Shown: one piece after another, positions 1-64,000 of the stretch
Layout: the number at the start of each line of letters is the position of its first letter
Position numbering within the stretch: position 1 is the stretch's first letter
Virus record (IMG/VR): IMGVR_UViG_3300021376_000037
Span: 1 to 64,000 of that record
DNA from: a virus
DNA: 64,000 bases
Strand: one strand, 5' to 3'
Notes under the pieces: model-generated
Told to the model about the DNA's origin: nothing
Seen by the model: only the letters and a program-made list of their open reading frames with translations
Databases searched by the model: none
Program-made: the position numbers and the translations under genes

Positions 1-1
1 C

Positions 2-343
2 ATGAAACTGACCGAATGTATTGAGTGTGGCGAGCAGTTCAATCTTTATTCCCCCGAGAAGCGCAAGGCAGGAGGCAAGGCAAATCATTGTCCGCTGTGT
101 GCAGAGGAGACTGCTGTTAAATATGCTGGAGTCTCAGCAGGTGAGGGCAAGATGGGCAGCGTGCAGGTTCTTAAGTTTAGCAGTAACAGTGACCGTGCTG
201 CTTATCTTTCATTCTGGAAGGCAACAAGCGGTATGAACACAGGCAAACAATGTCAGATGCAGTTTCGTGCAAAGGAACCAAACGTTAAGTTCAAGACTGT
301 TGCAACATTTACTGGTAATGTAAACCATAAAGGAAAGGCATAA
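2..343 (+). CDS. hypothetical Zn-ribbon protein
   Basis: 113-aa ORF with CxxC...CxxC; closely coupled to next ORF. Confidence 0.7.
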   Translation: MKLTECIECGEQFNLYSPEKRKAGGKANHCPLCAEETAVKYAGVSAGEGKMGSVQVLKFSSNSDRAAYLSFWKATSGMNTGKQCQMQFRAKEPNVKFKTVATFTGNVNHKGKA

Positions 344-344
344 T

Positions 345-707
345 ATGAATAACTCTCGTAAGGCGTATATCATTCGTGAAAAAAATATGCGGGCGAGCGG
401 CACAGCATTAAAGCACTATAAAAGTTTTATTGGTTCGTTGATGAAAACTACCCGCGATGGTATATATCCAAAAGGTACCTTCTTTCTCATCAAGGATGTA
501 AAGAGATATAAAGTTTTCTTACTTTCTTCGTCCTCGGAGTGGACTGACAGGCAAAGACAAGACACCAGAGTTGGTTATAAGTTTGTCATTGACATTCTTG
601 ATACAAAGGGTAATAAGACTTTGGATAGAGTTAATATCTGTAATGTAAATACGTGTCCAACGAACATCTTACCTTATTCAAAACAAGTCATAAATCTTTA
701 TCAGTAA
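345..707 (+). CDS. hypothetical protein
   Basis: 120-aa ORF starting 1 nt after previous stop. Confidence 0.65.
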   Translation: MNNSRKAYIIREKNMRASGTALKHYKSFIGSLMKTTRDGIYPKGTFFLIKDVKRYKVFLLSSSSEWTDRQRQDTRVGYKFVIDILDTKGNKTLDRVNICNVNTCPTNILPYSKQVINLYQ

Positions 708-727
708 ATAAGAAAGGAGTTGATAAT

Positions 728-829
728 ATGCCACACCCACATAAGAACCGCCCACGCAAGGGACGCAGGAAGATTGGTAGCAAGAAGCGCAGGGCACAGC
801 GTATTAACCGTAAGGGCGGAAAGCAGTAA
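728..829 (+). CDS. 33-aa highly basic peptide (MPHPHKNRPRKGRRKIGSKKRRAQRINRKGGKQ)
   Basis: below ORF-track cut-off; AAGGAG SD at 714-719; fills gap between flanking genes; 15/33 K+R. Confidence 0.75.
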   Translation: MPHPHKNRPRKGRRKIGSKKRRAQRINRKGGKQ

Positions 830-840
830 GGAAATAAACT

Positions 841-1065
841 ATGACCCCCAACAAGTTCAAGCAGGGACAGCTTGTAGAGATTACAACCTCTAATCCGATA
901 ATTGCAGAGCAGCTGAAGAAAAAGAATATAACTGTTATCGGTACTGTGTTGAACTGTAGATATAAGAGCGATGTTTACTTTGTATACTCACCCAACAATC
1001 CCTTCGGTGGAACAGGGTCACATTGGTATACAGGTAATGACTTGCGACCCCTAGTACCTATGTAG
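841..1065 (+). CDS. small hypothetical protein (KOW/SH3-like GQLV family)
   Basis: 74 aa, AAGGA SD; FKQGQLVEI resembles IGDLV paralogs downstream. Confidence 0.6.
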   Translation: MTPNKFKQGQLVEITTSNPIIAEQLKKKNITVIGTVLNCRYKSDVYFVYSPNNPFGGTGSHWYTGNDLRPLVPM

Positions 1066-1120
1066 TAGGGGGGGAGGGGGTCATCAAAAATGTATTACAG
1101 GTATAATATATAAGTAGCCA

Positions 1121-1155
1121 GCCGCCTATATAGAGATATATAGGCGGTTTCTTAT
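1121..1155 (+). terminator. stem-loop, probable intrinsic terminator
   Basis: GCCGCCTATATA-gaga-TATATAGGCGGT followed by TTCTT. Confidence 0.5.
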
Positions 1156-1189
1156 ATGTTCTACTATTGCGGCGGCTAGTTCTTTTGTG

Positions 1190-1218
1190 TTGACGTACCA
1201 CCCCGGCAGGAGTATACT
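1190..1218 (+). promoter_or_regulatory. sigma70-type promoter
   Basis: TTGACG-N17-TATACT upstream of ORF 1245. Confidence 0.75.
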
Positions 1219-1244
1219 AGGAGGGGTCTAAAGAAAAAAAATCT

Positions 1245-1592
1245 ATGCCATTCTATCACTACAGACAAAGGCGCAGCGGAGGTAGTTTTAGAGCACCCGC
1301 CGTTAATGTTTATGTCGAAGCTGATGATATTGAGGAAGCAAACAAAATCTTTGTTACTATCGATGGGTGTTATTTTGACCCAGATTATGAAAAAGATTGT
1401 GAATGCTGTGGAACTAGATGGAATGAACCTTACGATGAAAAAGGTCATTCAAACATCTATGAGGTCTACAGGAAAATAGATAAAGATAATACGGTTTCCC
1501 AAACGTGGGGTTCGCTAAGAGAGTTAACTAATAGCGGCAAAGTAGCAGAATATCTTATCAGGGAAAAGAATGGACAAGTCAAACTATTCTGA
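1245..1592 (+). CDS. conserved phage hypothetical protein
   Basis: SGGSF...YFD...DCECCGTRW motif seen in small phage proteins. Confidence 0.7.
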   Translation: MPFYHYRQRRSGGSFRAPAVNVYVEADDIEEANKIFVTIDGCYFDPDYEKDCECCGTRWNEPYDEKGHSNIYEVYRKIDKDNTVSQTWGSLRELTNSGKVAEYLIREKNGQVKLF

Positions 1593-1800
1593 GGAACAAT
1601 GTGGGGCATACATTGGCAAGCTGTGCCATGACATGAATAACAAGAAGCATATGTTTATGGTGTATGATATGTATTGGAAGATAAACCATAAGGGCGGTAT
1701 GTCTCTAGCTTATAAGTATATTTCCCTGCCGACAGGACGCTTGGGAGAATCACCTGTTAGTCATTTCCACGGTGATACGGCATTTGTAAGGTGGCTTTAA
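1570..1800 (+). CDS. hypothetical protein
   Basis: 76-aa ORF overlapping previous gene end. Confidence 0.5.
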   Translation: MDKSNYSEEQCGAYIGKLCHDMNNKKHMFMVYDMYWKINHKGGMSLAYKYISLPTGRLGESPVSHFHGDTAFVRWL

Positions 1801-2001
1801 CCATATACATATGGTCATTGTGTAAAGCACCTTTACAGGTTGGGGTAAACGGCACCCTGTCGGGTTCACCCGGTCATTCCTCGATCATAGGCACACAGTG
1901 TATCACGTCTTAACGTTTTCTTCAATGAAAGCTTTTGAGGCTCGTAACCTCGCGGAATCATTAAGGAAAAGACAGATCAGACAGGAAAGCGGCCCGCAAA
2001 G

Positions 2002-2040
2002 AGTAGCGATGTTTTACATTATCCCGGCCCCCGTTTTTAG
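2002..2040. repeat. unit-boundary element 1 (TGTAAA-N5-TTTACA-like + CCCGGCCC + T-tract)
   Basis: AGTAGC-gatgt-TTTACA-ttat-CCCGGCCCCCGTTTTTAG; four more copies at 3210, 4388, 5488, 6611. Confidence 0.8.
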
Positions 2041-2093
2041 CCCCCCTGCGGAAAAAGTCAACCCCCGGTGTAAAAGTGTCACCGGCACGTTAC

Positions 2094-2162
2094 GTCACGC
2101 GAGGGTGACACCCGAAAACGGGCAGGTTGCCAAGCGGCGCTAGGTGTGAGAATATATGCGGC
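2094..2162 (+). promoter_or_regulatory. early promoter P1 with GTCAC-N6-GTGAC box, leaderless
   Basis: GTCAC2094-GTGAC2105; TTGCCA2127-N17-GAATAT-N7-ATG2163. Confidence 0.85.
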
Positions 2163-2300
2163 ATGAACGAAATCAACGGAATGACGAAGCGGAAGGTTCT
2201 CACGATTGCCCTAGGGATTGCCATTGTCGAGATAGCTCTTAGGCTTGCGGTCGTCGCCGCTATCGTGGCGGTTGTCAAGTTTGTGTGGGTGTCACTCTAA
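2163..2300 (+). CDS. 45-aa membrane peptide (leaderless)
   Basis: MNEINGMTKRKVLTIALGIAIVEIALRLAVVAAIVAVVKFVWVSL; ATG at predicted +1. Confidence 0.75.
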   Translation: MNEINGMTKRKVLTIALGIAIVEIALRLAVVAAIVAVVKFVWVSL

Positions 2301-2351
2301 AGCGACACCTTGAAAAAGTAGTTTGACCCTAACCCTTTTTTCCTGTAGATT
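2291..2351 (+). promoter_or_regulatory. early promoter P2 (leadered)
   Basis: GTCAC2291-N6-GCGAC; TTGACC2323-N17-TAGATT; leader carries AACGAAAGGCAAA. Confidence 0.8.
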
Positions 2352-2381
2352 ATCCGCACACTCTAACGAAAGGCAAACACA

Positions 2382-3035
2382 ATGAACCTCAACCTCAAGT
2401 GGACCATGGGTAATGCAAAGCTTGTCAAGACCAGCGGTGAGGCTTATCGCGTGCTTGGCTTTGGCATCCCCGCTGATATGTCTTTCGACGGTGGCAATAC
2501 TTGTCCCGGCGCTAATGCTTGTCGCGGTGTCTGCTATGCAAAGCAGGGACGTTATATCATGGCAGGGGTTAAGAACGCTCGGATGCATAACTTCAATGCC
2601 TCCCGTGATGCTGCTTCCTTTGTGTCGTCTGCTATTGCAGACCTGACCCGTTTGGTTAAGCGTTACAACGTGGTTCGCTTGCACGATAGCGGCGATTTTT
2701 ACTCTCAGGAATATCTGAACGCTTGGAAGGCTATTGCTAATGCTTTCCCTAATACTATCTTCTATGCCTACACGAAATCTCTGCACCTTGATATTGAAAG
2801 CGATAAGCCTGCAAACCTTCGCATTATTCAGTCTCTCGGTGGCAAGTATGATGAAAAGATTAATCTCTCGCTCCCTCACTCTCGCATCTTTTCGACTCAC
2901 GCAGACCGTATTGCAGAGGATTATATTGACGGGAATGTGAGTGATATTCCTGCCATTGAAGGCGAGATTAATATTGGTTTGGTTTATCACGGAAACCGGA
3001 AGCTTACGTCTGCACAGAATGAGTTTTTCCGGTAG
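2382..3035 (+). CDS. GP88-family protein (radical-SAM-like Fe-S)
   Basis: GNAKL...CPGANACRGVCYA...RLHDSGDF...YAYTK motifs typical of phage gene product 88 family. Confidence 0.85.
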   Translation: MNLNLKWTMGNAKLVKTSGEAYRVLGFGIPADMSFDGGNTCPGANACRGVCYAKQGRYIMAGVKNARMHNFNASRDAASFVSSAIADLTRLVKRYNVVRLHDSGDFYSQEYLNAWKAIANAFPNTIFYAYTKSLHLDIESDKPANLRIIQSLGGKYDEKINLSLPHSRIFSTHADRIAEDYIDGNVSDIPAIEGEINIGLVYHGNRKLTSAQNEFFR

Positions 3036-3044
3036 TAACACCCG

Positions 3045-3078
3045 CTTGCCTAGTGCTAATCACTAGGCAAGTTTCTTT
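3045..3078 (+). terminator. intrinsic terminator
   Basis: perfect 11-bp stem CTTGCCTAGTG-ctaat-CACTAGGCAAG + TTTCTTT. Confidence 0.7.
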
Positions 3079-3097
3079 AACTAACGAAAGGATAATA

Positions 3098-3208
3098 ATG
3101 ATTGACATGATTAAGGACGATCCGTTTGGTTTCTTTTTGCTGTATCCTATTTTGTTGTGTAACTGTATTGGCTTTGGGATATTACTTTCCGTTGTGCTTA
3201 TGCCGTGA
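3098..3208 (+). CDS. 36-aa membrane peptide
   Basis: AACGAAAGGA SD; MIDMIKDDPFGFFLLYPILLCNCIGFGILLSVVLMP. Confidence 0.65.
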   Translation: MIDMIKDDPFGFFLLYPILLCNCIGFGILLSVVLMP

Positions 3209-3209
3209 G

Positions 3210-3247
3210 TGTAAAGGGGCGTTACAAACCCCGGCCCCCGTTTTTAG
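3210..3247. repeat. unit-boundary element 2
   Basis: TGTAAA-ggggc-GTTACA-aac-CCCGGCCCCCGTTTTTAG right after stop 3208. Confidence 0.8.
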
Positions 3248-3300
3248 CAGCCAGCCCCCGGTTGTCAAGCTCCGCCTGCTCAGTGTCACACCGGGGATGC

Positions 3301-3369
3301 GTCACGCTGCGGTGACAGAAAAAAAGATGCAGGTTGCAAGGGAGCGCGAACCGTGAGAGTATACCCACC
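3301..3369 (+). promoter_or_regulatory. early promoter P3, leaderless
   Basis: GTCAC3301-N6-GTGAC; TTGCAA3334-N17-GAGTAT-N7-ATG3370. Confidence 0.85.
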
Positions 3370-3573
3370 ATGAACAACGAACACGACCCCATGTGCGAGC
3401 GGTGCGGTGAGGAACCCGCGCGGTGGCTTATTGAGCACGCGACTTATGGTGAGGCGGTGTGCATTGGTTGCGTTAATGACCAGCATGAATGGGAAACGCG
3501 GAAGGCGCAGCAGGAGAGGGAGCAAGCTTTTATGTCGATGGTGACGGAACCCATGATGGCTTACGAGGACTGA
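3370..3573 (+). CDS. small Zn-finger protein (leaderless)
   Basis: CERC...CIGC; start at predicted +1. Confidence 0.75.
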   Translation: MNNEHDPMCERCGEEPARWLIEHATYGEAVCIGCVNDQHEWETRKAQQEREQAFMSMVTEPMMAYED

Positions 3574-3640
3574 AACGCACGGGTGACAGTAAAAAAATCG
3601 CTGCTTGCAGATAACCCGAAATCGTGAGAGAATGACCGGC
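3572..3640 (+). promoter_or_regulatory. early promoter P4, leaderless
   Basis: GAAAC3572-N6-GTGAC; TTGCAG3605-N17-GAGAAT-N7-ATG3641. Confidence 0.85.
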
Positions 3641-3874
3641 ATGAACGACCTGATTAAGTGGACGAACGAGGCGACGGCGAATGTGGCGAAGTGGATCGAT
3701 GCGGATCCCTGCTTTTACAATGTGGCGAAGAACTGCCAAAAGGGACGTAACCCTTTCCGTGCCACCCGTAGTTGCATGAAGCTGCTCGGCTTCCACAAGA
3801 CTCCTGATCAGGTTTCCTTTTGGGATCCGAACATTAACATGAAGCAAATTAACTCTTTCATCAAGGATCTCTAA
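3641..3874 (+). CDS. hypothetical protein, distant paralog of 4999-5223
   Basis: WTNEATANVAKWI...TPDQVSFWDPNIN vs WANYETWNVALYI...TPDNVLWHSSILN. Confidence 0.75.
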   Translation: MNDLIKWTNEATANVAKWIDADPCFYNVAKNCQKGRNPFRATRSCMKLLGFHKTPDQVSFWDPNINMKQINSFIKDL

Positions 3875-3942
3875 TGTTTACTTTTATTGTGCTTTGCATT
3901 TACGTCACTATCTTTTCACTCATGCTGGGAGGCAAGAACTAA
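3874..3942 (+). CDS. 22-aa hydrophobic micropeptide
   Basis: TAATG-coupled on both sides; MFTFIVLCIYVTIFSLMLGGKN. Confidence 0.55.
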   Translation: MFTFIVLCIYVTIFSLMLGGKN

Positions 3943-4139
3943 TGGAACTTTCACTCGCTGATTTTCGTAAGGAACTCGGTATCACCACGCAGAGCGACTT
4001 TTGGGATTTGTTGAGCGATTGGAGTGAGGCAGAGAAGGTGCCAGCACTTTGCCGCGAATTGTGTGAGGTTGGACAGGGCGAAAAGTGCCAGCATGGTTGC
4101 CCGTCTATTATTGTTCGCATGATGAGGGGAGACAACTAA
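3942..4139 (+). CDS. hypothetical Cys/His protein
   Basis: VPALC..LCEV....CQHGCPS; GGAGG SD. Confidence 0.7.
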   Translation: MELSLADFRKELGITTQSDFWDLLSDWSEAEKVPALCRELCEVGQGEKCQHGCPSIIVRMMRGDN

Positions 4140-4140
4140 C

Positions 4141-4386
4141 ATGGCTGTTGAAAAGATTGGCAATGGTGGTTTCATGGTCACTGGTGAGCATATCGAGGCT
4201 TATCGCTTGCTGTCTTTGCGTATGGCATTGAAGCTTGGGTGTAGCGGCTTGAAGGGTCGCGTTAATGCTGCTAATATTGTGCGCGATATTCTGACAAACG
4301 CAAACCATACAGCTCCACGAAATAAGGAAAAGCTGCGAATCATGTATGATTATTATTTGCAGCAACAAGGTTTGCTCCAGCTGTAG
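4141..4386 (+). CDS. hypothetical protein
   Basis: 81-aa ORF, GGGGAG SD. Confidence 0.7.
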   Translation: MAVEKIGNGGFMVTGEHIEAYRLLSLRMALKLGCSGLKGRVNAANIVRDILTNANHTAPRNKEKLRIMYDYYLQQQGLLQL

Positions 4387-4387
4387 A

Positions 4388-4428
4388 AGTAAAGGCGCTT
4401 TACAGCGCCCGGCCCCGGTTTTGTCAAG
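4388..4428. repeat. unit-boundary element 3
   Basis: AGTAAA-ggcgc-TTTACA-gcg-CCCGGCCCCGGTTTTGTCAAG after stop 4386. Confidence 0.8.
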
Positions 4429-4429
4429 T

Positions 4430-4498
4430 GTCACCCTATCGTGACACTCCCAAATGTGACAGTTGCCGTTGTCAGACCCCTGCGCTATATTGCTCACC
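4430..4498 (+). promoter_or_regulatory. early promoter P5, leaderless
   Basis: GTCAC4430-N6-GTGAC; TTGCCG4463-N17-TATATT-N7-ATG4499. Confidence 0.85.
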
Positions 4499-4714
4499 AT
4501 GAACGAAGAAAACAGCAAGTGCTTTGAGTGTAACTGTGACATTCCCGCTTTCCGAGGGATGCAGGAAACCCGGATTAGCCGTTGGACCGGTAAGACGTTC
4601 CGCGTTGACCTGTGCGACCCGTGCTGGTTCAAGGACGAACCGGAAGACGAAGAGGACTGTAACGCAAAGGTGACACTCCAAAAAATGCAGGTTGACCGTA
4701 ACCCGAAGGCATGA
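4499..4714 (+). CDS. small Zn-finger protein (leaderless)
   Basis: CFEC...CDPC. Confidence 0.7.
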   Translation: MNEENSKCFECNCDIPAFRGMQETRISRWTGKTFRVDLCDPCWFKDEPEDEEDCNAKVTLQKMQVDRNPKA

Positions 4715-4727
4715 GAGGATACACAAC
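4659..4727 (+). promoter_or_regulatory. early promoter P6, leaderless
   Basis: GTAAC4659-N6-GTGAC; TTGACC4692-N17-GAGGAT-N7-ATG4728. Confidence 0.85.
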
Positions 4728-4982
4728 ATGAACAACGACAACGACAACATCAGCAAGCGGATCGCGGTTCTCAACGCATGGTGGTTCACGGTTGGTCACA
4801 AGCACAGCAGGGACCACAAGCGGGTTGTTAAGCTTGTCAAGCGGGAAATGAAGGCGTGCGGTTTCCCGGTTCCGAAGGGTGGACATATTGCCTTGCAGAA
4901 CGCTTATACGAAGTTTCTTAAGGCTAATAATGCTTGGATTACTTACGGTGTCGGTCCCGTTGGCATCTGCTGCACCTACTAA
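4728..4982 (+). CDS. hypothetical protein (leaderless)
   Basis: ORF starting at predicted +1. Confidence 0.7.
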   Translation: MNNDNDNISKRIAVLNAWWFTVGHKHSRDHKRVVKLVKREMKACGFPVPKGGHIALQNAYTKFLKANNAWITYGVGPVGICCTY

Positions 4983-4998
4983 GGAAAGGGATAACATA

Positions 4999-5223
4999 AT
5001 GGAAAACACCTACAACGGTTGGGCAAACTACGAGACTTGGAACGTCGCGCTGTATATTCAGAATGAGGAACCGCTGTATAGGATTGCAACGCGGTGTGAT
5101 TCTTATTCCGACTTTCTTTTCAAGTCTCACCGCATCCGTGGCGTCACGACTCCTGATAATGTGCTGTGGCACTCTTCCATTCTTAATTGGGACGAACTCA
5201 ACGCTATGATCAGGGATCTCTGA
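4999..5223 (+). CDS. conserved phage protein (YNGWxNYETWNVAL family)
   Basis: TYNGWANYETWNVALYIQNEEPLY; GAAAGGG SD. Confidence 0.8.
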   Translation: MENTYNGWANYETWNVALYIQNEEPLYRIATRCDSYSDFLFKSHRIRGVTTPDNVLWHSSILNWDELNAMIRDL

Positions 5224-5303
5224 TGATTCATAAAAGCAACACAATCTTTTTCCTTCCTTCGCTGTATATTCCTGTTGGCATTATCATTTACCTCTGGAGA
5301 TAA
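5223..5303 (+). CDS. 26-aa hydrophobic micropeptide
   Basis: TGATG-coupled; MIHKSNTIFFLPSLYIPVGIIIYLWR. Confidence 0.5.
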   Translation: MIHKSNTIFFLPSLYIPVGIIIYLWR

Positions 5304-5308
5304 TAAAC

Positions 5309-5485
5309 ATGAATAATCCTTGCATCGACGGTCACAAGTCTCAGGCATACTGGAAGTATGACGCACGCGGCATCCCGCTTGCTAAGGTGTGCAAGCATTG
5401 TGTTGCGTTTAAGCTGTCAAAGTTTCGTCCAGAGGTTATCAATGATGCTAACTATTGGGCAGACGAGGTTATTGATAGCGATTAA
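5309..5485 (+). CDS. 58-aa phage protein (YDARGIPLxxVCxxC motif)
   Basis: below ORF-track cut-off; GGAG SD; MNNPCIDGHKSQAYWKYDARGIPLAKVCKHC... Confidence 0.7.
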   Translation: MNNPCIDGHKSQAYWKYDARGIPLAKVCKHCVAFKLSKFRPEVINDANYWADEVIDSD

Positions 5486-5487
5486 AA

Positions 5488-5524
5488 TGTAAGGAGTTTT
5501 TACTTGCCCCGGCCCGCGTTTTAG
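5488..5524. repeat. unit-boundary element 4
   Basis: TGTAAG-gagtt-TTTACT-tgc-CCCGGCCCGCGTTTTAG after stop 5485. Confidence 0.8.
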
Positions 5525-5577
5525 CGGGTACAAGGGGAAAAGCAAGGGGAAGTTTCCGTGTGTCACGCTGCGGTTGC

Positions 5578-5646
5578 GTCACCTGAATGTGACACCCGAA
5601 AACAGGTTGCTTGCAGGCAAGGGCAAGGTGTGAGAATATATGTCCC
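5578..5646 (+). promoter_or_regulatory. early promoter P7 (no ATG at +1)
   Basis: GTCAC5578-N6-GTGAC; TTGCAG5611-N17-GAATAT. Confidence 0.75.
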
Positions 5647-5677
5647 GTTGAAGCAAGCGGGGACGGCAAGCAGGACT

Positions 5678-5740
5678 GAAACCCAGCGGTGACAGGTAGA
5701 AAAAAGGTAGCTTGACGGTTCAGCGGTTTTCCTGTAGATT
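5678..5740 (+). promoter_or_regulatory. early promoter P8 (leadered)
   Basis: GAAAC5678-N6-GTGAC; TTGACG5712-N17-TAGATT; leader AACGAAAGGCAAA as in P2. Confidence 0.8.
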
Positions 5741-5774
5741 ATCCCCACACTGAAACGAAAGGCAAAAACAAAAC

Positions 5775-5996
5775 GTGATTACCCGTCAGTTTGGCATTGT
5801 GATTGAGAATCAGAAGGATTGGACGCTGGACGCGCTGCTGAATCAGTCTTGCATGAACGCAACGCATTGCGTCAACGCAGAGGATCCGCACGGTGAGCCT
5901 GCTCGCGTTTGGGCAGAAGGTGAGGGTCACGCCGAGCGTATCGCGGCGTTTCTGAAGTCTTACGGTTACACCATCATTGACACGGAGGAGGTTTGA
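5775..5996 (+). CDS. hypothetical protein
   Basis: GTG start after GAAAGG leader. Confidence 0.7.
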   Translation: MITRQFGIVIENQKDWTLDALLNQSCMNATHCVNAEDPHGEPARVWAEGEGHAERIAAFLKSYGYTIIDTEEV

Positions 5997-5998
5997 TT

Positions 5999-6145
5999 AT
6001 GACGCCTGTTCTTGGACAGACTGTGCATGGTTTCAGCGGTGACCCTTTCATTTTCCTTGCAATCAATGACATTGATGATGTTGTGGTGCGTTGTCCTGTC
6101 ACGTTGAAGCTTTACACTTTCCCCCGTTTCTTTTTCGACTTCTAA
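5999..6145 (+). CDS. 48-aa hypothetical protein
   Basis: GGAGG SD; MTPVLGQTVHGFSGDPFIFLAIND... Confidence 0.6.
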   Translation: MTPVLGQTVHGFSGDPFIFLAINDIDDVVVRCPVTLKLYTFPRFFFDF

Positions 6146-6156
6146 AGGAAAACATA

Positions 6157-6420
6157 ATGTCCCGTGAACTTCGCAATAACGATACTGGCAAGGTTGTGAC
6201 CGTTTATGGTTGGGCTATCACCCGCCACGCTTGGGAGTATTTTTTCACTTCCTCCGCTCCATCTGCTGACGATATTGTGGAAGCGATTGTGTATGGGCAC
6301 GAGGTTGAGCGTGGGGATGTTTCCCTGTCAGAGATTCGACCTTATGTGTTGTCTCACACTGTTGACCTTGTGGATCTTGCTCCTCCCCCTAACTGGCATT
6401 GGGTAGACAATGAAAACTGA
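6157..6420 (+). CDS. hypothetical protein
   Basis: AAGGA SD; WEYF...VYGHEVERGDVSLSEI resembles DUF2958-like proteins. Confidence 0.7.
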   Translation: MSRELRNNDTGKVVTVYGWAITRHAWEYFFTSSAPSADDIVEAIVYGHEVERGDVSLSEIRPYVLSHTVDLVDLAPPPNWHWVDNEN

Positions 6421-6610
6421 AATCGAAATCATGGAAGATATTTCGTGGTTGCTGTATGAGGCAAATATGCAACCCAATCCCAGACATTATGCAATGGGCA
6501 AACATGGAACGGTGTACGCTTACATTCCAAACAATGGCATAGATAAGCGTCCAGATAAGGCAGCGATTGCCGATCGCATCCGATACATGGCGGACAAGGT
6601 TCTGCGATAA
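6410..6610 (+). CDS. hypothetical protein
   Basis: 66-aa overlapping ORF ending at boundary element 5. Confidence 0.6.
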   Translation: MKTEIEIMEDISWLLYEANMQPNPRHYAMGKHGTVYAYIPNNGIDKRPDKAAIADRIRYMADKVLR

Positions 6611-6652
6611 TGTAAAGGGGTTTGACAGACCCCGGCCCCGCTTTTTTCAAGT
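6611..6652. repeat. unit-boundary element 5
   Basis: TGTAAA-ggggt-TTGACA-gac-CCCGGCCCCGCTTTTTTCAAG after stop 6610. Confidence 0.8.
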
Positions 6653-6722
6653 GTCACCCTGCTGTGACGTAACGCGAAAGTTACAGTTGCCGTTTTCCCT
6701 GTCCTCACCTATATTACTCACC
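6653..6722 (+). promoter_or_regulatory. early promoter P9, leaderless
   Basis: GTCAC6653-N6-GTGAC plus second GTAAC-N6-GTTAC; TTGCCG6687-N17-TATATT-N7-ATG6723. Confidence 0.85.
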
Positions 6723-7046
6723 ATGAACAACACGAACAAGCGGACGGTCTATGTGGTTGGCAATGGCAAGCGGTTCCTTAAGGAAAAGCTGAACCTTGGT
6801 TCGTTCAAGGATGCCATCATTTACGATAGCGAATATGGTGCCGAGAAGGCAATGTATAAGATGATTAATAACCATGCCGACACAAGGGCACATCTCGCTG
6901 AGGTACTTAAGCGTGGTTATGTTGTTGAATACATCTATAACGATAGCGAATATGGGCAGAATCACATTGCCAACATGAAGAAATATATTCGCGGGCAGAA
7001 TCCCAAGGGACTGAAGGTTATGAAGGTGACTGTCACGCTTGGGTGA
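6723..7046 (+). CDS. hypothetical protein (leaderless)
   Basis: start at predicted +1; internal DSEYG repeat. Confidence 0.75.
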   Translation: MNNTNKRTVYVVGNGKRFLKEKLNLGSFKDAIIYDSEYGAEKAMYKMINNHADTRAHLAEVLKRGYVVEYIYNDSEYGQNHIANMKKYIRGQNPKGLKVMKVTVTLG

Positions 7047-7099
7047 CACTAGAAAAAAGATTCCTTGACCTTAACCCGAACCTGTGAGATACTAACGCC
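7032..7099 (+). promoter_or_regulatory. early promoter P10, leaderless
   Basis: GTCAC7032-N6-GTGAC; TTGACC7065-N17-GATACT-N6-ATG7100. Confidence 0.85.
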
Positions 7100-7507
7100 A
7101 TGACCAACGAAAACCCCTTGAACCTGTTTCCCTGCAAGGATGCTGTCAGCGACGGTTGCCCTAACACCACTGTTGCGCCTGATACCTACTGCTGTGATTG
7201 CCACCTTTTCTATGAGGAGATTGCCGAGTCTCAAAAGCTGCTGAATGATGAAAGCTGGAAGTCTCCTGCTGATTCTATTGCTGCCGTTGATGCTGCGCGG
7301 AGCGTTCTCCCGCATTTCGAGATTGTCGATATTCCTGAGCCGCAGCCTGAGCCTGTTAAGCCTGACCTTGACGGTGTTTGCTACACGATGAACGCTGCCG
7401 AGGTTGATTGTCAGGCTGCGCTGTTTGAGATTGCCGCTGTGCTGGCAAAGTATCAGGACACGCTTAAGCAGATTGACACGGTTCTCGCTTCCTACGAGGT
7501 TCACTAA
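7100..7507 (+). CDS. hypothetical acidic Cys-rich protein (leaderless)
   Basis: 135-aa ORF at predicted +1. Confidence 0.75.
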   Translation: MTNENPLNLFPCKDAVSDGCPNTTVAPDTYCCDCHLFYEEIAESQKLLNDESWKSPADSIAAVDAARSVLPHFEIVDIPEPQPEPVKPDLDGVCYTMNAAEVDCQAALFEIAAVLAKYQDTLKQIDTVLASYEVH

Positions 7508-7508
7508 T

Positions 7509-7697
7509 ATGGGCAAGGCAAAGGGTGTGAATATCCAAATCACGCAGCAGCAGGCAAATACAATGGTTGCCGCAATGGATGCTGTAAAGGAAGCGTTGGA
7601 CCGTACAATGCCAAAGGGCAAACTGTATCAGGAGAACCTTTATCAAGCGCAGAAGCTTATCACAGAACAGATTATGGGAAAGGGAAAACTAAACTAA
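7509..7697 (+). CDS. hypothetical protein
   Basis: GAGG SD; coupled ORF. Confidence 0.6.
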   Translation: MGKAKGVNIQITQQQANTMVAAMDAVKEALDRTMPKGKLYQENLYQAQKLITEQIMGKGKLN

Positions 7698-7889
7698 TGC
7701 GCGAACGCAAGGTTCTCAGCGGTGAGGAGATAGACGCAATGGCTGAAAAGAATAGGCGCATCCTTATGACGCATTATAGCGTGGACGGAAAGCTGCCAGA
7801 TGACTTAGCCAATATTGCAGACCTTACCCGTATGTTGCTGTATAATCATAACTGTGCTATCCTTAAGGAAAGGGAAAACTAAACTAATG
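7677..7889. repeat. 23-nt direct repeat flanking ORF 7697-7882
   Basis: GGAAAGGGAAAACTAAACTAATG at 7677-7699 and 7867-7889. Confidence 0.85.
7697..7882 (+). CDS. hypothetical protein
   Basis: 61 aa; start lies in repeat. Confidence 0.6.
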   Translation: MRERKVLSGEEIDAMAEKNRRILMTHYSVDGKLPDDLANIADLTRMLLYNHNCAILKEREN

Positions 7890-8051
7890 GACCATCTTAA
7901 ATATTTGCGTGAGTTAGACGAGAAGTGGGAGAAGCATCGTAAGGTGTTGCGTGAGATGGGGTGGGAGGATGATAAGATTGAGGAGTATCTAGACAAGGCA
8001 AAGACTCATATTCTCGCACACCAATCGCTGACGAAGCTGGGGGTACAATAA
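7887..8051 (+). CDS. hypothetical protein
   Basis: start lies in second repeat copy. Confidence 0.6.
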   Translation: MDHLKYLRELDEKWEKHRKVLREMGWEDDKIEEYLDKAKTHILAHQSLTKLGVQ

Positions 8052-8176
8052 TGAATAAGATAAAGGATATCGATTTGCAGGAGCTGAACTATATTGTGCA
8101 TGCAACTGGTATGGCAATCTTCTTTGTGGTTGGCACAGCTGCCCTGCTTTATTTTGGTTTGGCTGTGGGGTACTAA
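8051..8176 (+). CDS. 41-aa membrane peptide
   Basis: TAATG-coupled both sides; C-terminal TM GMAIFFVVGTAALLYFGLAVGY. Confidence 0.6.
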   Translation: MNKIKDIDLQELNYIVHATGMAIFFVVGTAALLYFGLAVGY

Positions 8177-8538
8177 TGAGAAAAGAACTACACCAAGCAA
8201 AGCTAACCCTTAGCAGACTGAATGACCTGTGGAGTTTCACCGGAAAGGAAATGACATATAAGGTTCCTCTCCTGTTGCGGTTAGACCCTGATGATCCTGT
8301 TGAGGCATTGCTCTGTGTCGTTACTGCTTATGGTTGTGTTGCTGCTCATGCTGGATTGGCAATCGAGGATGGGATTAAACCAGACGAGACATGGGATAGA
8401 TTGTTCAAGCAGGTAGGCCAAGCCGTCATGTTTGACTTGCCCAGCAGCCTTAAATACTTTCAAAAGAAAGAGTTTGAAAAGAAAAGCGCAAGGGCATTCA
8501 CCATCGGCTGGGGGGAGGACTCCCCCTCCCCCCCGTAG
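8176..8538 (+). CDS. hypothetical protein
   Basis: 120-aa ORF. Confidence 0.6.
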   Translation: MRKELHQAKLTLSRLNDLWSFTGKEMTYKVPLLLRLDPDDPVEALLCVVTAYGCVAAHAGLAIEDGIKPDETWDRLFKQVGQAVMFDLPSSLKYFQKKEFEKKSARAFTIGWGEDSPSPP

Positions 8539-8706
8539 TCCCTTTCAAAACACGGAAAGTATGTCTGCCATAGAATTAATGTATGCCATAAAACGCGCTA
8601 TGGTCGTGAATAAATTCCGGACCAAAAATGGGAATTTTTCGTTTTTTATATAGGGGTTGAAATGTCTAAAAAATGCGGTATACTAAAAAAATCCTCGGAG
8701 AAAAAA

Positions 8707-8937
8707 ATGGAAAATCTTCAAATTGGTGACCTTGTTATGTGTAGAGAAAAAATATATCCCGATATGGATAAAAGTGTGCATAACATGAAGTTAGTTATTG
8801 GTTGGATAACTGCAAAAGATTTAAACGGCTATTTCATTCATTGGAGCGATAAGGATTGTGCAGGGTTTGTTAATTGCGAAAGCGCATATTTAACACGAAA
8901 TCTTTTCCTAGAAAAGAGAAAGGAAATGGGAATCTAA
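8707..8937 (+). CDS. small IGDLV-family protein
   Basis: QIGDLVMC...IGWI...IHWSD; GGAG SD; paralog of next gene. Confidence 0.7.
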   Translation: MENLQIGDLVMCREKIYPDMDKSVHNMKLVIGWITAKDLNGYFIHWSDKDCAGFVNCESAYLTRNLFLEKRKEMGI

Positions 8938-9194
8938 TGAAAATAGCTCCAAAATACAAGATTGGCGACCTGCTCATGTGCAAGTCATATATTAATCCAT
9001 ATGACGATGAAGACAGGGAGGACAACATTCGACCAATTATTGGTTGGATTGTCGAGGTAAGACCTTATATTTATTATCAAAATAAGCTTATTACATATTT
9101 GGTTCAATGGAGCGACCAAGACAAAGAAATGCTTATCAGCGAAGAAGATGCAGTAAAGTTACGCGATTACTATGAGGAAATCCGTAGCAAATAG
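8937..9194 (+). CDS. small IGDLV-family protein
   Basis: KIGDLLMC...IGWI...VQWSD. Confidence 0.7.
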   Translation: MKIAPKYKIGDLLMCKSYINPYDDEDREDNIRPIIGWIVEVRPYIYYQNKLITYLVQWSDQDKEMLISEEDAVKLRDYYEEIRSK

Positions 9195-9297
9195 CAAATT
9201 GTCATTCCTGTTACTAATTAGTATAGAGGTAAAGCGTTAAAATGTTTTAGAAAGGCCGTAGATTTGATTATAAACAGTTTGTTGGGAAAACAATTGA

Positions 9298-9513
9298 GTG
9301 GCAGAGGCAGACGACAAGGACGTTCCTATTGGCTCCCTAGTGCGTATACATGTACGCAGTGTAAACTCATATCTTGGAATAGTATTAGAAAGAGTCTTTC
9401 ACGATAAAGCCGGTTCCATTTCTTACACGGTATACATAATGGATTTAGACACGCAAATACTCATGTTTCCTTATGAATTAGAGGTTTTAAGTGGAAAACA
9501 AGAATCTACATAA
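9298..9513 (+). CDS. small IGxLV-family protein
   Basis: VPIGSLV...GIVL...MFPYELEVLSGK. Confidence 0.65.
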   Translation: MAEADDKDVPIGSLVRIHVRSVNSYLGIVLERVFHDKAGSISYTVYIMDLDTQILMFPYELEVLSGKQEST

Positions 9514-9736
9514 ACCTATTCCAATCGGTGCGCTCGTCATGGACCCATCCACAAAACGCCTTGCAATGATTCTTGATTATGTTCCAACTAGTGAGTGGGG
9601 TAGAGTTGACATGGACAATCCCAACCGAGCAGGAATAATTTATGGAATGTTATTTGTTGACGGGGTTGGACCACCAAAAACTTTCCGTTATGGGTATGAA
9701 ATAAAAGTATTGAGCGGAAAATATGATGACCCGTGA
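9491..9736 (+). CDS. small IGxLV-family protein
   Basis: IPIGALV...YGYEIKVLSGK. Confidence 0.65.
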   Translation: MENKNLHKPIPIGALVMDPSTKRLAMILDYVPTSEWGRVDMDNPNRAGIIYGMLFVDGVGPPKTFRYGYEIKVLSGKYDDP

Positions 9737-9926
9737 GATGTTTCCTGATTTTAAAGTTGGTGATCTTGTACAAATTAGGATAGACAATGGTGATGGTGGG
9801 CTAGCAATAGTCCTAGAAGACTTGCAATACATAGATGAACAATGTTTTTATCTTGTTTATTCTATGCGGGAAAATAAAAACATTCCTGTGTTCCCTTATG
9901 AAATAATATTAGTCCCGAGAGACTAA
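9723..9926 (+). CDS. small VGDLV-family protein
   Basis: FKVGDLV...LAIVL...VFPYEI. Confidence 0.65.
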   Translation: MMTREMFPDFKVGDLVQIRIDNGDGGLAIVLEDLQYIDEQCFYLVYSMRENKNIPVFPYEIILVPRD

Positions 9927-9934
9927 TTATATTC

Positions 9935-10171
9935 ATGGGCTACAAAAAATCTGTTTTGGACAGTCTAAATATTCCAGTTGGTGCGCTTGTAAGAGTCGAT
10001 ATCATCAAGCGTCGGGAGGATTTAGCTGTTGTTGTAGATAAAAATCTTGGCTTACTTGAAAACTGTTGGTATATGGTTCATTCCCTTAATAGTGGGAAAG
10101 AATACATGGCGTACCCTCATGAATTACTTTGGTTGAATAAATCTTTCGCTGAAAGCGATGAAAACCTCTAA
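9935..10171 (+). CDS. small VGxLV-family protein
   Basis: IPVGALV...LAVVV...AYPHEL. Confidence 0.65.
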   Translation: MGYKKSVLDSLNIPVGALVRVDIIKRREDLAVVVDKNLGLLENCWYMVHSLNSGKEYMAYPHELLWLNKSFAESDENL

Positions 10172-10208
10172 TTATTATAAACGCCTGTATATTTCTAGAG
10201 GATTTTTC

Positions 10209-10742
10209 ATGAAATCTGTATCTCCTGTAAACAAATACTATAATTTGGTTGCCGAAATAGAAGAAGAATTTCCCGGTTTTCGTGTTATCGAAAAAGAGGG
10301 AAACCGCTTCATGCTCTTTCTTTATCACCTTTCACTTATGCGTTTTTGGAATCCCCATTTCATGACACGGTTTATAACAACCGCATTTGGTTGCGTCTAT
10401 ATGCCCCGTGACCTGATTGGAACCGACATAGGAGCGGATGTTCTGAGACATGAACGTGTCCATCTACGTCAAGCAGCAAGGTGGGGAATGCTTTTCTATT
10501 TATCTTATTTACTTTTGCCCCTGCCTGCTTTTTTCACCTTTCGTGCATATTGGGAGTTTGAAGCTTATTGTGAAAGTCTGCGTTGCGAAAAGGAACGTTA
10601 TGGAGTGGTTTATAGCGAAACATTCAATTATTTTGTGGACTTATTTGTTGGTCCTGCCTATTTATGGATGTGCCCATTCCGGGGATATGTGGAAAAAAAA
10701 TTTTTAGATTTCTTGAAAAATGAAGATATAAGGTTGGTATAA
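10209..10742 (+). CDS. putative zinc metallopeptidase (HExxH)
   Basis: VLRHERVHLRQ and downstream EFEAY; hydrophobic segments. Confidence 0.65.
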   Translation: MKSVSPVNKYYNLVAEIEEEFPGFRVIEKEGNRFMLFLYHLSLMRFWNPHFMTRFITTAFGCVYMPRDLIGTDIGADVLRHERVHLRQAARWGMLFYLSYLLLPLPAFFTFRAYWEFEAYCESLRCEKERYGVVYSETFNYFVDLFVGPAYLWMCPFRGYVEKKFLDFLKNEDIRLV

Positions 10743-10748
10743 TATATT

Positions 10749-11501
10749 ATGATCAAAGTACGTATACTTGGTGAGGTGGCAGCAACAAGACAAAACCCTG
10801 ATGCCGGTGGAACCGTGGCAGTTCCTATCGGTAGCCCCGAGGTAGCAAATTATTTAAAAGCTAAGATAGGCGATATTAGCGATCCTAATAAATACGATAC
10901 GTTACATTATGCTGCTGGCGGGCAGGAGGACATGCCAGTTAAGTTCAAAGTGAAACCTCCACAGGATCTTAAAGCAAGACTAGGGCAAATACAAAAAAAT
11001 TTAAATATTATAAAATTAACTTTTTTGAAAAAAACTGCTGCTACTACCCAAGATGCTGAAACAGTTGCCGATGATGAAGCAAAAATCTCTGTTGATATAC
11101 AAAAGCTAAATGATCTTAGAAAACAAAAAGGTAACCGTAAAAGTCAATATGAAGTTGGAAAAAACGCCTTTTTAGCTTTTCAAAATGGTCTACAAGAATT
11201 AATAAATTATTATATTACAAAAGAAAAAGAATATTTTGGTGATGTGCCGCAATGGTCTGAAATGGAAGAATCACAAAGTCCAACTGACTTTAAGCCACTA
11301 GTGGTAAATCAATTATTAAAACATGGTGGTTATGATGGCAAAAAAATTGTTAATTTTATTCATAGTATTGCATATTCCGCTTTAGCAGCTGAATTTAAAC
11401 AACAAAGACTTTTGGAACAATATTATAATAAAAAACAAATAAAACTAAAAGAAATAATAAATCAAGTATTGCAAGAAATGAAACAGGAAAATGAAAAATA
11501 G
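10749..11501 (+). CDS. hypothetical protein (possible internal head protein)
   Basis: 250 aa; C-terminal KLKEIINQVLQE motif. Confidence 0.65.
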   Translation: MIKVRILGEVAATRQNPDAGGTVAVPIGSPEVANYLKAKIGDISDPNKYDTLHYAAGGQEDMPVKFKVKPPQDLKARLGQIQKNLNIIKLTFLKKTAATTQDAETVADDEAKISVDIQKLNDLRKQKGNRKSQYEVGKNAFLAFQNGLQELINYYITKEKEYFGDVPQWSEMEESQSPTDFKPLVVNQLLKHGGYDGKKIVNFIHSIAYSALAAEFKQQRLLEQYYNKKQIKLKEIINQVLQEMKQENEK

Positions 11502-11567
11502 TTTTAAAGCTTTTATATTATTTTGTATGATATTACCATTTTGGATAGCGGAAAGGATAACTAGAAA

Positions 11568-11849
11568 ATGAAATTAACAAAACAGTTTTTGCGCGGTTTG
11601 ATTCGTGAAAGTTTGCAGCAAATGTCTGAGGAAGAAAAAGAATATACTGGTGGTATGTCAGACGAAGAAATAAAAGCACAGCGAAGACGTTTACAAGCTA
11701 AAGCCGATGCTGTCACACCAGAAGAAATGATTAATGCTGGTATTAGAAGTATTATACATGATCGTGAAGGCAATCATAGTGGAGAATGGGGTTTATCTGA
11801 TTATGTTAAAAATCAATTAAAATATGCTGGCGGTGATATAAAAAAATAA
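11568..11849 (+). CDS. hypothetical protein, possibly extended to 11962 by -1 frameshift
   Basis: MKLTKQFLRGLIRESL start; stop follows A7 run; -1 frame open to 11962. Confidence 0.7.
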   Translation: MKLTKQFLRGLIRESLQQMSEEEKEYTGGMSDEEIKAQRRRLQAKADAVTPEEMINAGIRSIIHDREGNHSGEWGLSDYVKNQLKYAGGDIKK

Positions 11850-11994
11850 AAAGTGTGGCAGATGCTATGAAGGCTAATGCGTATAGTGGGGAAAAAAATC
11901 AAAAAGATGTAGACCGCGCCGTGCAAATTATAGCTAAACATATTGATAAATTAAGAACATAGTAAAATAATTTAAGCTTCTTGGTAAATAAATT

Positions 11995-12019
11995 ACCCGC
12001 TATCAAAGGCGGGTTTTTT
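11995..12019 (+). terminator. intrinsic terminator
   Basis: ACCCGC-N8-GCGGGT + TTTTT. Confidence 0.75.
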
Positions 12020-12041
12020 GTTTATAAACTATTTATATATT

Positions 12042-12245
12042 ATGCCTCTTCGTAGACCTTGTTATGTAAAAGTTGGCGATTTTGTACGTACCCGTGGGGA
12101 TTTAGATATCTATGGGTATGTTACTTTTATTGATGCAAATAACGAAACAGGAGATTATTACGTAGAAATCATATATGATGAAGATGCAGACCCGTTATAT
12201 TTCTATGATGATCAGCTGGAAGTATTAAGCGTAATAAAAGAATAA
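12042..12245 (+). CDS. small VGDFV-family protein
   Basis: VKVGDFV...YGYV...QLEVLS; ACTATTTA motif just upstream. Confidence 0.65.
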   Translation: MPLRRPCYVKVGDFVRTRGDLDIYGYVTFIDANNETGDYYVEIIYDEDADPLYFYDDQLEVLSVIKE

Positions 12246-12472
12246 TGGAACATCAAATAGGCGATTTGCTGCTTGCACAAACTGTTGACGGTGGTATAAT
12301 GTTTGGACTAATAACAAACATTGTAGAATCGGAGCAAGACACATTTTTAAATTTGTATACAGTAACTTGGTTTAAAGGAGAGGATATAAAGGATACAAGA
12401 GATTATACGTATAATAACATTATTAGACTTAAAATGAACTTAAGCGACTATTTTAATGAAGATAAGGTATAA
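12245..12472 (+). CDS. small IGDLL-family protein
   Basis: HQIGDLL...FGLI...YTVTWF. Confidence 0.65.
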   Translation: MEHQIGDLLLAQTVDGGIMFGLITNIVESEQDTFLNLYTVTWFKGEDIKDTRDYTYNNIIRLKMNLSDYFNEDKV

Positions 12473-12474
12473 AC

Positions 12475-12648
12475 ATGAATTCTGAACAATTACAAGGTTT
12501 AATCAAATTATCAAAGCATTTTATAACAGTTTGCGTCACCGTATTATCTCTTTTTGTTATTTATAAAGTAGCTACGTCCTATTGGGTAAATCCACCAATA
12601 AAACAGGAGCCGCGTTATAAAAATACATTACAAAGAGACATAAATTAA
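12475..12648 (+). CDS. 57-aa single-TM protein
   Basis: below ORF-track cut-off; TM FITVCVTVLSLFVIYKVA; abuts SLT gene. Confidence 0.55.
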   Translation: MNSEQLQGLIKLSKHFITVCVTVLSLFVIYKVATSYWVNPPIKQEPRYKNTLQRDIN

Positions 12649-12649
12649 T

Positions 12650-13282
12650 ATGAAAAAAATAATAATTGCTTTAAGCTTTTTGTTTATGAGTGTTTCACCA
12701 GCACCAATTATGAAACCTCTGCTATGGGAACAAAAAAATCCAAAGCGAATTAAATGGAGTGAGCATACGTTTCAACAAATATATAGAAATTATGATTCAT
12801 TTGATAACGTAAAAGATATGCAATTCTTTTGCCCTAATTTTTATAATTTGAACCGTGATCAAAAAGTAAATGTATGGGGACAACTTATTGCAGCAATGTC
12901 TTGGTACGAAAGTGGTCATAATCCAAAAGCAAGGTTTCCACAACCAAGCTTAGGTATAGATCCAATAACAAATAAATATACCTGTGCAGAAGGTTTATTA
13001 CAATTAGGTTATGCAGATACAATGTGGCATTCCCAATGCGATTTTAATTGGACGCAAGATATACAGTTTGAAGAGAATGACAGTAGAAAAACTACATTTG
13101 ACCCATACATAAATTTAAAATGCGGAATAGGTATTTTAGCTAATCAAATACAAAGACATGGTAAAATTATCCTAAACCGTGGAGCATATTGGTCTGTATT
13201 AAAAGATGGACACAAAAATAGCAGATTAGAAGGCATAAGAAAGATAGTCATACAATACGACATGTGTAAAATAAATGAATAA
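12650..13282 (+). CDS. secreted lytic transglycosylase (SLT/lysozyme-like fold)
   Basis: signal peptide; AMSWYESG (catalytic Glu), GLLQL, DPYINLKCG motifs. Confidence 0.8.
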   Translation: MKKIIIALSFLFMSVSPAPIMKPLLWEQKNPKRIKWSEHTFQQIYRNYDSFDNVKDMQFFCPNFYNLNRDQKVNVWGQLIAAMSWYESGHNPKARFPQPSLGIDPITNKYTCAEGLLQLGYADTMWHSQCDFNWTQDIQFEENDSRKTTFDPYINLKCGIGILANQIQRHGKIILNRGAYWSVLKDGHKNSRLEGIRKIVIQYDMCKINE

Positions 13283-13598
13283 TAACATAAAGATAGCAAT
13301 AGTGGCACTATGTCTGATTAGTAACGGAATATTTGCAGCATTTCTTTCCAAATCTATCCGTTCTGGAAATACCGAATGGTATTGGTCATATTTAACAAGT
13401 TTTATTAGTGCTTCTATATTTGCTTATCAACTAAAAGAAAGAATGTTGCCACTAACAGTAACTTCTGTATTCCAAACGTTTTTCTTTCATGCAGCTTGGT
13501 ATGCGACAGCATTTTTTATTATGTCTAACGAATTACATGGACATAAATTAATAGGACTTTTGCTTGCTTTTTGTGGTATGATAGTAATGAGTCTATAA
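13275..13598 (+). CDS. small 4-TM membrane protein (SMR/DMT-like)
   Basis: 107 aa, four hydrophobic segments, C-terminal KLIGLLLAFCGMIVM. Confidence 0.65.
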   Translation: MNNNIKIAIVALCLISNGIFAAFLSKSIRSGNTEWYWSYLTSFISASIFAYQLKERMLPLTVTSVFQTFFFHAAWYATAFFIMSNELHGHKLIGLLLAFCGMIVMSL

Positions 13599-13607
13599 GG
13601 AGGCTTT

Positions 13608-13862
13608 ATGAGTTATTCACAAGCAGAAATACAAAACGCTGTAAATTATTCATGTGAAAGTTGTGACAACGAAACATTTAAGCAGGTATTTGTAATTAAA
13701 AGAATTTCAGCCCTAGTTTCAAAAGAAGGTAAAGATACATTTGTTCCAATTCCTATTTTTTCATGCGATATATGTGGTCATATAAATGAAATTTTTTCTA
13801 AAGATTTAAAAATCAACGATAAGTCCTCAGAAAAAGATTCAGTTTCTAACATACAATTATAA
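13608..13862 (+). CDS. Zn-ribbon protein
   Basis: CESC...CDICGH; GGAGG SD. Confidence 0.75.
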   Translation: MSYSQAEIQNAVNYSCESCDNETFKQVFVIKRISALVSKEGKDTFVPIPIFSCDICGHINEIFSKDLKINDKSSEKDSVSNIQL

Positions 13863-13867
13863 ACTAG

Positions 13868-13896
13868 TTGACTGTTAGTTCAAATAAATGTATGAT
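13868..13896 (+). promoter_or_regulatory. sigma70-type promoter
   Basis: TTGACT-N17-TATGAT with extended TG. Confidence 0.7.
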
Positions 13897-13906
13897 TGGC
13901 AGATAA

Positions 13907-14446
13907 ATGGAGACTTTAAATATGAAAGTTCTTGCTTTATCTGCCAATTATGAACCTTTAGGAGTGGTAACTTGGGAGCGTGCTATTACGCTGGTTTACT
14001 CTAATAAGGCGTTTACTGTTGAAGAATATAATTGCACTGTCCGGTCGCCTTCTACAGAATTTAAAGTTCCGGCAGTTATAGTTTTTAAAAAAGGTTATAT
14101 TGGCAATAAACGAAATTCTGTAAGATTTTCTCGTAGAAACGTTTGGATTCGTGATGAAGGTAAATGCCAATACTGCCATTTACACGTTTCTCTTTCTACT
14201 TTTACAATCGATCACGTTATTCCAAAGAAAAACGGTGGACAAACAGTATGGGATAATGTTGTTGCCTGTTGTTATGCCTGCAATCAGAAAAAAGGCGATA
14301 AAACTGTAAAAGAAACCGGTTTCAAGCTATTTAAATTACCGAAGAAACCAAATAGACTTCCATATATTCAAGAAATAACTGATGGACAATATAATTTAGA
14401 AAAAAATATTCCTGAACAATGGAAGTTCTATTTAGAAAGATTTTAA
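13907..14446 (+). CDS. HNH endonuclease (McrA/HNH_5-like)
   Basis: RDEGKCQYC...TIDHVIP...WDNVVACCYACNQKKG. Confidence 0.9.
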   Translation: METLNMKVLALSANYEPLGVVTWERAITLVYSNKAFTVEEYNCTVRSPSTEFKVPAVIVFKKGYIGNKRNSVRFSRRNVWIRDEGKCQYCHLHVSLSTFTIDHVIPKKNGGQTVWDNVVACCYACNQKKGDKTVKETGFKLFKLPKKPNRLPYIQEITDGQYNLEKNIPEQWKFYLERF

Positions 14447-15061
14447 ATGAGAATTACAGTTATTGATACCGAAACAACAGGTCTAGACTTGTCAAAGCAT
14501 GAAATTATTCAAATTGGAGTAGTGCAACTACAACAAGAAGATTTCGGAGATATAAAATCTCTAGCAGAATATGAATGTAATATTCGGCCATACAATATTA
14601 AATCTGCTAGTCCAGAAGCATTAAAAATTAATGGCTATACAGAAGAAAAATGGAAACATTCAATTAGTTTTAAAGATATGTTTAACCCATTAAATCATAT
14701 TTGGGAAAAAAGCGACCTACTTCTTGGACAAAATCTTATATTTGATTTACGATTTATTACTAAACATTATAAAAGATATGGCCTTGATAGACCAATGTTT
14801 CCTCGCTATTTAGACACTAAACACATGGGTTCTCAATTAGTTAACGAAGGAATTATGAAATCATCTTCAATGGACAGCATGTGCAAGCATTTTAATATAA
14901 AGTTTAAAGGCAGGGCACATACAGCGTTGACAGATTGCCAAAGGACTGTTACTCTATGGAGACAGTTGGGTAAGTACGCAGAAGCAAAGAAGTTTTCCTA
15001 CGAGGAGCCATACGATCCACATGCAAAAACGAATTCTAATGCCAGATCATCTAAGCAATAA
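14447..15061 (+). CDS. DEDDh 3'-5' exonuclease (DnaQ-like)
   Basis: DTETTG, QNLIFD, HTALTD exonuclease motifs. Confidence 0.9.
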   Translation: MRITVIDTETTGLDLSKHEIIQIGVVQLQQEDFGDIKSLAEYECNIRPYNIKSASPEALKINGYTEEKWKHSISFKDMFNPLNHIWEKSDLLLGQNLIFDLRFITKHYKRYGLDRPMFPRYLDTKHMGSQLVNEGIMKSSSMDSMCKHFNIKFKGRAHTALTDCQRTVTLWRQLGKYAEAKKFSYEEPYDPHAKTNSNARSSKQ

Positions 15062-15215
15062 AGATGTAGACAGTATAGTGTATGTTTTTTCTAAAATGTC
15101 TGTTGCTTCAAAACACGATTTCCTAGCAGCGTTGATGGTAGAACACCCAGAACACTTTCCAAAAATCACTGATGCCCTTGGAAACGATTACAAAAAATCT
15201 ATGGTGCTAGCATGA
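15021..15215 (+). CDS. hypothetical protein
   Basis: 64-aa ORF coupled to next. Confidence 0.5.
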   Translation: MQKRILMPDHLSNKDVDSIVYVFSKMSVASKHDFLAALMVEHPEHFPKITDALGNDYKKSMVLA

Positions 15216-15430
15216 AAGAGGGAGATTTAGTTAAAGTTGCTATTGACAATAAAAATGATAAAATGTTTGCATATGGCATATTAACTAATAATACCCCAGA
15301 AACTGGTCTTGATGGATATAAAGAAGTATGGTTGTTTAAATATCCAAATATATTTGGTGATATGCCTCCTCAAAAAAGCTTATACGTTAAAGAACGTATT
15401 ACCCACATCAAGACGTTTGAAGATTGGTAG
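15212..15430 (+). CDS. small EGDLV-family protein
   Basis: MKEGDLVKV...YGIL. Confidence 0.6.
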   Translation: MKEGDLVKVAIDNKNDKMFAYGILTNNTPETGLDGYKEVWLFKYPNIFGDMPPQKSLYVKERITHIKTFEDW

Positions 15431-15443
15431 GACTAAATAATAT

Positions 15444-15626
15444 ATGGGTATTTATGCCCATAAGGAGTTTGATATGTTCCTCCCAGCCATAGCTGAAAAA
15501 CTAAAGAAAGAAAAAGATCTACCAATTGAAAAACATTTAGAATTGCCTATATATTACGAACAAATGCCGCAAAATAAACAAGAAAAACAATCAAATCAAA
15601 CAGTTATACATATTCAAATAATCTAA
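15444..15626 (+). CDS. hypothetical protein
   Basis: 60 aa after ACTAAATA motif. Confidence 0.55.
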   Translation: MGIYAHKEFDMFLPAIAEKLKKEKDLPIEKHLELPIYYEQMPQNKQEKQSNQTVIHIQII

Positions 15627-15651
15627 TTAAAATAGAAATTTAAGATGTGAG

Positions 15652-15687
15652 AAACTACTTATGACATAGCGCATAAGTAGTTTTTTT
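15652..15687 (+). terminator. hairpin/terminator overlapping late-promoter-like motif
   Basis: AAACTACTTATG-N8-CATAAGTAGTTT + T tract. Confidence 0.55.
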
Positions 15688-15693
15688 CATTTT

Positions 15694-16515
15694 ATGAACC
15701 TATTACTAGAAAACATTAGTTACGACGATCTTAAAAAATATCTAAAAGAGTTCTATAATTATGCTAAAAAAGAACTTGTGTTAGATAGACCTCCGCGTTT
15801 ATTCTTAAAAGAAGATCAAGAAAACGCAAATGATTTATTAGGAAAAACAGGATATTACGATCCGCAAAAGGAAGAAATACATTTATTTATAACTGATAGA
15901 CACGGTAAAGATATAATTCGTTCTTTTTCACATGAACTAGTGCATCACTGTCAAAAATTACATGGTATGAACGATAATATCGATTTGTCAGCGACAAAAG
16001 ATCCTGCATATGCTTCTAAGAATCCGCAGTTAAGAGAAATGGAACGTGATGCTTTTGAGCGCGGAAATATGATTTTTAGAGATTGGACAGACATGAAAAA
16101 ATCGGAGAAAAACAAAATGTTAAATGAAAAGAAAAGTAAAGGTAAAAAACCAAAAACTTTTGCGGGTAAAGTAAAAAGAGTGCAACAAAAAAATCCTGAT
16201 CTTTCTAAATCTTCTGCTGAAAGAATTATAGGCGCTCAAGTTGCTGGTGAAAAAAAGAATGAAACAAAAAAACCATTAACTATTAAAGAAAAGGCAAAAT
16301 TACAAGCTAAAGAACATGTAAAAGCAGCTTTGGGAAGAGGAGATTATATGAAAGAAGAAAGTCCGCAAGAAATAAAAGAAGAATTAAAGCAAGAGCAAAA
16401 TAAAAATCCATATCCTCAATTATTTACTGAAAAAGAGCGTTTGCTAAAAGACGCCTTTAATAAAAGAGAAGATGTTATATATCAAGAATTAATTCGCAGA
16501 TTTATTAAAAAATAA
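15694..16515 (+). CDS. putative zincin metallopeptidase-domain virion protein
   Basis: GKTGYYDP...DIIRSFSHELVHH...EMERDA. Confidence 0.7.
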   Translation: MNLLLENISYDDLKKYLKEFYNYAKKELVLDRPPRLFLKEDQENANDLLGKTGYYDPQKEEIHLFITDRHGKDIIRSFSHELVHHCQKLHGMNDNIDLSATKDPAYASKNPQLREMERDAFERGNMIFRDWTDMKKSEKNKMLNEKKSKGKKPKTFAGKVKRVQQKNPDLSKSSAERIIGAQVAGEKKNETKKPLTIKEKAKLQAKEHVKAALGRGDYMKEESPQEIKEELKQEQNKNPYPQLFTEKERLLKDAFNKREDVIYQELIRRFIKK

Positions 16516-16677
16516 ATGGCAAGAGATTTTACAATAAAAATTGATCCTAATGAATTAACTGGTAGTGTTAACGGTAATATTGTACAAGTGCCGTTTATTA
16601 GACACGTTAATAGTGTGCCGTCGCTTAAGCAAGATTCAGAAGCTTATACGGTTTATAATGGTGGAAAAAAGGTATAA
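16516..16677 (+). CDS. 53-aa hypothetical protein
   Basis: fills gap exactly; MARDFTIKIDPNELTGSVNGNIVQVPF... Confidence 0.6.
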   Translation: MARDFTIKIDPNELTGSVNGNIVQVPFIRHVNSVPSLKQDSEAYTVYNGGKKV

Positions 16678-16680
16678 CCC

Positions 16681-18159
16681 ATGTCACAAACTATTTTAGA
16701 GAGCGGTTTAGAAACTAAAAAAGAATTAACTTTTTCTAAAATAAAAGAAATTTTAACTTCCGCTTGCGATGTTAGTTTAAAAAAAACAAAAGAGCTATCA
16801 GGACAAAAAGTTTTTATTTCCTTTGTTGACGGCAAGGCAAGAACAATTATCAATTCATCAGATAAAAAAACTGGTGGTATTACAGCAGCTGAAATAGAAA
16901 ATAAAATATCTGATAAAGATAAAAGTTTGTCGTTGAAAAATGCAATTAATAGTTTTGAAAAAATAATAAATACATATATTAGTCATGAGCAACAAAAAGA
17001 ATTATTTGAAGAAACAGATACAGATAATTTACAACAAGAAGAAAAAAGATATATTTATTATTTTGGTTTTCAAATAATGGATCATAGTAACAATGAAATG
17101 ATAAATTATGATACAAAAACTTTTATTTTAAATCATAATGAATATAAAAAAATAGATTATGCAACAGGTAAAGAAATACCTGCTGATTCTTCCGATGTGT
17201 CTAAAAGATCTAATAAGTTAGAAAAAATTATCAACTCTGCCCAAGACGATAAGAATTCAGATTCTAATCACAATGAAATATCAGCTTTTAAAAAATTATC
17301 TTCTTTATCTGATAAGGTTCCTTTAAATACAGCGATAAATAAAATTGATTCTTTATTATCTGCTACTAACAGTTATATAAATAACGAAGAGTTATCTTTA
17401 ACAGACGAATCTTCTATAGATGATTTTATGTTAGCAAGAGTTATCGCTTATATAAACACTATTTTAAAACATAAAAAAATTAATGTAGACCCCATGTTAA
17501 AAGTTGCTATTGCTAAAACTGTTATGGGGGTCGGTGGAATATCTATAGTTGATATTTCTAAAAAATTAGAAGACAAAGATAAAAAATATATAAAAGAAAA
17601 TATAATTAACCCAAATAGTAAAAAAGCTATTATAAAAAAGTCTATCTATCCATTAGAGCTTATAATTAATAATTTTGCTGTAGATATGCTAAAAGGAATG
17701 AAAAGCTTATTTTTATTAACTAAAAATAAAGATTTAGTAAGTATTAGCAAAGATATTGATTCAGCTATTAAGAGTATAGGTAATATAACGGACGGTGATA
17801 CTAAAAACATTTTAAAGAACGAAATAAGAAATCTTAAAAAAGCGGACGCCCTAAGCTCTACTAATAATGGTTTTACATTTATTTTTGATAATATTGTATA
17901 TAAATTTAATGGTAGTTACGAGCCAGTTAGTAAATTATTAAGTTTGCTAAATTACAAATCAGAAATTGAGCAATTAAATGAAAATGTTTTTGATATAAAT
18001 GATATAATTAGTGAAGTTTTATCCTGTAAAAAAGAAAAGTATAATTTATTACGTAAAAAGAAGAAAGTAAAGGAAATGGCGGCGGCTGGTATGGGGGGCG
18101 CAATTACAGGATTTGGTGCTCCACTGATAGTTAAACGTAGAAGCTTAAGGAGATATTAA
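16681..18159 (+). CDS. hypothetical protein (possible degenerate ligase-like fold)
   Basis: 492 aa; LTFSKIKEIL...KELSGQKVFISF and GFTFIFDNIVYKFNGSY segments. Confidence 0.7.
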   Translation: MSQTILESGLETKKELTFSKIKEILTSACDVSLKKTKELSGQKVFISFVDGKARTIINSSDKKTGGITAAEIENKISDKDKSLSLKNAINSFEKIINTYISHEQQKELFEETDTDNLQQEEKRYIYYFGFQIMDHSNNEMINYDTKTFILNHNEYKKIDYATGKEIPADSSDVSKRSNKLEKIINSAQDDKNSDSNHNEISAFKKLSSLSDKVPLNTAINKIDSLLSATNSYINNEELSLTDESSIDDFMLARVIAYINTILKHKKINVDPMLKVAIAKTVMGVGGISIVDISKKLEDKDKKYIKENIINPNSKKAIIKKSIYPLELIINNFAVDMLKGMKSLFLLTKNKDLVSISKDIDSAIKSIGNITDGDTKNILKNEIRNLKKADALSSTNNGFTFIFDNIVYKFNGSYEPVSKLLSLLNYKSEIEQLNENVFDINDIISEVLSCKKEKYNLLRKKKKVKEMAAAGMGGAITGFGAPLIVKRRSLRRY

Positions 18160-18160
18160 G

Positions 18161-18997
18161 ATGGAACATGTGCAAGTATTAAGAGAATATGTACGAAATG
18201 TTTTGAGACAGTTAAAATCTAAACAAAGAGAAGAACTACGTCTAGAAAATCAAAACTTTAGAAGATTACGTAGAGAAATTCGTAAAGTATTGCGAGAAAA
18301 ACAAGACACTACTCAACATAATTCTACAGGTCTTAATGCATTAGAGAAACTTTTAAATAGCATTGTTCCAATTCTAGAAGTCGGATATAAAGATTTAAAA
18401 ACAGACGTTTCACAACGCACATCCTTCAAAGCACACATAGTACGTGGTATACAAAATTTATTGTCTACAGCAGATTTATATTCTAGAGTAGACGACGAAA
18501 TAACGGGTGATGTTGCTCCACAGGAAGAACCACAAGAACAATTAGAAGAAGAAGATGGCGTAGACGTAAAATTAACTCCTGAAAAGAATCCTAAGTTTAT
18601 TGATATTGACAAGGATAAAAAAGATAAAGAACAGCAGCAACAAAATGATCCAATGAATGCATTTCAACCAGTAGAAGGAGAAGACTTAACTGGTAGAAAC
18701 TTTGCCTTGGAAACATTCAAGAAAATTCAAAAACAAATTTTAGAAACATTTTCACTCCTTTCAGACGAAAAAGATAGAGATATTTTCTACAGATATTTAA
18801 TAACAAATGTTAAATTGTACTTTGACAAGTTTGAAACTGAATTACAAGCTACCCCGGAGGAACCCACAACTCCTGAATATGAAGCCGAGAAAGCAAAACT
18901 AGATGCAGAGTTACAAGCATCAGCACCACCGACTGGTGGAGAAATGGCAGCGCCACCGGAACCGGGATTAGAACAACCAATTGAAGAGCCAGCATAA
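18161..18997 (+). CDS. hypothetical acidic virion-associated protein
   Basis: 278 aa; LREYVRNVL/LRREIRKVLRE motifs; AGGAG SD. Confidence 0.75.
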   Translation: MEHVQVLREYVRNVLRQLKSKQREELRLENQNFRRLRREIRKVLREKQDTTQHNSTGLNALEKLLNSIVPILEVGYKDLKTDVSQRTSFKAHIVRGIQNLLSTADLYSRVDDEITGDVAPQEEPQEQLEEEDGVDVKLTPEKNPKFIDIDKDKKDKEQQQQNDPMNAFQPVEGEDLTGRNFALETFKKIQKQILETFSLLSDEKDRDIFYRYLITNVKLYFDKFETELQATPEEPTTPEYEAEKAKLDAELQASAPPTGGEMAAPPEPGLEQPIEEPA

Positions 18998-19066
18998 TAA
19001 GCATAACCAGAAAGTACAACAACAAAAATTTGTAGTTAAATCTAAATATTAAAAAGGAATATAAAC

Positions 19067-19306
19067 ATGAATCCTGCAAAACGTAAAAAATTATACAGAC
19101 AAAGTTTAGCTCAACAAAAACAACAAGTTGCTGTTCAAGTTAAACCAGTTGAAAAATCAGTTGAAAAAAAAGAAGTAGTCGTTGAAAGCGTTGTTCAGCA
19201 AGCTGTTTCTACAGAATCTTCAAATGTGGAGCTAGGTTTAAAAGTGACTGAGACTACAGAAGACAAAAAAGATAAGAAAAAGAAAACTGCTACACAAGAA
19301 GCTTAA
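19067..19306 (+). CDS. hypothetical protein
   Basis: 79 aa, AAGGA SD. Confidence 0.6.
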   Translation: MNPAKRKKLYRQSLAQQKQQVAVQVKPVEKSVEKKEVVVESVVQQAVSTESSNVELGLKVTETTEDKKDKKKKTATQEA

Positions 19307-19326
19307 TTGTGTTATAGTGGTTAGTT

Positions 19327-19608
19327 ATGAGCCACAAAACATATAAGCTAATTGGTGAAGAAATAGGCAGTTTAGTAGATGAAAAAAATGCTGCATACGG
19401 TAGTTCGTTTGCTGAATCTTATAAAATCTTGAGCGTCTTATATCCAGATGGTATTAAACCACATCAATATACAGACGCTCTTGCTATTATAAGAGTAATA
19501 GATAAATTATTTAGAATAGCCAACAAAAAAGATGCATTTGGTGAATCTCCTTGGAGAGATATAGCAGGATATGCTATATTAGGAGTTGCCAATAATGAAA
19601 AAGAATAA
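19327..19608 (+). CDS. Nmad1/DUF1599-like all-alpha nucleotide pyrophosphohydrolase-fold protein
   Basis: EKNAAYGSSF...RVIDKLFRI...ESPWRDIAGYAIL. Confidence 0.7.
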   Translation: MSHKTYKLIGEEIGSLVDEKNAAYGSSFAESYKILSVLYPDGIKPHQYTDALAIIRVIDKLFRIANKKDAFGESPWRDIAGYAILGVANNEKE

Positions 19609-19993
19609 TTATAAAAATACTTGTAAAGATTATAGTATTAGTAAAGTATTAAGAGAAGAAAAAAGAAGTAATGAATACTTTGAAATAATGTTAAATAATT
19701 TAACTTTAGAAGAATTAATAGCTTTAAAGTTAGAATTAGGATATAAAGCTATTGGATTTCCTTTACATGGGTTTCCTGTTTGGAGAAGTACTAATTATAT
19801 AGTAAAAGACGCATTATTAAAATATGCTGTTTCAGCTACACAAACTAAAAGAGAGGCAATGAGATTTTTAGGTTTAGAATCAAAAAGATTCTTTAGATTA
19901 TTGAAAAAATTTAATATCAATGCCTATTTCACCAAACAGGAAAAACAAACAGATGAATATAACAAAAGATCAGTTGAAGAAAATATATCCTAA
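19595..19993 (+). CDS. Fis-like HTH DNA-binding protein
   Basis: ALLKYAVSATQTKREAMRFLGLESKRFFRLLKKFNI matches Fis/HTH_8 pattern. Confidence 0.65.
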   Translation: MKKNNYKNTCKDYSISKVLREEKRSNEYFEIMLNNLTLEELIALKLELGYKAIGFPLHGFPVWRSTNYIVKDALLKYAVSATQTKREAMRFLGLESKRFFRLLKKFNINAYFTKQEKQTDEYNKRSVEENIS

Positions 19994-20528
19994 TATAAGA
20001 CCTGAAAAACTAGAGGTATATACAAATGCTTTTAATAAAGTTTTTCCTTCTTATTGTATCGATACCCCTAGACGGATTGCTGCATTTCTTGGACAAGTCG
20101 GCGTCGAAAGCGGAGAACTCAGATACGACAAAGAACTAGGCTCTAAATGGAACAAGAGAGATGTCGGTAATCGATTTGAACCTGTTGGTACTCTTTATGA
20201 AGGACGCAAGAATTTAGGTAATACTCAAGTTGGCGATGGTCCTAAATTTATTGGTCGCGGCATTCTTCAGTTGACAGGTAGAGCAAACTATACTAATATG
20301 TCTAAGAAATTAGGAGTTGATTTAGTAAACAATCCTGAATTAGCATGTGATCCAGAAATAAGTACTAAAATTGCTTGTGAATATTTTAAAGAACGTGGTT
20401 TATTAGATTTATCTGATAAATGGAATTTAGAAGAAATAACACGTAGAGTAAATGGTAATGCTAAACTTCATCATGATTTGCGTGTACAATACAGCGAAAG
20501 AGCATTAAAAACTTTAAATCCATTTTAG
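19953..20528 (+). CDS. GH19 glycoside hydrolase (endolysin)
   Basis: AAFLGQVGVESG, YEGRKNLGN, FIGRGILQLTGRANY, ITRRVNG. Confidence 0.92.
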   Translation: MNITKDQLKKIYPNIRPEKLEVYTNAFNKVFPSYCIDTPRRIAAFLGQVGVESGELRYDKELGSKWNKRDVGNRFEPVGTLYEGRKNLGNTQVGDGPKFIGRGILQLTGRANYTNMSKKLGVDLVNNPELACDPEISTKIACEYFKERGLLDLSDKWNLEEITRRVNGNAKLHHDLRVQYSERALKTLNPF

Positions 20529-20529
20529 T

Positions 20530-20730
20530 ATGAATAATTATAAATTTTCCTGTGATGAATGTGGATGGCATAATGCTCCTAATATGATGGCTGTTGCACA
20601 TATCGGTTTTAAGTGGTATTGTAGTAGGTGTTTAGATAAATTCTTAAAAGAAGAAAAACGTAAACAAAAAGAAAAGCAACAAAGATTAGCAGAACAACAA
20701 TTAAATATTAGTGGCAGTAAGCCTGTATAG
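20530..20730 (+). CDS. small Zn-finger protein
   Basis: CDEC...CSRC; 3' end overlaps tRNA-Thr. Confidence 0.55.
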   Translation: MNNYKFSCDECGWHNAPNMMAVAHIGFKWYCSRCLDKFLKEEKRKQKEKQQRLAEQQLNISGSKPV

Positions 20731-20792
20731 CACAGCGGTAGTGCAATAGTTTTGTAAACTATAGGTCGGGGGTTCAAATCCCTCTACAGGCT
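20721..20792 (+). tRNA. tRNA-Thr(TGT)
   Basis: acceptor GCCTGTA/TACAGGC; anticodon arm ATAGT-TTTGTAA-ACTAT; TTCAAAT T-loop. Confidence 0.92.
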
Positions 20793-20798
20793 CAAAAT

Positions 20799-20872
20799 GC
20801 GAATATAGCTCAGTTGGTTAGAGCAGACGCTTGATAAGCGTCAGGTCAGTGGTTCAAATCCACTTATTCGCA
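20799..20872 (+). tRNA. tRNA-Ile(GAT)
   Basis: GCGAATA/TATTCGC; GACGC-TTGATAA-GCGTC. Confidence 0.95.
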
Positions 20873-20876
20873 CTAT

Positions 20877-20960
20877 GCCCGTGTGGTGTAATGGTAGCCA
20901 CGGCAGATTCAAAATCTGCTGCCCCTTAAAGGCGTACTGGTTCAAGTCCGGTCACGGGTA
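20877..20960 (+). tRNA. tRNA-Leu(CAA)
   Basis: GCCCGTG/CACGGGT; GCAGA-TTCAAAA-TCTGC; long variable arm. Confidence 0.92.
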
Positions 20961-20963
20961 TTT

Positions 20964-21035
20964 GCAGGAATAGCTCAGTGGTAGAGCATCACGTTGCCAA
21001 CGTGACGGTCGTGGGTTCAAATCCCATTTCCTGCT
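20964..21035 (+). tRNA. tRNA-Gly(GCC)
   Basis: GCAGGAA/TTCCTGC; TCACG-TTGCCAA-CGTGA. Confidence 0.95.
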
Positions 21036-21352
21036 TGTTGATAGTAGGTAGTAGGCTTACAAGTAGCCATCTTTAATGAGTGAGACAAAATCCTTATAGC
21101 AGATATAATTCCGTTAACAGCGGGGAGCGTTGCGAAATATTGCCCGAAGAAAGCACAACGAAACCCGAAGTCAGTTGTGTAGACACATCGTTGGTAGGAA
21201 AGCTCCTATATATCATTAGTCTTGAAGGTTGGGTAATGGGCAGAAAGTCAGGAAACTGATTGGACCGTAATCAACGATAAGATAATACTGAAAATATTAT
21301 TCTGTTGGTTGCCACCATCTCTTTAGTGTAGTAACACGTCTACTATTAACAA
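21036..21352 (+). ncRNA. structured RNA containing a split mimic of the 23S rRNA uL11-binding domain (H43/H44)
   Basis: closing helix TGTTGATAGTAGG/TCTACTATTAACA; GTAGGCTTACAAGTAGCCATCTTTAATGA ~ 23S 1059-1088; GTGTAGTAACAC ~ 1091-1102; many internal hairpins; no ORF of 60 aa or more. Confidence 0.8.
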
Positions 21353-21367
21353 CTTGAAAGGAAATAT

Positions 21368-21667
21368 ATGGCTAAGAAAAAAGAAACATATTGGAATTAT
21401 AGATTATATGAAAAAGAATTTTGTAGTTCCGCTGGAGAAAAATGGACTGAATGTGGTATAATTGAAGTGTATTATGAAGGACAAAAGATTAAAGGTTATA
21501 CAGATAGTTTTATGTTCCCCTATGGTGAATCAGCTGCGGAAGCAAAAGAAGATTTCTTATTAATGAGTAAGGCTTTTGAAAAACCAGTTCTAACAATAAA
21601 AGATTTAGAACCTAAAAAAACAAAAGCTAAGAAAGTGAAAAAGAAAAATGAGAAAAGCAAGCGTTAA
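21368..21667 (+). CDS. conserved phage protein (WNYR...IEVYY family), copy 1
   Basis: WNYRL...GIIEVYY...PYGES...KAFEKPVL; GAAAGG SD. Confidence 0.75.
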   Translation: MAKKKETYWNYRLYEKEFCSSAGEKWTECGIIEVYYEGQKIKGYTDSFMFPYGESAAEAKEDFLLMSKAFEKPVLTIKDLEPKKTKAKKVKKKNEKSKR

Positions 21668-21956
21668 AGATTGGAATTATAGAGTATTTAAATCTGGTGA
21701 TTTTTTTGGTATAGTAGAAGTATATTATGATGTTAGCGGAAATCCTGTTGGCTTTAGTGATTATAATTATCCGTTTGGTTATACTGAGGGAGAATTAAAA
21801 TTAGATATATCCAGCATGCTAAAAGCTTGCAGATTACCTGTATTAACAAAAGAAGATTTTGAAAAAAAATCTGTACGTAAGAGTAAAATTGTTGTACCAT
21901 CAGTAAAGAATCCTCCACCTAAAGAGGTCATGGCTAAAGGAGATAATAATGTCTAA
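21648..21956 (+). CDS. conserved phage protein (WNYR...VEVYY family), copy 2
   Basis: WNYRV...GIVEVYY...PFGYT...KACRLPVL. Confidence 0.75.
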   Translation: MRKASVKDWNYRVFKSGDFFGIVEVYYDVSGNPVGFSDYNYPFGYTEGELKLDISSMLKACRLPVLTKEDFEKKSVRKSKIVVPSVKNPPPKEVMAKGDNNV

Positions 21957-22197
21957 TTCTTGGAAAGTAGAAAATGTTTTTATTTCTTATGAAAATGCAA
22001 AAAATTTTAAAAATGAGTTGCAAAGATCTCCAAGAGGTGCTACATTACAAGTTAAGATTCATCGTTATGCTGCAACCGATAAAGTAAATACACAAACATT
22101 TGTTGTTAAAAGTAGAACTGACCCAAGTTTAGTCGCTACAATACAAGAAATAGAAGAACAATTGTTAATTAATAAGAGTAAAACTAAAAAGAAATAG
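21949..22197 (+). CDS. hypothetical protein
   Basis: 82 aa, AAGGAG SD. Confidence 0.65.
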   Translation: MSNSWKVENVFISYENAKNFKNELQRSPRGATLQVKIHRYAATDKVNTQTFVVKSRTDPSLVATIQEIEEQLLINKSKTKKK

Positions 22198-22204
22198 GTG
22201 ATAT

Positions 22205-22831
22205 ATGATCTTCGGTAAAACACTCAACGACGATAAGGATAAGCAGAAGGAAGCTGCGCCACAACGTAAGTCTAGAGAAAAAGACGAAGATATTCTTGAG
22301 GTAGAACATGAAGATGGACGTATTTATTTTTATACTGAAGTTAACAAAGGTTCTATTTTAGATCTCAATAAGGCTATTCGTGCAAGCGAAGCAGATATGC
22401 TTCATACTGCTAATGTTTTAGATATTGCTCCACCGCATATTAAATTGCATATTAATAGTCCCGGTGGCAGTTTATTTGACGGTCTTGCAGCAGTTGATTA
22501 TGTACGCAAGTGTAAAGTACCTGTTCATTCTATTATTGAAGGTATGGCAGCGTCTGCTGCTACACTTATTTCTGTAATGGCCCATAAACGTTCCATCAAT
22601 AAACATTCTTATATGCTTATTCATCAACTTTCTTCTGGATTAGTAGGAAAGTATGAAGAGTTAGTGGATGATATGGAAAACAATAAAACTTTAATGAAAG
22701 CCATTAAGCAAATTTATCTGGAACGTACAAAAATCCCAGAAAACCTGTTGAAAGATATTCTTAAAAAAGATATCTATTTTGATGCAAAGCAGTGTTTGAA
22801 ATACGGTTTAGTAGACCATATTATTGAATAA
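22205..22831 (+). CDS. clpP: ClpP-like protease proteolytic subunit
   Basis: IKLHINSPGGS, GMAASAA (Ser), MLIHQ (His), KDIYFDAKQCLKYGLVD. Confidence 0.88.
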   Translation: MIFGKTLNDDKDKQKEAAPQRKSREKDEDILEVEHEDGRIYFYTEVNKGSILDLNKAIRASEADMLHTANVLDIAPPHIKLHINSPGGSLFDGLAAVDYVRKCKVPVHSIIEGMAASAATLISVMAHKRSINKHSYMLIHQLSSGLVGKYEELVDDMENNKTLMKAIKQIYLERTKIPENLLKDILKKDIYFDAKQCLKYGLVDHIIE

Positions 22832-22844
22832 AGGAAAATATACA

Positions 22845-23117
22845 ATGAAGACTATCGTTATGACAGCAGTAGCAGCAGCTATGTTTGTAGGCTGTACCAG
22901 TAAGACTTCTACACCAGTAACAGGCACAACTACGACCACTACACCTGTTGTTGAAGTAACTGCTCCCGCTGTATCTACACAAACAACCCCTACTGTAGCC
23001 GCTCCAGTTGCTCCACAAACCGCTGTAGTGGCCCCATCCGTAGATGGAAGCTCCTCTGCCGTTCCATCGACAGGTAGCGTTTCTGACAGTTCTACAAACA
23101 CAGTAGAAAAGAAGTAG
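22845..23117 (+). CDS. Thr/Pro/Ala-rich lipoprotein
   Basis: signal peptide with lipobox FVGC followed by low-complexity T/P/V/A. Confidence 0.7.
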   Translation: MKTIVMTAVAAAMFVGCTSKTSTPVTGTTTTTTPVVEVTAPAVSTQTTPTVAAPVAPQTAVVAPSVDGSSSAVPSTGSVSDSSTNTVEKK

Positions 23118-23196
23118 TTTGCATAATCCCACAGGTGACGGCATGGGGAGTTCGCTTTATTAACGAACAAAAAGATGTCGTCTTTCTATTTATTAT

Positions 23197-23499
23197 GTGC
23201 TTCCTATAATAATAATTATAGTGGTTGGATTAATAAATAGTTATGCTTCATTAAAGTCATTTAATGGTGGGAGTTTTTTGTGGCCTTTATTAACTGGACA
23301 ATTATCAGTAATAACATGGACATACATAACAAAACAATCTTTTTCTCCTTGGATGGCTGCTATACTATTTGATGGTTTATATTGTATTAGTTGGTATACT
23401 GGTGCTGTGTTACAGGGACAAAAAGTTAATTTATTTCATATAATAGGTGCGCTTTTCGTAATCTGCGGTATAATTATAACAAGTGTAGGTAGTAAATAG
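23197..23499 (+). CDS. small 4-TM membrane protein (SMR/DMT-like)
   Basis: 100 aa; C-terminal HIIGALFVICGIII resembles 13275 ORF. Confidence 0.65.
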   Translation: MLPIIIIIVVGLINSYASLKSFNGGSFLWPLLTGQLSVITWTYITKQSFSPWMAAILFDGLYCISWYTGAVLQGQKVNLFHIIGALFVICGIIITSVGSK

Positions 23500-23569
23500 G
23501 GCGATTAGTTAAACGGGATAACAACGGCTTTGCAAGCCGTGATTGACAGTTCGATTCTGTCATCGTCCA
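23499..23569 (+). tRNA. tRNA-Ala(TGC)
   Basis: GGGCGAT/ATCGTCC with G3:U70 Ala identity pair; ACGGC-TTTGCAA-GCCGT. Confidence 0.88.
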
Positions 23570-23570
23570 T

Positions 23571-23762
23571 ATGAAAAAAAATAACAATAGCAGCACAGTT
23601 TGGTTAAGAATAATGGTAATAATAAACACACTTGCTGTTGCTAGTTATATTTTTTATGGTGAATGGGAAAAGAAACAACCACGGATGGTAAAACATGTTT
23701 GCCAAACCGTGGCTGCTGATCAAGAAAAAGGTTTGATCGCCCTTACCTGCTTAGAAGATTAA
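23571..23762 (+). CDS. small single-TM protein
   Basis: 63 aa with N-terminal TM. Confidence 0.5.
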   Translation: MKKNNNSSTVWLRIMVIINTLAVASYIFYGEWEKKQPRMVKHVCQTVAADQEKGLIALTCLED

Positions 23763-24577
23763 GCGCTTTCTAGTTGCCACAATCCCTCTGCAAGTGCCAA
23801 TAATGTCTTAGCATTTTCTAAGCTAACACATATTGATATATGTTCATAAGCTATTGTACGTTTGCTTAATAAACCAATTACTTTACCTTTGTAAAAGATA
23901 CCTGAACCGCTATGACCGGGAGCAGAAGGAAGAGTAACTATTTCTTCGTTATTTTCATCTAATCCCATATATCTACCATCAGTTACGATGAAGATGTTTT
24001 TTGGATGATAGCCAAGAGCAGCACCAGATATTAACACACTTGCTCCAACTGGTGGTGTATTGTCAGCTAATTCTGCTGCTTCTCCTGCTATGCAAGCACT
24101 TTTAATAACTGACAAATCTTTTTTTCCATCGCCAGCCATAGGATATGCTGCACATTTTTCACCATCTAATCTTTCAACCATCATTTCTATTGTATCTATT
24201 TTGAAGAAATAAAAACCACTTTCATCAAATTCTAATGTTACCTTTTCTGGATGTGTTACGTGGGCAACACTTAATATCAAACTTTCTTTTTTGTTGTAGT
24301 TATTTCTGACAACCACGCCAGAACCTGTCCAACTTTTGCTTTCGCTTTTTTCTTTTGTTTCTGGTGGAACTGAAGCATTAACACCTAATAAACTAGCTAA
24401 ATTGGTTCTATGACCAGAGATTTTAGTATATATTTTAACGGTGCTGCTCATTGCTTCACGGGCATCATAACCTTCTTCTTTAAACATTCCGCAACGTTTA
24501 AAACAACCGCTCATCATTACTAACATCATTGTTGCTGCTATTAATTTATGTTTAATCCATGTATTATTTCCTTTCAT
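23759..24577 (-). CDS. trypsin-like serine protease, predicted lipoprotein
   Basis: lipobox MSGC; GSGVVV, SVAHV (His), DLSVI (Asp), PGHSGSG (Ser); GGAGG SD. Confidence 0.85.
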   Translation of the reverse strand: MKGNNTWIKHKLIAATMMLVMMSGCFKRCGMFKEEGYDAREAMSSTVKIYTKISGHRTNLASLLGVNASVPPETKEKSESKSWTGSGVVVRNNYNKKESLILSVAHVTHPEKVTLEFDESGFYFFKIDTIEMMVERLDGEKCAAYPMAGDGKKDLSVIKSACIAGEAAELADNTPPVGASVLISGAALGYHPKNIFIVTDGRYMGLDENNEEIVTLPSAPGHSGSGIFYKGKVIGLLSKRTIAYEHISICVSLENAKTLLALAEGLWQLESA

Positions 24578-24726
24578 AACGCATTCTCCTCCCTATGAAG
24601 TAGGGTGTGGTATATTATTAACTAGTGACCAAAAAAATCTTCGGCATTTTGCTACTTTTTGACTATTTACTTCTTAACCTTTTTTCTTTACATAAGCACA
24701 CAGACATGAGACACTGTTTATGTATT

Positions 24727-24813
24727 GGAGAGTTGGCCGAGTGGTCGAAGGCACCTCACTGCTAACGAGGCATACTTTAAAAGGTATCGAAAGTTCGAAT
24801 CTTTCACTCTCCG
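24727..24813 (+). tRNA. tRNA-Ser(GCT)
   Basis: GGAGAGT/ACTCTCC; CCTCA-CTGCTAA-CGAGG; long variable arm; G discriminator. Confidence 0.92.
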
Positions 24814-24850
24814 CTGCTTTTTTGATTACTAGTTATTTTAGGAGGAATAT

Positions 24851-25069
24851 ATGGATATAAAAGGATTGGGAACTCTTAAAGTATTAGAAGTAGTAGATAA
24901 TCCAGATGGTACTGCAACTATTCATTTTGATGTTAGTGAAGATTTTCAAGCCAATCTTGTTAGAGAAATGGGTTGGAGTGAATGGTCACAAGAAAAGTTT
25001 GAAAAGCTTGTTTTAGAGGCATTAGAAAGAGCAGTAGCTACAAAATTAGTTGACCGTATAGAGGATTAA
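24851..25069 (+). CDS. hypothetical protein
   Basis: GGAGG SD; NPDGTATIHFD. Confidence 0.7.
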   Translation: MDIKGLGTLKVLEVVDNPDGTATIHFDVSEDFQANLVREMGWSEWSQEKFEKLVLEALERAVATKLVDRIED

Positions 25070-25073
25070 ATAA

Positions 25074-25274
25074 TTGATTTTACAATTAAATCCAATGCTT
25101 CCTATTTACAGCTGTAAACATAATATGGAAGGTTATGCTTTTATAGTCATAGATTATTCTCAGGAACATGATTTATATTTTGTTGTTGCTTTAAAAAATG
25201 GAGAAATTTGGACTTTAAACAATAAAGATGTTAAATTTCAAAATAATATTACTTTAGATAGAATAAAAAAATAG
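25074..25274 (+). CDS. conserved phage hypothetical protein
   Basis: LQLNP...IDYSQEHDL...GEIW...NITL motif. Confidence 0.7.
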   Translation: MILQLNPMLPIYSCKHNMEGYAFIVIDYSQEHDLYFVVALKNGEIWTLNNKDVKFQNNITLDRIKK

Positions 25275-25303
25275 TTGACTCATAATAGTTTTACTAGTAT
25301 AGT
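25275..25303 (+). promoter_or_regulatory. sigma70-type promoter
   Basis: TTGACT-N17-TATAGT, 9 nt before ATG. Confidence 0.7.
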
Positions 25304-25312
25304 GTTTTTACT

Positions 25313-25894
25313 ATGCAAATCACCACTATAAACAATAACTCTAATGATAATCGTAACATCGTTGATCGGTATAAGCATGATCGTTTGGTTAAATGGACTA
25401 CGGAAATGATAAAGACTGATCTTCAACAAAAGTCTTTTCCATTTGCAGTTATGATGGAAAACTTTGTTGGAGATTTTAATCTTTCTTCTGTTCTACGTTC
25501 TTGTAATGCCATGAATGGTCGTGAAATGTTCTATTTGGGTCGTAAACAATATGACCGTCGTGGAACTGTTGGAACACATCACTACACTGATTTGATTAAC
25601 GTAAAGACCCGTGAGGAGCTTTTAAAGCTAAAGGAACGATATACTTTCGTTGCACTTGAAAATAGCGTACCGCAAGCAGAATCTATTTATGATTTTATGT
25701 GGCCCGAAAATCCACTTATTATTATTGGTGAAGAGGGAGTAGGGATTACACCAGAAACTCTTGAACTCTGTGACCGTTATGTATTCATTAATCAATACGG
25801 CTCAGTGCGCTCAATGAATGCAGCAGTAGCGGGAAGTATTGCAATGAATGACTTTGTAATGAAATATGTAAAAAATAAAGACAAGATGCGCTAG
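25313..25894 (+). CDS. SpoU/TrmH-family RNA 2'-O-methyltransferase
   Basis: NLSSVLRSCNA, IIGEEGVGI, GSVRSMNAAVAGSIAM SPOUT motifs. Confidence 0.9.
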   Translation: MQITTINNNSNDNRNIVDRYKHDRLVKWTTEMIKTDLQQKSFPFAVMMENFVGDFNLSSVLRSCNAMNGREMFYLGRKQYDRRGTVGTHHYTDLINVKTREELLKLKERYTFVALENSVPQAESIYDFMWPENPLIIIGEEGVGITPETLELCDRYVFINQYGSVRSMNAAVAGSIAMNDFVMKYVKNKDKMR

Positions 25895-25939
25895 AATACT
25901 ATTTATATCGTGCCGATTTATTGCACGAAGGAATACATA

Positions 25940-27253
25940 ATGTCAAAAAAATACTATGTTCTAGATACAAACGTGTATCTAAGTGACTGTGACGCAATCT
26001 TTGCTTATAAGAATCATAACGTAGCAATCCCTTTAAAAGTATTAGAAGAAGTAGATAAGCACAAGAAACGTCAAGATGGTGTTGGAGCTAACGCAAGACA
26101 ATTTATAAGAACCCTAGATGCCCTTAGAGAAAAAGGAAGTTTAGATGACGGGGCAAAGCTAGGTAAGGGCAAAGGAATTGCCTCAGTTATTCCTTGCGAT
26201 TTGTCACTACTTCCTACTGGATTTGAAAAAGATAATGCCGACAACCAAATTATTGCTGCTGCCCTAACTCTTATTCGTGAAATAGGAGATAATAAAAATG
26301 TATTCTTAGTGTCTCAAGATATCAACATGAGAGTCAAGTGTGACTCCCTTGGTATCAATACAGAAGATTATATTCCTAATCAAATAGTAGAACGTGCAGA
26401 AGAAGTATTTACAGGATTTACACAATATCTTGTTGATGATGCTTTAATTGATCGTTTCTATGCTGGCGAAAAGATCATGTTTGAAGAAAAAGATATTAAG
26501 TTATGTCCAAATCAATTTGTAATGCTTGTATCCAATGCAAATGATAAAAAGACAGCACTAGCTCGTTTCCGTGCTTATAATAAGCCAATTACAAAAGTTC
26601 GGGAATATAAAGACGGTGTTTGGGGTATCTATGCAAAGAATAAAGAACAACAATTTGCATTAGAATTACTTATGGACCCGGAAGTTAAAATTGTTTCTAT
26701 TATTGGTCGTGCTGGTGGTGGTAAAACACTCAATGCATTGGCGGCTGGCTTACAACAAATTCTAGATGACAAGGTTTATAAAAAGCTTATTGTATCCCGC
26801 CCCGTCCAGCCAATGGGTAAAGATATCGGTTATTTGCCGGGAACATTAGAAGAAAAAATGTCTCCTTGGCTAGCGCCTGTACAAGACAATTTAGAGTTTC
26901 TTATGGGTGATGATAAAGCACATTTACAAATGTTAATGGAAGCTGGAACAATTGAAATGGAAGCTTTAACATATATCCGTGGTCGTTCTATTGCTAATGC
27001 TTTTATCATCATCGATGAATCGCAAAATTTAACTTCTCACGAATTAAAGACTATAATTACTCGGGTAGGCGAAGGAACAAAAATAGTATTAACCGGAGAT
27101 ATTGAACAAATAGATAATGCATATGTAGATGCTACAACAAACGGTCTTACTTATGCTGTAGAAAAGTTAAAAGATTACGAAATTTCTGGTCACATTACAT
27201 TAAAGAAAGGTGAGCGTTCCGCTGTAGCTACTCTAGCCGCTCAAGTATTATAA
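25940..27253 (+). CDS. phoH: PIN-PhoH protein (PhoH2/YlaK-like)
   Basis: VLDTNV PIN domain; GRAGGGKT Walker A; IRGRS, IIDESQN, TRVG. Confidence 0.93.
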   Translation: MSKKYYVLDTNVYLSDCDAIFAYKNHNVAIPLKVLEEVDKHKKRQDGVGANARQFIRTLDALREKGSLDDGAKLGKGKGIASVIPCDLSLLPTGFEKDNADNQIIAAALTLIREIGDNKNVFLVSQDINMRVKCDSLGINTEDYIPNQIVERAEEVFTGFTQYLVDDALIDRFYAGEKIMFEEKDIKLCPNQFVMLVSNANDKKTALARFRAYNKPITKVREYKDGVWGIYAKNKEQQFALELLMDPEVKIVSIIGRAGGGKTLNALAAGLQQILDDKVYKKLIVSRPVQPMGKDIGYLPGTLEEKMSPWLAPVQDNLEFLMGDDKAHLQMLMEAGTIEMEALTYIRGRSIANAFIIIDESQNLTSHELKTIITRVGEGTKIVLTGDIEQIDNAYVDATTNGLTYAVEKLKDYEISGHITLKKGERSAVATLAAQVL

Positions 27254-27525
27254 TGGAAATATTTAATCAAGATTTATTGAAGATTGTTGAAAAAGAAAAT
27301 CCAATGAAAGAATGGCTTGTAGATTATGTAGGAAACAAAAGCAAACCAGAAAATGGCGAAGTAACTGTTGAGATGATAGTTACTGAGATGATGAAAGAGT
27401 TTCCAGAATTTCTAATGGTTATTGCAGAGGAGAACTTTATTCGTGGATATCAGCAAGCTTTTGCTGATTTAGAAAATAGTGAACAAATTACACAAACAGC
27501 ACCAGAAGAACAAAAAAATGAGTAG
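27253..27525 (+). CDS. conserved hypothetical protein
   Basis: 90 aa; EFPEFLMVIAEENFIRGYQQA. Confidence 0.7.
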   Translation: MEIFNQDLLKIVEKENPMKEWLVDYVGNKSKPENGEVTVEMIVTEMMKEFPEFLMVIAEENFIRGYQQAFADLENSEQITQTAPEEQKNE

Positions 27526-28204
27526 TGAATCATATATTAGAGAATCTTCCAAAAAAGCTAAAAAAGCATTAAAAGAGTATACTCTATTTGATGAAATAAT
27601 GGTAGTAATAAAAGATGCTGTAGGAGAAGACATAAATCTTGATTTTATATTTAAAACAGTTAATAAAAGAATTCCACAGCATTTAGCAAGAGAAATAGAT
27701 ATTGTATATATTGGGCAATTTCCTCAATTAAAAGCAAGAAATGTTGAATCTGCGTATTTAAATGGTGCTATATTTTTATCTAATTTAATAGTTGACGATG
27801 ATACATTTATTAAAAGTATAATACATGAACTGGCTCATAACGTAGAAAAAATATATGGTCGTGAAGTATATGGAGATCAAAGAATTATAGATGAATTTAT
27901 AGAAAAACGTAAAAGACTAAGAGACACATTAGAAAACAAAGATTTATTTTGTGATCCTCGTTTATATATCCAGTTTGACTATAATAAAATATTTGATGAC
28001 TTTTTATACAAGACAGTAGGTTATGACAGATTAGCTATATTAACTACTAATTTATTTGTTTCACCGTATGCTGCTACAAGCTTAAGAGAATATTTTGCTA
28101 ATGGTTTTGAGCATTATTTTGTCGATGAAAATCCAAAATTCTTAAAATCTCTATCTCCACAATTATACCTAAAGATTAATTCTTTGACAAGAATGCAAGA
28201 TTAG
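27518..28204 (+). CDS. putative zincin metallopeptidase
   Basis: IIHELAH and REYFANGFE. Confidence 0.7.
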   Translation: MSSESYIRESSKKAKKALKEYTLFDEIMVVIKDAVGEDINLDFIFKTVNKRIPQHLAREIDIVYIGQFPQLKARNVESAYLNGAIFLSNLIVDDDTFIKSIIHELAHNVEKIYGREVYGDQRIIDEFIEKRKRLRDTLENKDLFCDPRLYIQFDYNKIFDDFLYKTVGYDRLAILTTNLFVSPYAATSLREYFANGFEHYFVDENPKFLKSLSPQLYLKINSLTRMQD

Positions 28205-28212
28205 TGTATACT
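28184..28212 (+). promoter_or_regulatory. sigma70-type promoter
   Basis: TTGACA-N17-TATACT. Confidence 0.8.
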
Positions 28213-28234
28213 CATATTAGAAAGTGAGTATATA

Positions 28235-29005
28235 ATGTCTAAACATATTTCTTATTCGTCTTTAAAGACTTGGAATGAGTGTCCGTTTAAGTATAAGCTT
28301 GTTTACGTAGATGGATTAGGAAAGTACACTGGCAGTGAATATACTGCTTTCGGCACTGCTTTGCATGAAGCGTGCGAAAAGAAACTGCTGAATAACAGCG
28401 AGGATGAAGTAAAGATCTTTACTGAATCTTTTGAAGATGAAATTAAGAAACTTACTTCTCAAAAAACTCCTGACGAAAAATTAATCACTGAAATGCGTGA
28501 ACAGGGAAAAACGCTAGCTAAACTAGTTCTTCCTGCCGTCTTAAAGCAATTTGGTAATTTTACTGTGCTTGCTGCTGAAGAAGATATTTATCTAAAAATT
28601 GCTGATTTTGCTGATTGGAACTTTAAAGGTTTTATTGATCTTATAATTAAAACTGAAGATGGTAAAATTCACATTCTTGATTGGAAAAGTTGTGCATGGG
28701 GTTGGGATGCTAAGAAAAAAAGTGATGCAATTACTACTTATCAATTAACGTTATATAAGCATTTTTATTGCTTAAAGCACAACATAGAAACATCTATGGT
28801 TGAAACACATTTTGCTCTGCTTAAACGAACTGCTAAGGAAGATAATGTAGAAATATTTCGCGTTACAAGTGGCGATAAAAAAACAGAAAATGCTCTTAAT
28901 TTAATGAAAAAAGCATTGTATAGTATTGATAAAAGTTTTTTTCCAAAAAATCGCTTGAGTTGTAAAAATTGCGAGTTTAATAATACTAAGGAATGTCCTA
29001 AATGA
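28235..29005 (+). CDS. PD-(D/E)XK nuclease (RecB/Cas4-like exonuclease)
   Basis: SYSS...CP; GTALH; GFIDL; ILDWKS; QLTLY; C-terminal CKNC...C. Confidence 0.88.
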   Translation: MSKHISYSSLKTWNECPFKYKLVYVDGLGKYTGSEYTAFGTALHEACEKKLLNNSEDEVKIFTESFEDEIKKLTSQKTPDEKLITEMREQGKTLAKLVLPAVLKQFGNFTVLAAEEDIYLKIADFADWNFKGFIDLIIKTEDGKIHILDWKSCAWGWDAKKKSDAITTYQLTLYKHFYCLKHNIETSMVETHFALLKRTAKEDNVEIFRVTSGDKKTENALNLMKKALYSIDKSFFPKNRLSCKNCEFNNTKECPK

Positions 29006-29982
29006 AAACTGCTGTTGTAACTGGAATAACCGGACAGGATGGTAGTTATCTTGCGGAGTTGTTATTAGAAAAAAATTATAAAGTTATTGGTTTAGTTCGT
29101 AGAAGTTCTATGGAAGATAAAAAACTGTATAACATACAGCATATATTAAATAATCCTAATTTAACTTTAGAAAATGGTGATTTAACAGATGCCCCTTCGT
29201 TGTGGAGAATAATAGGAACTTATCAGCCTCATGAATTTTATAATCTCGCTGCACAAAGTCATGTTGGCGCGTCCTTCACATCACCTGAAAGTACATTTCA
29301 AATAAATGCTACGGGCGTTGTAAACTGTTTAGAGGCAATTAGAACGCTATGCCCTACTACTCGCTTTTATCAAGCGTCTACAAGTGAAATGTTTGGCGAT
29401 AATGTGGCTGCTCCTCAAAACGAGCAATCGTTTTTATCTCCTGTCTCACCATATGCCTGCGCTAAAGTCGCTGCTCATAATATAGTTATTAACTACCGTA
29501 AGGCATATAACCTTTTTGCCTGCTCTGGTATTTTGTTCAATCACGAATCTCCTAGACGTGGTGAACAATTTGTTACTAGAAAGATTACTAAAGCCGCCGC
29601 CCGTATTAAACTTGGATTACAAAAGGAATTACGTCTTGGTAATCTTGATGCACAAAGAGATTGGGGTTACGCAAAAGAATATGTAGAAGGTATGTGGTTA
29701 ATGATGCAGCACAGCATACCTGACGATTATGTTTTAGGTACTGGTAAAACTAGAACAATATTACATTTTATTAATTGCGTATCAGAAATTGCTGGTTATA
29801 ATTTAATGCAACATGTAATTGTTGATGATAAGTATAAGCGACCAAGCGAAGTTCCTTTACTATTAGCGGATGCATCAAAAGCTAAAAGAGTTTTAGGTTG
29901 GGAGCCAAAAACAAATCTAAAGCAATTAGCTGAATTGATGTATAATTCGGATTTAGAAAAGGAAAAAGAAAATGTCAAATAA
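29002..29982 (+). CDS. gmd: GDP-mannose 4,6-dehydratase
   Basis: GITGQDGSYLAE, NLAAQSHV, QASTSE, SPYACAK, FNHESPRRG. Confidence 0.95.
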   Translation: MKTAVVTGITGQDGSYLAELLLEKNYKVIGLVRRSSMEDKKLYNIQHILNNPNLTLENGDLTDAPSLWRIIGTYQPHEFYNLAAQSHVGASFTSPESTFQINATGVVNCLEAIRTLCPTTRFYQASTSEMFGDNVAAPQNEQSFLSPVSPYACAKVAAHNIVINYRKAYNLFACSGILFNHESPRRGEQFVTRKITKAAARIKLGLQKELRLGNLDAQRDWGYAKEYVEGMWLMMQHSIPDDYVLGTGKTRTILHFINCVSEIAGYNLMQHVIVDDKYKRPSEVPLLLADASKAKRVLGWEPKTNLKQLAELMYNSDLEKEKENVK

Positions 29983-31213
29983 GAAAATTAAAATCCTAAC
30001 CATGAGTGATGATCCAAGATCTCCTAGTGGCGTTGGTACACAAACAAGCTATATATTGCACAGCTTAATGAAAACTGGTAAATATAAGATTATCTCTCTT
30101 GGCGGTGCTATTAAACATTCTGATTATCGACACGCTAAATTTGAAGAATATGGTGATGATTTTGTCATTATTCCTGTAGATGGGTATGGAATCCCAGATC
30201 TTATTAGAGGTATATTAGCAAAAGAAAAACCAGATATTATCTGGATGATGACTGATCCAAGATTTTATACTTGGTTTTGGAATATGGAGCAAGAAGTCAG
30301 AGCTAATGTTCCTATAGTATACTATCATGTATGGGATAACTATCCGTACCCTAAATTTAATCGTCCATATTATTTATCAAACGATAAAATTGTTACGATT
30401 TCAAAACTTACTAGCGATATTGTAAAAACTGTTGCTCCAGAAGTAGAAGAACAGTATGTCCCCCATGCAGTAAACCCTGATATATTCAAGATTTTAGATG
30501 AAAAAGAATATGCACAGTTTAGGATGAAAAACAAAACGCTTTTCTTTTGGACTAACAGAAACGCTAGAAGAAAGCTAAGTGGAACACTTATTTACTGGTA
30601 TAAAAAGTTCTTGGACGTTGTAGGACACGATAAGGCATTTTTATTGATGCATACGGACCCTAATGATCCAAACGGTCAACCATTACATGTATTAGCAGAA
30701 GAAAATGGCTTAACTAGAGATAATTTTGCTATTTCTGTTAATAAAATACATCCACAAGAAATGGCTAAGTTTTACAACGCTGCCGATTGCACTATAAATA
30801 TTAGCGATGCGGAAGGTTTTGGTCTTTCTTGTTTAGAAAGTTTGTCTTGCGGAACACCAGTAATTGGTAATAAAACTGGCGGTATTCAAGACCAGCTAAC
30901 AGATGGAAAAGAACAATTTGGTGTATTAGTAGAACCTGCTAGCAGAATCATAGTAGGTAGCCAAGATGTACCTTGGATTTATGAAGATCGTGTAAGTGAA
31001 CAAGGTATAGTAGATGCTATGGTCAAAATTCATAACATGACTAGAGAACAAAGAAAAGAACTGGGTTTGAAAGGTAAACAGCATGTAGAAAATTGTTTTA
31101 ATTTTAACAATTTTTGTCAATCATGGGATAAAATCATGACTGATATTCATGACAAACATGGTTCTTGGGAAACTAGAAAAAATCATACATCTTGGAGCGT
31201 AAAGGAATACTAG
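29972..31213 (+). CDS. glycosyltransferase GT4 family
   Basis: YNAADC...EGFGLSCLESLSCGTPVI. Confidence 0.88.
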   Translation: MSNKKIKILTMSDDPRSPSGVGTQTSYILHSLMKTGKYKIISLGGAIKHSDYRHAKFEEYGDDFVIIPVDGYGIPDLIRGILAKEKPDIIWMMTDPRFYTWFWNMEQEVRANVPIVYYHVWDNYPYPKFNRPYYLSNDKIVTISKLTSDIVKTVAPEVEEQYVPHAVNPDIFKILDEKEYAQFRMKNKTLFFWTNRNARRKLSGTLIYWYKKFLDVVGHDKAFLLMHTDPNDPNGQPLHVLAEENGLTRDNFAISVNKIHPQEMAKFYNAADCTINISDAEGFGLSCLESLSCGTPVIGNKTGGIQDQLTDGKEQFGVLVEPASRIIVGSQDVPWIYEDRVSEQGIVDAMVKIHNMTREQRKELGLKGKQHVENCFNFNNFCQSWDKIMTDIHDKHGSWETRKNHTSWSVKEY

Positions 31214-31214
31214 A

Positions 31215-32432
31215 ATGAAAAAAATATTAATAAGTGGTCCTGTATTATCTAGAAGCGGTTATGGAGAAATGGCTAGATTTGCATTACGATCTTTAAAAGA
31301 TAGACAAGATGTTGATCTTTATATTTTACCCACTAATTGGGGCAATACTGGGTGGCTTCATGAACTTAATGAAGAAAGAAAATACATAGATAATATTGTT
31401 TCTAAAACTCAAGTTTTATTGCAGCAAACAAATAATCAACCTCAATTTGACGTTTCTATTCAAGTAACTATCCCTAATGAATGGAAGAAACTAGCTGCCG
31501 TTAATATTGGATACACCGCTGGAATAGAAACTAATTTAATATCTCCTGCTTGGTTGCAGAATTCACAATTAATGGATAAAATCATCGTTATTAGTGAACA
31601 CGCTAAGTCTGGTTTTGTAAATACCATTTTTGGTAATCCTCAAGGACAACAATTCAAAGTATCAACGCCTGTCGAAGTTGTACATTTACCATTCAGAGAT
31701 TTACAAAAGGTAGATTTAGATTTAAAACTAAAGTATGATTTTAACTTTTTAGCTGTTTGCCAATGGGGTCCAAGAAAGAATTTAGAACAAACAATTGTTG
31801 GATTTTTAGAAGAATTTAAAAATGAAGAAGTTGGTTTGGTGTTAAAAACAAATACAGCTAATGACTCTATAATCGACAAGTTTCATACAGATAAACGTTT
31901 AAGTGCCATATTAGCTAACTATAAAGATCGTAAATGTTCTATAACCTTGCTGCATGGTCATTTAAGCGATGAACAAATGGCATCATTGTATACCCATCCA
32001 AAAATTAAAGCAATCGTTTCTACAACTCATGGAGAAGGTTTTGGCTTACCATTGTTAGAAGCAGCCGCAAACGCTTTGCCGGTTATTGCAACTGATTGGA
32101 GTGGTCATACAGATTTTTTATATGTTAATGATAATGATTCTAAAAAGCGTATGTTTGGTAAAGTGGATTACGAATTAAAACCAATTAGCAAAGAACATGT
32201 GTGGAAAGGTGTTTTAGAAGAAGGAACAAGCTGGGCTTATCCTATAATGTCTAGTTATAAAAATAAATTAAGAGATTGTTTTAAAGACTACGGTAGATAC
32301 AAGTCTCAAGCTAAAAAACTTGCTCCTTGGATTAAACAAACATTTGAACAAGTAAAATTACATGAAAAGTTCTCTTCTTCTGTTTTTCAACTATCTGGAA
32401 TAGTACAACAACAGTTAATATCCTTAGAATAA
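31215..32432 (+). CDS. glycosyltransferase GT4 family
   Basis: SGYG; GEGFGLPLLEAAANALPVI. Confidence 0.88.
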   Translation: MKKILISGPVLSRSGYGEMARFALRSLKDRQDVDLYILPTNWGNTGWLHELNEERKYIDNIVSKTQVLLQQTNNQPQFDVSIQVTIPNEWKKLAAVNIGYTAGIETNLISPAWLQNSQLMDKIIVISEHAKSGFVNTIFGNPQGQQFKVSTPVEVVHLPFRDLQKVDLDLKLKYDFNFLAVCQWGPRKNLEQTIVGFLEEFKNEEVGLVLKTNTANDSIIDKFHTDKRLSAILANYKDRKCSITLLHGHLSDEQMASLYTHPKIKAIVSTTHGEGFGLPLLEAAANALPVIATDWSGHTDFLYVNDNDSKKRMFGKVDYELKPISKEHVWKGVLEEGTSWAYPIMSSYKNKLRDCFKDYGRYKSQAKKLAPWIKQTFEQVKLHEKFSSSVFQLSGIVQQQLISLE

Positions 32433-32433
32433 T

Positions 32434-33489
32434 ATGAAAAAAATATGCTTTGTGGTTCCAAGATATCATCCTATAGTTGGTGGAACAGAAAAATTATGTG
32501 AAGAAGTTTTATCTTCTTTAGCAGACGATTATAATGTTTCTGTTATAACAACACCAAGCTTGCAAAGAGATAAAACTTTATATAAATATAAAATTTTCGA
32601 TTGTTCTTTTGAGCAGTTTCCTTTAATGAAAGAGCATTTTGAAATTTTTAATTATGATTTAGTGCTATTTTTTGCCGATTTGCATACTCCTTATTTATCT
32701 CTATACGACACAACATGGGGTAAAAAAAATGTCTGTGTTTTAAATTTAGATGAAAGAACTTATAGCTGGAAAGATAACTTTCGTAATGCTACTGAAAATT
32801 TAAAAAAATTTGACATGGTGGTTACTTTTACAAAAAATGGAATAGCAAATAAATATTTACAAGAAAATAATATAAAAAATGTATATATTCCAAATTTTTC
32901 TAGAGATGTATTAGAAACAGTATTAGAACAAGATTTTATTTCTAAAGTAGGATTAGAAAAAAATAAAAAAACAATTCTTTATAATGCCGCTTATGAAGAA
33001 AGAAAAAATCAATTAAAAATTATTGAATATATAAAATCTTCTAAAAATTTACAACAATACAACTGGTTATTTATTGGCTCGGTTGCAAATGAAGAATATC
33101 TAAGAAAGTGCATATTATTTTCTTCTGATATAAAAAATATTAAATTTATAAAGGCAACTGCGAATACCAAAATTGTAGATCAAATTTATCAACAATGTGA
33201 TTGCTTATTGTTAGCCTCAATAGCCGAAGGAATGCCATTAGTATTATTAGAAGCAATGTCAGCTAATAAACCAATTATTAGCACGCCTGTAGGTGGTATT
33301 GAAGGAGTATTAAAAAACGAATGCGATATACAGATATTACCAAATATTGAGTTTTCGGTTTCTGATTTAGAAAATTGTATTTTAAAACAATTAAATAACA
33401 AATTTAATTTTAGAGAAGTTTGGAGTAGAATGTTTAACAAAAAAGATATTTGTAATAAATATAAGGAATTATTTAAGGATCTAATATGA
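32434..33489 (+). CDS. glycosyltransferase GT4 family
   Basis: GGTE; EGMPLVLLEAMSANKPII. Confidence 0.88.
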   Translation: MKKICFVVPRYHPIVGGTEKLCEEVLSSLADDYNVSVITTPSLQRDKTLYKYKIFDCSFEQFPLMKEHFEIFNYDLVLFFADLHTPYLSLYDTTWGKKNVCVLNLDERTYSWKDNFRNATENLKKFDMVVTFTKNGIANKYLQENNIKNVYIPNFSRDVLETVLEQDFISKVGLEKNKKTILYNAAYEERKNQLKIIEYIKSSKNLQQYNWLFIGSVANEEYLRKCILFSSDIKNIKFIKATANTKIVDQIYQQCDCLLLASIAEGMPLVLLEAMSANKPIISTPVGGIEGVLKNECDIQILPNIEFSVSDLENCILKQLNNKFNFREVWSRMFNKKDICNKYKELFKDLI

Positions 33490-34430
33490 AATTAGCTTTT
33501 ATATGCGCGGGAGATATACAGGTGCCACCCCCAGCATGGGGAGCTGTAGAAATATTAGTTTGGGAGTATTATAATAACCTATTAGATCTTGGCATTCATC
33601 CTCATATATATAATTCTAAAAATTTATCTTGGGTTAAAAGTGAAATTGAAAAAAACAATTTTGACTTAGTACATTTACAACATGAAGATTTATTGCCTTA
33701 CTTGCATGACGTAAAGACAAAAAAATTAGCTGTCACTTCTCATTGTGGTTGGGCAGAAAACTACGAACATTACTATCCTTATTATTGGAAAACTTTTAAA
33801 CATATATTAAATGGTAATCATTATATTTTTGCTTTATCGGAACAAATAAAAAATAATTACCTTAATTTTGGCTTTGATAGTAACAAGGCATTTATAACTA
33901 AAAATGGTGTTAATACACAAAATTACAGAGTAACTAATACTCCTAAATATCATGATAGAAGCCTATATTTAGGTAAAATAGAGTTTAGAAAAAGACAATA
34001 TTTAGTTTCTGATAAAAACCTAAATATAGATTTTGCTGGCTTTGGCGATACTTTAAATCTTTCTTCAACAAATAAATTGCTAGGACAATGGACTAAAGAT
34101 AAGGTATACAATGAAACAACAGAATATGCTAATCTTATTCTCTTGTCTATTTCTGAAGCTCATGCACTAGTTTGTATGGAGGCTTTAGCTAGCGGATTAG
34201 GTTTAGTAATATCAGAAAAAAGTACAGCTAATTTAGATTTAACTAAAAAATTTATTACTGTAATTCCCGAAGAAAAAATAAATGATTTACAGTACTTAAA
34301 AGAAAAAATAGAATCTAATAGAGAATATTCAATTAATAATCGTAAAGAAATAGTTGAGTATGCTAAATCTTTTGATTGGAAAATAGTAACGAAAGAGTAT
34401 TTAGAAACTGTTCAAAAGGTAATAAATTAA
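33486..34430 (+). CDS. glycosyltransferase (GT-B)
   Basis: PPPAWGAVE; EAHALVCMEALASG. Confidence 0.8.
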   Translation: MKLAFICAGDIQVPPPAWGAVEILVWEYYNNLLDLGIHPHIYNSKNLSWVKSEIEKNNFDLVHLQHEDLLPYLHDVKTKKLAVTSHCGWAENYEHYYPYYWKTFKHILNGNHYIFALSEQIKNNYLNFGFDSNKAFITKNGVNTQNYRVTNTPKYHDRSLYLGKIEFRKRQYLVSDKNLNIDFAGFGDTLNLSSTNKLLGQWTKDKVYNETTEYANLILLSISEAHALVCMEALASGLGLVISEKSTANLDLTKKFITVIPEEKINDLQYLKEKIESNREYSINNRKEIVEYAKSFDWKIVTKEYLETVQKVIN

Positions 34431-35113
34431 TGAAAATACAAGCTATTATGATGATGAAGAATGATATCAATAGAGCTGATTTTGTTCTTCATAATTTTTT
34501 TAAATGGAATCCTGATATTCCTGTTTTAGTATATAATTGCGGCGGTAAATCTCCTAAACAAGTAATAGATAAATATTCTAACGCAAAGTTAATCGATTAT
34601 GACGATATTTGGCATAAAGGAACACATGATGGAGCCGGTTCTTTTGATCCAAGATGGTTCAAGCTTATGTTTGAATATGGTTTAAATGATGATTTTACAC
34701 ACACTTTGTTTTTAGAAACAGATGTATTAACTACTAAAAAGATTTGTATTGAACCAAAATATGATATGTCTGGAATTTTAAATTTTTGTGGTTCAAAAGA
34801 AAATATTTTGTATAAATATTTTAATATTTCTTACGGACCACATTCCAGTTGCGGTTCTACTATCTTTAAAACCGATTTTTTTAAAAAAAGTTTTTCTAAT
34901 CTTTATTTGATCGATAAAGCTTTTAAAGAAAAGCAGCAAAATTTTTACGCTGATTTATTAATGACTATTCTAGGAAGAATATCTGGTTGTTCTTATGGAT
35001 ATTGGGAAGAATGTTCTGATTTAAGAGGTTACCATGTACCAATAGACGGAAAATTAGTTTTTGTACCTTCATCAGATTATTCTACTACTTTTGTTCATTC
35101 ACTAAAGGTATAA
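34430..35113 (+). CDS. putative GT-A glycosyltransferase
   Basis: LFLETDV (DxD-like); cluster context. Confidence 0.55.
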   Translation: MKIQAIMMMKNDINRADFVLHNFFKWNPDIPVLVYNCGGKSPKQVIDKYSNAKLIDYDDIWHKGTHDGAGSFDPRWFKLMFEYGLNDDFTHTLFLETDVLTTKKICIEPKYDMSGILNFCGSKENILYKYFNISYGPHSSCGSTIFKTDFFKKSFSNLYLIDKAFKEKQQNFYADLLMTILGRISGCSYGYWEECSDLRGYHVPIDGKLVFVPSSDYSTTFVHSLKV

Positions 35114-35115
35114 AT

Positions 35116-35916
35116 ATGTACGGATTAATTAACATTGTCAAGGAAGGAAAAAATCTGAAAGTTAAAAACTATGGCGGTTATGAATCAAGAAATCAAAGCT
35201 CTATAAAGTTAGCTTCTCAAATGTTAAAATCGCTTGATAAAGACATAGAATTCAATATTTACACTGAAGATAGGCCAATAAAAAATATAAATAATATTAA
35301 AACTTTTTCTTATTCTACCATAGATGATGATTATTCTTGTACATGTCCTGATTTTATTTTTGAAAATTGGAGAGAAGTTGGTATAAATAATTATAATGAA
35401 ACCTGTGATTTAAATTATAAAAGTGGTTTAGAATCTTATCAAACTTGTAAAATTGGCTGGATAGGAAGTTTTACTAACAATCTTAGAAAAGAATTTTATA
35501 ATTTTTCTTTAAATAATAACGATATTTTAGATGTTAGAATTACTAATTTTAGCAAAAATGTAGATGGTTCTGTTACATCTAATAATTTTCTAACTATGCA
35601 GCAACAAATAAAATTATGGAAATATCTTATTGACATAGAAGGAAATGGTTATTCAGGTAGAATGAAGTTATTGATGCATTCCGGTAGGCCACTGTTTTTG
35701 GTTGAAAGGCCATATAAAGAATATTTTTATCAATTTTTAATTCCTTGGAAACATTATATTCCTGTTAAAAGAGATTTTAGTGATTTAAAGAGTAATTTAA
35801 ATATTTTAGAAAAAGATACTTCTTTGTATGATATTATTAGTAAAGAAAGTATAAATTTTGCTAAAAAATATCTTTCTAAAGAATATGCTTTAGAATATTG
35901 GAAAAATAATTTATAG
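35116..35916 (+). CDS. GT90/CAP10-family glycosyltransferase
   Basis: KYLIDIEGNGYSGRMKLL...PWKHYIPV..DFSDL. Confidence 0.85.
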   Translation: MYGLINIVKEGKNLKVKNYGGYESRNQSSIKLASQMLKSLDKDIEFNIYTEDRPIKNINNIKTFSYSTIDDDYSCTCPDFIFENWREVGINNYNETCDLNYKSGLESYQTCKIGWIGSFTNNLRKEFYNFSLNNNDILDVRITNFSKNVDGSVTSNNFLTMQQQIKLWKYLIDIEGNGYSGRMKLLMHSGRPLFLVERPYKEYFYQFLIPWKHYIPVKRDFSDLKSNLNILEKDTSLYDIISKESINFAKKYLSKEYALEYWKNNL

Positions 35917-35927
35917 GATTATAATAT

Positions 35928-36518
35928 ATGGATAAAAATAAATTTTTAGAAATTTTAAAAAATTTACAAGCTTTTAAATCGCAAGAAGAAATAATGCTTC
36001 ATTACTTGCATAATAGCCCTCCACATGATTTAAATTTAGAATTTGGCGTTTTTGAAGGAAAAACTATTAATTTATGTTCAAGTATGTACAAAGATAGACA
36101 ATTTTATGGATTTGATACTTTTGAAGGATTACCGGAAGATTGGAGAGATGGCTTTCCTAAAGGTTTTTTTAACTTAAATGGTAACTTACCAAAAATTAAT
36201 CAAAATGTAACCTTAATAAAAGGACTATTTTCAAATACTTTACAAGATTTTATTAATTTAAATAACAAGAAAATATCTTTTTTACATATTGATTGTGATT
36301 TATATTCTTCTACCAAGTATGTTTTAGAAACTTTAAAAAATAGTCTTCAAATAGGAACAATTATTTTATTTGATGAATTTTATAATTATCATGGTTGGGA
36401 AAATGGAGAATTTAAAGCTTGGAATGAATTTGTAGACAAAAACAGTAACATTCAATATGAATTTATAGGCTACAATATGTTTCATGAACAAGTAGGAGTA
36501 AAGATTACAAATGTATGA
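35928..36518 (+). CDS. TylF/MycF-like SAM O-methyltransferase
   Basis: LEFGVFEG, GFDTFEGLPE, HIDCDLY, FDE. Confidence 0.85.
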   Translation: MDKNKFLEILKNLQAFKSQEEIMLHYLHNSPPHDLNLEFGVFEGKTINLCSSMYKDRQFYGFDTFEGLPEDWRDGFPKGFFNLNGNLPKINQNVTLIKGLFSNTLQDFINLNNKKISFLHIDCDLYSSTKYVLETLKNSLQIGTIILFDEFYNYHGWENGEFKAWNEFVDKNSNIQYEFIGYNMFHEQVGVKITNV

Positions 36519-37599
36519 TTATATAATTGTAGGATCTGGTTTATTTGGCTCTATATTTGCTCATGAGACAAAAAAAAGAAATAAAAAAGTTCTTGTTTTA
36601 GAAAAAAGAAGTCATATTGGCGGCAATTGTTATACGGAAAAAATTGAAGATATAAATGTTCATAAATATGGACCTCATATATTTCATACTAATGATGAAG
36701 ATATCTGGAAATACATAAATCAATTTGCTCAATTTAATAATTATGTTAATAGACCTAAAGTAAATTTTAGTAATAATATTTACTCTTTTCCTATTAATTT
36801 ATTTACTTTATATCAATTATGGGGAGTCCGAACTCCTTCTGAAGCGCAAAATAAACTACAATCTGTTAGAATAAAAAATGACAATCCTCAAAATTTAGAA
36901 GAATGGATTCTGTCTCAAGTAGGTCAAGAGATATATGAAAAATTTATAAAAGGATATACAATAAAACAATGGGGTAGAACTCCTGATAAATTACCAGCTT
37001 CTATTATTAAAAGATTGCCTATTAGATTAACATTTGATGATAATTATTTTTTTGATAAATATCAAGGTATTCCTATTGGTGGCTATACTCAAATTTTTGA
37101 TAAATTATTAAATGGCGTAGAGGTAAAACTACAAACTGATTTTTTTGAAAACAAAACATATTGGGAATCAATAAGCAAGTACATAGTTTATACCGGTAAA
37201 ATTGATGAACTATATGATTACCAGTTTGGTAAATTAGAATATCGAAGTTTACGCTTTGAGAATGAAATTCATGATGGCGACTATCAAGGAAACGCTATTA
37301 TGAATTATACAAACGCAGAAATACCTTATACTAGAATTACTGAACATAAACATTTTGAATTCGGTAAACAAGAAAAATCTTTTATTACAAAAGAATATCC
37401 GGATAATTATGATGATGGCAAAGTACCCTATTATCCAATAGGTGATGAAAAAAATAACGAAATATATAAAAAATATAGAAGTTTAAATCATAATGAAAAA
37501 TATATATTTGGCGGAAGATTGGCAGAGTATAAATATTATGATATGCATCAAATAATTGGATCTGCCTTATCAAAAGTTAAAAAACATTTTGGAGAATAG
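36511..37599 (+). CDS. glf: UDP-galactopyranose mutase
   Basis: VGSGLFG, HIGGN, HKYGPHIFHT, YQGIP, GRLAEYKYYDM. Confidence 0.95.
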   Translation: MYDYIIVGSGLFGSIFAHETKKRNKKVLVLEKRSHIGGNCYTEKIEDINVHKYGPHIFHTNDEDIWKYINQFAQFNNYVNRPKVNFSNNIYSFPINLFTLYQLWGVRTPSEAQNKLQSVRIKNDNPQNLEEWILSQVGQEIYEKFIKGYTIKQWGRTPDKLPASIIKRLPIRLTFDDNYFFDKYQGIPIGGYTQIFDKLLNGVEVKLQTDFFENKTYWESISKYIVYTGKIDELYDYQFGKLEYRSLRFENEIHDGDYQGNAIMNYTNAEIPYTRITEHKHFEFGKQEKSFITKEYPDNYDDGKVPYYPIGDEKNNEIYKKYRSLNHNEKYIFGGRLAEYKYYDMHQIIGSALSKVKKHFGE

Positions 37600-37600
37600 T

Positions 37601-38452
37601 ATGAAAGTATTAGTTACTGGTCATAAAGGTTATATTGGTTCTAAAATATATGAAAGATGTTTATCATCAGGATGGGAAACAAGAGGAATAGATTTAAAAG
37701 AAAAACGAGATGTGGTAGAAATATCTGAATATAAAGAATATATTGATTTCAAGCCAGAAATTATTTTTCATCTTGCAGCTAATCCGCGAGTGCAAATGAG
37801 TGTTGATAATCCTTTAGAAACCGCTTATCACAACACGCTTGGTACAACATCTATTTTAAATTATGCTAAAAAATGTGGTACTAGAAGAGTTGTATTTTCT
37901 AGTTCTTCTGCCATATATGGTAACGGAAATGGCCCAGTTAATCCTTATGGCCTACAAAAGCTTCAAGGAGAATTAGAATGTCAGTTATATTCGCGCATAT
38001 TTAATGTTGATACTGTATGTTTAAGATATTTTAACGTGTATTCAGAAGATCAAAAATCAACTGATGTTTATCCAACTGTTATAGCTGCTTGGATGGAAAA
38101 GCTTAGAGCTGATAAGGAATTGTTAGTATATGGCGACGGAAGCCATAAAAGAGATTATATACATGTTAATGATATAGTGGATTGTAATATATTTATTTCT
38201 AAACAAGATTGTAAATTTAATGGTGCCGTATATGATGTGGGAACAGGAAAAAACTATGATTTAAATTATATTAAATCTTATATTTTAACCATAAAATCAA
38301 ATGCGATATTTAATCATCTACCCGCCCGCCCAACTGATCCATTATCCACCTTATCCGATACATATAATTTAAATAATTTAGGATGGTCTGCTAAAATAAG
38401 CTTTTTAGATGGGTTAAAAAAATGTTTTAATGAACAAAATTTAAAAGGATAA
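37601..38452 (+). CDS. NAD-dependent epimerase/dehydratase
   Basis: TGHKGYIGS, SSSAIYG, YGLQK, LRYFNVY. Confidence 0.9.
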   Translation: MKVLVTGHKGYIGSKIYERCLSSGWETRGIDLKEKRDVVEISEYKEYIDFKPEIIFHLAANPRVQMSVDNPLETAYHNTLGTTSILNYAKKCGTRRVVFSSSSAIYGNGNGPVNPYGLQKLQGELECQLYSRIFNVDTVCLRYFNVYSEDQKSTDVYPTVIAAWMEKLRADKELLVYGDGSHKRDYIHVNDIVDCNIFISKQDCKFNGAVYDVGTGKNYDLNYIKSYILTIKSNAIFNHLPARPTDPLSTLSDTYNLNNLGWSAKISFLDGLKKCFNEQNLKG

Positions 38453-38455
38453 CAT

Positions 38456-38632
38456 ATGAAACTTTCAGATCAAGCTTTAACATGTGTAATGGTAGCACTT
38501 CAAAAGAGTATCATGGAGCAAACAGATATTGTTCCTGTATTAAAAGGCTTTCAACTAGTACAGGAAGGGGAAGAGTTGTTAGTAACTAATCCTCCTACTA
38601 CCATGACTGCCAATCTTGTAGAGGGAAAGTAA
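38456..38632 (+). CDS. 58-aa hypothetical protein
   Basis: AAGGA SD; MKLSDQALTCVMVALQKSIMEQTDIVPVLK; TAATG-coupled to next. Confidence 0.7.
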   Translation: MKLSDQALTCVMVALQKSIMEQTDIVPVLKGFQLVQEGEELLVTNPPTTMTANLVEGK

Positions 38633-38886
38633 TGCCAACCTATATTTATAAGTGTGATAAATGCGAAAATACCTTTAAAGCATTTCATGGTATGAGCGAT
38701 ACTCTTAATGAATGCCTTGATTGCCATGAAACCGGCACAGTTCATAAACTACCTACGCTTTTAACCTCTTTACCTGAACGTGACAAACAAAAAGAGGCGG
38801 CTGGGCAGAGGGTAAAAGAAGCCATAGAAGATAATAGGCAATTATTATTAGACAGTAAACAGGAATACTTAAATAGAAAGCTATAA
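38632..38886 (+). CDS. FmdB-family zinc ribbon protein
   Basis: MPTYIYKCDKC...CLDC. Confidence 0.85.
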   Translation: MPTYIYKCDKCENTFKAFHGMSDTLNECLDCHETGTVHKLPTLLTSLPERDKQKEAAGQRVKEAIEDNRQLLLDSKQEYLNRKL

Positions 38887-38887
38887 T

Positions 38888-39265
38888 ATGACTACACTAT
38901 TTGCTTCATTATTAGCTGTTTCCTTTGTTATTAACTGTATTTTAATATGGTATGTTAGAAAATTAGTTCAAAACATGTCTTATGCTATTTACAACGTAGA
39001 CGAAATGCAAAAAATGCTTAATGAATATGCCGTTCTATTACAGCCGTTAGCCACTATGGAAAATTATTATAATGATCCTGCACTAACTTCTGCTATAAAC
39101 AATACGCTTCTCGTCGTTGATGCGTGTAAGGTTTTCAAAAAAACGATGATTGTGAGTGGCGATGAAGAAAATCAAGAACAAGAAACCAAAGAAAACAGTC
39201 AAACAGACGACAAAGAACAAAAAGCCCCATTCAGAGGCGCAACCATCGGCTCAGTTGGCAGCTAA
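38888..39265 (+). CDS. membrane-anchored hypothetical protein
   Basis: N-terminal TM then coiled coil. Confidence 0.65.
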   Translation: MTTLFASLLAVSFVINCILIWYVRKLVQNMSYAIYNVDEMQKMLNEYAVLLQPLATMENYYNDPALTSAINNTLLVVDACKVFKKTMIVSGDEENQEQETKENSQTDDKEQKAPFRGATIGSVGS

Positions 39266-40046
39266 ACGTCCTAAACGAGCTTATAAAAAGACCTTACCAG
39301 CAACCCCGGTAAAGTCTGTTGTCATTTCTGCAAAACCCGTAGAAGCCAAAAATCAATATTTTACGAAGTTACATGAGGATGCTATTTTAGAATATGCATC
39401 TATTCTAGACAACAATCGTAAAACAGAATTATATATATCTTTAATACAACCTGCATTTAATGAAATGGTTGAAAAGATAGTATATACATATAAATTCAAC
39501 AACTTACCTAATATAGATGATTTAAAAAACGAATGTAAAACGTTTTTAACTACTATATTAGACAAATATGATACTTCCCGTGGTTCTAAGGCATTTTCTT
39601 ACTTTTCAGTTATTACTAAAAATTGGTTTATACATAAAGTAAAAAAGAATAATAATAAAAAAGAAGTTTATATAGAAGATATTAAAGATTCTCCTCAAGA
39701 AGAAGAATTAGTATATGAAGATTCATATGTTCATAGTAGAGAAAAAGAGGAGTTTTGGGCTGCTTTAGAAGCAGAAATGCATGGTTGGTTTGATAAACGT
39801 TTAAAAGAAAACGAATTAAGAGTATATAAAGCAATCCTTGTTCTTTTTAAAGAAAGTGAAAATATAGAAATTTTTAATAAGAAGGCTATTTATTTATACA
39901 TGAGAGAAATTACAGGCTTAAATACTAAGCAGGTAGTTAATAACTTAAAGAAGTTTAGAAAAAAGTATGAAGATTTTAGAAATAAATGGCAAAATGGACA
40001 AATTTCTCATATAAAAACAAGGATTTACAAAAATGAGTTCTTATAA
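39162..40046 (+). CDS. phage sigma factor (T4 gp55-like late sigma)
   Basis: YFTKLHEDAILEY; LDKYDTSRGSKAFSYFSVITKNW (region-2-like); C-terminal HTH. Confidence 0.75.
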   Translation: MKKIKNKKPKKTVKQTTKNKKPHSEAQPSAQLAAKRPKRAYKKTLPATPVKSVVISAKPVEAKNQYFTKLHEDAILEYASILDNNRKTELYISLIQPAFNEMVEKIVYTYKFNNLPNIDDLKNECKTFLTTILDKYDTSRGSKAFSYFSVITKNWFIHKVKKNNNKKEVYIEDIKDSPQEEELVYEDSYVHSREKEEFWAALEAEMHGWFDKRLKENELRVYKAILVLFKESENIEIFNKKAIYLYMREITGLNTKQVVNNLKKFRKKYEDFRNKWQNGQISHIKTRIYKNEFL

Positions 40047-40332
40047 AACATTAGAAGAATACATCGATGAAGCGACTAAAAATATAGAAAATGATCGCGC
40101 CGTAACTAGTAAGCTTTTATTAGACTTAGTAGACCACATGAATAAACATTCCGAAGATAAGTATACTCATAAAAACTTTGGTGAAATCGCTGCCATGTAT
40201 CTTGAAACTTTACAAAGATCTAATGAGCAATTAGTTAAAGTAGCCGCCATTATTCAACGTCAAGAAGGCGGAAAAGATGGTATGAGTAAGAAAGAGAAGG
40301 ATGTGCTATTTGACTTAATACGCGAGGGATAG
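40033..40332 (+). CDS. hypothetical protein
   Basis: 99-aa helical ORF. Confidence 0.65.
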   Translation: MSSYKTLEEYIDEATKNIENDRAVTSKLLLDLVDHMNKHSEDKYTHKNFGEIAAMYLETLQRSNEQLVKVAAIIQRQEGGKDGMSKKEKDVLFDLIREG

Positions 40333-40335
40333 CAT

Positions 40336-41637
40336 ATGTCTAATCCAAAAGATAGAGATACGCCAGTTGTTGGACCTGACAAAAACGCTCGTTTAAGACC
40401 CCGCGTAGATGACCAGTTAACAACTAAAAAAGCTGTTGATGATTGGACATCTATCAACGGTCCATTAAGACCAAATTCTGAAGAAGGAATTAATACAAGA
40501 TTTGCAAAAGTAGTAGGAGTTGAAAAAGATCCTGCTAATTTTGATATGAATCATCATGCTGAAATGGTTGATGCTTTATCAGGACAACCTCCAATTAGAT
40601 ATAAGCTTTTACCACAGGGTGCAGCAGGGCAAATTTTTGTGCCACCTGAAGGTTTTGGTGGCAATACACCTGAAGATAAAATTGTAAATGAGTCACTTCC
40701 TGATTTTGGTTTAAATGATGCAAAAATTCCTGCTTTAAACGTAGGAGACACGGTTGCTGTAGATTATGCTAATAGTTCTACTAAACAGGGTGGTTTTATA
40801 ACTTCTAAAGTTTCTAAATATTCTGATGGTTCTGGAACATTGAGAGAAAAAAGAAAAAAAATTACTAGTCCAAGCACCAACTTTTCAGACAAAAAGCCTG
40901 TAACTAATGCAAAAGCTAAAGCTCAAGTTAAAAAACCTAATTCTAGTAAACCTCCTCCAACTCCAAAAACAGAATATAATCCCGTTTTTTTGAGTTTTAA
41001 TATTTTACAGAAAATTTTTAATAAAACACCGGCAAATATACTTAAAGTTTATTCATCTTCTATCACTCAAAATTTAAAGACTTATAAGTATAATTCAACA
41101 GTAAAAGATTATAATTTTAATACTTATGGAAGTACAGCATTAGTCTTAGCAGCCGTGAAAACAGTAACAGGAGACTTACAAGTTATTTACTCCCAACGAG
41201 AAGCTGAAAACGTTAACTCGGTTGGTGCTTTATTTGGTTCTAATAAAAGATTTTATGGGAGAGGATTTATGTGGCCTTTTGTTAGAGGAGAAACGGAATA
41301 CAAAACTTTATCTAATAATTTAGGTATTGATTTAATACAAGATCAAAAAAACGATGGGTTCTTTAAAGGTGTTGGTAAAGTTTTACAGGCTCCGTGGGCT
41401 GCTGTACTTGGTCAAAAAACAGCAGCTGATTTTTTAGTTTCAACTCCCTTTTTAACAGTTGTTTCTGGATATGACTATTTATCAAGAAAAAATTTTAAAA
41501 TTTATGGCGACACCTTTAATAGAGAGGCGGCTGCTTCTGTTTTAAAACTTCAAAAAAACGAATATAACTACTATATAAGTGAATGTAAAAGAATATATGA
41601 TATAATGGTAGAAAATGATAATATTTTAACATATTAA
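40336..41637 (+). CDS. putative baseplate hub protein with degenerate GH19 domain
   Basis: OB-like VGDTVAVDY; C-terminal RFYGRG...YKTLSNNLGIDL; start of baseplate module. Confidence 0.6.
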   Translation: MSNPKDRDTPVVGPDKNARLRPRVDDQLTTKKAVDDWTSINGPLRPNSEEGINTRFAKVVGVEKDPANFDMNHHAEMVDALSGQPPIRYKLLPQGAAGQIFVPPEGFGGNTPEDKIVNESLPDFGLNDAKIPALNVGDTVAVDYANSSTKQGGFITSKVSKYSDGSGTLREKRKKITSPSTNFSDKKPVTNAKAKAQVKKPNSSKPPPTPKTEYNPVFLSFNILQKIFNKTPANILKVYSSSITQNLKTYKYNSTVKDYNFNTYGSTALVLAAVKTVTGDLQVIYSQREAENVNSVGALFGSNKRFYGRGFMWPFVRGETEYKTLSNNLGIDLIQDQKNDGFFKGVGKVLQAPWAAVLGQKTAADFLVSTPFLTVVSGYDYLSRKNFKIYGDTFNREAAASVLKLQKNEYNYYISECKRIYDIMVENDNILTY

Positions 41638-41645
41638 GAATTTTT

Positions 41646-42563
41646 ATGGCACCTATAAGAAGAAATAAATTAAATCAAATTATTGATGATCTTTACGGCT
41701 TGTTCAAGAATGAAACTAGCCCTAATGCTGAAGAGGGCTTTGCTAGAAGTACAATGTATGAACCCAATAATATTCGTCATTTAAATACTACTGATGCCGA
41801 TGAAACAATAGAAGGTCAGAATAATCAAGCTATTTGGTTTAGAAGAGATGGCTTTAATGATCATACAGATGGTTTGGGTGGTGCCGGTCATGCTAAATGT
41901 GGCGCTATAGATATATGTGTTGGTTTTTCTTCCATTCTTGATCATGAGGATATTCCCGGTCCTGTTAATCCAAGTACCGGTGCTGACGCAGCCAGAGTGT
42001 ATTTAAGTCAAAAATCTCTTGTTGATCAGTATTTCGGAATTAAATTACCAATGTTTGGTGAAAGCCCACCTCGTTCCGCAGTGGCAATAAAAGCAGATGA
42101 TGTTCGTTTGATAGCTAGAAATAGCTTTAAAATTGTAACCAACACAGACAACGTATTATCTATAAATGCACCTAGTATGAACGGTACTGGTGTTCAACTT
42201 ATAGCTAATAATGAAAGCCCAGACGTTTTACAACCTATGATAAAAGGTCAAAACCTAATAGAAGGGTTAACAGAGTTATCTGAGAAAATAGACGCTATAA
42301 ATAGCACTCTTCTAAGTTTTATACAGGCACAAAAAAGTCTTAATGAAGAATTACGTACACACGTTCATCAAGTACCTTTTTACGATGATGCAGTAACCTT
42401 TTATTCTACTAGTGTTTTTCAACTGGGTTTAAACGTAAACACATTTCTTGATTCTTTACAAGAAAAAAATAAAATGGAATCTATTAATTTAGGTTCTTGG
42501 AGAAATAAGTTTTTGGATCATGGCGAAAAGCATATAGCTAGTTCTTATCATTTATTAAATTAA
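41646..42563 (+). CDS. putative baseplate/spike protein (gp5 C-terminal-like)
   Basis: DAARVYLSQK, SAVAIKADDVRLIAR, QPMIKG, THVH; context. Confidence 0.55.
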   Translation: MAPIRRNKLNQIIDDLYGLFKNETSPNAEEGFARSTMYEPNNIRHLNTTDADETIEGQNNQAIWFRRDGFNDHTDGLGGAGHAKCGAIDICVGFSSILDHEDIPGPVNPSTGADAARVYLSQKSLVDQYFGIKLPMFGESPPRSAVAIKADDVRLIARNSFKIVTNTDNVLSINAPSMNGTGVQLIANNESPDVLQPMIKGQNLIEGLTELSEKIDAINSTLLSFIQAQKSLNEELRTHVHQVPFYDDAVTFYSTSVFQLGLNVNTFLDSLQEKNKMESINLGSWRNKFLDHGEKHIASSYHLLN

Positions 42564-42564
42564 T

Positions 42565-45500
42565 ATGTTTAATGTAAATTCTAAAAAGTATCCTGTTTAT
42601 AAAGATTTTAATACTCATACTTTATCCAGTAATTCAGGCGATGTATTAAAACATTTTTTCGCTATTCAAGAATTGCCGCCTTCAACTCCTATTCCTGTTA
42701 ACTATGAGCTTTTGGACGATAATACTCCTATTATATTGTTAGAAGAAAAAATAGGCTATAAGGGTTTATGGAATAGGATAAAAGTAAAAGATGGCGATAA
42801 CTATAAAATTGGTTACGTTAAAAGCGTTTTAAAGCCAATTAGTGGGTCTTTACCTTTTCATCCTGTTAATTTAGCTATTGAAAATTTGCCAAATTATTCA
42901 GCTGCACAAATTGATTGGATTAATCAACCTCCCGGTGTCGTATACGACGATGTACATAACGCATGTTATGCTGTGCATTATGAATTAGAAGATGTAACAA
43001 GTGTAGAAGATAGAAACACTTTTAATAATAGTTTAAGAAGAGCTTATTTAGAGGGTTCAAAATTAATTTTAGAAGAAAAAGGATTCTCTTCTAATGAAAT
43101 AGATAATTTACTAAATAATTATTACATTTTTTCTAGAGCAGAAGAATGGTATATAAATCCTAGACCGTGCTCCACATTAAGAGTTTTAGTGGCTATTCCA
43201 AAAAAATATGTCAATTATTATTTGAATAGAAACGTTATTAATAAAATTTCTAATTTCAAACCAAAAAGTCCTACTAAAAAATACAAAACTAAAACATTTA
43301 ATAATTATTTTGAATATAAAGAATTTTTTGATAGTTTGACAACAACTCTTAAACATTATAATACGGGCTTAGTGGGAAGAACATGGGAATTAGACCCAGA
43401 TTACATGACCTTTAATCTAGCAGTAGAGGCTGAAAATGTAATGAAACTAGAAGAAAAAATAATTCTTTTTCTAAAGCAAAATATTCCTTCTGCCTTCGTA
43501 AATACTCAGCGTGATTTATTATTTACTTCTAAAGAAATATGGCTAGGAAGTTTAGAATTAGTTTTTGATGAACTATGCATTACAGAAATAAAATTTAAAA
43601 CATTCAACAATAATAAATTAAATAGTTTATATGAAATAGTTAAAAATAGATCATATGAAGATTTGAAAAATAACTATATAAATGATTTGCCTGATACAGA
43701 TGCAGTGTTCAATACTGGTGTTACGTCTTTTTTAAAAGACGCAGCTGTTTTAGATAAAACTAATGTCTATTATTTGCTTAATTTTAATCCTTCTGACGAT
43801 TCCGTAGCTATTATTGACAATTTATTAGATGTTAACTATGAAAAAAAGATAGAGACTTTTTTGGTGGAAAAGCATTATCCAAGCATTTTTAAATTTGAAT
43901 TTAAACCATTAAATTTAATTCAATGTTCTGTAGATAACGCTATGCGTTTAAATAATTTAGCTCAATATAAGTTACCTAGTGAAATAGAAAAATTTAAAAG
44001 AGTTCGCCAAAGAGCAGTTGATAATCAAATAAAAAATGAAGGTGATCCGTTCTCAAGCGCTTTTGTTGATTTAAACACGGTAGTTGATCCTAATATGAGA
44101 GTTTTATTAGGATTAGATTTACCGCGTGGTAAAACGGCTAAAGAAAAATTAATGAATTATATCATTGTAGCCAAGCGTATAGATTGGGGAAAATTTTTAG
44201 CTATCTCTTCAGCGTGCATGGCTAAATATCTATCTCCTGAAGAATATAGACAATTATTAGATAGTTATCAAAACGCTAAAAAATATCTTGATACTTTAGC
44301 AGCAAATAGTATTTGTAATCCATATTTAACTAATGCTTTAAAGACAATAAATATGGTTGGAATACCAGAATTTCCTGTAATAAGTCAAAATGCTTCTTTA
44401 GTTAAACAAATAGAAAATGCAATTATTCAGATGGTGATGGATTTATTACAGCAAACGATTAAATCTGCTTTAATTAATGCTGCAAAAGCGTGCTTATCTG
44501 ATCCAAACGCTGACTATACAGATAATAGTCCTCAATCGGCTGATGAAGTAGGTGATTTTTTAAATAATAATTCTAATAACAATGTTAACAATTTATTAAA
44601 TGATTTAGGTGATTCTTCTTTATCGCCTGATAAAGTAAAAAACGATTTAATAAGTCTAATTGATGATCTTTCATCTTGCTTGACTCCAAAAGAGATGTGC
44701 AAATTATTTAGTAACACTACCCTAAATGACGATGTTATGCAGATAATCATAACACTAGTCAAGAGAAAATATCCTGAATATTCAAATAAACTAAACGATA
44801 AAAAATCTATTTCTAACTTATTCCTTACTCTTGGAAATAATATAGATTTAACTATCTGTAGGGATTTAATAAATTCTGACACTCCTTCCTCTGCTGATTC
44901 TACAAGCGTAATTTGTGACGGAGAAAAAATAAATAACATAAGAGAGGCTTTATTAAAAGATAAAGGCTTGGATCAAGAATTAATAGATGATCTGCTTAAT
45001 CAAATAAAACAAAAAGAAAAGAAAAATTTAGAAGACGTTTTTAAATTGCTAAGTTCTGATAAACCTTTTGATATTTCTTTAGCTCCTAATGTTTTGTGCA
45101 ATATGTTACCTGATGAAGCGCTCGGAACTTTTGATCAAGACCAGAAAAACAGTATAGACTCTATTTTTAACTCGATGTATAGCATATTTGATGAAGAAGC
45201 GTTAGAGTGGCACAAGATAACTTATTCAACAAAAAAGCAAAATAAAACAATAATTGAATGGGACTCTAACAATCAAACATTCAAAATTCCGCCTCCAGAT
45301 TCTAATGCGTTCAAGCAACAAGGTGATGAAATAAAAAAACTTAATGATCCCGACAAAAGTAAGGATATTAATATTGCTTTACTCGATAGTTCTGTAAACG
45401 ATAAAAAAATACCTTTTTATTTATTTAAATATGGTTTACGTAATTCTTCTTATGAGGTTTATGATGATAAAAATAATTTCTATTTATACAATAAAATAGA

Positions 45501-48225
45501 TGGCGATCTGGAGCAGAGACTAAATTATGAGTTTAAATTTACTGGTGGCGATGATTTAAACAACTTAAGACAAAACGTATTAAATTTAAATTCTAACTCA
45601 ACAAACCAAACAGAAGGAATTATTCCTATTATTCATGAAACTTTTAAATATGTAGATGATTATTTGCGCGATAATAATATTACATTACAACAATTTTATG
45701 AAATTAAAGGAAATATTATCGATAAAGTATTATTACTATTTGATGGTTATATAAATGACAATACATATGATTTTTATGAAAATAGAAAAAAATATCCTAC
45801 ATTATATAAATATTTAAATATTTCTAGGTCTAATATTGCTAATTCTTTCTTTTTTAATTTTGAAGGTATATCTACACTTTCTGCTATAAGTGAATTATTG
45901 GATTCAAACGATACTTTGAAAGATTTTTTCTTTTTCTCTGTTGGTGGCAAGAGAACTTTATTTGTTAATTCTTTCTTTACAGCAGAAAAATACTATAATA
46001 CAATTTATTCCAATCTAGCCACTTATAACGTTTATGAAACACAATATTTAAATTCTTTACAAGAAAATTTAATTTTAAAGAAAAATAATAAAAATTTTAT
46101 TAATATAAAAAACACTGAACCTATAGATCAAAATATACAAAATTATATTTTTAATGATTTAAATCTGTCACTTAGCAATTTAAATAAACAGGATGTTTTT
46201 GTTAAGTTTATAAATAACAAAAAAAGTGTTTATCCTGTTTCCGGCGAACAAATAGATACTTCTTCTAGCCCCGACTTAAAACAGACATTTAAGTATTTTA
46301 ATGATTCAATTATTGAAAATTTATTGTCGGTAGAAAACAAATTTTGTTATTTAAAAGAACAATCTAAGTTAAATACTTCTTCTCCTGATTCTCAAACTAT
46401 CTTTTTGTCTGATGAAGGCTATGGTCGTCCTTATACTAAGTTATTAAAATTAGTAATTAATCAAACAATGGATGAAAAAAGCTGTGATATTAAGCCAAAT
46501 TATTTAGACATAGATCTAATCAAAAAAGACGCTTTAAGTAATAAAAATAATTGTTCTTTTTTTGAAGTGCCTAAGTACGAAGAGGTATCAAGCGCACCAG
46601 AAGCAGTTTTAAATTATAATTTTAATTATATTTTGAAGCCGGATGAAATATATGATATACCGCAAAATAGTAAGCAAAAAAATATATTAAATTCATTATA
46701 TACTTTATTTATTAGAACATATGTTCATGAGGCAATTTTAAAAGCTGCTTCGCTTTTTAGCTTTTATGATCCACAAAGTTTTAAAAATAATAATTTCTTT
46801 TATCAATTATTAACTGATTTGGTAGAAAACGAAATGCGTTTTAATGATAATAAAACTTTTGAATTAATGATGAATTTTTACGGTAAAAATAATACGCTAG
46901 AACAAAGAAGAGGAATTTTAAAACAAAAAATTGTTTTTGAATTAAATAATTATGTTTTACCAAAAATTACAAAAAGAGTCGATCAAGATACAAATAACGC
47001 AATCATGTCTGAGCCAAATGAAGTGCCAATATCTTTAGTTGACTTTGAAGAAAACATAAAAAATAATAAATGTATTGAATTAGATTCAAATTGTGTTTAT
47101 TTAATATATTATTCAAATAATATAAAAACAAAACAAAAAATTTATCAAACTTCGGACAGTAACGTATGGAATAGTTTTAAAAATTCAAATGAATATAAAT
47201 TATTATTTAACTTTTTAATTCCTCATAAGCATATATTAGCATATTTCTTTGCTCTTTCTTATGTCAGCATTAACGCCAATAAAAACAATACTAAACCTTT
47301 TATTAACACAAAAAGAGCACTTTCTAGAACAGTAAAAAATATAGTAACAAAAGGTTTTAGAATCGCGTCAGATCCACTAGACGCTCAAGATACTGTTCTT
47401 AGTGATGCTAATTTAGATTTAATTAAGTTTATTTTAAAAAGTATGATAACCACACCAATTAAAATTTTAAAAGGCGTGGCAGAAACTACAGAGCCAAATT
47501 TATCATTAGTATCAAAACTTTACTTAGGTGCTAAAACGCTTAATCCTGATTTATCTTCGGTTTTCATTCCTGCGGTTTCTATACCTTTGGGCTTACCTAC
47601 GCCCGTCAGTCCTCCAATACTTCCTTTTGTTAATCTACCTTTAGCTTTAGCGTATTTTGGAAGTTTAGCTTGGTTTTCTGATGATATAAGTTTTAATCTT
47701 GATTCCTCTAAAGAAGCCGCAAATAATGCATTAAATAAAAATGTAAATGGAATTAATTGTGAACAAAAAATTTTATCCAATAGAGATAGTACATATTTCA
47801 AATCGTATACTACAAAAAATAATTCAGTATATTCTAATTATAAAATAAATAATATTTTAAATGAAACTTTACTACAGTATGTAAACAGAAAATATACTTC
47901 TTTAGATAAAATGTTTAGCAAGGAAGCTTATTCAGCGGATAAAAAACCTCCTAACGCCATTTGGTCCGACTCTCCGTATAGTATTGAATTTAAGAAAATT
48001 GAATCCTTAATCGATGTTTATAGTAATACGGGTATAGGGCTTTTATGGCTAGATCTTGATATGCCTTATCCGGTAGACGGTCCAGAAGGATTCAAGAGTT
48101 TTGTAGAATTAGCTTTTAATAATTCTGGTGAAACTGATTTTAATAAATGGGTTCTTAAAGAAGACGTGTTTGGGTTATCCCCAGCAGTTAAAGTAGATTT
48201 CTCAATACTAGCCGCAAATAAATAA
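42565..48225 (+). CDS. large virion structural protein
   Basis: 1886-aa ORF within baseplate module. Confidence 0.75.
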   Translation: MFNVNSKKYPVYKDFNTHTLSSNSGDVLKHFFAIQELPPSTPIPVNYELLDDNTPIILLEEKIGYKGLWNRIKVKDGDNYKIGYVKSVLKPISGSLPFHPVNLAIENLPNYSAAQIDWINQPPGVVYDDVHNACYAVHYELEDVTSVEDRNTFNNSLRRAYLEGSKLILEEKGFSSNEIDNLLNNYYIFSRAEEWYINPRPCSTLRVLVAIPKKYVNYYLNRNVINKISNFKPKSPTKKYKTKTFNNYFEYKEFFDSLTTTLKHYNTGLVGRTWELDPDYMTFNLAVEAENVMKLEEKIILFLKQNIPSAFVNTQRDLLFTSKEIWLGSLELVFDELCITEIKFKTFNNNKLNSLYEIVKNRSYEDLKNNYINDLPDTDAVFNTGVTSFLKDAAVLDKTNVYYLLNFNPSDDSVAIIDNLLDVNYEKKIETFLVEKHYPSIFKFEFKPLNLIQCSVDNAMRLNNLAQYKLPSEIEKFKRVRQRAVDNQIKNEGDPFSSAFVDLNTVVDPNMRVLLGLDLPRGKTAKEKLMNYIIVAKRIDWGKFLAISSACMAKYLSPEEYRQLLDSYQNAKKYLDTLAANSICNPYLTNALKTINMVGIPEFPVISQNASLVKQIENAIIQMVMDLLQQTIKSALINAAKACLSDPNADYTDNSPQSADEVGDFLNNNSNNNVNNLLNDLGDSSLSPDKVKNDLISLIDDLSSCLTPKEMCKLFSNTTLNDDVMQIIITLVKRKYPEYSNKLNDKKSISNLFLTLGNNIDLTICRDLINSDTPSSADSTSVICDGEKINNIREALLKDKGLDQELIDDLLNQIKQKEKKNLEDVFKLLSSDKPFDISLAPNVLCNMLPDEALGTFDQDQKNSIDSIFNSMYSIFDEEALEWHKITYSTKKQNKTIIEWDSNNQTFKIPPPDSNAFKQQGDEIKKLNDPDKSKDINIALLDSSVNDKKIPFYLFKYGLRNSSYEVYDDKNNFYLYNKIDGDLEQRLNYEFKFTGGDDLNNLRQNVLNLNSNSTNQTEGIIPIIHETFKYVDDYLRDNNITLQQFYEIKGNIIDKVLLLFDGYINDNTYDFYENRKKYPTLYKYLNISRSNIANSFFFNFEGISTLSAISELLDSNDTLKDFFFFSVGGKRTLFVNSFFTAEKYYNTIYSNLATYNVYETQYLNSLQENLILKKNNKNFINIKNTEPIDQNIQNYIFNDLNLSLSNLNKQDVFVKFINNKKSVYPVSGEQIDTSSSPDLKQTFKYFNDSIIENLLSVENKFCYLKEQSKLNTSSPDSQTIFLSDEGYGRPYTKLLKLVINQTMDEKSCDIKPNYLDIDLIKKDALSNKNNCSFFEVPKYEEVSSAPEAVLNYNFNYILKPDEIYDIPQNSKQKNILNSLYTLFIRTYVHEAILKAASLFSFYDPQSFKNNNFFYQLLTDLVENEMRFNDNKTFELMMNFYGKNNTLEQRRGILKQKIVFELNNYVLPKITKRVDQDTNNAIMSEPNEVPISLVDFEENIKNNKCIELDSNCVYLIYYSNNIKTKQKIYQTSDSNVWNSFKNSNEYKLLFNFLIPHKHILAYFFALSYVSINANKNNTKPFINTKRALSRTVKNIVTKGFRIASDPLDAQDTVLSDANLDLIKFILKSMITTPIKILKGVAETTEPNLSLVSKLYLGAKTLNPDLSSVFIPAVSIPLGLPTPVSPPILPFVNLPLALAYFGSLAWFSDDISFNLDSSKEAANNALNKNVNGINCEQKILSNRDSTYFKSYTTKNNSVYSNYKINNILNETLLQYVNRKYTSLDKMFSKEAYSADKKPPNAIWSDSPYSIEFKKIESLIDVYSNTGIGLLWLDLDMPYPVDGPEGFKSFVELAFNNSGETDFNKWVLKEDVFGLSPAVKVDFSILAANK

Positions 48226-48251
48226 ATATTTAATAATAGGAAATAAAAAAT

Positions 48252-48626
48252 ATGCAAGGATATTCACCTAAACTTCCGTTACTAAAAGATTCTATAGACG
48301 GTTGCTATGGACTAAATAAAACAATTGTTGATACTATAAAACAAAACTTTAAAATGCTTATTCTTACTAATCCGGGTGAGAGGGTTATGATACCTGATTT
48401 TGGTGTTGGAATTAGAAGATTTCTGTTTGACCAAGATACCGATGCGGTTAGAGCTAGCATTACAACAAGAATTAGACAACAGGTAAGTCAATATATGAGT
48501 TTTTTAACTATAGACGATATAGCTATATCAAAACCAGAATCAAACGATGAAAATACGGTTTTTATACAAATAAAATATTCAATAACCAATTTAAATGTAA
48601 AAGATATACTAAATATTGAAGTATAA
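48252..48626 (+). CDS. baseplate wedge protein, gp25/GPW-like
   Basis: QNFKMLILTNPGERVMIPDFGVGIRRFLF. Confidence 0.9.
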   Translation: MQGYSPKLPLLKDSIDGCYGLNKTIVDTIKQNFKMLILTNPGERVMIPDFGVGIRRFLFDQDTDAVRASITTRIRQQVSQYMSFLTIDDIAISKPESNDENTVFIQIKYSITNLNVKDILNIEV

Positions 48627-48638
48627 CTTGTATAACAT

Positions 48639-48646
48639 GCTATTTA
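48639..48646 (+). promoter_or_regulatory. putative late promoter (CTATTTA motif)
   Basis: same motif upstream of several genes (9922, 12028, 23185, 24662, 24828, 25898). Confidence 0.5.
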
Positions 48647-48665
48647 TATACTGAGGAAAGCATAA

Positions 48666-50468
48666 ATGGCTAAAAAAATAATACCTATTAAATACACAAG
48701 TCGTGATTTTCAGAGCATAAAAGACGATTTAATAGAACATGCTAAGAGATATTATAAAGATTCTTATAAGGATTTTAACGAAGCGTCGTTCGGCTCTTTA
48801 ATGCTAGATTCTGTAGCATATATAGGCGATATGTTATCTTTCTATATTGATTATCAGGCAAATGAAAGCTTTCTTGATAATGCGGTAGAGTATGAAAATA
48901 TTATAAAAATAGGTAGACAATTAGGATATAAATTTACTAATTCTGTTTCTTCAACAGGGGTGGCTAGTTTTTATATTTCTCTTCCGGCTATAGCTGGTGG
49001 TTTAACACCTAATTTTGATTATGCGCCCGTATTAAAAAGAGGTAGTACTTTTAAAACAGTCAACGGAGTATCGTTTATATTAAACGAAGATGTAAGATTT
49101 GATAATCCAAACAATGAAATAAGGGTAAGTACAGTAGACGAAGACGGATCACCGACTTTTTATGCTGTAAAGGCGGTAGGAACTGTAGTTTCTGGCTTGA
49201 CAACATCAGAAACTGTATCTGTCGGCGCATATGAGAGATTTAAGAAAATTAATTTAAATCAGTTAGATATTGTTGAAATATTATCTGTTGTAGACTCAGA
49301 GGGTAATGAATATTTTGAAGTTGATTATTTATCTCAAAATGTTATTTATAAATCTTATACTAATAAAAATCCTACTGATGCCGTATTGGCAAAAGAAATA
49401 TTAAAACCATTTGTTGTTCCAAGAAGATTTGTGGTTGATAGAAACTTAAGAACTACCTCATTACAATTCGGTGCTTCAACTAATATAGAGCTAGATAATT
49501 CTAATAATATCAGTTTTGAGCCTACCAATGTAGTATTGGATATCTATGGAAAAGATTATATTTCCAGCGACTCTTTTGACCCTTCAAGACTATTAAATAA
49601 TGATAAATTTGGTATTTGTCCTTCAAATACCACTCTTACTGTCACATATAGATATAACGATTCTTCTAATGGCGTTAACTTTGCAGTTAACTCTTTAAAT
49701 TCTGTTTCAAATGCAAAGTTTGACTTTATGAATGAACAAGATTTAGACCCTGATTTAGTAGATGCTGTACAGGAAAGTTTAGAAATAAACAACGATGTTC
49801 CATTACTTGGTGATGTTACTGTAATAGATTCTGAGGAGTTAAAGAGAAGAATTGAAAATAGCTTTTCTGCTCAGAATAGAGCTGTAACGCAGCAAGATTA
49901 TAAATCTTTAGTATATGCTATGCCATCCAAATTTGGAGCTATTAAAAGAGTAAATATTATAAGAGATGATAATTCCTTAAAGAGAAATTTAAATCTTTAT
50001 ATCTTATGTGAAGACGCAGATGAAAAACTAACCATCGCTAATCAAAGCGTAAAATCAAACATAAAAACGTGGCTAAGTCGCAATAAAATGATTAATGATT
50101 CTATAGATATATTAGATGGAAAAATTATTAATTATGCTATTACGTTTGTAGCTTTAGGTACAAATGAAAAGGCAAAAAGCGATATTTTAATTGATGCCCT
50201 AAATCAACTCAAGTCTGATTTTTCGAGACTTCCTGATTTTGGAGAAACATTTAATATTATTGATATCTATTCTAGCTTGAAAAAAGTTCCATCTATTATT
50301 GATGTTGTTTCTGTTAAAGTGGAGCCAAGAGTTGGAAATAATTACTCTAATTCACAAATGGATTTTAAACAAAATACAACTGCTGATGGAAGGTTTATAA
50401 GTGTACCTCTCAATGTTGTAATGGAATTAAAATATCCGGATAGTGATATAAAAGGAACAATTTTATAA
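48666..50468 (+). CDS. baseplate wedge protein, T4 gp6/baseplate J-like
   Basis: YTSRDFQSIK, DFNEASFG, AYIGDMLSFYID, SAQNRAVTQQDY. Confidence 0.9.
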   Translation: MAKKIIPIKYTSRDFQSIKDDLIEHAKRYYKDSYKDFNEASFGSLMLDSVAYIGDMLSFYIDYQANESFLDNAVEYENIIKIGRQLGYKFTNSVSSTGVASFYISLPAIAGGLTPNFDYAPVLKRGSTFKTVNGVSFILNEDVRFDNPNNEIRVSTVDEDGSPTFYAVKAVGTVVSGLTTSETVSVGAYERFKKINLNQLDIVEILSVVDSEGNEYFEVDYLSQNVIYKSYTNKNPTDAVLAKEILKPFVVPRRFVVDRNLRTTSLQFGASTNIELDNSNNISFEPTNVVLDIYGKDYISSDSFDPSRLLNNDKFGICPSNTTLTVTYRYNDSSNGVNFAVNSLNSVSNAKFDFMNEQDLDPDLVDAVQESLEINNDVPLLGDVTVIDSEELKRRIENSFSAQNRAVTQQDYKSLVYAMPSKFGAIKRVNIIRDDNSLKRNLNLYILCEDADEKLTIANQSVKSNIKTWLSRNKMINDSIDILDGKIINYAITFVALGTNEKAKSDILIDALNQLKSDFSRLPDFGETFNIIDIYSSLKKVPSIIDVVSVKVEPRVGNNYSNSQMDFKQNTTADGRFISVPLNVVMELKYPDSDIKGTIL

Positions 50469-51898
50469 TGTCTATTAAAAAATTTATTGCTTCTAAAGAT
50501 ACTACTATTACCGATGCTTATAAAGAAGATTATAGGTCACGCGCTATAAATTCGAATATTGGGGCGGCAGATTCTTTAGAAGTTTTTTCAATTTATGGTC
50601 AAGTTACTACTTCTTCTTTGGAAAAAAGCAGAATTTTAGTTGAATTTCCAATATCGCAAATTTTATCCGATAGACAATCCGGTAAATTACCAGCTAGTGG
50701 TAGTGTAAATTATTTTTTAAAGTTAACAAACGTTGTACATCCTTTCAGTGTTCCTAGACAATTTAAAATGACCATAAATCCAATAACAAAGTATTGGGAA
50801 GAAGGTTATGGCTTAGACATGGAAGGCTATACCGATGACGGCTTTAAAGAAAATATAGGCGGTAACGGTGCAACATGGGTTATGGCTTCTAGTGGGACTT
50901 ATTGGGATACTCAAGGAGGCGACTATTTAACATCATCGCAGTATACTTTAACTAGTAGTTTTGAAACAGGGTTAGAAAATATAGAATTAGATATTACAGA
51001 AATAACTGAAAGATGGTTATCTAGCGTAATACCAAATTATGGTTTTATTATCAAACTTTCTTCATCTTATGAAGATGGTTCAACATTACAGAGTTTTTAT
51101 ACTAAAAAATTTTCTGCCAGAGGATCGCAGTTTTTTTATAGTAGACCTGCCATAGAAGCTAGATGGAATCCGGCTGTAACTGATGATAGAAATAGTTTTT
51201 ATGCCTCTAGCAGTTTGCTTTCTGCTGATGACAATAAAATGAATTTGTATTTTTACAATAAAGTAAATGGAGCATCTAAAAATATAGTTAATAATCCAAC
51301 AGCTACTGTTAAATTTTACTCCAATTCTTCTTTGTCTAATGAAATAATCCCTTCTTATTTATCAGTAACCAATCCTTTTCCCGGCGTATATAAAGCCCAA
51401 GTAGCTATAAACACTACGGCTAGTATTTTGTATGATAAATGGGTTGATGCATCTAATATTACTGATAAATTTTTCTCTTCCTCTTTTGACGTTCTACAAA
51501 GAGAAAACGATATTGTAAGTGATGTACCGCAATATATTATAAACATAACAAATATGAAATCTTCATATTTTCAAAATGAAAACACCAGATTTAATATTTT
51601 TGTTCGTGAGCGTGATTGGCAACCTAATATCTATACAGTAGCTTATAATAATATAGAAAATATTATAATTCCCAATTTATATTATAAAATTTTTAGATTT
51701 AACGATAATTATACTGTAATTGATTATTCAACTGGATCGTTAGCTTATACTAAAACTTCTTACGATTCAAATGGTAATTATTTTGACTTGGACATGAATA
51801 TTCTTGAAAAAGATTATGGTTATGCTATAAAATTAGCTACTTGGGATGGAGTTCAATTACAAGAATTCAAAGATATATTTAAATTTAGGGTAGAATAA
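50468..51898 (+). CDS. baseplate-associated protein (DNRLRE-like beta-sandwich)
   Basis: KDTTI...SRILVEF...WEEG...W...GGDY...DITEITERW...NYGFII. Confidence 0.7.
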   Translation: MSIKKFIASKDTTITDAYKEDYRSRAINSNIGAADSLEVFSIYGQVTTSSLEKSRILVEFPISQILSDRQSGKLPASGSVNYFLKLTNVVHPFSVPRQFKMTINPITKYWEEGYGLDMEGYTDDGFKENIGGNGATWVMASSGTYWDTQGGDYLTSSQYTLTSSFETGLENIELDITEITERWLSSVIPNYGFIIKLSSSYEDGSTLQSFYTKKFSARGSQFFYSRPAIEARWNPAVTDDRNSFYASSSLLSADDNKMNLYFYNKVNGASKNIVNNPTATVKFYSNSSLSNEIIPSYLSVTNPFPGVYKAQVAINTTASILYDKWVDASNITDKFFSSSFDVLQRENDIVSDVPQYIINITNMKSSYFQNENTRFNIFVRERDWQPNIYTVAYNNIENIIIPNLYYKIFRFNDNYTVIDYSTGSLAYTKTSYDSNGNYFDLDMNILEKDYGYAIKLATWDGVQLQEFKDIFKFRVE

Positions 51899-51900
51899 TA

Positions 51901-54900
51901 ATGTCTTTAAAAAATCTATTTGGTAAAACTTCTGAAAACATCATTAGTAATAAAGAATTACAAAAAATTTACGATGATTCAGAATCTCAACAATATGTTG
52001 AACAGGTTATAGAAGAAAAAAATAAATTCATTCCTGTTGTTGATTTTACGTCGGCTTCTAATTTTGCTAGATACGGTTCAGCAGAAAGATATTATGTTGA
52101 TGCATTAACCAACATATATCAAAACTATCCATATGATGGCTCTAAGAAAGAAAAATTAGAATGGAGAAATCGCAGTACTCCTTTTGATTTATATGTTTTT
52201 GACAATTTATATCCTAAAACAACTGGTTATGTAAATTTATCTGCTAATATAACACTAAGTTCACAAATAGTAGATTTAGTTTCTTATCGTTCTTCTTCTG
52301 CGCCGCAGTATATAACTGTTAAAGGTGGTCCAAATCCGGCTATAGATGGTAAATTTGAAAATTCTAATATATATGATTTAAAAACTAACAGGGAATGTAA
52401 TTTAGGTATTACTCAACAAGGTAATACAGTAGAATTTTGGTTTAAAGATGAATATTCTTCTACCGGTTCTTTAACTAATTCCAGATATGCCTTATTTGAC
52501 TTATGGAATGGTAAAGCGAAATCTGATAATTCTTATTCTAGACTTTTAATTGAAAATTTAAACGGTACTAGTTTTGGCGTTACATACATGTCTGGTTCTT
52601 CTGGAGCAGACCGCGTATCTATTGAACATTCTATAGATAAAAATAAGTGGCATCATTATGCCTTTACTTTTAAAAATAACAGTCAAAATAATAATAATTT
52701 AGACATAAGTTTATATGTAGATGGTGATTTGGTTAAAAAAATAACTACTACTGCAACAGGGAAAATTAATTTAGCTAATAATTCCGGCATGATAGCTAAT
52801 ATTGGCGCTTATAGAACTAATATAGATGCTAATAACAACGCATGGAATGGATTTGGTGTTTCTTATGGAAGCTATGATGAATTAAGATTTTGGAAAGTCG
52901 CTAGAAACTCTAAGCAAATTTTCAATAGCTGGCACCGTTCTTCCGGTGGCGGCACAAATAAAGATACAGCTAATACAAATCTAGGTATATATTTTAAATT
53001 TAATGAAGGCGTAATAGATGAAAATAACATTAATGATTTAGATAAGATATGCCTTGATTATTCTGGACGCTTATCTAATGGCGTTATAGTTAATTATACG
53101 GCTGGTTGTAAAAATACTAGTTCTGCTATAAATGAATATTTTTCTAAAATAATAGAAGAAAAAGAGCCAATTATATTTTCTTCTAATCCCTTAGTGCAAC
53201 AAGTGATTGATGAATATTCTATTTTAGGTTTTCAATACGATCAGACTAATCCAACATCTTTTTATAAATCTGTTCCTTCTTGGATAGTAGACGAAACGGA
53301 AAATAAAGATTATCAAGATTTAAATTATTTAATACAAATTATTTCAAGTTATTTTGATTCTTTGCATCTTTATATTGAAAAATTGCCAAGAATAAAAGAT
53401 GTAGAATATTTAAAATCTGTTGATAAACAAAAAACTTTTACTAAAAATTTATTGACTTCTCATGGATTTGAATTTAGCGATATCTTTTCTGACGCTTCAT
53501 TATATGAGGAATTATTTTCATCAACTGAAAAAGAAGATTTTTCAGATAAACTTTATAATGTAAAAAATGCTATATATCAAAATATATACAACAACTTAAC
53601 TTTTATTTATAAGTCCAAAGGAACTGAAAAGTCATTAAGAAATTTAATTCGTTGCTTTGGTGTAGATGATGAATTAGTTAAAATTAATTTGTATGCTGAT
53701 AATATAACATATGACTTAAAAGACAGATATGTACCAACAGCAATAAAGAAAAAATATATAAATTTTAATAACACAGATAAAATAACCGGTTTTATTTATC
53801 AAAAGCAAACACCGGGAAATCCTACCTCAAAAGGTTTTATTACCGGCTCTACGGATGAAAAGTTAAAATTTATACCATTAACTTTTGAAACAGAAGTTAT
53901 ATTTCCAAAAAGAAATGATGTCTATTCTATAGACTATTTCAGCGCTCAGTATACTGATGTTTCTCTTTTTGGCGTTCATACCGCTAAAGATGACGAAAAT
54001 GATTTATCTTGGGGCAGTGATAAATTTAATTTTTATGTTTACGCCACTAAGATAGCAAACGACAGTCCAGATGTATACTTTAGCTTGTCTGGATCCTTTA
54101 ACGGGCAGCAAATATACGTCACAAGTAGCGTATATAAAAATACTTATAATAACGAAAAATGGAATTTGTCTGTTAGATTATACCCAGATAAACTTAATAA
54201 TATAAATTTAACTTCCGGCTCTGATGAAATAACAAAATATTATTTAGATTTTGTTGGTTATAATGTTTTAGGTGATGACGTTAATAACAACTTTATTGTT
54301 AGTGCTAATATATTATCTGGTAATTACGAAGAGGCTATAAAGCAAAATAAAAGATTATATGTTGGTGCCCATTATGAAAATTTTGACGGTACAACTATAA
54401 AAGCTTATTCTGATGTAAAAATATCAAATTTAAGATTATGGTTTGATTATCTTAATAATGACGAGCTATTATCACATGCTTTAGAAGTTAATACACATGG
54501 TAGACAATACCCAAACTGGAATCCAAACTATTTAAACTCTATCGTTAATACTTTTACGTCAAGTTATATTATAAGCAGTCAAGATACTCTAGTTTTAGAT
54601 TGGACTTTTGAAGATGTAACCTCTTCTGATAATAATGGACAATTTTACGTTAAAGACTTTTCTTCTGGCAGTTTAGATGCAAATTATAATTACGGCTTAG
54701 GATGGTTAGCGGATTATTTAACTAATGAATATACAGCTTTTGGTGATAAATTCTTTCCCAATGATTTATCGACCGTAGAAAATCAGTACATTTACTCTCT
54801 AAAAAAGCAACAACCAGAAACTTTGAATAGTAATGACTTAATAGATATTTCTCCTATTGACGATTTTACTAGAACAAAACAATCAAAACCATATACATAT

Positions 54901-57900
54901 TTTATTGCTATAGAAAAAAGTATGGCTCAAGTTATAAATGATGAAATACTTGATTGGTTTGCTACTATAAAAGATTTTAATAACTTAATCGGAGATCCCT
55001 CAGAGAGATATCGTATTGAATATAACGGTCTTGCACACTTAAGAAAATTATTTTTCAGTAGAGTAAATAATGAACCAAGTTATGAAAAGTTTTTAGAATT
55101 TTATAAATGGATTGATTCTTCTATAACTGTTTTAATAAATCAAATATTACCAGCTAGTGCAAATATAACAGACAAAATTAGAAACGTAGTCGAAAGTCAC
55201 ATATTAGAAAGAAATAAATACGAAAATAAATTACCAACCTTAGAATTTAAAGGAAAAGTTAAGTCATATCCCGTTCAATCACATTTAGAATATAATTATG
55301 TGGAACAAGCAGCAGAATTATCTAGCTTATCTGAACAATTAAAAGTCAGCAGATACTATAATTTTAAGCCTATATGGTTAAAGAATAGGGTGGAAAGAAA
55401 CAACACCTTAGTTGATACGGATCTTTTACCACAAAATGATATAGATAGAGAAGTTCTAAGACAAATTATAAACAATAAAAATCTAGATTCTCCACCGACA
55501 GTATACTTGCCAAATGATATTACTGGTTATGAACATGATACATACAAAATTAGAACATTATCTAAAACATATAAATTAAATACAGATAAGTTAATAATTT
55601 GTGAAGATATAATAAAACCAATAAATATAGAAAATACAAAATTTACAGGACAGATACAATTTGCAGAAGACTTAGAAAATTCTGCTAGTTCTGATGTACT
55701 ACCTAAATCCTATAAGAAACAAGGAAATTTCTTAAATAATTATGAATACTTACAGACTTCTGGAAGAACTGAAAACAATAAATCATTTGTTTCTGCATCT
55801 GGAATTTTAACCAGTACTTCTTCTGTTAATGAACTAGGATATGCTGATAAAAGTTTAATACAAAGAGCTGCAAAAAAGAATGTATTTGTTGAAAGATTTA
55901 GTGCTCCCGGTGGCGCAGAAGTAAATAGTAGAGGTGCATTAGATAGAGATGCGGAAGAATATTCTGCTTACAATAACTTAAATTATAGAAATTTTAGAGT
56001 TAGAAAACAACTACATGCTTGGTTGGCGGAAAGCATGAGTATAAATCCAGTAAATCCTTCTTATCATAAAGTAAATAGAAACTTTGGTTATCTACCGGGA
56101 GAACCATATTATGAATATGTTGGAGGAAATTCTGGTAATGGACCAATTCCTACATATACTTTATCTTCGTCTGCTTATACATTAAATAATTTCATGGGTA
56201 TCCTTTATGATACAGGAGGTGTAGATCAAGATTATTTAATTTCAGAGCAAAAATATGTATTTATTGAACCACCGGGAGGTATAACTAAATTTACTATTAA
56301 TTCTTTCTCTACTGCTGATTTTAATGATAAATTAAAAATTTATTACAATCCCAATCCAGAAATAGAAGTTGAATTACCAAAGCCTCATGGCGCAGGCGGC
56401 AGCCAAGGTTGGTCTGATATTTCATTAGGATTAAATAATAACGCTCTTGCATTAGCTAAAATAGATAATAAAATATATGTTGCTGGCGATTTTGCGTTTA
56501 ATGGTAGCGAAGCAGTTAATTTAAATTCTATTGCTGTTTGGGAATCAGGTAGTAATTTAATGCCTCTAAGCGGTGGCGGTGTAGACACTGACGGAGGTGA
56601 AGAAATAAATTGCTTATATGTAAGTGGCACCGATATATACGTTGGAGGAAATTTTTATACAGTCGGTGTTGACCCATTAATTACAATCCAGCAGCCTTTA
56701 ACTGATTGGACCATTTTAACAGCTTCAACGGTATTTTCAGTAGAATATCCATATAAAATATTTTCTGTAAATGATACTTTATATGTTGCTGGATATTGTG
56801 ATACAACTTCTAAAAATGGTATTTCCTATTATAATGAAACATCCGGATGGCAAATTTTAACTTCTAGTGATGGATACTATATAAGCGGTACAATACACGC
56901 TATAGTAGTTAAAGATAATTATATTTATTATGCCGGTAACATAAGAAATGTTAATAATACATCTGATATCTTAGCTCAATCAAATATTGGTAGATATGAT
57001 CTGACAACTAATACTTATGAAACTCTAGGTACGCCACATATAGATATTACAGATTTTTCTTCTGGTTCTTATGTAAACTGCATGACCATTTCTGGTTCTG
57101 ATGTATATGTTGGATTATGGGATGCAAAAAATTATATAGTATGGAAATGGGATGGCTCTTCTTGGTCGGGCGTGGGAGATCAAATACTAAACTTTGTTCC
57201 TACCTATGCAAATGATATTCAATTTAGCGGTAGTGATATTTATCTTGGTGTAACATTTGAGGCTGGTTTATGGACTCTTTCTTCAAGTATTTGGATTCCA
57301 GTAGCAAATTATGACGGCTCATATGTTAAGCAAAATAATATAAACCCTAATTACAATAGTTCAACGGGTTTAGAAGCGTTAAAGGGTGAAAGTGGAGTAT
57401 CAACCGTAAGAAAAATTATTGTCAATGATGATGGAACTATAGATATATTTGGCGGTTTCAATAAATTAGCTGATAATAATGGAAATGCAATTTTAGAATT
57501 AAGCGGCGCAGCTAAAATATCATTTGATGTAACTGGTAGTATAGTTTTTAGTCAAATCGGTGATGGTTTGTTGGTATATGGTAGTCCCACATATGATACA
57601 AGATATGTACAACAAATACACGCGGCTCATTACAGTGGCAGTGACTTATATGTTGCAGGAGCATTTGACGATTATACAAGTTATAAGGTCTATAAATTAG
57701 TCGGAACGGCTTGGATACCACAACTTTCCAGTGATTATTCTTCTGGCGAAGGAGTAATTTATGATTTTACCTTTTTAGGAGAAAAAACTTATTTTGTCGG
57801 TAATGACTTATTAGATTCCATTAATAGTAATTACAATAACGTATTACAAACTGGTGGAACCATAACAGTTCCAACGCCAACTACATCAGTAAACAACATA

Positions 57901-60018
57901 GCTAAATACGATACTTTAACTGATGCTTGGTCTTCTTTGGGAGATGGATTACCAGATACGGTTTGGACAATTACTAAATTTAATGGTGAGATATATGCCG
58001 GATACGATGGAGAAGACGCATTAAGTGGTAATTATATATCTAAATTTAATGGAACATCTTGGGAACCTGTTGGCGTTGGAGATGAAATAAGTACATCTGT
58101 TTATGCTTTAGCGTCTTCAGGAAGTGACTTATATATTGGAGGTAATTTTTTCTTCCCCAAACCGGATGGAGATGAAAGAATAGCTGTATGGAATGGTACT
58201 TCTTGGAGAGGTTTTTTTGAAGGAGTTACATATCCTACTTCTTCCTATGTCTGGTATCACAACGGCGCTATAAGCGCTTTAGAAGTTTATGAAAATAAAT
58301 TATATATTGGTGGCGATTTCACCAATATGCGTACAGGCATCGGTGGAGAAGAGGTTTATAACCATATATGCGTTTTTGATACTGAAACCGGAATTGTATC
58401 TGCTTTAGGAAATGGTTTAAATGATATAGTGAAAACCATATTTGTTTCTGATAGCAATAATGTATATGCCGGTGGTTCTTTTACTGTCACTGGTAATTTT
58501 ATTTCTAAATGGAATGGAACAAATTGGTCACAGCTTGGAAATGATTTAATAACATCTGGCGGTAATTATGTAACTGATATTTTAGTTAGTGGTAATTGTA
58601 TATTTGTAGTTGGCGATTATACAACCAGTAGTTTATATAGCGCTTATGAACATGGCGTTGGTAGATATTGTGAAGTTCCAACATACACTTTATTAGCCGA
58701 ATTATCTGGTTCTGAGGGTCTAGATTATAGCTCTTCTTCTATTCAAACCATAAATACATTCCCGTATGATATAACGATACCAGAAGAAAATGGTAAATTT
58801 TTAATTTCTTGGGTTACAGATGAAGAGGATACAAATTCTGGTTTCTCTATTACTTGGAATGAAGATCAATATATAGCTCCCGTTCCACCAACACTAGTTT
58901 TAACTGCGGTAGCAAAATCAATAAAACACGATAACGAATATGTTGTACATCAAATACCAAGAAATGATATTCAATATGCTTGGATGACGGCATCCGCCGT
59001 TCCATCGTTATTGCCTTATGGATTTATCAACGGATATGCTAATCAATATTTTTCTACAATAAGCTTTTTATCAGGTAACCTTTCTGGCTCTCATATAATA
59101 GATTATGTTGGATTAAACAACGTTATATTTAAAAACGTTAACACCTCTTCTAATACGATATCACCAGATGGTAATGTTATTGACGTAAACGCATATATTT
59201 CTAATATCTATGGCCCTTATCAGGGTGCTTCTTGGAAGCAAATTAGAGGAACAGAAAATAAATTAGTAAATATTTCTAGAAAAAATAACCATATCCTAGT
59301 ACAAGATGTTCCTAAGATTAGAACTATAGTAAATAATGATCGTACTAAAACGACTACCATAGATAGCAGAAGCACAAATTTCACTTCCTATAAAGAACCG
59401 GCTGTTGACTATAATTATCCTATGGAACATAAGGTAATGATTAGTAGTTCATTGGACGGAATACAAAATATTAATATTGTTAACAGTTATGATAACAATA
59501 AAAATTTACTATCTAATATAGATTTAAGCTTAAGATTATCTGTATCGGAAAGACAGGAATTACAAACACACGATTTACTAAATAATTTATCTAAAGATAA
59601 CACTTATGATCCAAGTCCGGTTATAAATGAAGCTTCTTATATACAACAAGTATTTCCATCTAGAGAAACTGTAACTATTAAAGAAATAAGAGTAAAAGAT
59701 AATTATGATGATAATTTAGTTAATTCCTCCAGCGTGGCACATGTAAAAACATATTGGAAGGAAAACTATATTGACCGTAGAAGAATAGATGGAAGCAGTG
59801 ATCTATTTAGCTCTATAAGCTCATCTTATACCGCGTTAACTAATTTTACATCCTCTATTTTAGGAAAGTGTCCGGTTATTCATAATGTATCCGGAACACA
59901 CTATGCGTCTATTTATTCAATTGATAATTTAACTGGTTCTTTTAATGAATATAATAGTAATATTAGCGGTTCAATTGCAAGACCAATAATTCCGTGGGCA
60001 AGACGTTTTATTTTATAA
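51901..60018 (+). CDS. giant tail/baseplate protein with LamG, CUB-like and beta-propeller domains
   Basis: 2705 aa; TVEFW, WHHYAFT, YDELRFW LamG motifs; repeated LYVGGxF...IAxWxGxxW blades. Confidence 0.85.
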   Translation: MSLKNLFGKTSENIISNKELQKIYDDSESQQYVEQVIEEKNKFIPVVDFTSASNFARYGSAERYYVDALTNIYQNYPYDGSKKEKLEWRNRSTPFDLYVFDNLYPKTTGYVNLSANITLSSQIVDLVSYRSSSAPQYITVKGGPNPAIDGKFENSNIYDLKTNRECNLGITQQGNTVEFWFKDEYSSTGSLTNSRYALFDLWNGKAKSDNSYSRLLIENLNGTSFGVTYMSGSSGADRVSIEHSIDKNKWHHYAFTFKNNSQNNNNLDISLYVDGDLVKKITTTATGKINLANNSGMIANIGAYRTNIDANNNAWNGFGVSYGSYDELRFWKVARNSKQIFNSWHRSSGGGTNKDTANTNLGIYFKFNEGVIDENNINDLDKICLDYSGRLSNGVIVNYTAGCKNTSSAINEYFSKIIEEKEPIIFSSNPLVQQVIDEYSILGFQYDQTNPTSFYKSVPSWIVDETENKDYQDLNYLIQIISSYFDSLHLYIEKLPRIKDVEYLKSVDKQKTFTKNLLTSHGFEFSDIFSDASLYEELFSSTEKEDFSDKLYNVKNAIYQNIYNNLTFIYKSKGTEKSLRNLIRCFGVDDELVKINLYADNITYDLKDRYVPTAIKKKYINFNNTDKITGFIYQKQTPGNPTSKGFITGSTDEKLKFIPLTFETEVIFPKRNDVYSIDYFSAQYTDVSLFGVHTAKDDENDLSWGSDKFNFYVYATKIANDSPDVYFSLSGSFNGQQIYVTSSVYKNTYNNEKWNLSVRLYPDKLNNINLTSGSDEITKYYLDFVGYNVLGDDVNNNFIVSANILSGNYEEAIKQNKRLYVGAHYENFDGTTIKAYSDVKISNLRLWFDYLNNDELLSHALEVNTHGRQYPNWNPNYLNSIVNTFTSSYIISSQDTLVLDWTFEDVTSSDNNGQFYVKDFSSGSLDANYNYGLGWLADYLTNEYTAFGDKFFPNDLSTVENQYIYSLKKQQPETLNSNDLIDISPIDDFTRTKQSKPYTYFIAIEKSMAQVINDEILDWFATIKDFNNLIGDPSERYRIEYNGLAHLRKLFFSRVNNEPSYEKFLEFYKWIDSSITVLINQILPASANITDKIRNVVESHILERNKYENKLPTLEFKGKVKSYPVQSHLEYNYVEQAAELSSLSEQLKVSRYYNFKPIWLKNRVERNNTLVDTDLLPQNDIDREVLRQIINNKNLDSPPTVYLPNDITGYEHDTYKIRTLSKTYKLNTDKLIICEDIIKPINIENTKFTGQIQFAEDLENSASSDVLPKSYKKQGNFLNNYEYLQTSGRTENNKSFVSASGILTSTSSVNELGYADKSLIQRAAKKNVFVERFSAPGGAEVNSRGALDRDAEEYSAYNNLNYRNFRVRKQLHAWLAESMSINPVNPSYHKVNRNFGYLPGEPYYEYVGGNSGNGPIPTYTLSSSAYTLNNFMGILYDTGGVDQDYLISEQKYVFIEPPGGITKFTINSFSTADFNDKLKIYYNPNPEIEVELPKPHGAGGSQGWSDISLGLNNNALALAKIDNKIYVAGDFAFNGSEAVNLNSIAVWESGSNLMPLSGGGVDTDGGEEINCLYVSGTDIYVGGNFYTVGVDPLITIQQPLTDWTILTASTVFSVEYPYKIFSVNDTLYVAGYCDTTSKNGISYYNETSGWQILTSSDGYYISGTIHAIVVKDNYIYYAGNIRNVNNTSDILAQSNIGRYDLTTNTYETLGTPHIDITDFSSGSYVNCMTISGSDVYVGLWDAKNYIVWKWDGSSWSGVGDQILNFVPTYANDIQFSGSDIYLGVTFEAGLWTLSSSIWIPVANYDGSYVKQNNINPNYNSSTGLEALKGESGVSTVRKIIVNDDGTIDIFGGFNKLADNNGNAILELSGAAKISFDVTGSIVFSQIGDGLLVYGSPTYDTRYVQQIHAAHYSGSDLYVAGAFDDYTSYKVYKLVGTAWIPQLSSDYSSGEGVIYDFTFLGEKTYFVGNDLLDSINSNYNNVLQTGGTITVPTPTTSVNNIAKYDTLTDAWSSLGDGLPDTVWTITKFNGEIYAGYDGEDALSGNYISKFNGTSWEPVGVGDEISTSVYALASSGSDLYIGGNFFFPKPDGDERIAVWNGTSWRGFFEGVTYPTSSYVWYHNGAISALEVYENKLYIGGDFTNMRTGIGGEEVYNHICVFDTETGIVSALGNGLNDIVKTIFVSDSNNVYAGGSFTVTGNFISKWNGTNWSQLGNDLITSGGNYVTDILVSGNCIFVVGDYTTSSLYSAYEHGVGRYCEVPTYTLLAELSGSEGLDYSSSSIQTINTFPYDITIPEENGKFLISWVTDEEDTNSGFSITWNEDQYIAPVPPTLVLTAVAKSIKHDNEYVVHQIPRNDIQYAWMTASAVPSLLPYGFINGYANQYFSTISFLSGNLSGSHIIDYVGLNNVIFKNVNTSSNTISPDGNVIDVNAYISNIYGPYQGASWKQIRGTENKLVNISRKNNHILVQDVPKIRTIVNNDRTKTTTIDSRSTNFTSYKEPAVDYNYPMEHKVMISSSLDGIQNINIVNSYDNNKNLLSNIDLSLRLSVSERQELQTHDLLNNLSKDNTYDPSPVINEASYIQQVFPSRETVTIKEIRVKDNYDDNLVNSSSVAHVKTYWKENYIDRRRIDGSSDLFSSISSSYTALTNFTSSILGKCPVIHNVSGTHYASIYSIDNLTGSFNEYNSNISGSIARPIIPWARRFIL

Positions 60019-60058
60019 AATTTAACTTTTTTGATATAATATACTTTGGAGTTTAATA

Positions 60059-63000
60059 ATGCCATTATTTGATTTTAATTTTGATTTTGTTTATTCGAAT
60101 GATAATTTAAACATGACTATGAGTTATGGCGGCACGCAAAAAGGTGCCATATCTCCATATTCATTAGCAGAACACCGCTACTTTATAATGGAACCGCAAG
60201 ATTTTGGAAATGTTTCTTTAGAAATGGCGGCAAAATATGATGGTTCAAAAATTAGTAAGTATTCTCCAACTATTATCAATTATTATCCGGAAAGACAGTC
60301 TAACTTTACTGGCAGTAGTATAACAATTAATAATAGTATTTATATTGGATATAGTTTTAAATGGAATATGTTTGGATTACCCGGCTCATTACCTCCTTAT
60401 TATCATAAGTTTGCTTTTATTTCTGATTCTAGTTATAGTTTTATAAAATATAACTTTTTATTTAATAGTGGCGATTTTGATAATTGTAATATAAATAAAA
60501 TTATAGTATATAATAATACTATTTATGCATTTGGAGATTTTAATAAAGCCTCTTCTAGCTCCAGCTCTTTACCTCCTAATTATACGGCTTTAAATTCAAC
60601 GGCTACTAATGCTAGATACGCAGTAAAGAATAATATTAATGGAGGTTCATGGACGGAACTTAGCGGCGGCACTAATGCAGCCGTAAAAGATGCAGTGCTT
60701 ATTAACAATGAAGACTTATATATAGTAGGCAATTTTACACAAACGGGTCCAAATATAAATAATGCACGTTATATTGCTAAATATAATATTTCTTCCTCTG
60801 CTTGGATAAATATGTCTGGTGGTTTGAGTGGTGTTACTAATTGTATAATTGCAGCAGGAAATGATCTATATGTTGGTGGCTTGTTTGTTACTGGCTCTAG
60901 CTCTTTAGGAGGTGAAATTACTCTTAATAATATAGCTAAATGGAACACCATTTCTAAAACTTGGTCTTCTTTAGGCAATGGTTTAAATAATGAAGTAAAA
61001 TGTTTGTTTTATGATTCAGATACTACAAGATTGTATGCTGGTGGCAGTTTTACTACAGCCAGTTACGGTACAGCTAGTGTATTAGTAAATTATGTTGGCT
61101 ATTATTATAATAATGAATGGTATGCATTAGACGAAAATAAGTTATTAAATAATGAAGTTTTGAGCATAACTAAATTTGATGAAGATATATATTTAGGTGG
61201 TAATTTTACAAATACAATAAATTCAGACTATAATATTCCTTATTTAGCAAAATATACTGACAATTATTTATATGCCGTTGGAAAATCGGTAAATAATTCT
61301 GTTTATTCTTTCGCTACTGGCTCTAATAATCTTTATTTAGTTGGCGATTTTACTTCTACTTTTTTTGGTAAACAAACAATAACCACCAAAGATATTTATA
61401 TACCTTTTGAAGCTGCTAATTATGATTCTTATAGACTTGCTCCACGACCTCAATATGTATTTAATAATCATTTGCCAAGTTCAACTGGTTCTAGTAATTT
61501 TGGTGGTATGAAAATATTTGATTTAAATCCTAATAATCCATTAATACCAACTAAAACTTATAAATCAGAACCAGAAGCAATATTTGTTTTAAACGATGGT
61601 TATATTTATGAAACTGATAAATTATCAGGTAAAAAACCATTTTTTAATTCTTACGATGAATATTTTGAAGACTTAAAACCATTATCACAAAAATACTCAA
61701 TTATTCCTGAATTTCGTATGGAAAATGTAATTGATTATTATCTTAAAGAAAAAAATGGCGATTTTACTGCCGGTTTAACATCTAGTTATCTAAGTTTAGA
61801 TTCCAATGTTGATAATTTAGATGATATAAATTCCAACATAAATTTAACCAATCCTATTAAGACTTTTATTGAAGATGTAAATATACCATCTAGAGTTTCT
61901 AATTTGTCTATTACCGTTAACGGTTTAAAAAAATTATTACCTTATAATGGTTTCTATCCTCAACAAAGAGTAGCACAATTAGCTGATAAATTCATAAATT
62001 CTTTTATAGATACGACTAGTAAGTATTTATCAAACGATGGAATAGAGTACGACACAAATTTATCAAACGGAACTCCTAGAGATCAACAAATACTTACTTT
62101 ATTACAGCCGTTATTTGCTCCCGGCATATTAATGAACAGTATCAAATCGTCTATTGCGGTTGATTGGCCTGCATTTATTGGTAACTATGGCGCTTATAGC
62201 GGCTCAAAGCCTAATTTTTATGAAACTTATAATTTAACTTTAGCAGAAAATTCACCGTTCACGAATGGGTATAATACTTCTTATTGTTTATCTGCTGACA
62301 AATTTGATTTTAGATTCCCATTCGAATCTTTATTAGAATTTGACAAAATAATACCATCACAATTTAAGACAGGAAGTAATAATTTATATTACTTAGATCC
62401 CACGTACTATTCTACTGATGTAGTATCGGGCAGTGATAGACAGTATTTAAGGTATCCTTGCTATAACTTATCTACTGGATCATTAAAACCATTTAATTTT
62501 ATAAATAATACATATAAATTAAGTATGCATAATTTTTTAGCTGAAGTTCCCAATTTTTTCTTACAAAATGGATTAAATAATTTTATTTCTGAAAAAATAG
62601 ATACAGTTACCCCTTTATCTGGCGTGGCTTATATTTTAGATGTAAAACTATCAAGAAACCCTTCAGAATATAAAGAGTTTATTCAACATCCTTTATATGA
62701 ATCATTAAGAAATCTTTCTGATACTTTTATTTCTGGTACTTATTTACCTCCCGGTGCTGATTCTTTGTATGGACCACCTTGTAGATTTTTCCTAGATTTT
62801 TCTGCTATTGCTTCTGTAGCTCCAATAAATGAAATGATAAAATATAGTTTAGCAAATTATGAACTTAAATACTTAGATTCTCCTGCTTATGCTCCATATG
62901 TTCCTCCTTATTATTATGGAGAATCTGTGGCAAGAATAGTATTCTTACCTGACGAAAATAGACCATATACTTTACAAGAAATTCAGGAAAACGCAAAAAA

Positions 63001-64000
63001 GTATACATATTTTTTCAATACCGGCTCAGACACATTGTTTGATTATAAAAACTCTCTTTTTGGTTCTGAAAATCCGTCATCTAAATATAATACACTAGCT
63101 TATAAAGAAAGGATGAATTTATCTGCAAGTGTTAATCTTTTTTCAGAAACAGAAATACAAGATGTATCAATTGATGTGTCAACCGGAATACCAAAAGAAT
63201 CACTTAGCCCTAATAATAAAAAATATAGCTGGGTAATTCAAACTAAATTTGAAACTCCTTCTATTAACTTCGCTAAAGTAGGCAACTATAATAATTTAGG
63301 AATGAATTTTCTAGGTGGCACAAAATCAGATTATGTAGAAGGTATATATTCTAATTTATATAAAGGGCTTTGGACTTCTTACGGCAAACCTGTAACTGAA
63401 GATGAAGGAATAAAGTTATCTATTCTTCCTTTTGACTTTAATTTATATGTAAATGACGTTCCGACAGCTGCTCAAGCAGGAGCTACTGATGTGGCACATT
63501 TAACTGACTTAATAAACTTTGCAGATATAGCTGGCAATAATACAAGAACAATTGGTTTAATAGCAAATAAAAAAATAATTAAAGAAGGCGTTGTTGTTAT
63601 ACCATATATTATGACCGATCCTACTTACAATGAATCAGAATTTGCTTCATTAGCGCAGCCAATATTTGGAGAAAATGGTAATTACGTTAATTTATTTCCC
63701 TACAATACTCCTAGATATTTTAAAATAGATAAAAAAATAATATCTGATGCTTTAGGTTTAGGTAAGGCATTTGAAACTGCTACTTTTGAAGAAATCAAAA
63801 AGCAAGTTAATTCTAATAAGGTAAATCCAAACAACTCAATTATTAAAACGATAAAAGCAATGACAGAATTTGTCATTCCTCCACATTTAAATTGGGTAAA
63901 AAATACAAATCTAGAACCCTTTGTAATGTATATTTTTCCATTTTCTTCAGAACTAGATACTGACGATTTATCAGATATTTGGCAAGGAGTAATGCCAAAG
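60059..64000 (+). CDS. large tail/baseplate protein with beta-propeller repeats (partial, runs off window)
   Basis: GGAG SD + ATG60059; frame open where spot-checked up to the end (..DDLSDIWQGVMPK); LYVGG...NIAKW repeats; absent from ORF track, consistent with no stop in window. Confidence 0.85.
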   Translation, partial: MPLFDFNFDFVYSNDNLNMTMSYGGTQKGAISPYSLAEHRYFIMEPQDFGNVSLEMAAKYDGSKISKYSPTIINYYPERQSNFTGSSITINNSIYIGYSFKWNMFGLPGSLPPYYHKFAFISDSSYSFIKYNFLFNSGDFDNCNINKIIVYNNTIYAFGDFNKASSSSSSLPPNYTALNSTATNARYAVKNNINGGSWTELSGGTNAAVKDAVLINNEDLYIVGNFTQTGPNINNARYIAKYNISSSAWINMSGGLSGVTNCIIAAGNDLYVGGLFVTGSSSLGGEITLNNIAKWNTISKTWSSLGNGLNNEVKCLFYDSDTTRLYAGGSFTTASYGTASVLVNYVGYYYNNEWYALDENKLLNNEVLSITKFDEDIYLGGNFTNTINSDYNIPYLAKYTDNYLYAVGKSVNNSVYSFATGSNNLYLVGDFTSTFFGKQTITTKDIYIPFEAANYDSYRLAPRPQYVFNNHLPSSTGSSNFGGMKIFDLNPNNPLIPTKTYKSEPEAIFVLNDGYIYETDKLSGKKPFFNSYDEYFEDLKPLSQKYSIIPEFRMENVIDYYLKEKNGDFTAGLTSSYLSLDSNVDNLDDINSNINLTNPIKTFIEDVNIPSRVSNLSITVNGLKKLLPYNGFYPQQRVAQLADKFINSFIDTTSKYLSNDGIEYDTNLSNGTPRDQQILTLLQPLFAPGILMNSIKSSIAVDWPAFIGNYGAYSGSKPNFYETYNLTLAENSPFTNGYNTSYCLSADKFDFRFPFESLLEFDKIIPSQFKTGSNNLYYLDPTYYSTDVVSGSDRQYLRYPCYNLSTGSLKPFNFINNTYKLSMHNFLAEVPNFFLQNGLNNFISEKIDTVTPLSGVAYILDVKLSRNPSEYKEFIQHPLYESLRNLSDTFISGTYLPPGADSLYGPPCRFFLDFSAIASVAPINEMIKYSLANYELKYLDSPAYAPYVPPYYYGESVARIVFLPDENRPYTLQEIQENAKKYTYFFNTGSDTLFDYKNSLFGSENPSSKYNTLAYKERMNLSASVNLFSETEIQDVSIDVSTGIPKESLSPNNKKYSWVIQTKFETPSINFAKVGNYNNLGMNFLGGTKSDYVEGIYSNLYKGLWTSYGKPVTEDEGIKLSILPFDFNLYVNDVPTAAQAGATDVAHLTDLINFADIAGNNTRTIGLIANKKIIKEGVVVIPYIMTDPTYNESEFASLAQPIFGENGNYVNLFPYNTPRYFKIDKKIISDALGLGKAFETATFEEIKKQVNSNKVNPNNSIIKTIKAMTEFVIPPHLNWVKNTNLEPFVMYIFPFSSELDTDDLSDIWQGVMPK

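Follow-up and report, generated by a model that had tools for sequence, protein, structure and literature searches.

Early regions with multiple strong promoters for the host RNA polymerase are found in virulent phages such as T7 (A1–A3), T5, and SPO1. The early region described here resembles them in its dense strong sigma70-type promoters and its many small genes, all running in one direction, but here duplicated cassettes supply the promoters together with a common upstream element and operators. Closer counterparts are the PeSLs (promoter-early stem-loops), i.e., mobile regulatory cassettes of T4-type phages, for which terminator activity and mini-circles were shown experimentally (PMC2839356; PMC4122927).

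The window, i.e., the whole stretch of DNA analysed, comprises 64,000 nt of IMGVR_UViG_3300021376_000037 (whole record 76,997 bp), which belongs to an uncultured lake-water phage; its early region has a GC content of 49% vs. 30% for the genome. As with PeSLs, the intergenic repeats combine a possible G-run/C-run stem-loop and an A/T tract with a strong sigma70-type early promoter, they cluster in a variable region rich in small orphan genes, and an orphan gene lies between two cassettes in one genome where a close relative has one chimeric cassette. Unlike PeSLs, to which they have no sequence relation, the lake-phage cassettes carry GTCAC-N6-GTGAC operators at −61.5, most of their mRNAs appear to be leaderless instead of having a Shine-Dalgarno sequence, their stem-loop is weak and set apart from the T-tract, and their break points fall in the promoter/leader part and not in the stem-loop part. 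PHROG and Pfam searches for T4 core genes gave no match in this phage, and the large proteins yielded only a baseplate-wedge PHROG match and otherwise no hits to T4-like families. The region is variable and ORFan-rich but is not the hyperplastic region of a T4-type (Tquatrovirinae-like) myovirus; this lake-water virus is unclassified, and CheckV puts its completeness at 42%. With a modest leaning in favour, the recurring element CCCGGCCC is read here as the upstream part of a composite regulatory cassette for early genes (~140–190 bp), of which duplication or gene conversion produced five copies and which contains a putative attenuator and undergoes PeSL-like shuffling.

Boundary elements and promoter cassettes

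The 8-mer CCCGGCCC was found in five exact copies, all on the + strand (2023, 3230, 4408, 5508, and 6631; spacings from copy to copy 1207, 1178, 1100, and 1123 bp), vs. 0.14 matches expected from shuffles, none of which got to five. No further copy was found when both strands of the 76,997-bp record were searched in full, and the recurrence described in an earlier note on this DNA was reproduced exactly. Around each copy lies a wider repeat of 27–36 nt, in which a TGTAAAG palindrome containing a G-run is followed by a C-run and a T-tract, and which a repeat finder returned as family D4 (36 nt, 72–83% identical; 3210–3245, 4388–4423, 5488–5523, and 6611–6646) and as family D7 (27 nt), the latter taking in 2011–2037 as well. 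The elements and their relatives are as follows:

2011..2037, + strand: boundary element #1, with the palindrome right half TTTTACA, CCCGGCCCCC, and T5
3210..3245, + strand: boundary element #2, with TGTAAAGGGGCGTTACA, CCCCGGCCCCC, and T5, 1 nt past the stop codon at 3206–3208
4388..4423, + strand: boundary element #3 (subtype B; families D4 and D10), with the stem-loop GTAAAG-GCG-CTTTAC / GGCGC...GCGCC, CCCGGCCCCGG, and T4, beginning 1–2 nt past the stop codon at 4384–4386
5488..5523, + strand: boundary element #4, with the degenerate palindrome TGTAAGGAG...TTTAC, CCCCGGCCCGCG, and T4
6611..6646, + strand: boundary element #5 (subtype B), abutting the stop codon at 6608–6610
3251..3270, + strand: second C-rich copy near #2, CCAGCCCCCGG-TTGTCAAG, with the distal GTGTCAC box 32 nt downstream
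1821..1837, + strand: sixth and perfect copy of the palindrome alone, TGTAAAG-CAC-CTTTACA

The composite of palindrome, CCCGGCCC, and T-tract claimed in the earlier note was recovered as a repeat, but its palindrome is of good quality only in #2 and #3, while it is bulged in #5, degenerate in #4, and reduced to its right half in #1. As had also been noted, four of the elements directly follow the last stop codon of the preceding unit (stop codons before #2–#5 ending at 3208, 4386, 5485, and 6610; gap to the element 0–2 nt); element #1 is preceded by ~210 nt of non-coding DNA. The solitary palindrome lies 20 nt past the stop of the ORF at 1570–1800 and is followed by a G-rich tract without a C-run.

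Each of the five elements is followed by exactly two boxed promoters with GTGACA/TGTCAC boxes, in agreement with the earlier description. These ten promoters, termed Pa and Pb in each unit, have a −35 of the TTGAC/TTGC type, an extended or consensus-like −10, and A-tracts, and they fall into the repeat families D1–D6:

2076..2165, + strand: P1a (subtype A), GTGTCAC-N11-GTCAC-N6-GTGACA, −35 TTGCCA, extended −10 TGaGAATAT (family D2), leaderless ATG at 2163 of a 45-aa membrane ORF
2288..2384, + strand: P1b, box, A-tract, TTGACC-17-TAGATT, and shared leader ...AACGAAAGGCAAA... (family D6), preceding a 217-aa GP88-family gene
3283..3372, + strand: P2a (subtype A), operator centre at −61.5 from the leaderless ATG at 3370 of a 67-aa zinc-ribbon-like ORF
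3580..3643, + strand: P2b, GGTGACA box, A7, −35 CTTGCA, −10 GAGAAT (families D1, D3, and D5), leaderless ATG at 3641 of a 77-aa DUF7249 protein
4428..4501, + strand: P3a (subtype B), TGTCAC-N6-GTGACA, GTGACA, TTGCCG-17-TATATT, leaderless ATG at 4499 (families D10 and D11)
4667..4730, + strand: P3b, leaderless ATG at 4728
5560..5649, + strand: P4a (subtype A), no ORF behind it (ATG-TCC-CGT-TGA)
5686..5777, + strand: P4b, TTGACG-17-TAGATT and shared leader, then a 73-aa gene
6651..6725, + strand: P5a (subtype B), leaderless ATG at 6723 of a 107-aa protein (families D10 and D11)
7029..7102, + strand: P5b, ATG at 7100, operator overlapping the end of the 107-aa protein gene, i.e., its invariant C-terminus MKVTVTLG

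A repeated intergenic motif with a strong sigma70-like early promoter and an A/T-rich tract before the −35, as in PeSLs, is hence present, and the order within a cassette is stem-loop/C-tract, GTCAC-N6-GTGAC operator boxes, promoter, and leaderless ATGAAC start. Two subtypes differ in length. In subtype A, the distance from CCCGGCCC to the leaderless ATG is 140, 140, and 139 nt (#1, #2, and #4), and that from the element to GTGTCAC is 53, 53, and 52 nt, while the spacer sequence has diverged; in subtype B, the distance to the ATG is 91 and 92 nt (#3 and #5), and the two copies are ~80% identical over ~110 nt (families D10/D11). Across three genomes, a C-tract with GTCAAG was located ahead of free-standing promoters at 11 of 22 operator matches (a few of which overlap at one promoter), and none was found ahead of promoters embedded in gene ends in the same genomes.

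Sister lineage and recombination break points

The comparison was based on one sister lineage, represented by an 85.7-kb contig. The 8-mer CCCGGCCC is absent from this genome, where a different repeat, the module CCAGCCCCCGG-GTCAAG, stands at all of the equivalent junctions; the second C-rich copy near #2 has the form kept in the sister. The C-rich arm of the sister module complements a G-rich arm lying upstream of it, and in one copy the two arms differ in a matching way (CAGCCGCC with GGCGGCTG), and folds of the sister junctions beat shuffles (z = −1.5 to −5.4). The orphan promoter P4a is also present in the sister.

Recombination occurred inside the cassettes, and what was exchanged is a single gene plus promoter each time, not a whole 1.15-kb unit. 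Where the window has the single cassette P4b, the sister has a 99-aa ORFan between two Pb cassettes, and window positions 5732–5771 match both sister Pb copies around this ORFan. The 45-aa ORF of the window lies between P1a and P1b, at a place where the sister has one promoter. Contig L101 is 99.6% identical to the window from 2097 on and unrelated upstream; its SNPs are clustered at 2101–2141, inside P1a, and a different module (TGTAAAG...CCAGCCCCCAG) stands in place of element #1. In metagenome contigs, the ATGs at 3641, 4499, and 5321 come immediately after other promoters. Element #5 is polymorphic in lake populations; even within the phage's own population, three of the four lake runs have CCCGCCCC there, and the changes G6620A and G6635C give the variant CCCCGCCCCC. 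Metagenome joints from 2989 to 5677 and from 3826 to 4758 weakly suggest strains skipping #2 and #3, the flanks being 30 and 51 letters long, and one backward joint in assembled contigs (5706 to 3640), of the kind that an excised mini-circle between flanking cassettes would give, is explained equally well by a strain whose genes are ordered differently, together with a paralogous promoter.

No break point was seen at CCCGGCCC itself among the relatives and metagenome variants. Indels and replacements bounded by cassettes, as known from PeSLs, were observed for the promoter/leader modules but not for the CCCGGCCC module. Of the T4-like shuffling proposed in the earlier note, the gains, losses, and replacements with break points inside promoter/leader modules are borne out, whereas exchange at CCCGGCCC or of whole units is not.

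Possible function of the element and of its spacing

Under the preferred reading, the AT-rich palindrome would be centred on a G-run able to form a short stem-loop with the first C-run, followed by unpaired GGCCCC and the T-tract, and then by the operator boxes (GTCAC-N6-GTGAC palindrome at −61.5), a predicted sigma70-type promoter with an extended −10, and a leaderless ATGAAC. Each cassette would open a nested two-promoter unit composed of Pa, a short leaderless gene, Pb, and 1–4 small genes. Judged from sequence, the stem-loop/C-tract may weakly terminate or attenuate transcription or act as an insulator, keeping read-through away from the next promoter, and the repeated cassettes would offer homology for PeSL-like gene shuffling. 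Co-varying stem arms (GGGG/CCCC in #2, GGCGC/GCGCC in #3, and GGGGT/ACCCC in #5) are in place, but against an attenuator speaks that the sequence is kept better than the structure: CCCGGCCC is exact in all five copies, which fits a protein site, and RNA folds of the five window elements were no better than those of shuffles (z = +0.4 to −1.2).

It is doubtful that the element is no more than an efficient factor-independent terminator closing each early operon, with nothing further to explain. Its position 0–2 nt past the last stop codon in four units, the G-run/C-run stem-loop of #2, #3, and #5, the T4–T6 tract, and the lack of any other terminator-like + strand site closing units 2–4 would fit, and the location at operon 3' ends, the GC-rich stem-loop, and the nearby T-tract are shared with intrinsic (Rho-independent) terminators. 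These are defined, however, by a GC-rich stem-loop followed by a U-tract within 0–2 nt, and none of the five elements passed a + strand scan for them because stem and T-tract are 8–9 nt apart (#2, #3, and #5); #1 has no hairpin, the T-tract of #4 lies within the loop of a CCCGC/GCGGG hairpin, and of four sister junctions examined, three lack the T-tract. The top + strand hits of the scan, at 1120–1149 and 3044–3072, look quite different, the latter being:

3044..3078, + strand: canonical intrinsic terminator in unit 1, 12-bp stem, z = −5.3, 140 nt before #2

Its location suggests that the element goes with the downstream promoter and not with the upstream operon. Rho-dependent termination, which calls for ~80 nt of C-rich, G-poor, unstructured RNA (rut site), does not fit the five elements either; an excess of C over G of 0.15 in 78-nt windows was reached only at #1 and #2, and a peak at 6654–6731 lies downstream of #5 over P5a, with comparable peaks inside genes. 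Somewhat more plausible, yet still unlikely, is a protein site on TGTAAAG...CCCGGCCCC, bound by a dimer at TGTAAAG-N3-CTTTACA and/or by a C-tract factor, which, set a constant distance ahead of each Pa, would serve for activation or repression from far upstream or as an early-timing insulator, with a co-evolved different site (AATATT-GCGCGC-AATATT) in the sister. In addition to the exact 8-mer among varying stems, the fixed distance to GTGTCAC in subtype A, the distinct terminator upstream of #2, a lineage-specific palindromic module at the equivalent place, and the association of the module with free-standing promoters, even between two sister promoters 150 bp apart, argue for such a site. 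The uneven palindromes of #1, #4, and #5, the variation of CCCGGCCC at #5 in the population, and its absence from the sister argue against it; a candidate binding protein was not identified, Pb promoters use the same operator type without the element, and recent duplication alone also gives fixed distances.

The near-constant spacing emphasised in the earlier note is indeed unusual in the window (CV 0.037): it is more even than expected from three uniform internal break points (P = 9e-5), and of the 560 possible sets of three internal gene junctions, no other reaches the evenness observed, both being naive nulls applied post hoc. A functional spacing of ~1.15 kb, in which the elements phase a looping or bridging scaffold or stepwise transcription-coupled DNA entry, is hardly probable all the same, even though the sister mean is close (1169 vs. 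1152 bp). A length-phased device should keep its spacing in relatives whatever the gene content, but the sister units are spaced by 927, 1175, and 1405 bp (CV 0.17), contain 1, 2, 3, and 2 promoters, and lack CCCGGCCC; as spacing is not kept there, the length-constrained entry or looping scaffold suggested earlier is not supported. The earlier note had named variable spacing without unit-wise exchange in relatives as speaking against its proposal, and this is largely what the sister displays. A second sister cluster with the same promoter type carries large genes at irregular spacings (~150 to 1500 bp), the joints weakly suggesting strains without #2 and #3 point the same way, and in the sister the early region occupies a central part of the 85.7-kb contig, away from any visible end. 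A variant in which the phasing was selected in the CCCGGCCC lineage, with a protein on the TGTAAAG palindrome/C-tract bridging the Pa cassettes into regular loops that time or insulate the five units, and in which the sister does likewise with its own palindrome and looser spacing, is very unlikely as well. The even spacing is probably a by-product of similar unit content in one lineage and not a functional length. The evenness has no positive explanation under the cassette reading.

Implications for early-gene turnover

Reading the elements as parts of duplicated cassettes brings no new mechanism, and the striking periodicity is not conserved in the relative. If the reading is true, PeSL-like composite cassettes exist beyond T4-type phages in an unrelated sequence form, which adds operator palindromes and leaderless starts and evolves in concert within each genome. 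This would support regulatory-cassette recombination as a general route for the turnover of small early genes in large virulent phages.

Early-region elements and promoter cassettes

For the early region, the earlier note had described a composite element that recurs at near-constant spacing, follows directly on a stop codon in four cases and precedes two boxed promoters. Its 8-mer CCCGGCCC was recovered five times, all on the + strand, at 2023, 3230, 4408, 5508 and 6631 (copies #1 to #5, 5' to 3'; 0.14 copies expected in the window from shuffles), and no further copy was detected on either strand of the whole 76,997-bp virus record. The 8-mer is embedded in a longer repeat identified with a repeat finder (36-nt family, n = 4, identity 72-83%), and the element consensus reads TGTAAAG-GGG-n-TTACA, (C)CCCGGCCCC, two variable bases, and T4-T6. 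Copies #2-#5 begin 0-2 nt after a stop codon, #1 is preceded by non-coding DNA, and two promoters with GTGACA/TGTCAC boxes (Pa and Pb, numbered by unit, e.g., P1a) lie downstream of every copy. The spacings of 1207, 1178, 1100, and 1123 bp were more even than under naive nulls (CV 0.037, P = 9e-5, 1/560 junction choices). What the earlier note had described is confirmed. A stretch of non-coding DNA upstream of #1 (1917-1969) is 83% conserved in a sister contig (G001; stretch L073, 9774-9826) and absent from L101, a contig near-identical to the window.

Features of the window and of sister genomes (stretches L073, L103, and L220)
2011-2037, + strand: 27-nt repeat family, adding #1 (repeat finder)
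3210-3245, 4388-4423, 5488-5523, 6611-6646, + strand: 36-nt repeat copies (repeat finder)
2033-2037, 3241-3245, 4420-4423, 5519-5522, 6642-6647: T-tracts of #1 to #5
1821-1837: sixth copy of the palindrome, perfect, palindrome alone
2163, 3370, 3641, 4499, 4728, 6723, 7100: early genes starting ATGAAC (7100, ATGACC) just after a -10 (n = 7)
5560-5690; L073 about 11967-12110: region of P4a lacking an ORF
2288-2384, 5686-5777; L073 12088-12200, 12462-12575: Shine-Dalgarno-type cassette
4999-5223 and 3641-3874: DUF7249 paralogues with a tiny membrane ORF behind each
L103 6700-11400 (G001 34.7-39.4 kb); L220: second promoter cluster in sister genomes

Cassette subtypes were defined by aligning the five copies on the downstream start codon. 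In subtype A (#1, #2, and #4), CCCGGCCC lies 140, 140, and 139 nt from the start codon and is followed by a spacer of 52-53 nt with diverged sequence, and the promoter is ordered as GTGTCAC-N11-GTCAC-N6-GTGACA, an A-tract, a -35 TTGC(C/A)A, and an extended -10 TGaGA(A/G)TAT; the operator palindrome of P2a is centred at -61.5 (3308.5 vs 3370). In subtype B (#3 and #5), CCCGGCCC is located 91-92 nt upstream of the start codon and directly abuts T-tract-(G/T)TCAAG-TGTCAC-N6-GTGAC, followed by TTGCCG-17-TATATT. Based on this alignment and promoter layout, CCCGGCCC therefore marks the upstream end of the Pa cassette, and a "unit" corresponds to the interval between successive Pa cassettes. The -10 of either subtype ends 7 nt upstream of ATGAAC (6-7 nt across the seven early genes listed above); hence, leaderless mRNAs are predicted, from which these genes should be translated. 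In other strains, represented by lake contigs, a -10 was likewise found immediately upstream of the same start codons (with loose ends at 4497 and 5321). Pb promoters (GGTGACA, A6-7, TTGAC-like -35) are situated at the 3' end of a short gene of this predicted leaderless type.

P4a is followed by no ORF in either the window or the sister contig (ATG TCC CGT TGA). Because its transcript region (~45 nt) can form a potential GTCCCG...CGGGGAC hairpin, it may represent a small RNA or what is left of a leaderless gene after its deletion. Another cassette type, which bears a Shine-Dalgarno site, consists of a promoter and a ~30-nt leader (...CACACT-AACGAAAGGCAAA-ACA-ATG) and is common to four different genes. 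The operator of P5b (GTGAC-TGTCAC-N6-GTGACA) overlaps the codons for the last eight residues (MKVTVTLG) of a 107-aa protein (7022-7048), and this end is invariant in four homologues that are 61-70% identical elsewhere.

Genome setting and early genes

The record stems from an uncultured lake-water virus with an estimated completeness of 42% and contains a baseplate-wedge protein, giant tail-region proteins, six tRNA matches (Rfam), and a glycan-synthesis block. GC content is about 49% at 2-8 kb vs roughly 30% from about 9 kb onward, and the sister contig carries a GC-rich block of ~17 kb between low-GC flanks (L073 about 1-15000; L103). Since the sister contig has the same jump, it does not reflect a chimeric assembly; the same junctions were present in contigs of other samples (the sister, as well as L101 and contigs of metagenome runs from lakes covering the early region). 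As to the origin of the block, our guesses are that it avoids AT-binding silencers or matches expression in the host.

All early-region genes are small and encoded on the + strand, and family matches were limited to a GP88-family protein and two DUF7249 proteins (77 aa and 74 aa). As the DUF7249 genes are the sole paralogous pair between units, simple tandem duplication does not account for the units. One DUF7249 gene contains a 47-bp DNA match (5007-5053, about 90-91%) to T4-like cyanophages at the YNGWANYETWNV motif region; the matching DNA belongs to this gene and not to the boundary element. The depth of lake-run contigs at 4801-5100 reached several hundred to >1000 vs about 2-20 in most other bins, presumably due to other abundant phages. 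A perfect 23-nt direct repeat, GGAAAGGGAAAACTAAACTAATG (7677-7699 and 7867-7889, 190 nt apart), covers the stop/start junctions of two neighbouring small genes.

Relatives, spacing, and break points

A scan of IMG/VR for CCCCGGCCCCNGTTTT returned 66 single matches, all of them unrelated, and the three-box promoter pattern recovered the sister contig alone from the collection. A looser operator pattern yielded mainly chance matches and G002, which ends before the small genes are reached. Three early proteins used as queries against IMG/VR, and one against the metagenome collection, retrieved no more than a single sister lineage, a near-identical contig, and a short piece matching the sister at 100% identity; at the protein level, the 107-aa protein had two homologues at 70% identity, encoded on two ENA contigs. 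The sister (G001), an IMG/VR contig of 85.7 kb, encodes a 217-aa protein with 94% identity to that of the window. The comparison thus covers one sister lineage and population data at the contig level.

Neither CCCGGCCC nor the period is conserved in these relatives. CCCGGCCC is absent from the sister, where the spacings measure 927, 1175, and 1405 bp and the units hold 1, 2, 3, and 2 promoters, and the suggestion of a length-constrained entry or looping scaffold was consequently not supported. The sister has a further cluster with this operator/promoter type, in a part upstream of the window's contig start, where large genes are driven at spacings of about 150 to 1500 bp; read by eye, the products would be an AAA-type ATPase and a large protein with similarity to a von Willebrand/metallopeptidase-like domain. 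In L101, a different module replaces #1, and #5 reads CCCCGCCCCC, a variant also found at #5 in 3/4 lake runs.

Break points between relatives fall within promoter/leader modules. L101 switches from unrelated to 99.6% identical to the window inside P1a (identity from 2097 onward, with a SNP cluster at 2101-2141). The sister carries a 99-aa ORFan between two Pb cassettes, both of which match window 5732-5771, where the window has one cassette; conversely, a 45-aa ORF lies between P1a and P1b in the window, and in the sister just one promoter precedes the gene for the 217-aa protein. In lake contigs, other promoters are fused without a gap to the start codons at 3641, 4499, and 5321, and weaker joints bypass #2 and #3. 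A 1,125-bp segment with #3 (3875-4998) is window-specific and absent from the sister, its ends being gene junctions, not cassettes. Cassette shuffling, as proposed in the earlier note, hence receives partial support, for the promoter modules, at which the break points lie, and none for CCCGGCCC or for whole units.

Candidate functions of the element and comparison with PeSLs

In an intrinsic-terminator scan of the + strand, 0/5 elements passed; the top ranks were 3044-3072 (fold z = -5.3) and 1120-1149, the former being a real terminator 140 nt upstream of #2. RNA folds of the five elements were not better than shuffles (z = +0.4 to -1.2). Short stems of a G-run and a C-run are present in #2, #3, and #5 with co-varying arms (GGGG/CCCC, GGCGC/GCGCC, GGGGT/ACCCC) and a gap of 8-9 nt before the T-tract; in #1 the stem is absent, and in #4 the T-tract lies inside the loop. 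At equivalent junctions, the sister shows a strong hairpin and, downstream of it, a repeated module of its own (AATATT-GCGCGC-AATATT-like palindrome, CCAGCC(C/G)CC(GG), GTCAAG) 32-33 nt upstream of GTGTCAC. Its C-arm is complementary to an upstream G-arm, one copy carries a matching double change, and the junctions fold with z = -1.5 to -5.4. In the window, #3 and #5 align directly with this module (CCCGGCCCCGGTTTTGTCAAG vs CCCAGCCCCCGGTTTGTCAAG), and #2 has the sister-type motif as a second copy (3251-3270). The C-tract with GTCAAG precedes free-standing promoters of the same type in G000, G001, and G002, and none was found upstream of gene-embedded Pb promoters in these genomes. Within a genome, paralogous junctions resemble each other no less than positional orthologues do between genomes (short sequences), which would fit concerted evolution.

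We lean slightly towards reading the element, on sequence grounds, as the upstream stem-loop/C-tract module of a duplicated early cassette similar to the promoter-early stem-loops (PeSLs) of T4-type phages, in which it would probably serve as a weak attenuator or insulator. The main rival, a specific protein site, we regard as rather improbable. An NtcA-like site (GTA-N8-TAC) was rejected, as the spacing in the element is N9. A rut site was inconsistent across the five copies (C-over-G bias at #1 and #2 only), and the motif is too variable for a Chi-like site (CCCGGCCC, CCAGCCCCC, CCCGCCCC). The reverse of TTGTCAAG is TTGACA, without an acceptable -10 for an antisense promoter; four G-runs for a template-strand G-quadruplex occur at #1 only; and for a mini-ORF spanning CCCGGCCC, frames and stops read from the sequence are not common to the five copies. 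Rfam gave no match at the elements and two elsewhere within 1000-8000, both under gathering scores.

PeSLs lie on either side of ORFans, act as transcription terminators, and give rise to indels and mini-circles (PMC2839356; PMC4122927). By sequence and by the group of phages that carries them, the present cassettes fall outside that family, and they add operators and predicted leaderless starts. They resemble PeSLs in how they are laid out and in the way that relatives differ from one another.

Follow-up and report, generated by a model that had tools for sequence, protein, structure and literature searches.

A stand-alone RNA in a phage tRNA array that copies the GTPase-associated centre of 23S rRNA around a large insert, and the phage family to which it belongs

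The GTPase-associated centre (GAC) of bacterial 23S rRNA, made up of the top of helix H42 together with H43 and H44 (E. coli 1051-1108), forms with uL11 one of the best-studied RNA-protein modules, and a fragment of only 58-60 nt binds both uL11 and thiostrepton. Imitation of an rRNA protein-binding site off the ribosome is likewise known from the leaders of r-protein operons, of which the L10 leader imitates the neighbouring L10(L12)4 site; these are, however, partial mimics that act in cis from the 5' UTRs of cellular r-protein genes. Phages in turn carry the structured RNAs GOLLD and ROOL, which are hundreds of nucleotides long, adjacent to tRNAs and of unknown function, and which to our knowledge do not contain a copy of a ribosomal functional centre. 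The principle of structural imitation is also shared by 6S RNA, which imitates open promoter DNA, and by bacterial Y RNAs and viral tRNA-like structures, which imitate tRNA. We know of no described stand-alone RNA that imitates an rRNA functional centre.

The phage RNA considered here has the same secondary structure as the 23S GAC and, as judged by covariation, shares with it the U1060-A1088 and 1082:1086 pairs, the triples of G1071 and of position 1072 with H44, and G1087-C1102. In contrast to the rRNA domain it is free-standing, a plain closing helix taking the place of the continuation into H42, H41 and H45, and its family accommodates, between U1090 and G1091, an insert of 0-340 nt that returns through a UUU(G/A) linker. 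After H44 the phage RNA reads ACAC where rRNA reads UCAC, position 1101 being A in the family and U in rRNA, and the phage loop tips are more variable. Unlike the r-protein leaders, it is a copy of the full tertiary fold, it resides in tRNA arrays with no r-protein gene nearby, and it matches no leader family in Rfam; unlike GOLLD and ROOL, to neither of which it has an Rfam match, it has a recognisable ribosomal functional centre as its core. From 6S RNA, Y RNAs and the tRNA-like structures it differs in the object imitated and in the likely ligand.

The element and its place in the phage record

The window, that is, the whole stretch of DNA analysed, covers the initial 64 kb of a 76,997-base IMG/VR virus record with an estimated completeness of 42%. 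The phage is uncultured and comes from lake-water metagenomes, and its genes mark it as a large tailed phage (baseplate wedge, glycosyltransferases, ClpP, PIN-PhoH). It has no close cultured relative, the best PhoH match among cultured phages being below 40% identity. The features of the locus are as follows.

20721-21035, plus strand: tRNA array Thr-Ile-Leu-Gly (ARAGORN, Rfam)
20964-21035, plus strand: tRNA-Gly(GCC), last of the array (ARAGORN; Rfam tRNA, 74.5 bits)
21036-21351, plus strand: whole GAC-mimic RNA, about 316 nt (covariance model R1 match at 21037-21351; MFE z-score -2.5)
21036-21048, plus strand: 5' strand of the closing helix P1, equivalent to the top of H42, with G1055 and G1056 at 21047 and 21048
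21049-21081, plus strand: H43-like hairpin and junction, E. coli 1057-1090 (sequence, mapping to the published GAC RNA, covariance model alignment)
21082-21325, plus strand: inserted accessory domain, 244 nt, with several internal hairpins
21326-21337, plus strand: H44-like hairpin, E. coli 1091-1102 (sequence, covariance model alignment, family table)
21339-21351, plus strand: 3' strand of P1, pairing with 21036-21048
21368-21667, plus strand: 99-aa ORF of unassigned function, its ATG 16 nt 3' of the element; syntenic within the clade

The initial annotation had described a closing helix of about 13 bp around two GAC half sequences, and both parts of that description hold: P1 comprises 13 bp, two of them G-U, and is retained in the unconstrained MFE fold, and the halves read as claimed, 21051-21079 being GTAGGCTTACAAGTAGCCATCTTTAATGA, a sequence found at a single place in the window and absent from 100 shuffles, and 21326-21337 being GTGTAGTAACAC. 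The H43-like part contains the A1058-U pair, G1059-C1079, U1060, A1061 and a GGC/GCC stem with the loop UUACAAGUA, in which A1067 stands at 21059, followed by the turn UUUAAUGA and by G1087, A1088, G1089 and U1090. The H44-like part contains G1091-C1100, U1092-A1099, G1093, a UAGU loop with A1095 at 21330, A1098 and A1101, while its C1102 pairs with G1087. The insert leaves the core through GU-GAGA (21080-21085) and returns through TCTC-TTTA-GTG (21318-21328), such that GAGA (21082-21085) and TCTC (21318-21321) form a helix at its base, followed by a UUUA linker (21322-21325); the two halves are, as had been stated, about 245 nt apart and joined by a GAGA/TCTC helix.

Positions were assigned by mapping to the published 60-nt E. 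coli GAC RNA (PMC1802607) and to a real 23S rRNA in the contig L099. Identity to the E. coli GAC amounts to 27 of 34 positions over 1055-1088 and 8 of 14 over 1091-1104, and the mapping upholds the claim that the key positions are kept, namely U1060 (21052), A1067 (21059), G1071 (21063), G1087 (21078) and A1088 (21079) in the 5' half, and G1091 (21326), A1095 (21330), C1100 (21335) and C1102 (21337) in the 3' half. Also present, as proposed, are A at position 1061 (21053) and the concerted change of the base triple, positions 1072, 1092 and 1099 being U, U and A (21064, 21327 and 21334) rather than C and C-G. The U1061A substitution stabilises the tertiary fold of the isolated GAC RNA and was used in the laboratory construct (PMC1802607). 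The GU after A1088 is the natural rRNA sequence (1089-1090) in many bacteria and phyla, and since AGAGU is natural in bacterial 23S rRNA, the insert must sit between U1090 and G1091. When the pattern AGCCATCNTTTAAAGAGT, which ends in AAAGAGU, was run on bacterial genomes, all of the 120 matches listed were either real 23S rRNA or chance.

The element lies on the strand of the tRNAs, as the initial annotation had it, and begins at the base directly 3' of the discriminator base of tRNA-Gly, so that tRNA 3' processing would create its 5' end. The 316 nt that follow the tRNA contain no credible ORF, and a scan for promoters and terminators around the element returned nothing above shuffles. Large-subunit rRNA (RF02541) is absent from the window and from the whole 77-kb record, which supports the proposal of a non-coding RNA distinct from any fragment of rRNA, and neither a Ribosomal_L11 domain nor a uL11 gene is found anywhere in the record. 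At gathering thresholds Rfam 15 matches only tRNAs in the window, with no GOLLD, ROOL or other family. At E<=10 just two chance-level matches are added, one to PGK (20.6 bits, where 50.8 are needed) and one to a plastid UTR on the minus strand of a tRNA. The expectation that the scan would yield no full family match was therefore correct, whereas the partial large-subunit matches that had been expected do not appear. Across 20 related loci Rfam 15 finds tRNAs and one true 23S rRNA and nothing else.

Among public sequencing runs, no RNA run is listed with the sequence; four DNA runs yielded only identical contigs and relatives that share 21041-21125. A SpoU methyltransferase encoded 4 kb downstream was considered as an A1067 methylase of the Tsr/NshR type and rejected, its best solved relatives being TrmH tRNA Gm18 methylases; no thiostrepton-resistance methylase was matched at E<=0.001, and the gene recurs solely in the same clade and at two other loci.

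A phage family that conserves the GAC fold

The initial annotation had treated the element as a singular object, and in this respect it has to be corrected: the RNA belongs to a very large phage family, in which its insert, specific to one clade, is unusually long. A search of IMG/VR with an IUPAC pattern for the H43 half recovered at least 118 contigs. In all but two of the contigs listed, this half is followed by AGAGU and then by unrelated sequence instead of the rRNA continuation; the exceptions are L099, which is real 23S rRNA, and L081, an insert-less mini form. The H44 half (GYGUARYARC) lies 27-343 nt 3' of the H43 half and is followed in turn by a strand complementary, in the register of H42, to the sequence preceding H43.

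From 26 phage members with short inserts, the window copy being left aside, we assembled an alignment (A1) with a hand-written GAC secondary structure and the base of the insert helix, and the covariance model R1 was built from it. Construction of such a model from phage homologues had been proposed at the outset, and R1 matches the window end to end, at 21037-21351 and over model positions 1-175 (59.4 bits, E 2.7e-17), the element being the sole match in the 77-kb record. Because a model built from other phage copies alone recovers the element from end to end, a chance origin of the 23S-like GAC copy in the window is excluded. Applied to 100 viral loci, R1 finds 97-102 elements of 100-405 nt, full-length in essentially every locus, and two tandem copies on one contig (L031).

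Besides the IMG/VR contigs, of which there are at least 118, the family has carriers in about 29 assemblies of bacteria and in roughly 25 large phages in culture. A blastn search of cultured phages with the 317-nt window element gave no match, and the cultured carriers were found with a consensus-like 81-nt query from another member, L009. They include Pseudomonas phages pf16, Astolliot, Milchi and UNO-G1W1, Aeromonas phage 4_4572, Xanthomonas phages XacN1, XbC2 and XaC1, Serratia phage BF, Cronobacter phage GAP32, Pectobacterium phage CBB, several Erwinia and Yersinia jumbo phages and a Vibrio phage. The bacterial carriers are mostly metagenome bins with tRNA-rich contigs, joined by isolates such as Flintibacter muris DSM 110149, and the hosts of the family span Pseudomonadota to Clostridia. 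A tRNA lies within 500 nt of 61 of 93 non-redundant viral elements; at 71 of the 72 loci having tRNAs all of them are on the element's strand, and at 25 loci, the window included, a tRNA ends no more than 40 nt from H43. The link to tRNAs is frequent and not obligatory, since in the closest relative of the window copy (L079) the element directly follows a protein gene and the four-tRNA array is absent. No protein gene was found to travel with the RNA across the family. The family is apparently undescribed, in agreement with the initial annotation: Rfam 15 and a full-text literature search that included the core sequence were both negative, the search covering the searchable literature, with most subscription journals outside its scope.

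Covariation among homologues had been named as a test of the proposed fold, and it was found at a level far above shuffled controls. On the 26 members of A1, pairing reaches 91.5% as against 66.4% in column shuffles, and the covariation score is 0.664 as against 0.194, none of 500 shuffles scoring as high; if the 3' partners are slid by 1-3 columns, the signal collapses. Double-sided changes occur at all nine P1 pairs tested and at all five pairs at the base of the insert, and compensatory changes in P1 are present also among the clade relatives of the window. The pair 1058:1080 is found as G:C (21), U:A (12), A:U (9) and C:G (2), and the triple 1072:1092-1099 of the non-redundant members as C:C-G in 35 and U:U-A in nine, with one exception.

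The first conservation table was circular at the positions fixed by the search pattern, and because that pattern fixed many of them, conservation was redone with independent ascertainment, each half being re-read on sequences fished by the other. The 5' half was thus read in 29 members from bacterial assemblies, fished by the 3'-half pattern alone, and the 3' half in sequences fished by the 5' half. Within the independent 29, the pair 1082:1086 is U:A in 14, C:G in 13 and A:U in two, and concerted change is seen also at 1057:1081, 1064:1074 and 1062:1076; U1060, G1063, U1065, U1066, G1071, A1077 and A1084 are invariant, and A1088, G1087, G1059, A1085 and U1083 nearly so. Throughout the family the insert leaves after U1090 and returns via a conserved UUU(G/A) directly 5' of G1091. 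What is conserved, then, is the tertiary fold of the GAC beyond its helices, and the claim that the RNA rebuilds this fold, base triple included, is borne out at the level of the family.

The window copy departs from the consensus at one place. Its turn reads C-UUUAAU in contrast to the canonical N-UUUAAA, with one nucleotide fewer in 1080-1083 and U at 1086; it has no Watson-Crick pair at 1082:1086, and the partner of 1057 is irregular. This variant is common to a subfamily of about 20 loci in the sample.

The insert and its lake-phage clade

Inserts in the family may be absent or as long as about 340 nt, those of different subfamilies are unrelated, and the insert of the window is among the longer ones. 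It has homologues solely in L079, L252 and L253, and in part in L247, which together form one syntenic clade of lake phages sharing flanking genes. To L079, L252 and L253 the insert is 72-75% identical and the whole element 78-79%. Over the clade, identity is 87-96% in the core, 38-75% in the insert, 57-74% in P1, with compensation, and 73-84% in the conserved flanking genes. As the core is better conserved than the insert, and inserts elsewhere are unrelated or absent, the rRNA copy is the conserved and presumably functional part of the RNA.

A hand-built model of the insert, checked pair by pair, has modest support, drawn from four lineages. Its predicted elements are the GAGA/UCUC base helix, an outer AU-rich helix, an invariant hairpin UCCGUU-AAC-AGCGGG, a GAGC/GCUC helix of long range, a hairpin of 7 bp in which two pairs are compensatory, a GUCAG hairpin and a long terminal hairpin, which L247 does not have. 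This model replaces an RNAalifold fold of five clade members, in which the base of the insert was mispaired. A 59-codon ORF within the insert is ruled out by indels of 1 and 2 nt among the homologues. Compared with rRNA operon DNA, the insert scores no higher than shuffled controls, a regular-expression search found no sarcin-ricin-like motif in it or in 61 other inserts, and the insert-derived pattern GAAAGCNNAACGAAACCCGA retrieved L079 and two chance matches only.

Possible ligands, competing readings and meaning for phage biology

One question then is what a phage might gain from a stand-alone GAC. The reading that we prefer, and hold to be about as likely as not, is that the element is a stable, trans-acting mimic that binds host uL11. 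Were it so, the RNA would be made as part of the tRNA-array transcript, its 5' end would probably be released by tRNA 3' processing, and the 13-bp closing helix would protect it. Its two ends fold, as covariation shows, into the GAC copy (H43, H44 and the top of H42, together with the contacts U1060-A1088, 1082:1086 and 1071/1072:H44), from which the 244-nt multi-helix domain specific to the clade projects at the U1090/G1091 junction. Off the ribosome the RNA could then bind the C-terminal domain of uL11 much as the isolated 58-nt rRNA fragment does and, if as abundant as tRNA, might capture free or exchangeable uL11; this would weaken what host ribosomes do through uL11, chiefly RelA activation and the stringent response. 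Expression, processing, uL11 binding and the downstream effects are all inferred.

The pattern of conservation is what favours uL11. The C-terminal domain of L11 contacts nucleotides 1058-1060, 1062-1065 and 1075-1083 (PMC1802607), and in the independent set these contact nucleotides are fixed or covarying. The loop tips that face elongation factors, thiostrepton and the Tre23 toxin, by contrast, vary more than the rest of the core: of the 29 members of the independent 5'-half set, 4 have G at A1067 and 6 have G at A1070, and about 10 of 97 members have C, G or U in place of A1095. Substitution of A1067 and A1095 thus affects about 10-14% of the members ascertained independently, and 1096 and 1097 vary freely. 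Because the contacts are kept while the tips vary, we rank uL11 binding above the docking of translation factors and above a decoy for toxins or antibiotics such as thiopeptides. This comparison discriminates between ligands weakly, since the same nucleotides build the fold. For the window copy in particular, uL11 binding is less certain than for the consensus, since the deviation of its subfamily falls inside the contact stretch. It also counts against a uL11 sponge that free uL11 is a small pool, and a simple sponge accounts neither for the UUU(G/A) linker nor for the large inserts.

The same variability bears on the competing readings. The RNA could serve as a decoy or competitive inhibitor that spares ribosomes from a host defence or competitor toxin which modifies or cleaves H43/H44, such as ADP-ribosyltransferases resembling Tre23, or from a thiopeptide. 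Phage tRNA arrays are thought to replace tRNAs attacked by host nucleases, and a mimic within such arrays would belong to the translation-rescue part of large phage genomes; most members, moreover, keep the complete tertiary fold including the 1067/1095 cleft. GAC-directed toxins do exist, Tre23 itself modifying H44 around 1095-1098 and blocking the EF-G GTPase (PMC8661411). The tips that such agents recognise (A1067, A1095 and 1096-1097) are nevertheless the least conserved of the core, a substrate decoy is a poor means of stopping an enzyme unless it is in large excess or binds in a dead-end manner, no GAC-directed phage-defence toxin is known, and a host range from Pseudomonadota to Clostridia would need a very widespread attacker, all of which makes this reading unlikely. 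The variable tips also speak against an off-ribosome docking platform that, with or without uL11, would sequester or redirect EF-G, the EF-Tu ternary complex, IF2, RF3, RelA or the tRNA elbow. Within the ribosome, the loops of 1067 and 1095 touch EF-G domain V and the elbow of A/T-state tRNA, and the element is genetically linked to tRNAs; but an isolated GAC, lacking the sarcin-ricin loop and the stalk, binds factors only weakly, the window insert supplies neither a sarcin-ricin-like motif nor other similarity to rRNA, and in place of H42 below the junction, the site of the L10 stalk, there is a plain helix whose sequence varies. Docking of this kind we hold to be improbable.

A role in cis, either as a module for the processing or stability of the tRNA operon transcript or as a uL11-sensing leader for the ORF at 21368, would draw on a known regulatory principle, the mimicry of rRNA by mRNA leaders, and would fit both the synteny of the 99-aa ORF in the clade and the finding that no terminator or promoter beyond chance separates it from the element. 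Over the family, however, the neighbours are tRNAs or unrelated genes with no conserved downstream gene, some members, such as L081, have tRNAs on both sides, and P1 closes the structure away from the ribosome-binding site, so that we give a cis role little credence. That the RNA is a functionless relic of captured host rRNA is very improbable: although a stretch of 34 nt in the 5' half has 91% identity to a real 23S rRNA, compensatory covariation in every helix and at the tertiary pairs contradicts decay, as do the conserved insertion point and UUU(G/A) linker, a core better conserved than neighbouring genes, and the hundreds of independent carriers. The 23S rRNA of Pseudomonas we take to have the E. 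coli-type U:A at 1058:1080 and U1061, and if so, the copy in Pseudomonas phage pf16 (L057), which differs from this type, is not a recent capture. The pf16 copy has G:C at 1058:1080 and A1061, in contrast to the U:A and U1061 of the E. coli type (PMC1802607).

For the family as a whole we therefore consider it possible, though short of probable, that large phages of many bacterial phyla produce a stand-alone GAC copy at tRNA-like levels and that this copy captures uL11 or another ligand of the GAC, placing the host in a RelA-less 'relaxed' state or else shielding ribosomes against attacks directed at the GAC. A natural stand-alone copy of the GAC in phages would come as a surprise, and the idea is readily testable, the ligands, affinities, antibiotics and structures of the 58-nt fragment being already known. 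In structural terms the family offers hundreds of natural variants of the GAC fold and a tolerated insertion site, both useful for work on RNA structure and for engineering. If the proposal is true, part of the non-tRNA content of phage tRNA arrays that is so far unexplained would gain a concrete function, and the variable inserts would be lineage-specific add-on modules. It could reveal a new viral route by which the stringent response is manipulated or ribosome-directed toxins are resisted, and the RNA would then be the first trans-acting decoy of an rRNA domain, adding a new level at which phages control host translation.

Size, copy number and sequence variation of the GAC mimic

One member of the family, a mini mimic of 73 nt (L081:1588-1660; 51.9 bits), is devoid of an insert and is followed after 3 nt by a tRNA gene, with further tRNA genes of the array preceding it; this element therefore shows that the GAC core by itself can make up the entire mimic RNA. 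One viral contig of 174 kb carries a tandem pair of elements (L031:5121-5366 and L031:5438-5712), one copy belonging to the 'ATC-TTTAAT' subfamily of the window and the other being of the standard type.

Where inserts are present, at least 13 of 61 contain at their 3' ends a recurrent motif, approximately ...AAGUR-N-CACCCCG-NRAA-YGGUAAGG... (carriers L003, L005, L009, L030, L040, L047, L059, L070, L083, L092, L095, L107 and others), which is a second conserved module of one large mimic subfamily and is absent from the insert of the window copy. Within the core, positions 1065 and 1066 are invariantly U across the independently ascertained set, whereas the nearest relatives of the window copy (L252:1260-1574 and L253:833-1148) have C at both, giving the loop CCAGAAGUA. 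The substitution falls in the T-loop-like turn of H43.

Genes near the mimic in the window

The following features lie near the mimic in the window, the PIN-PhoH, protease and peptidase genes being interspersed with tRNA genes.

21368-21667, +, small ORF of 99 aa, matching phrog_21321
21648-21956, +, adjoining small ORF of 102 aa
22205-22831, +, ClpP-like protease
23499-23569, tRNA-Ala
23759-24577, -, trypsin-like peptidase
24727-24814, tRNA-Ser
25313-25894, +, SpoU/SPOUT methyltransferase of 193 aa, 4 kb downstream of the mimic
25910-27253, +, PIN-PhoH fusion protein

Both small ORFs have a W-N-Y-R motif near the N-terminus, and their synteny 3' of the mimic is kept in L079, L247, L250, L252 and L253. 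On the upstream side, a lysozyme/chitinase-like gene of the closest relative, L079, ends 6 nt before the mimic (L079:4392-4398), while the same place in the window (20528-21036) has an inserted 66-aa ORF and four-tRNA array, so that tRNA arrays are gained or lost beside a fixed mimic locus.

The SpoU/SPOUT protein could be envisaged as an A1067 methylase, but its closest solved structures are TrmH tRNA Gm18 2'-O-methyltransferases (1zjr, 1v2x, 7edc), and among its relatives at E<=0.001 there is no thiostrepton-resistance (A1067) methylase. Since the gene recurs only in the phage clade of the window and at two other loci, its product is probably a tRNA-modifying enzyme and not a partner of the mimic.

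Members in cultured gut Clostridia

Full-length members scoring 93-117 bits occur in the genomes of Flintibacter muris DSM 110149 (L290), Clostridiaceae bacterium strain 9 (L261) and bacterium D16-76 (L294), presumably within prophages, and these cultured gut Clostridia are possible experimental systems beyond Pseudomonadota.
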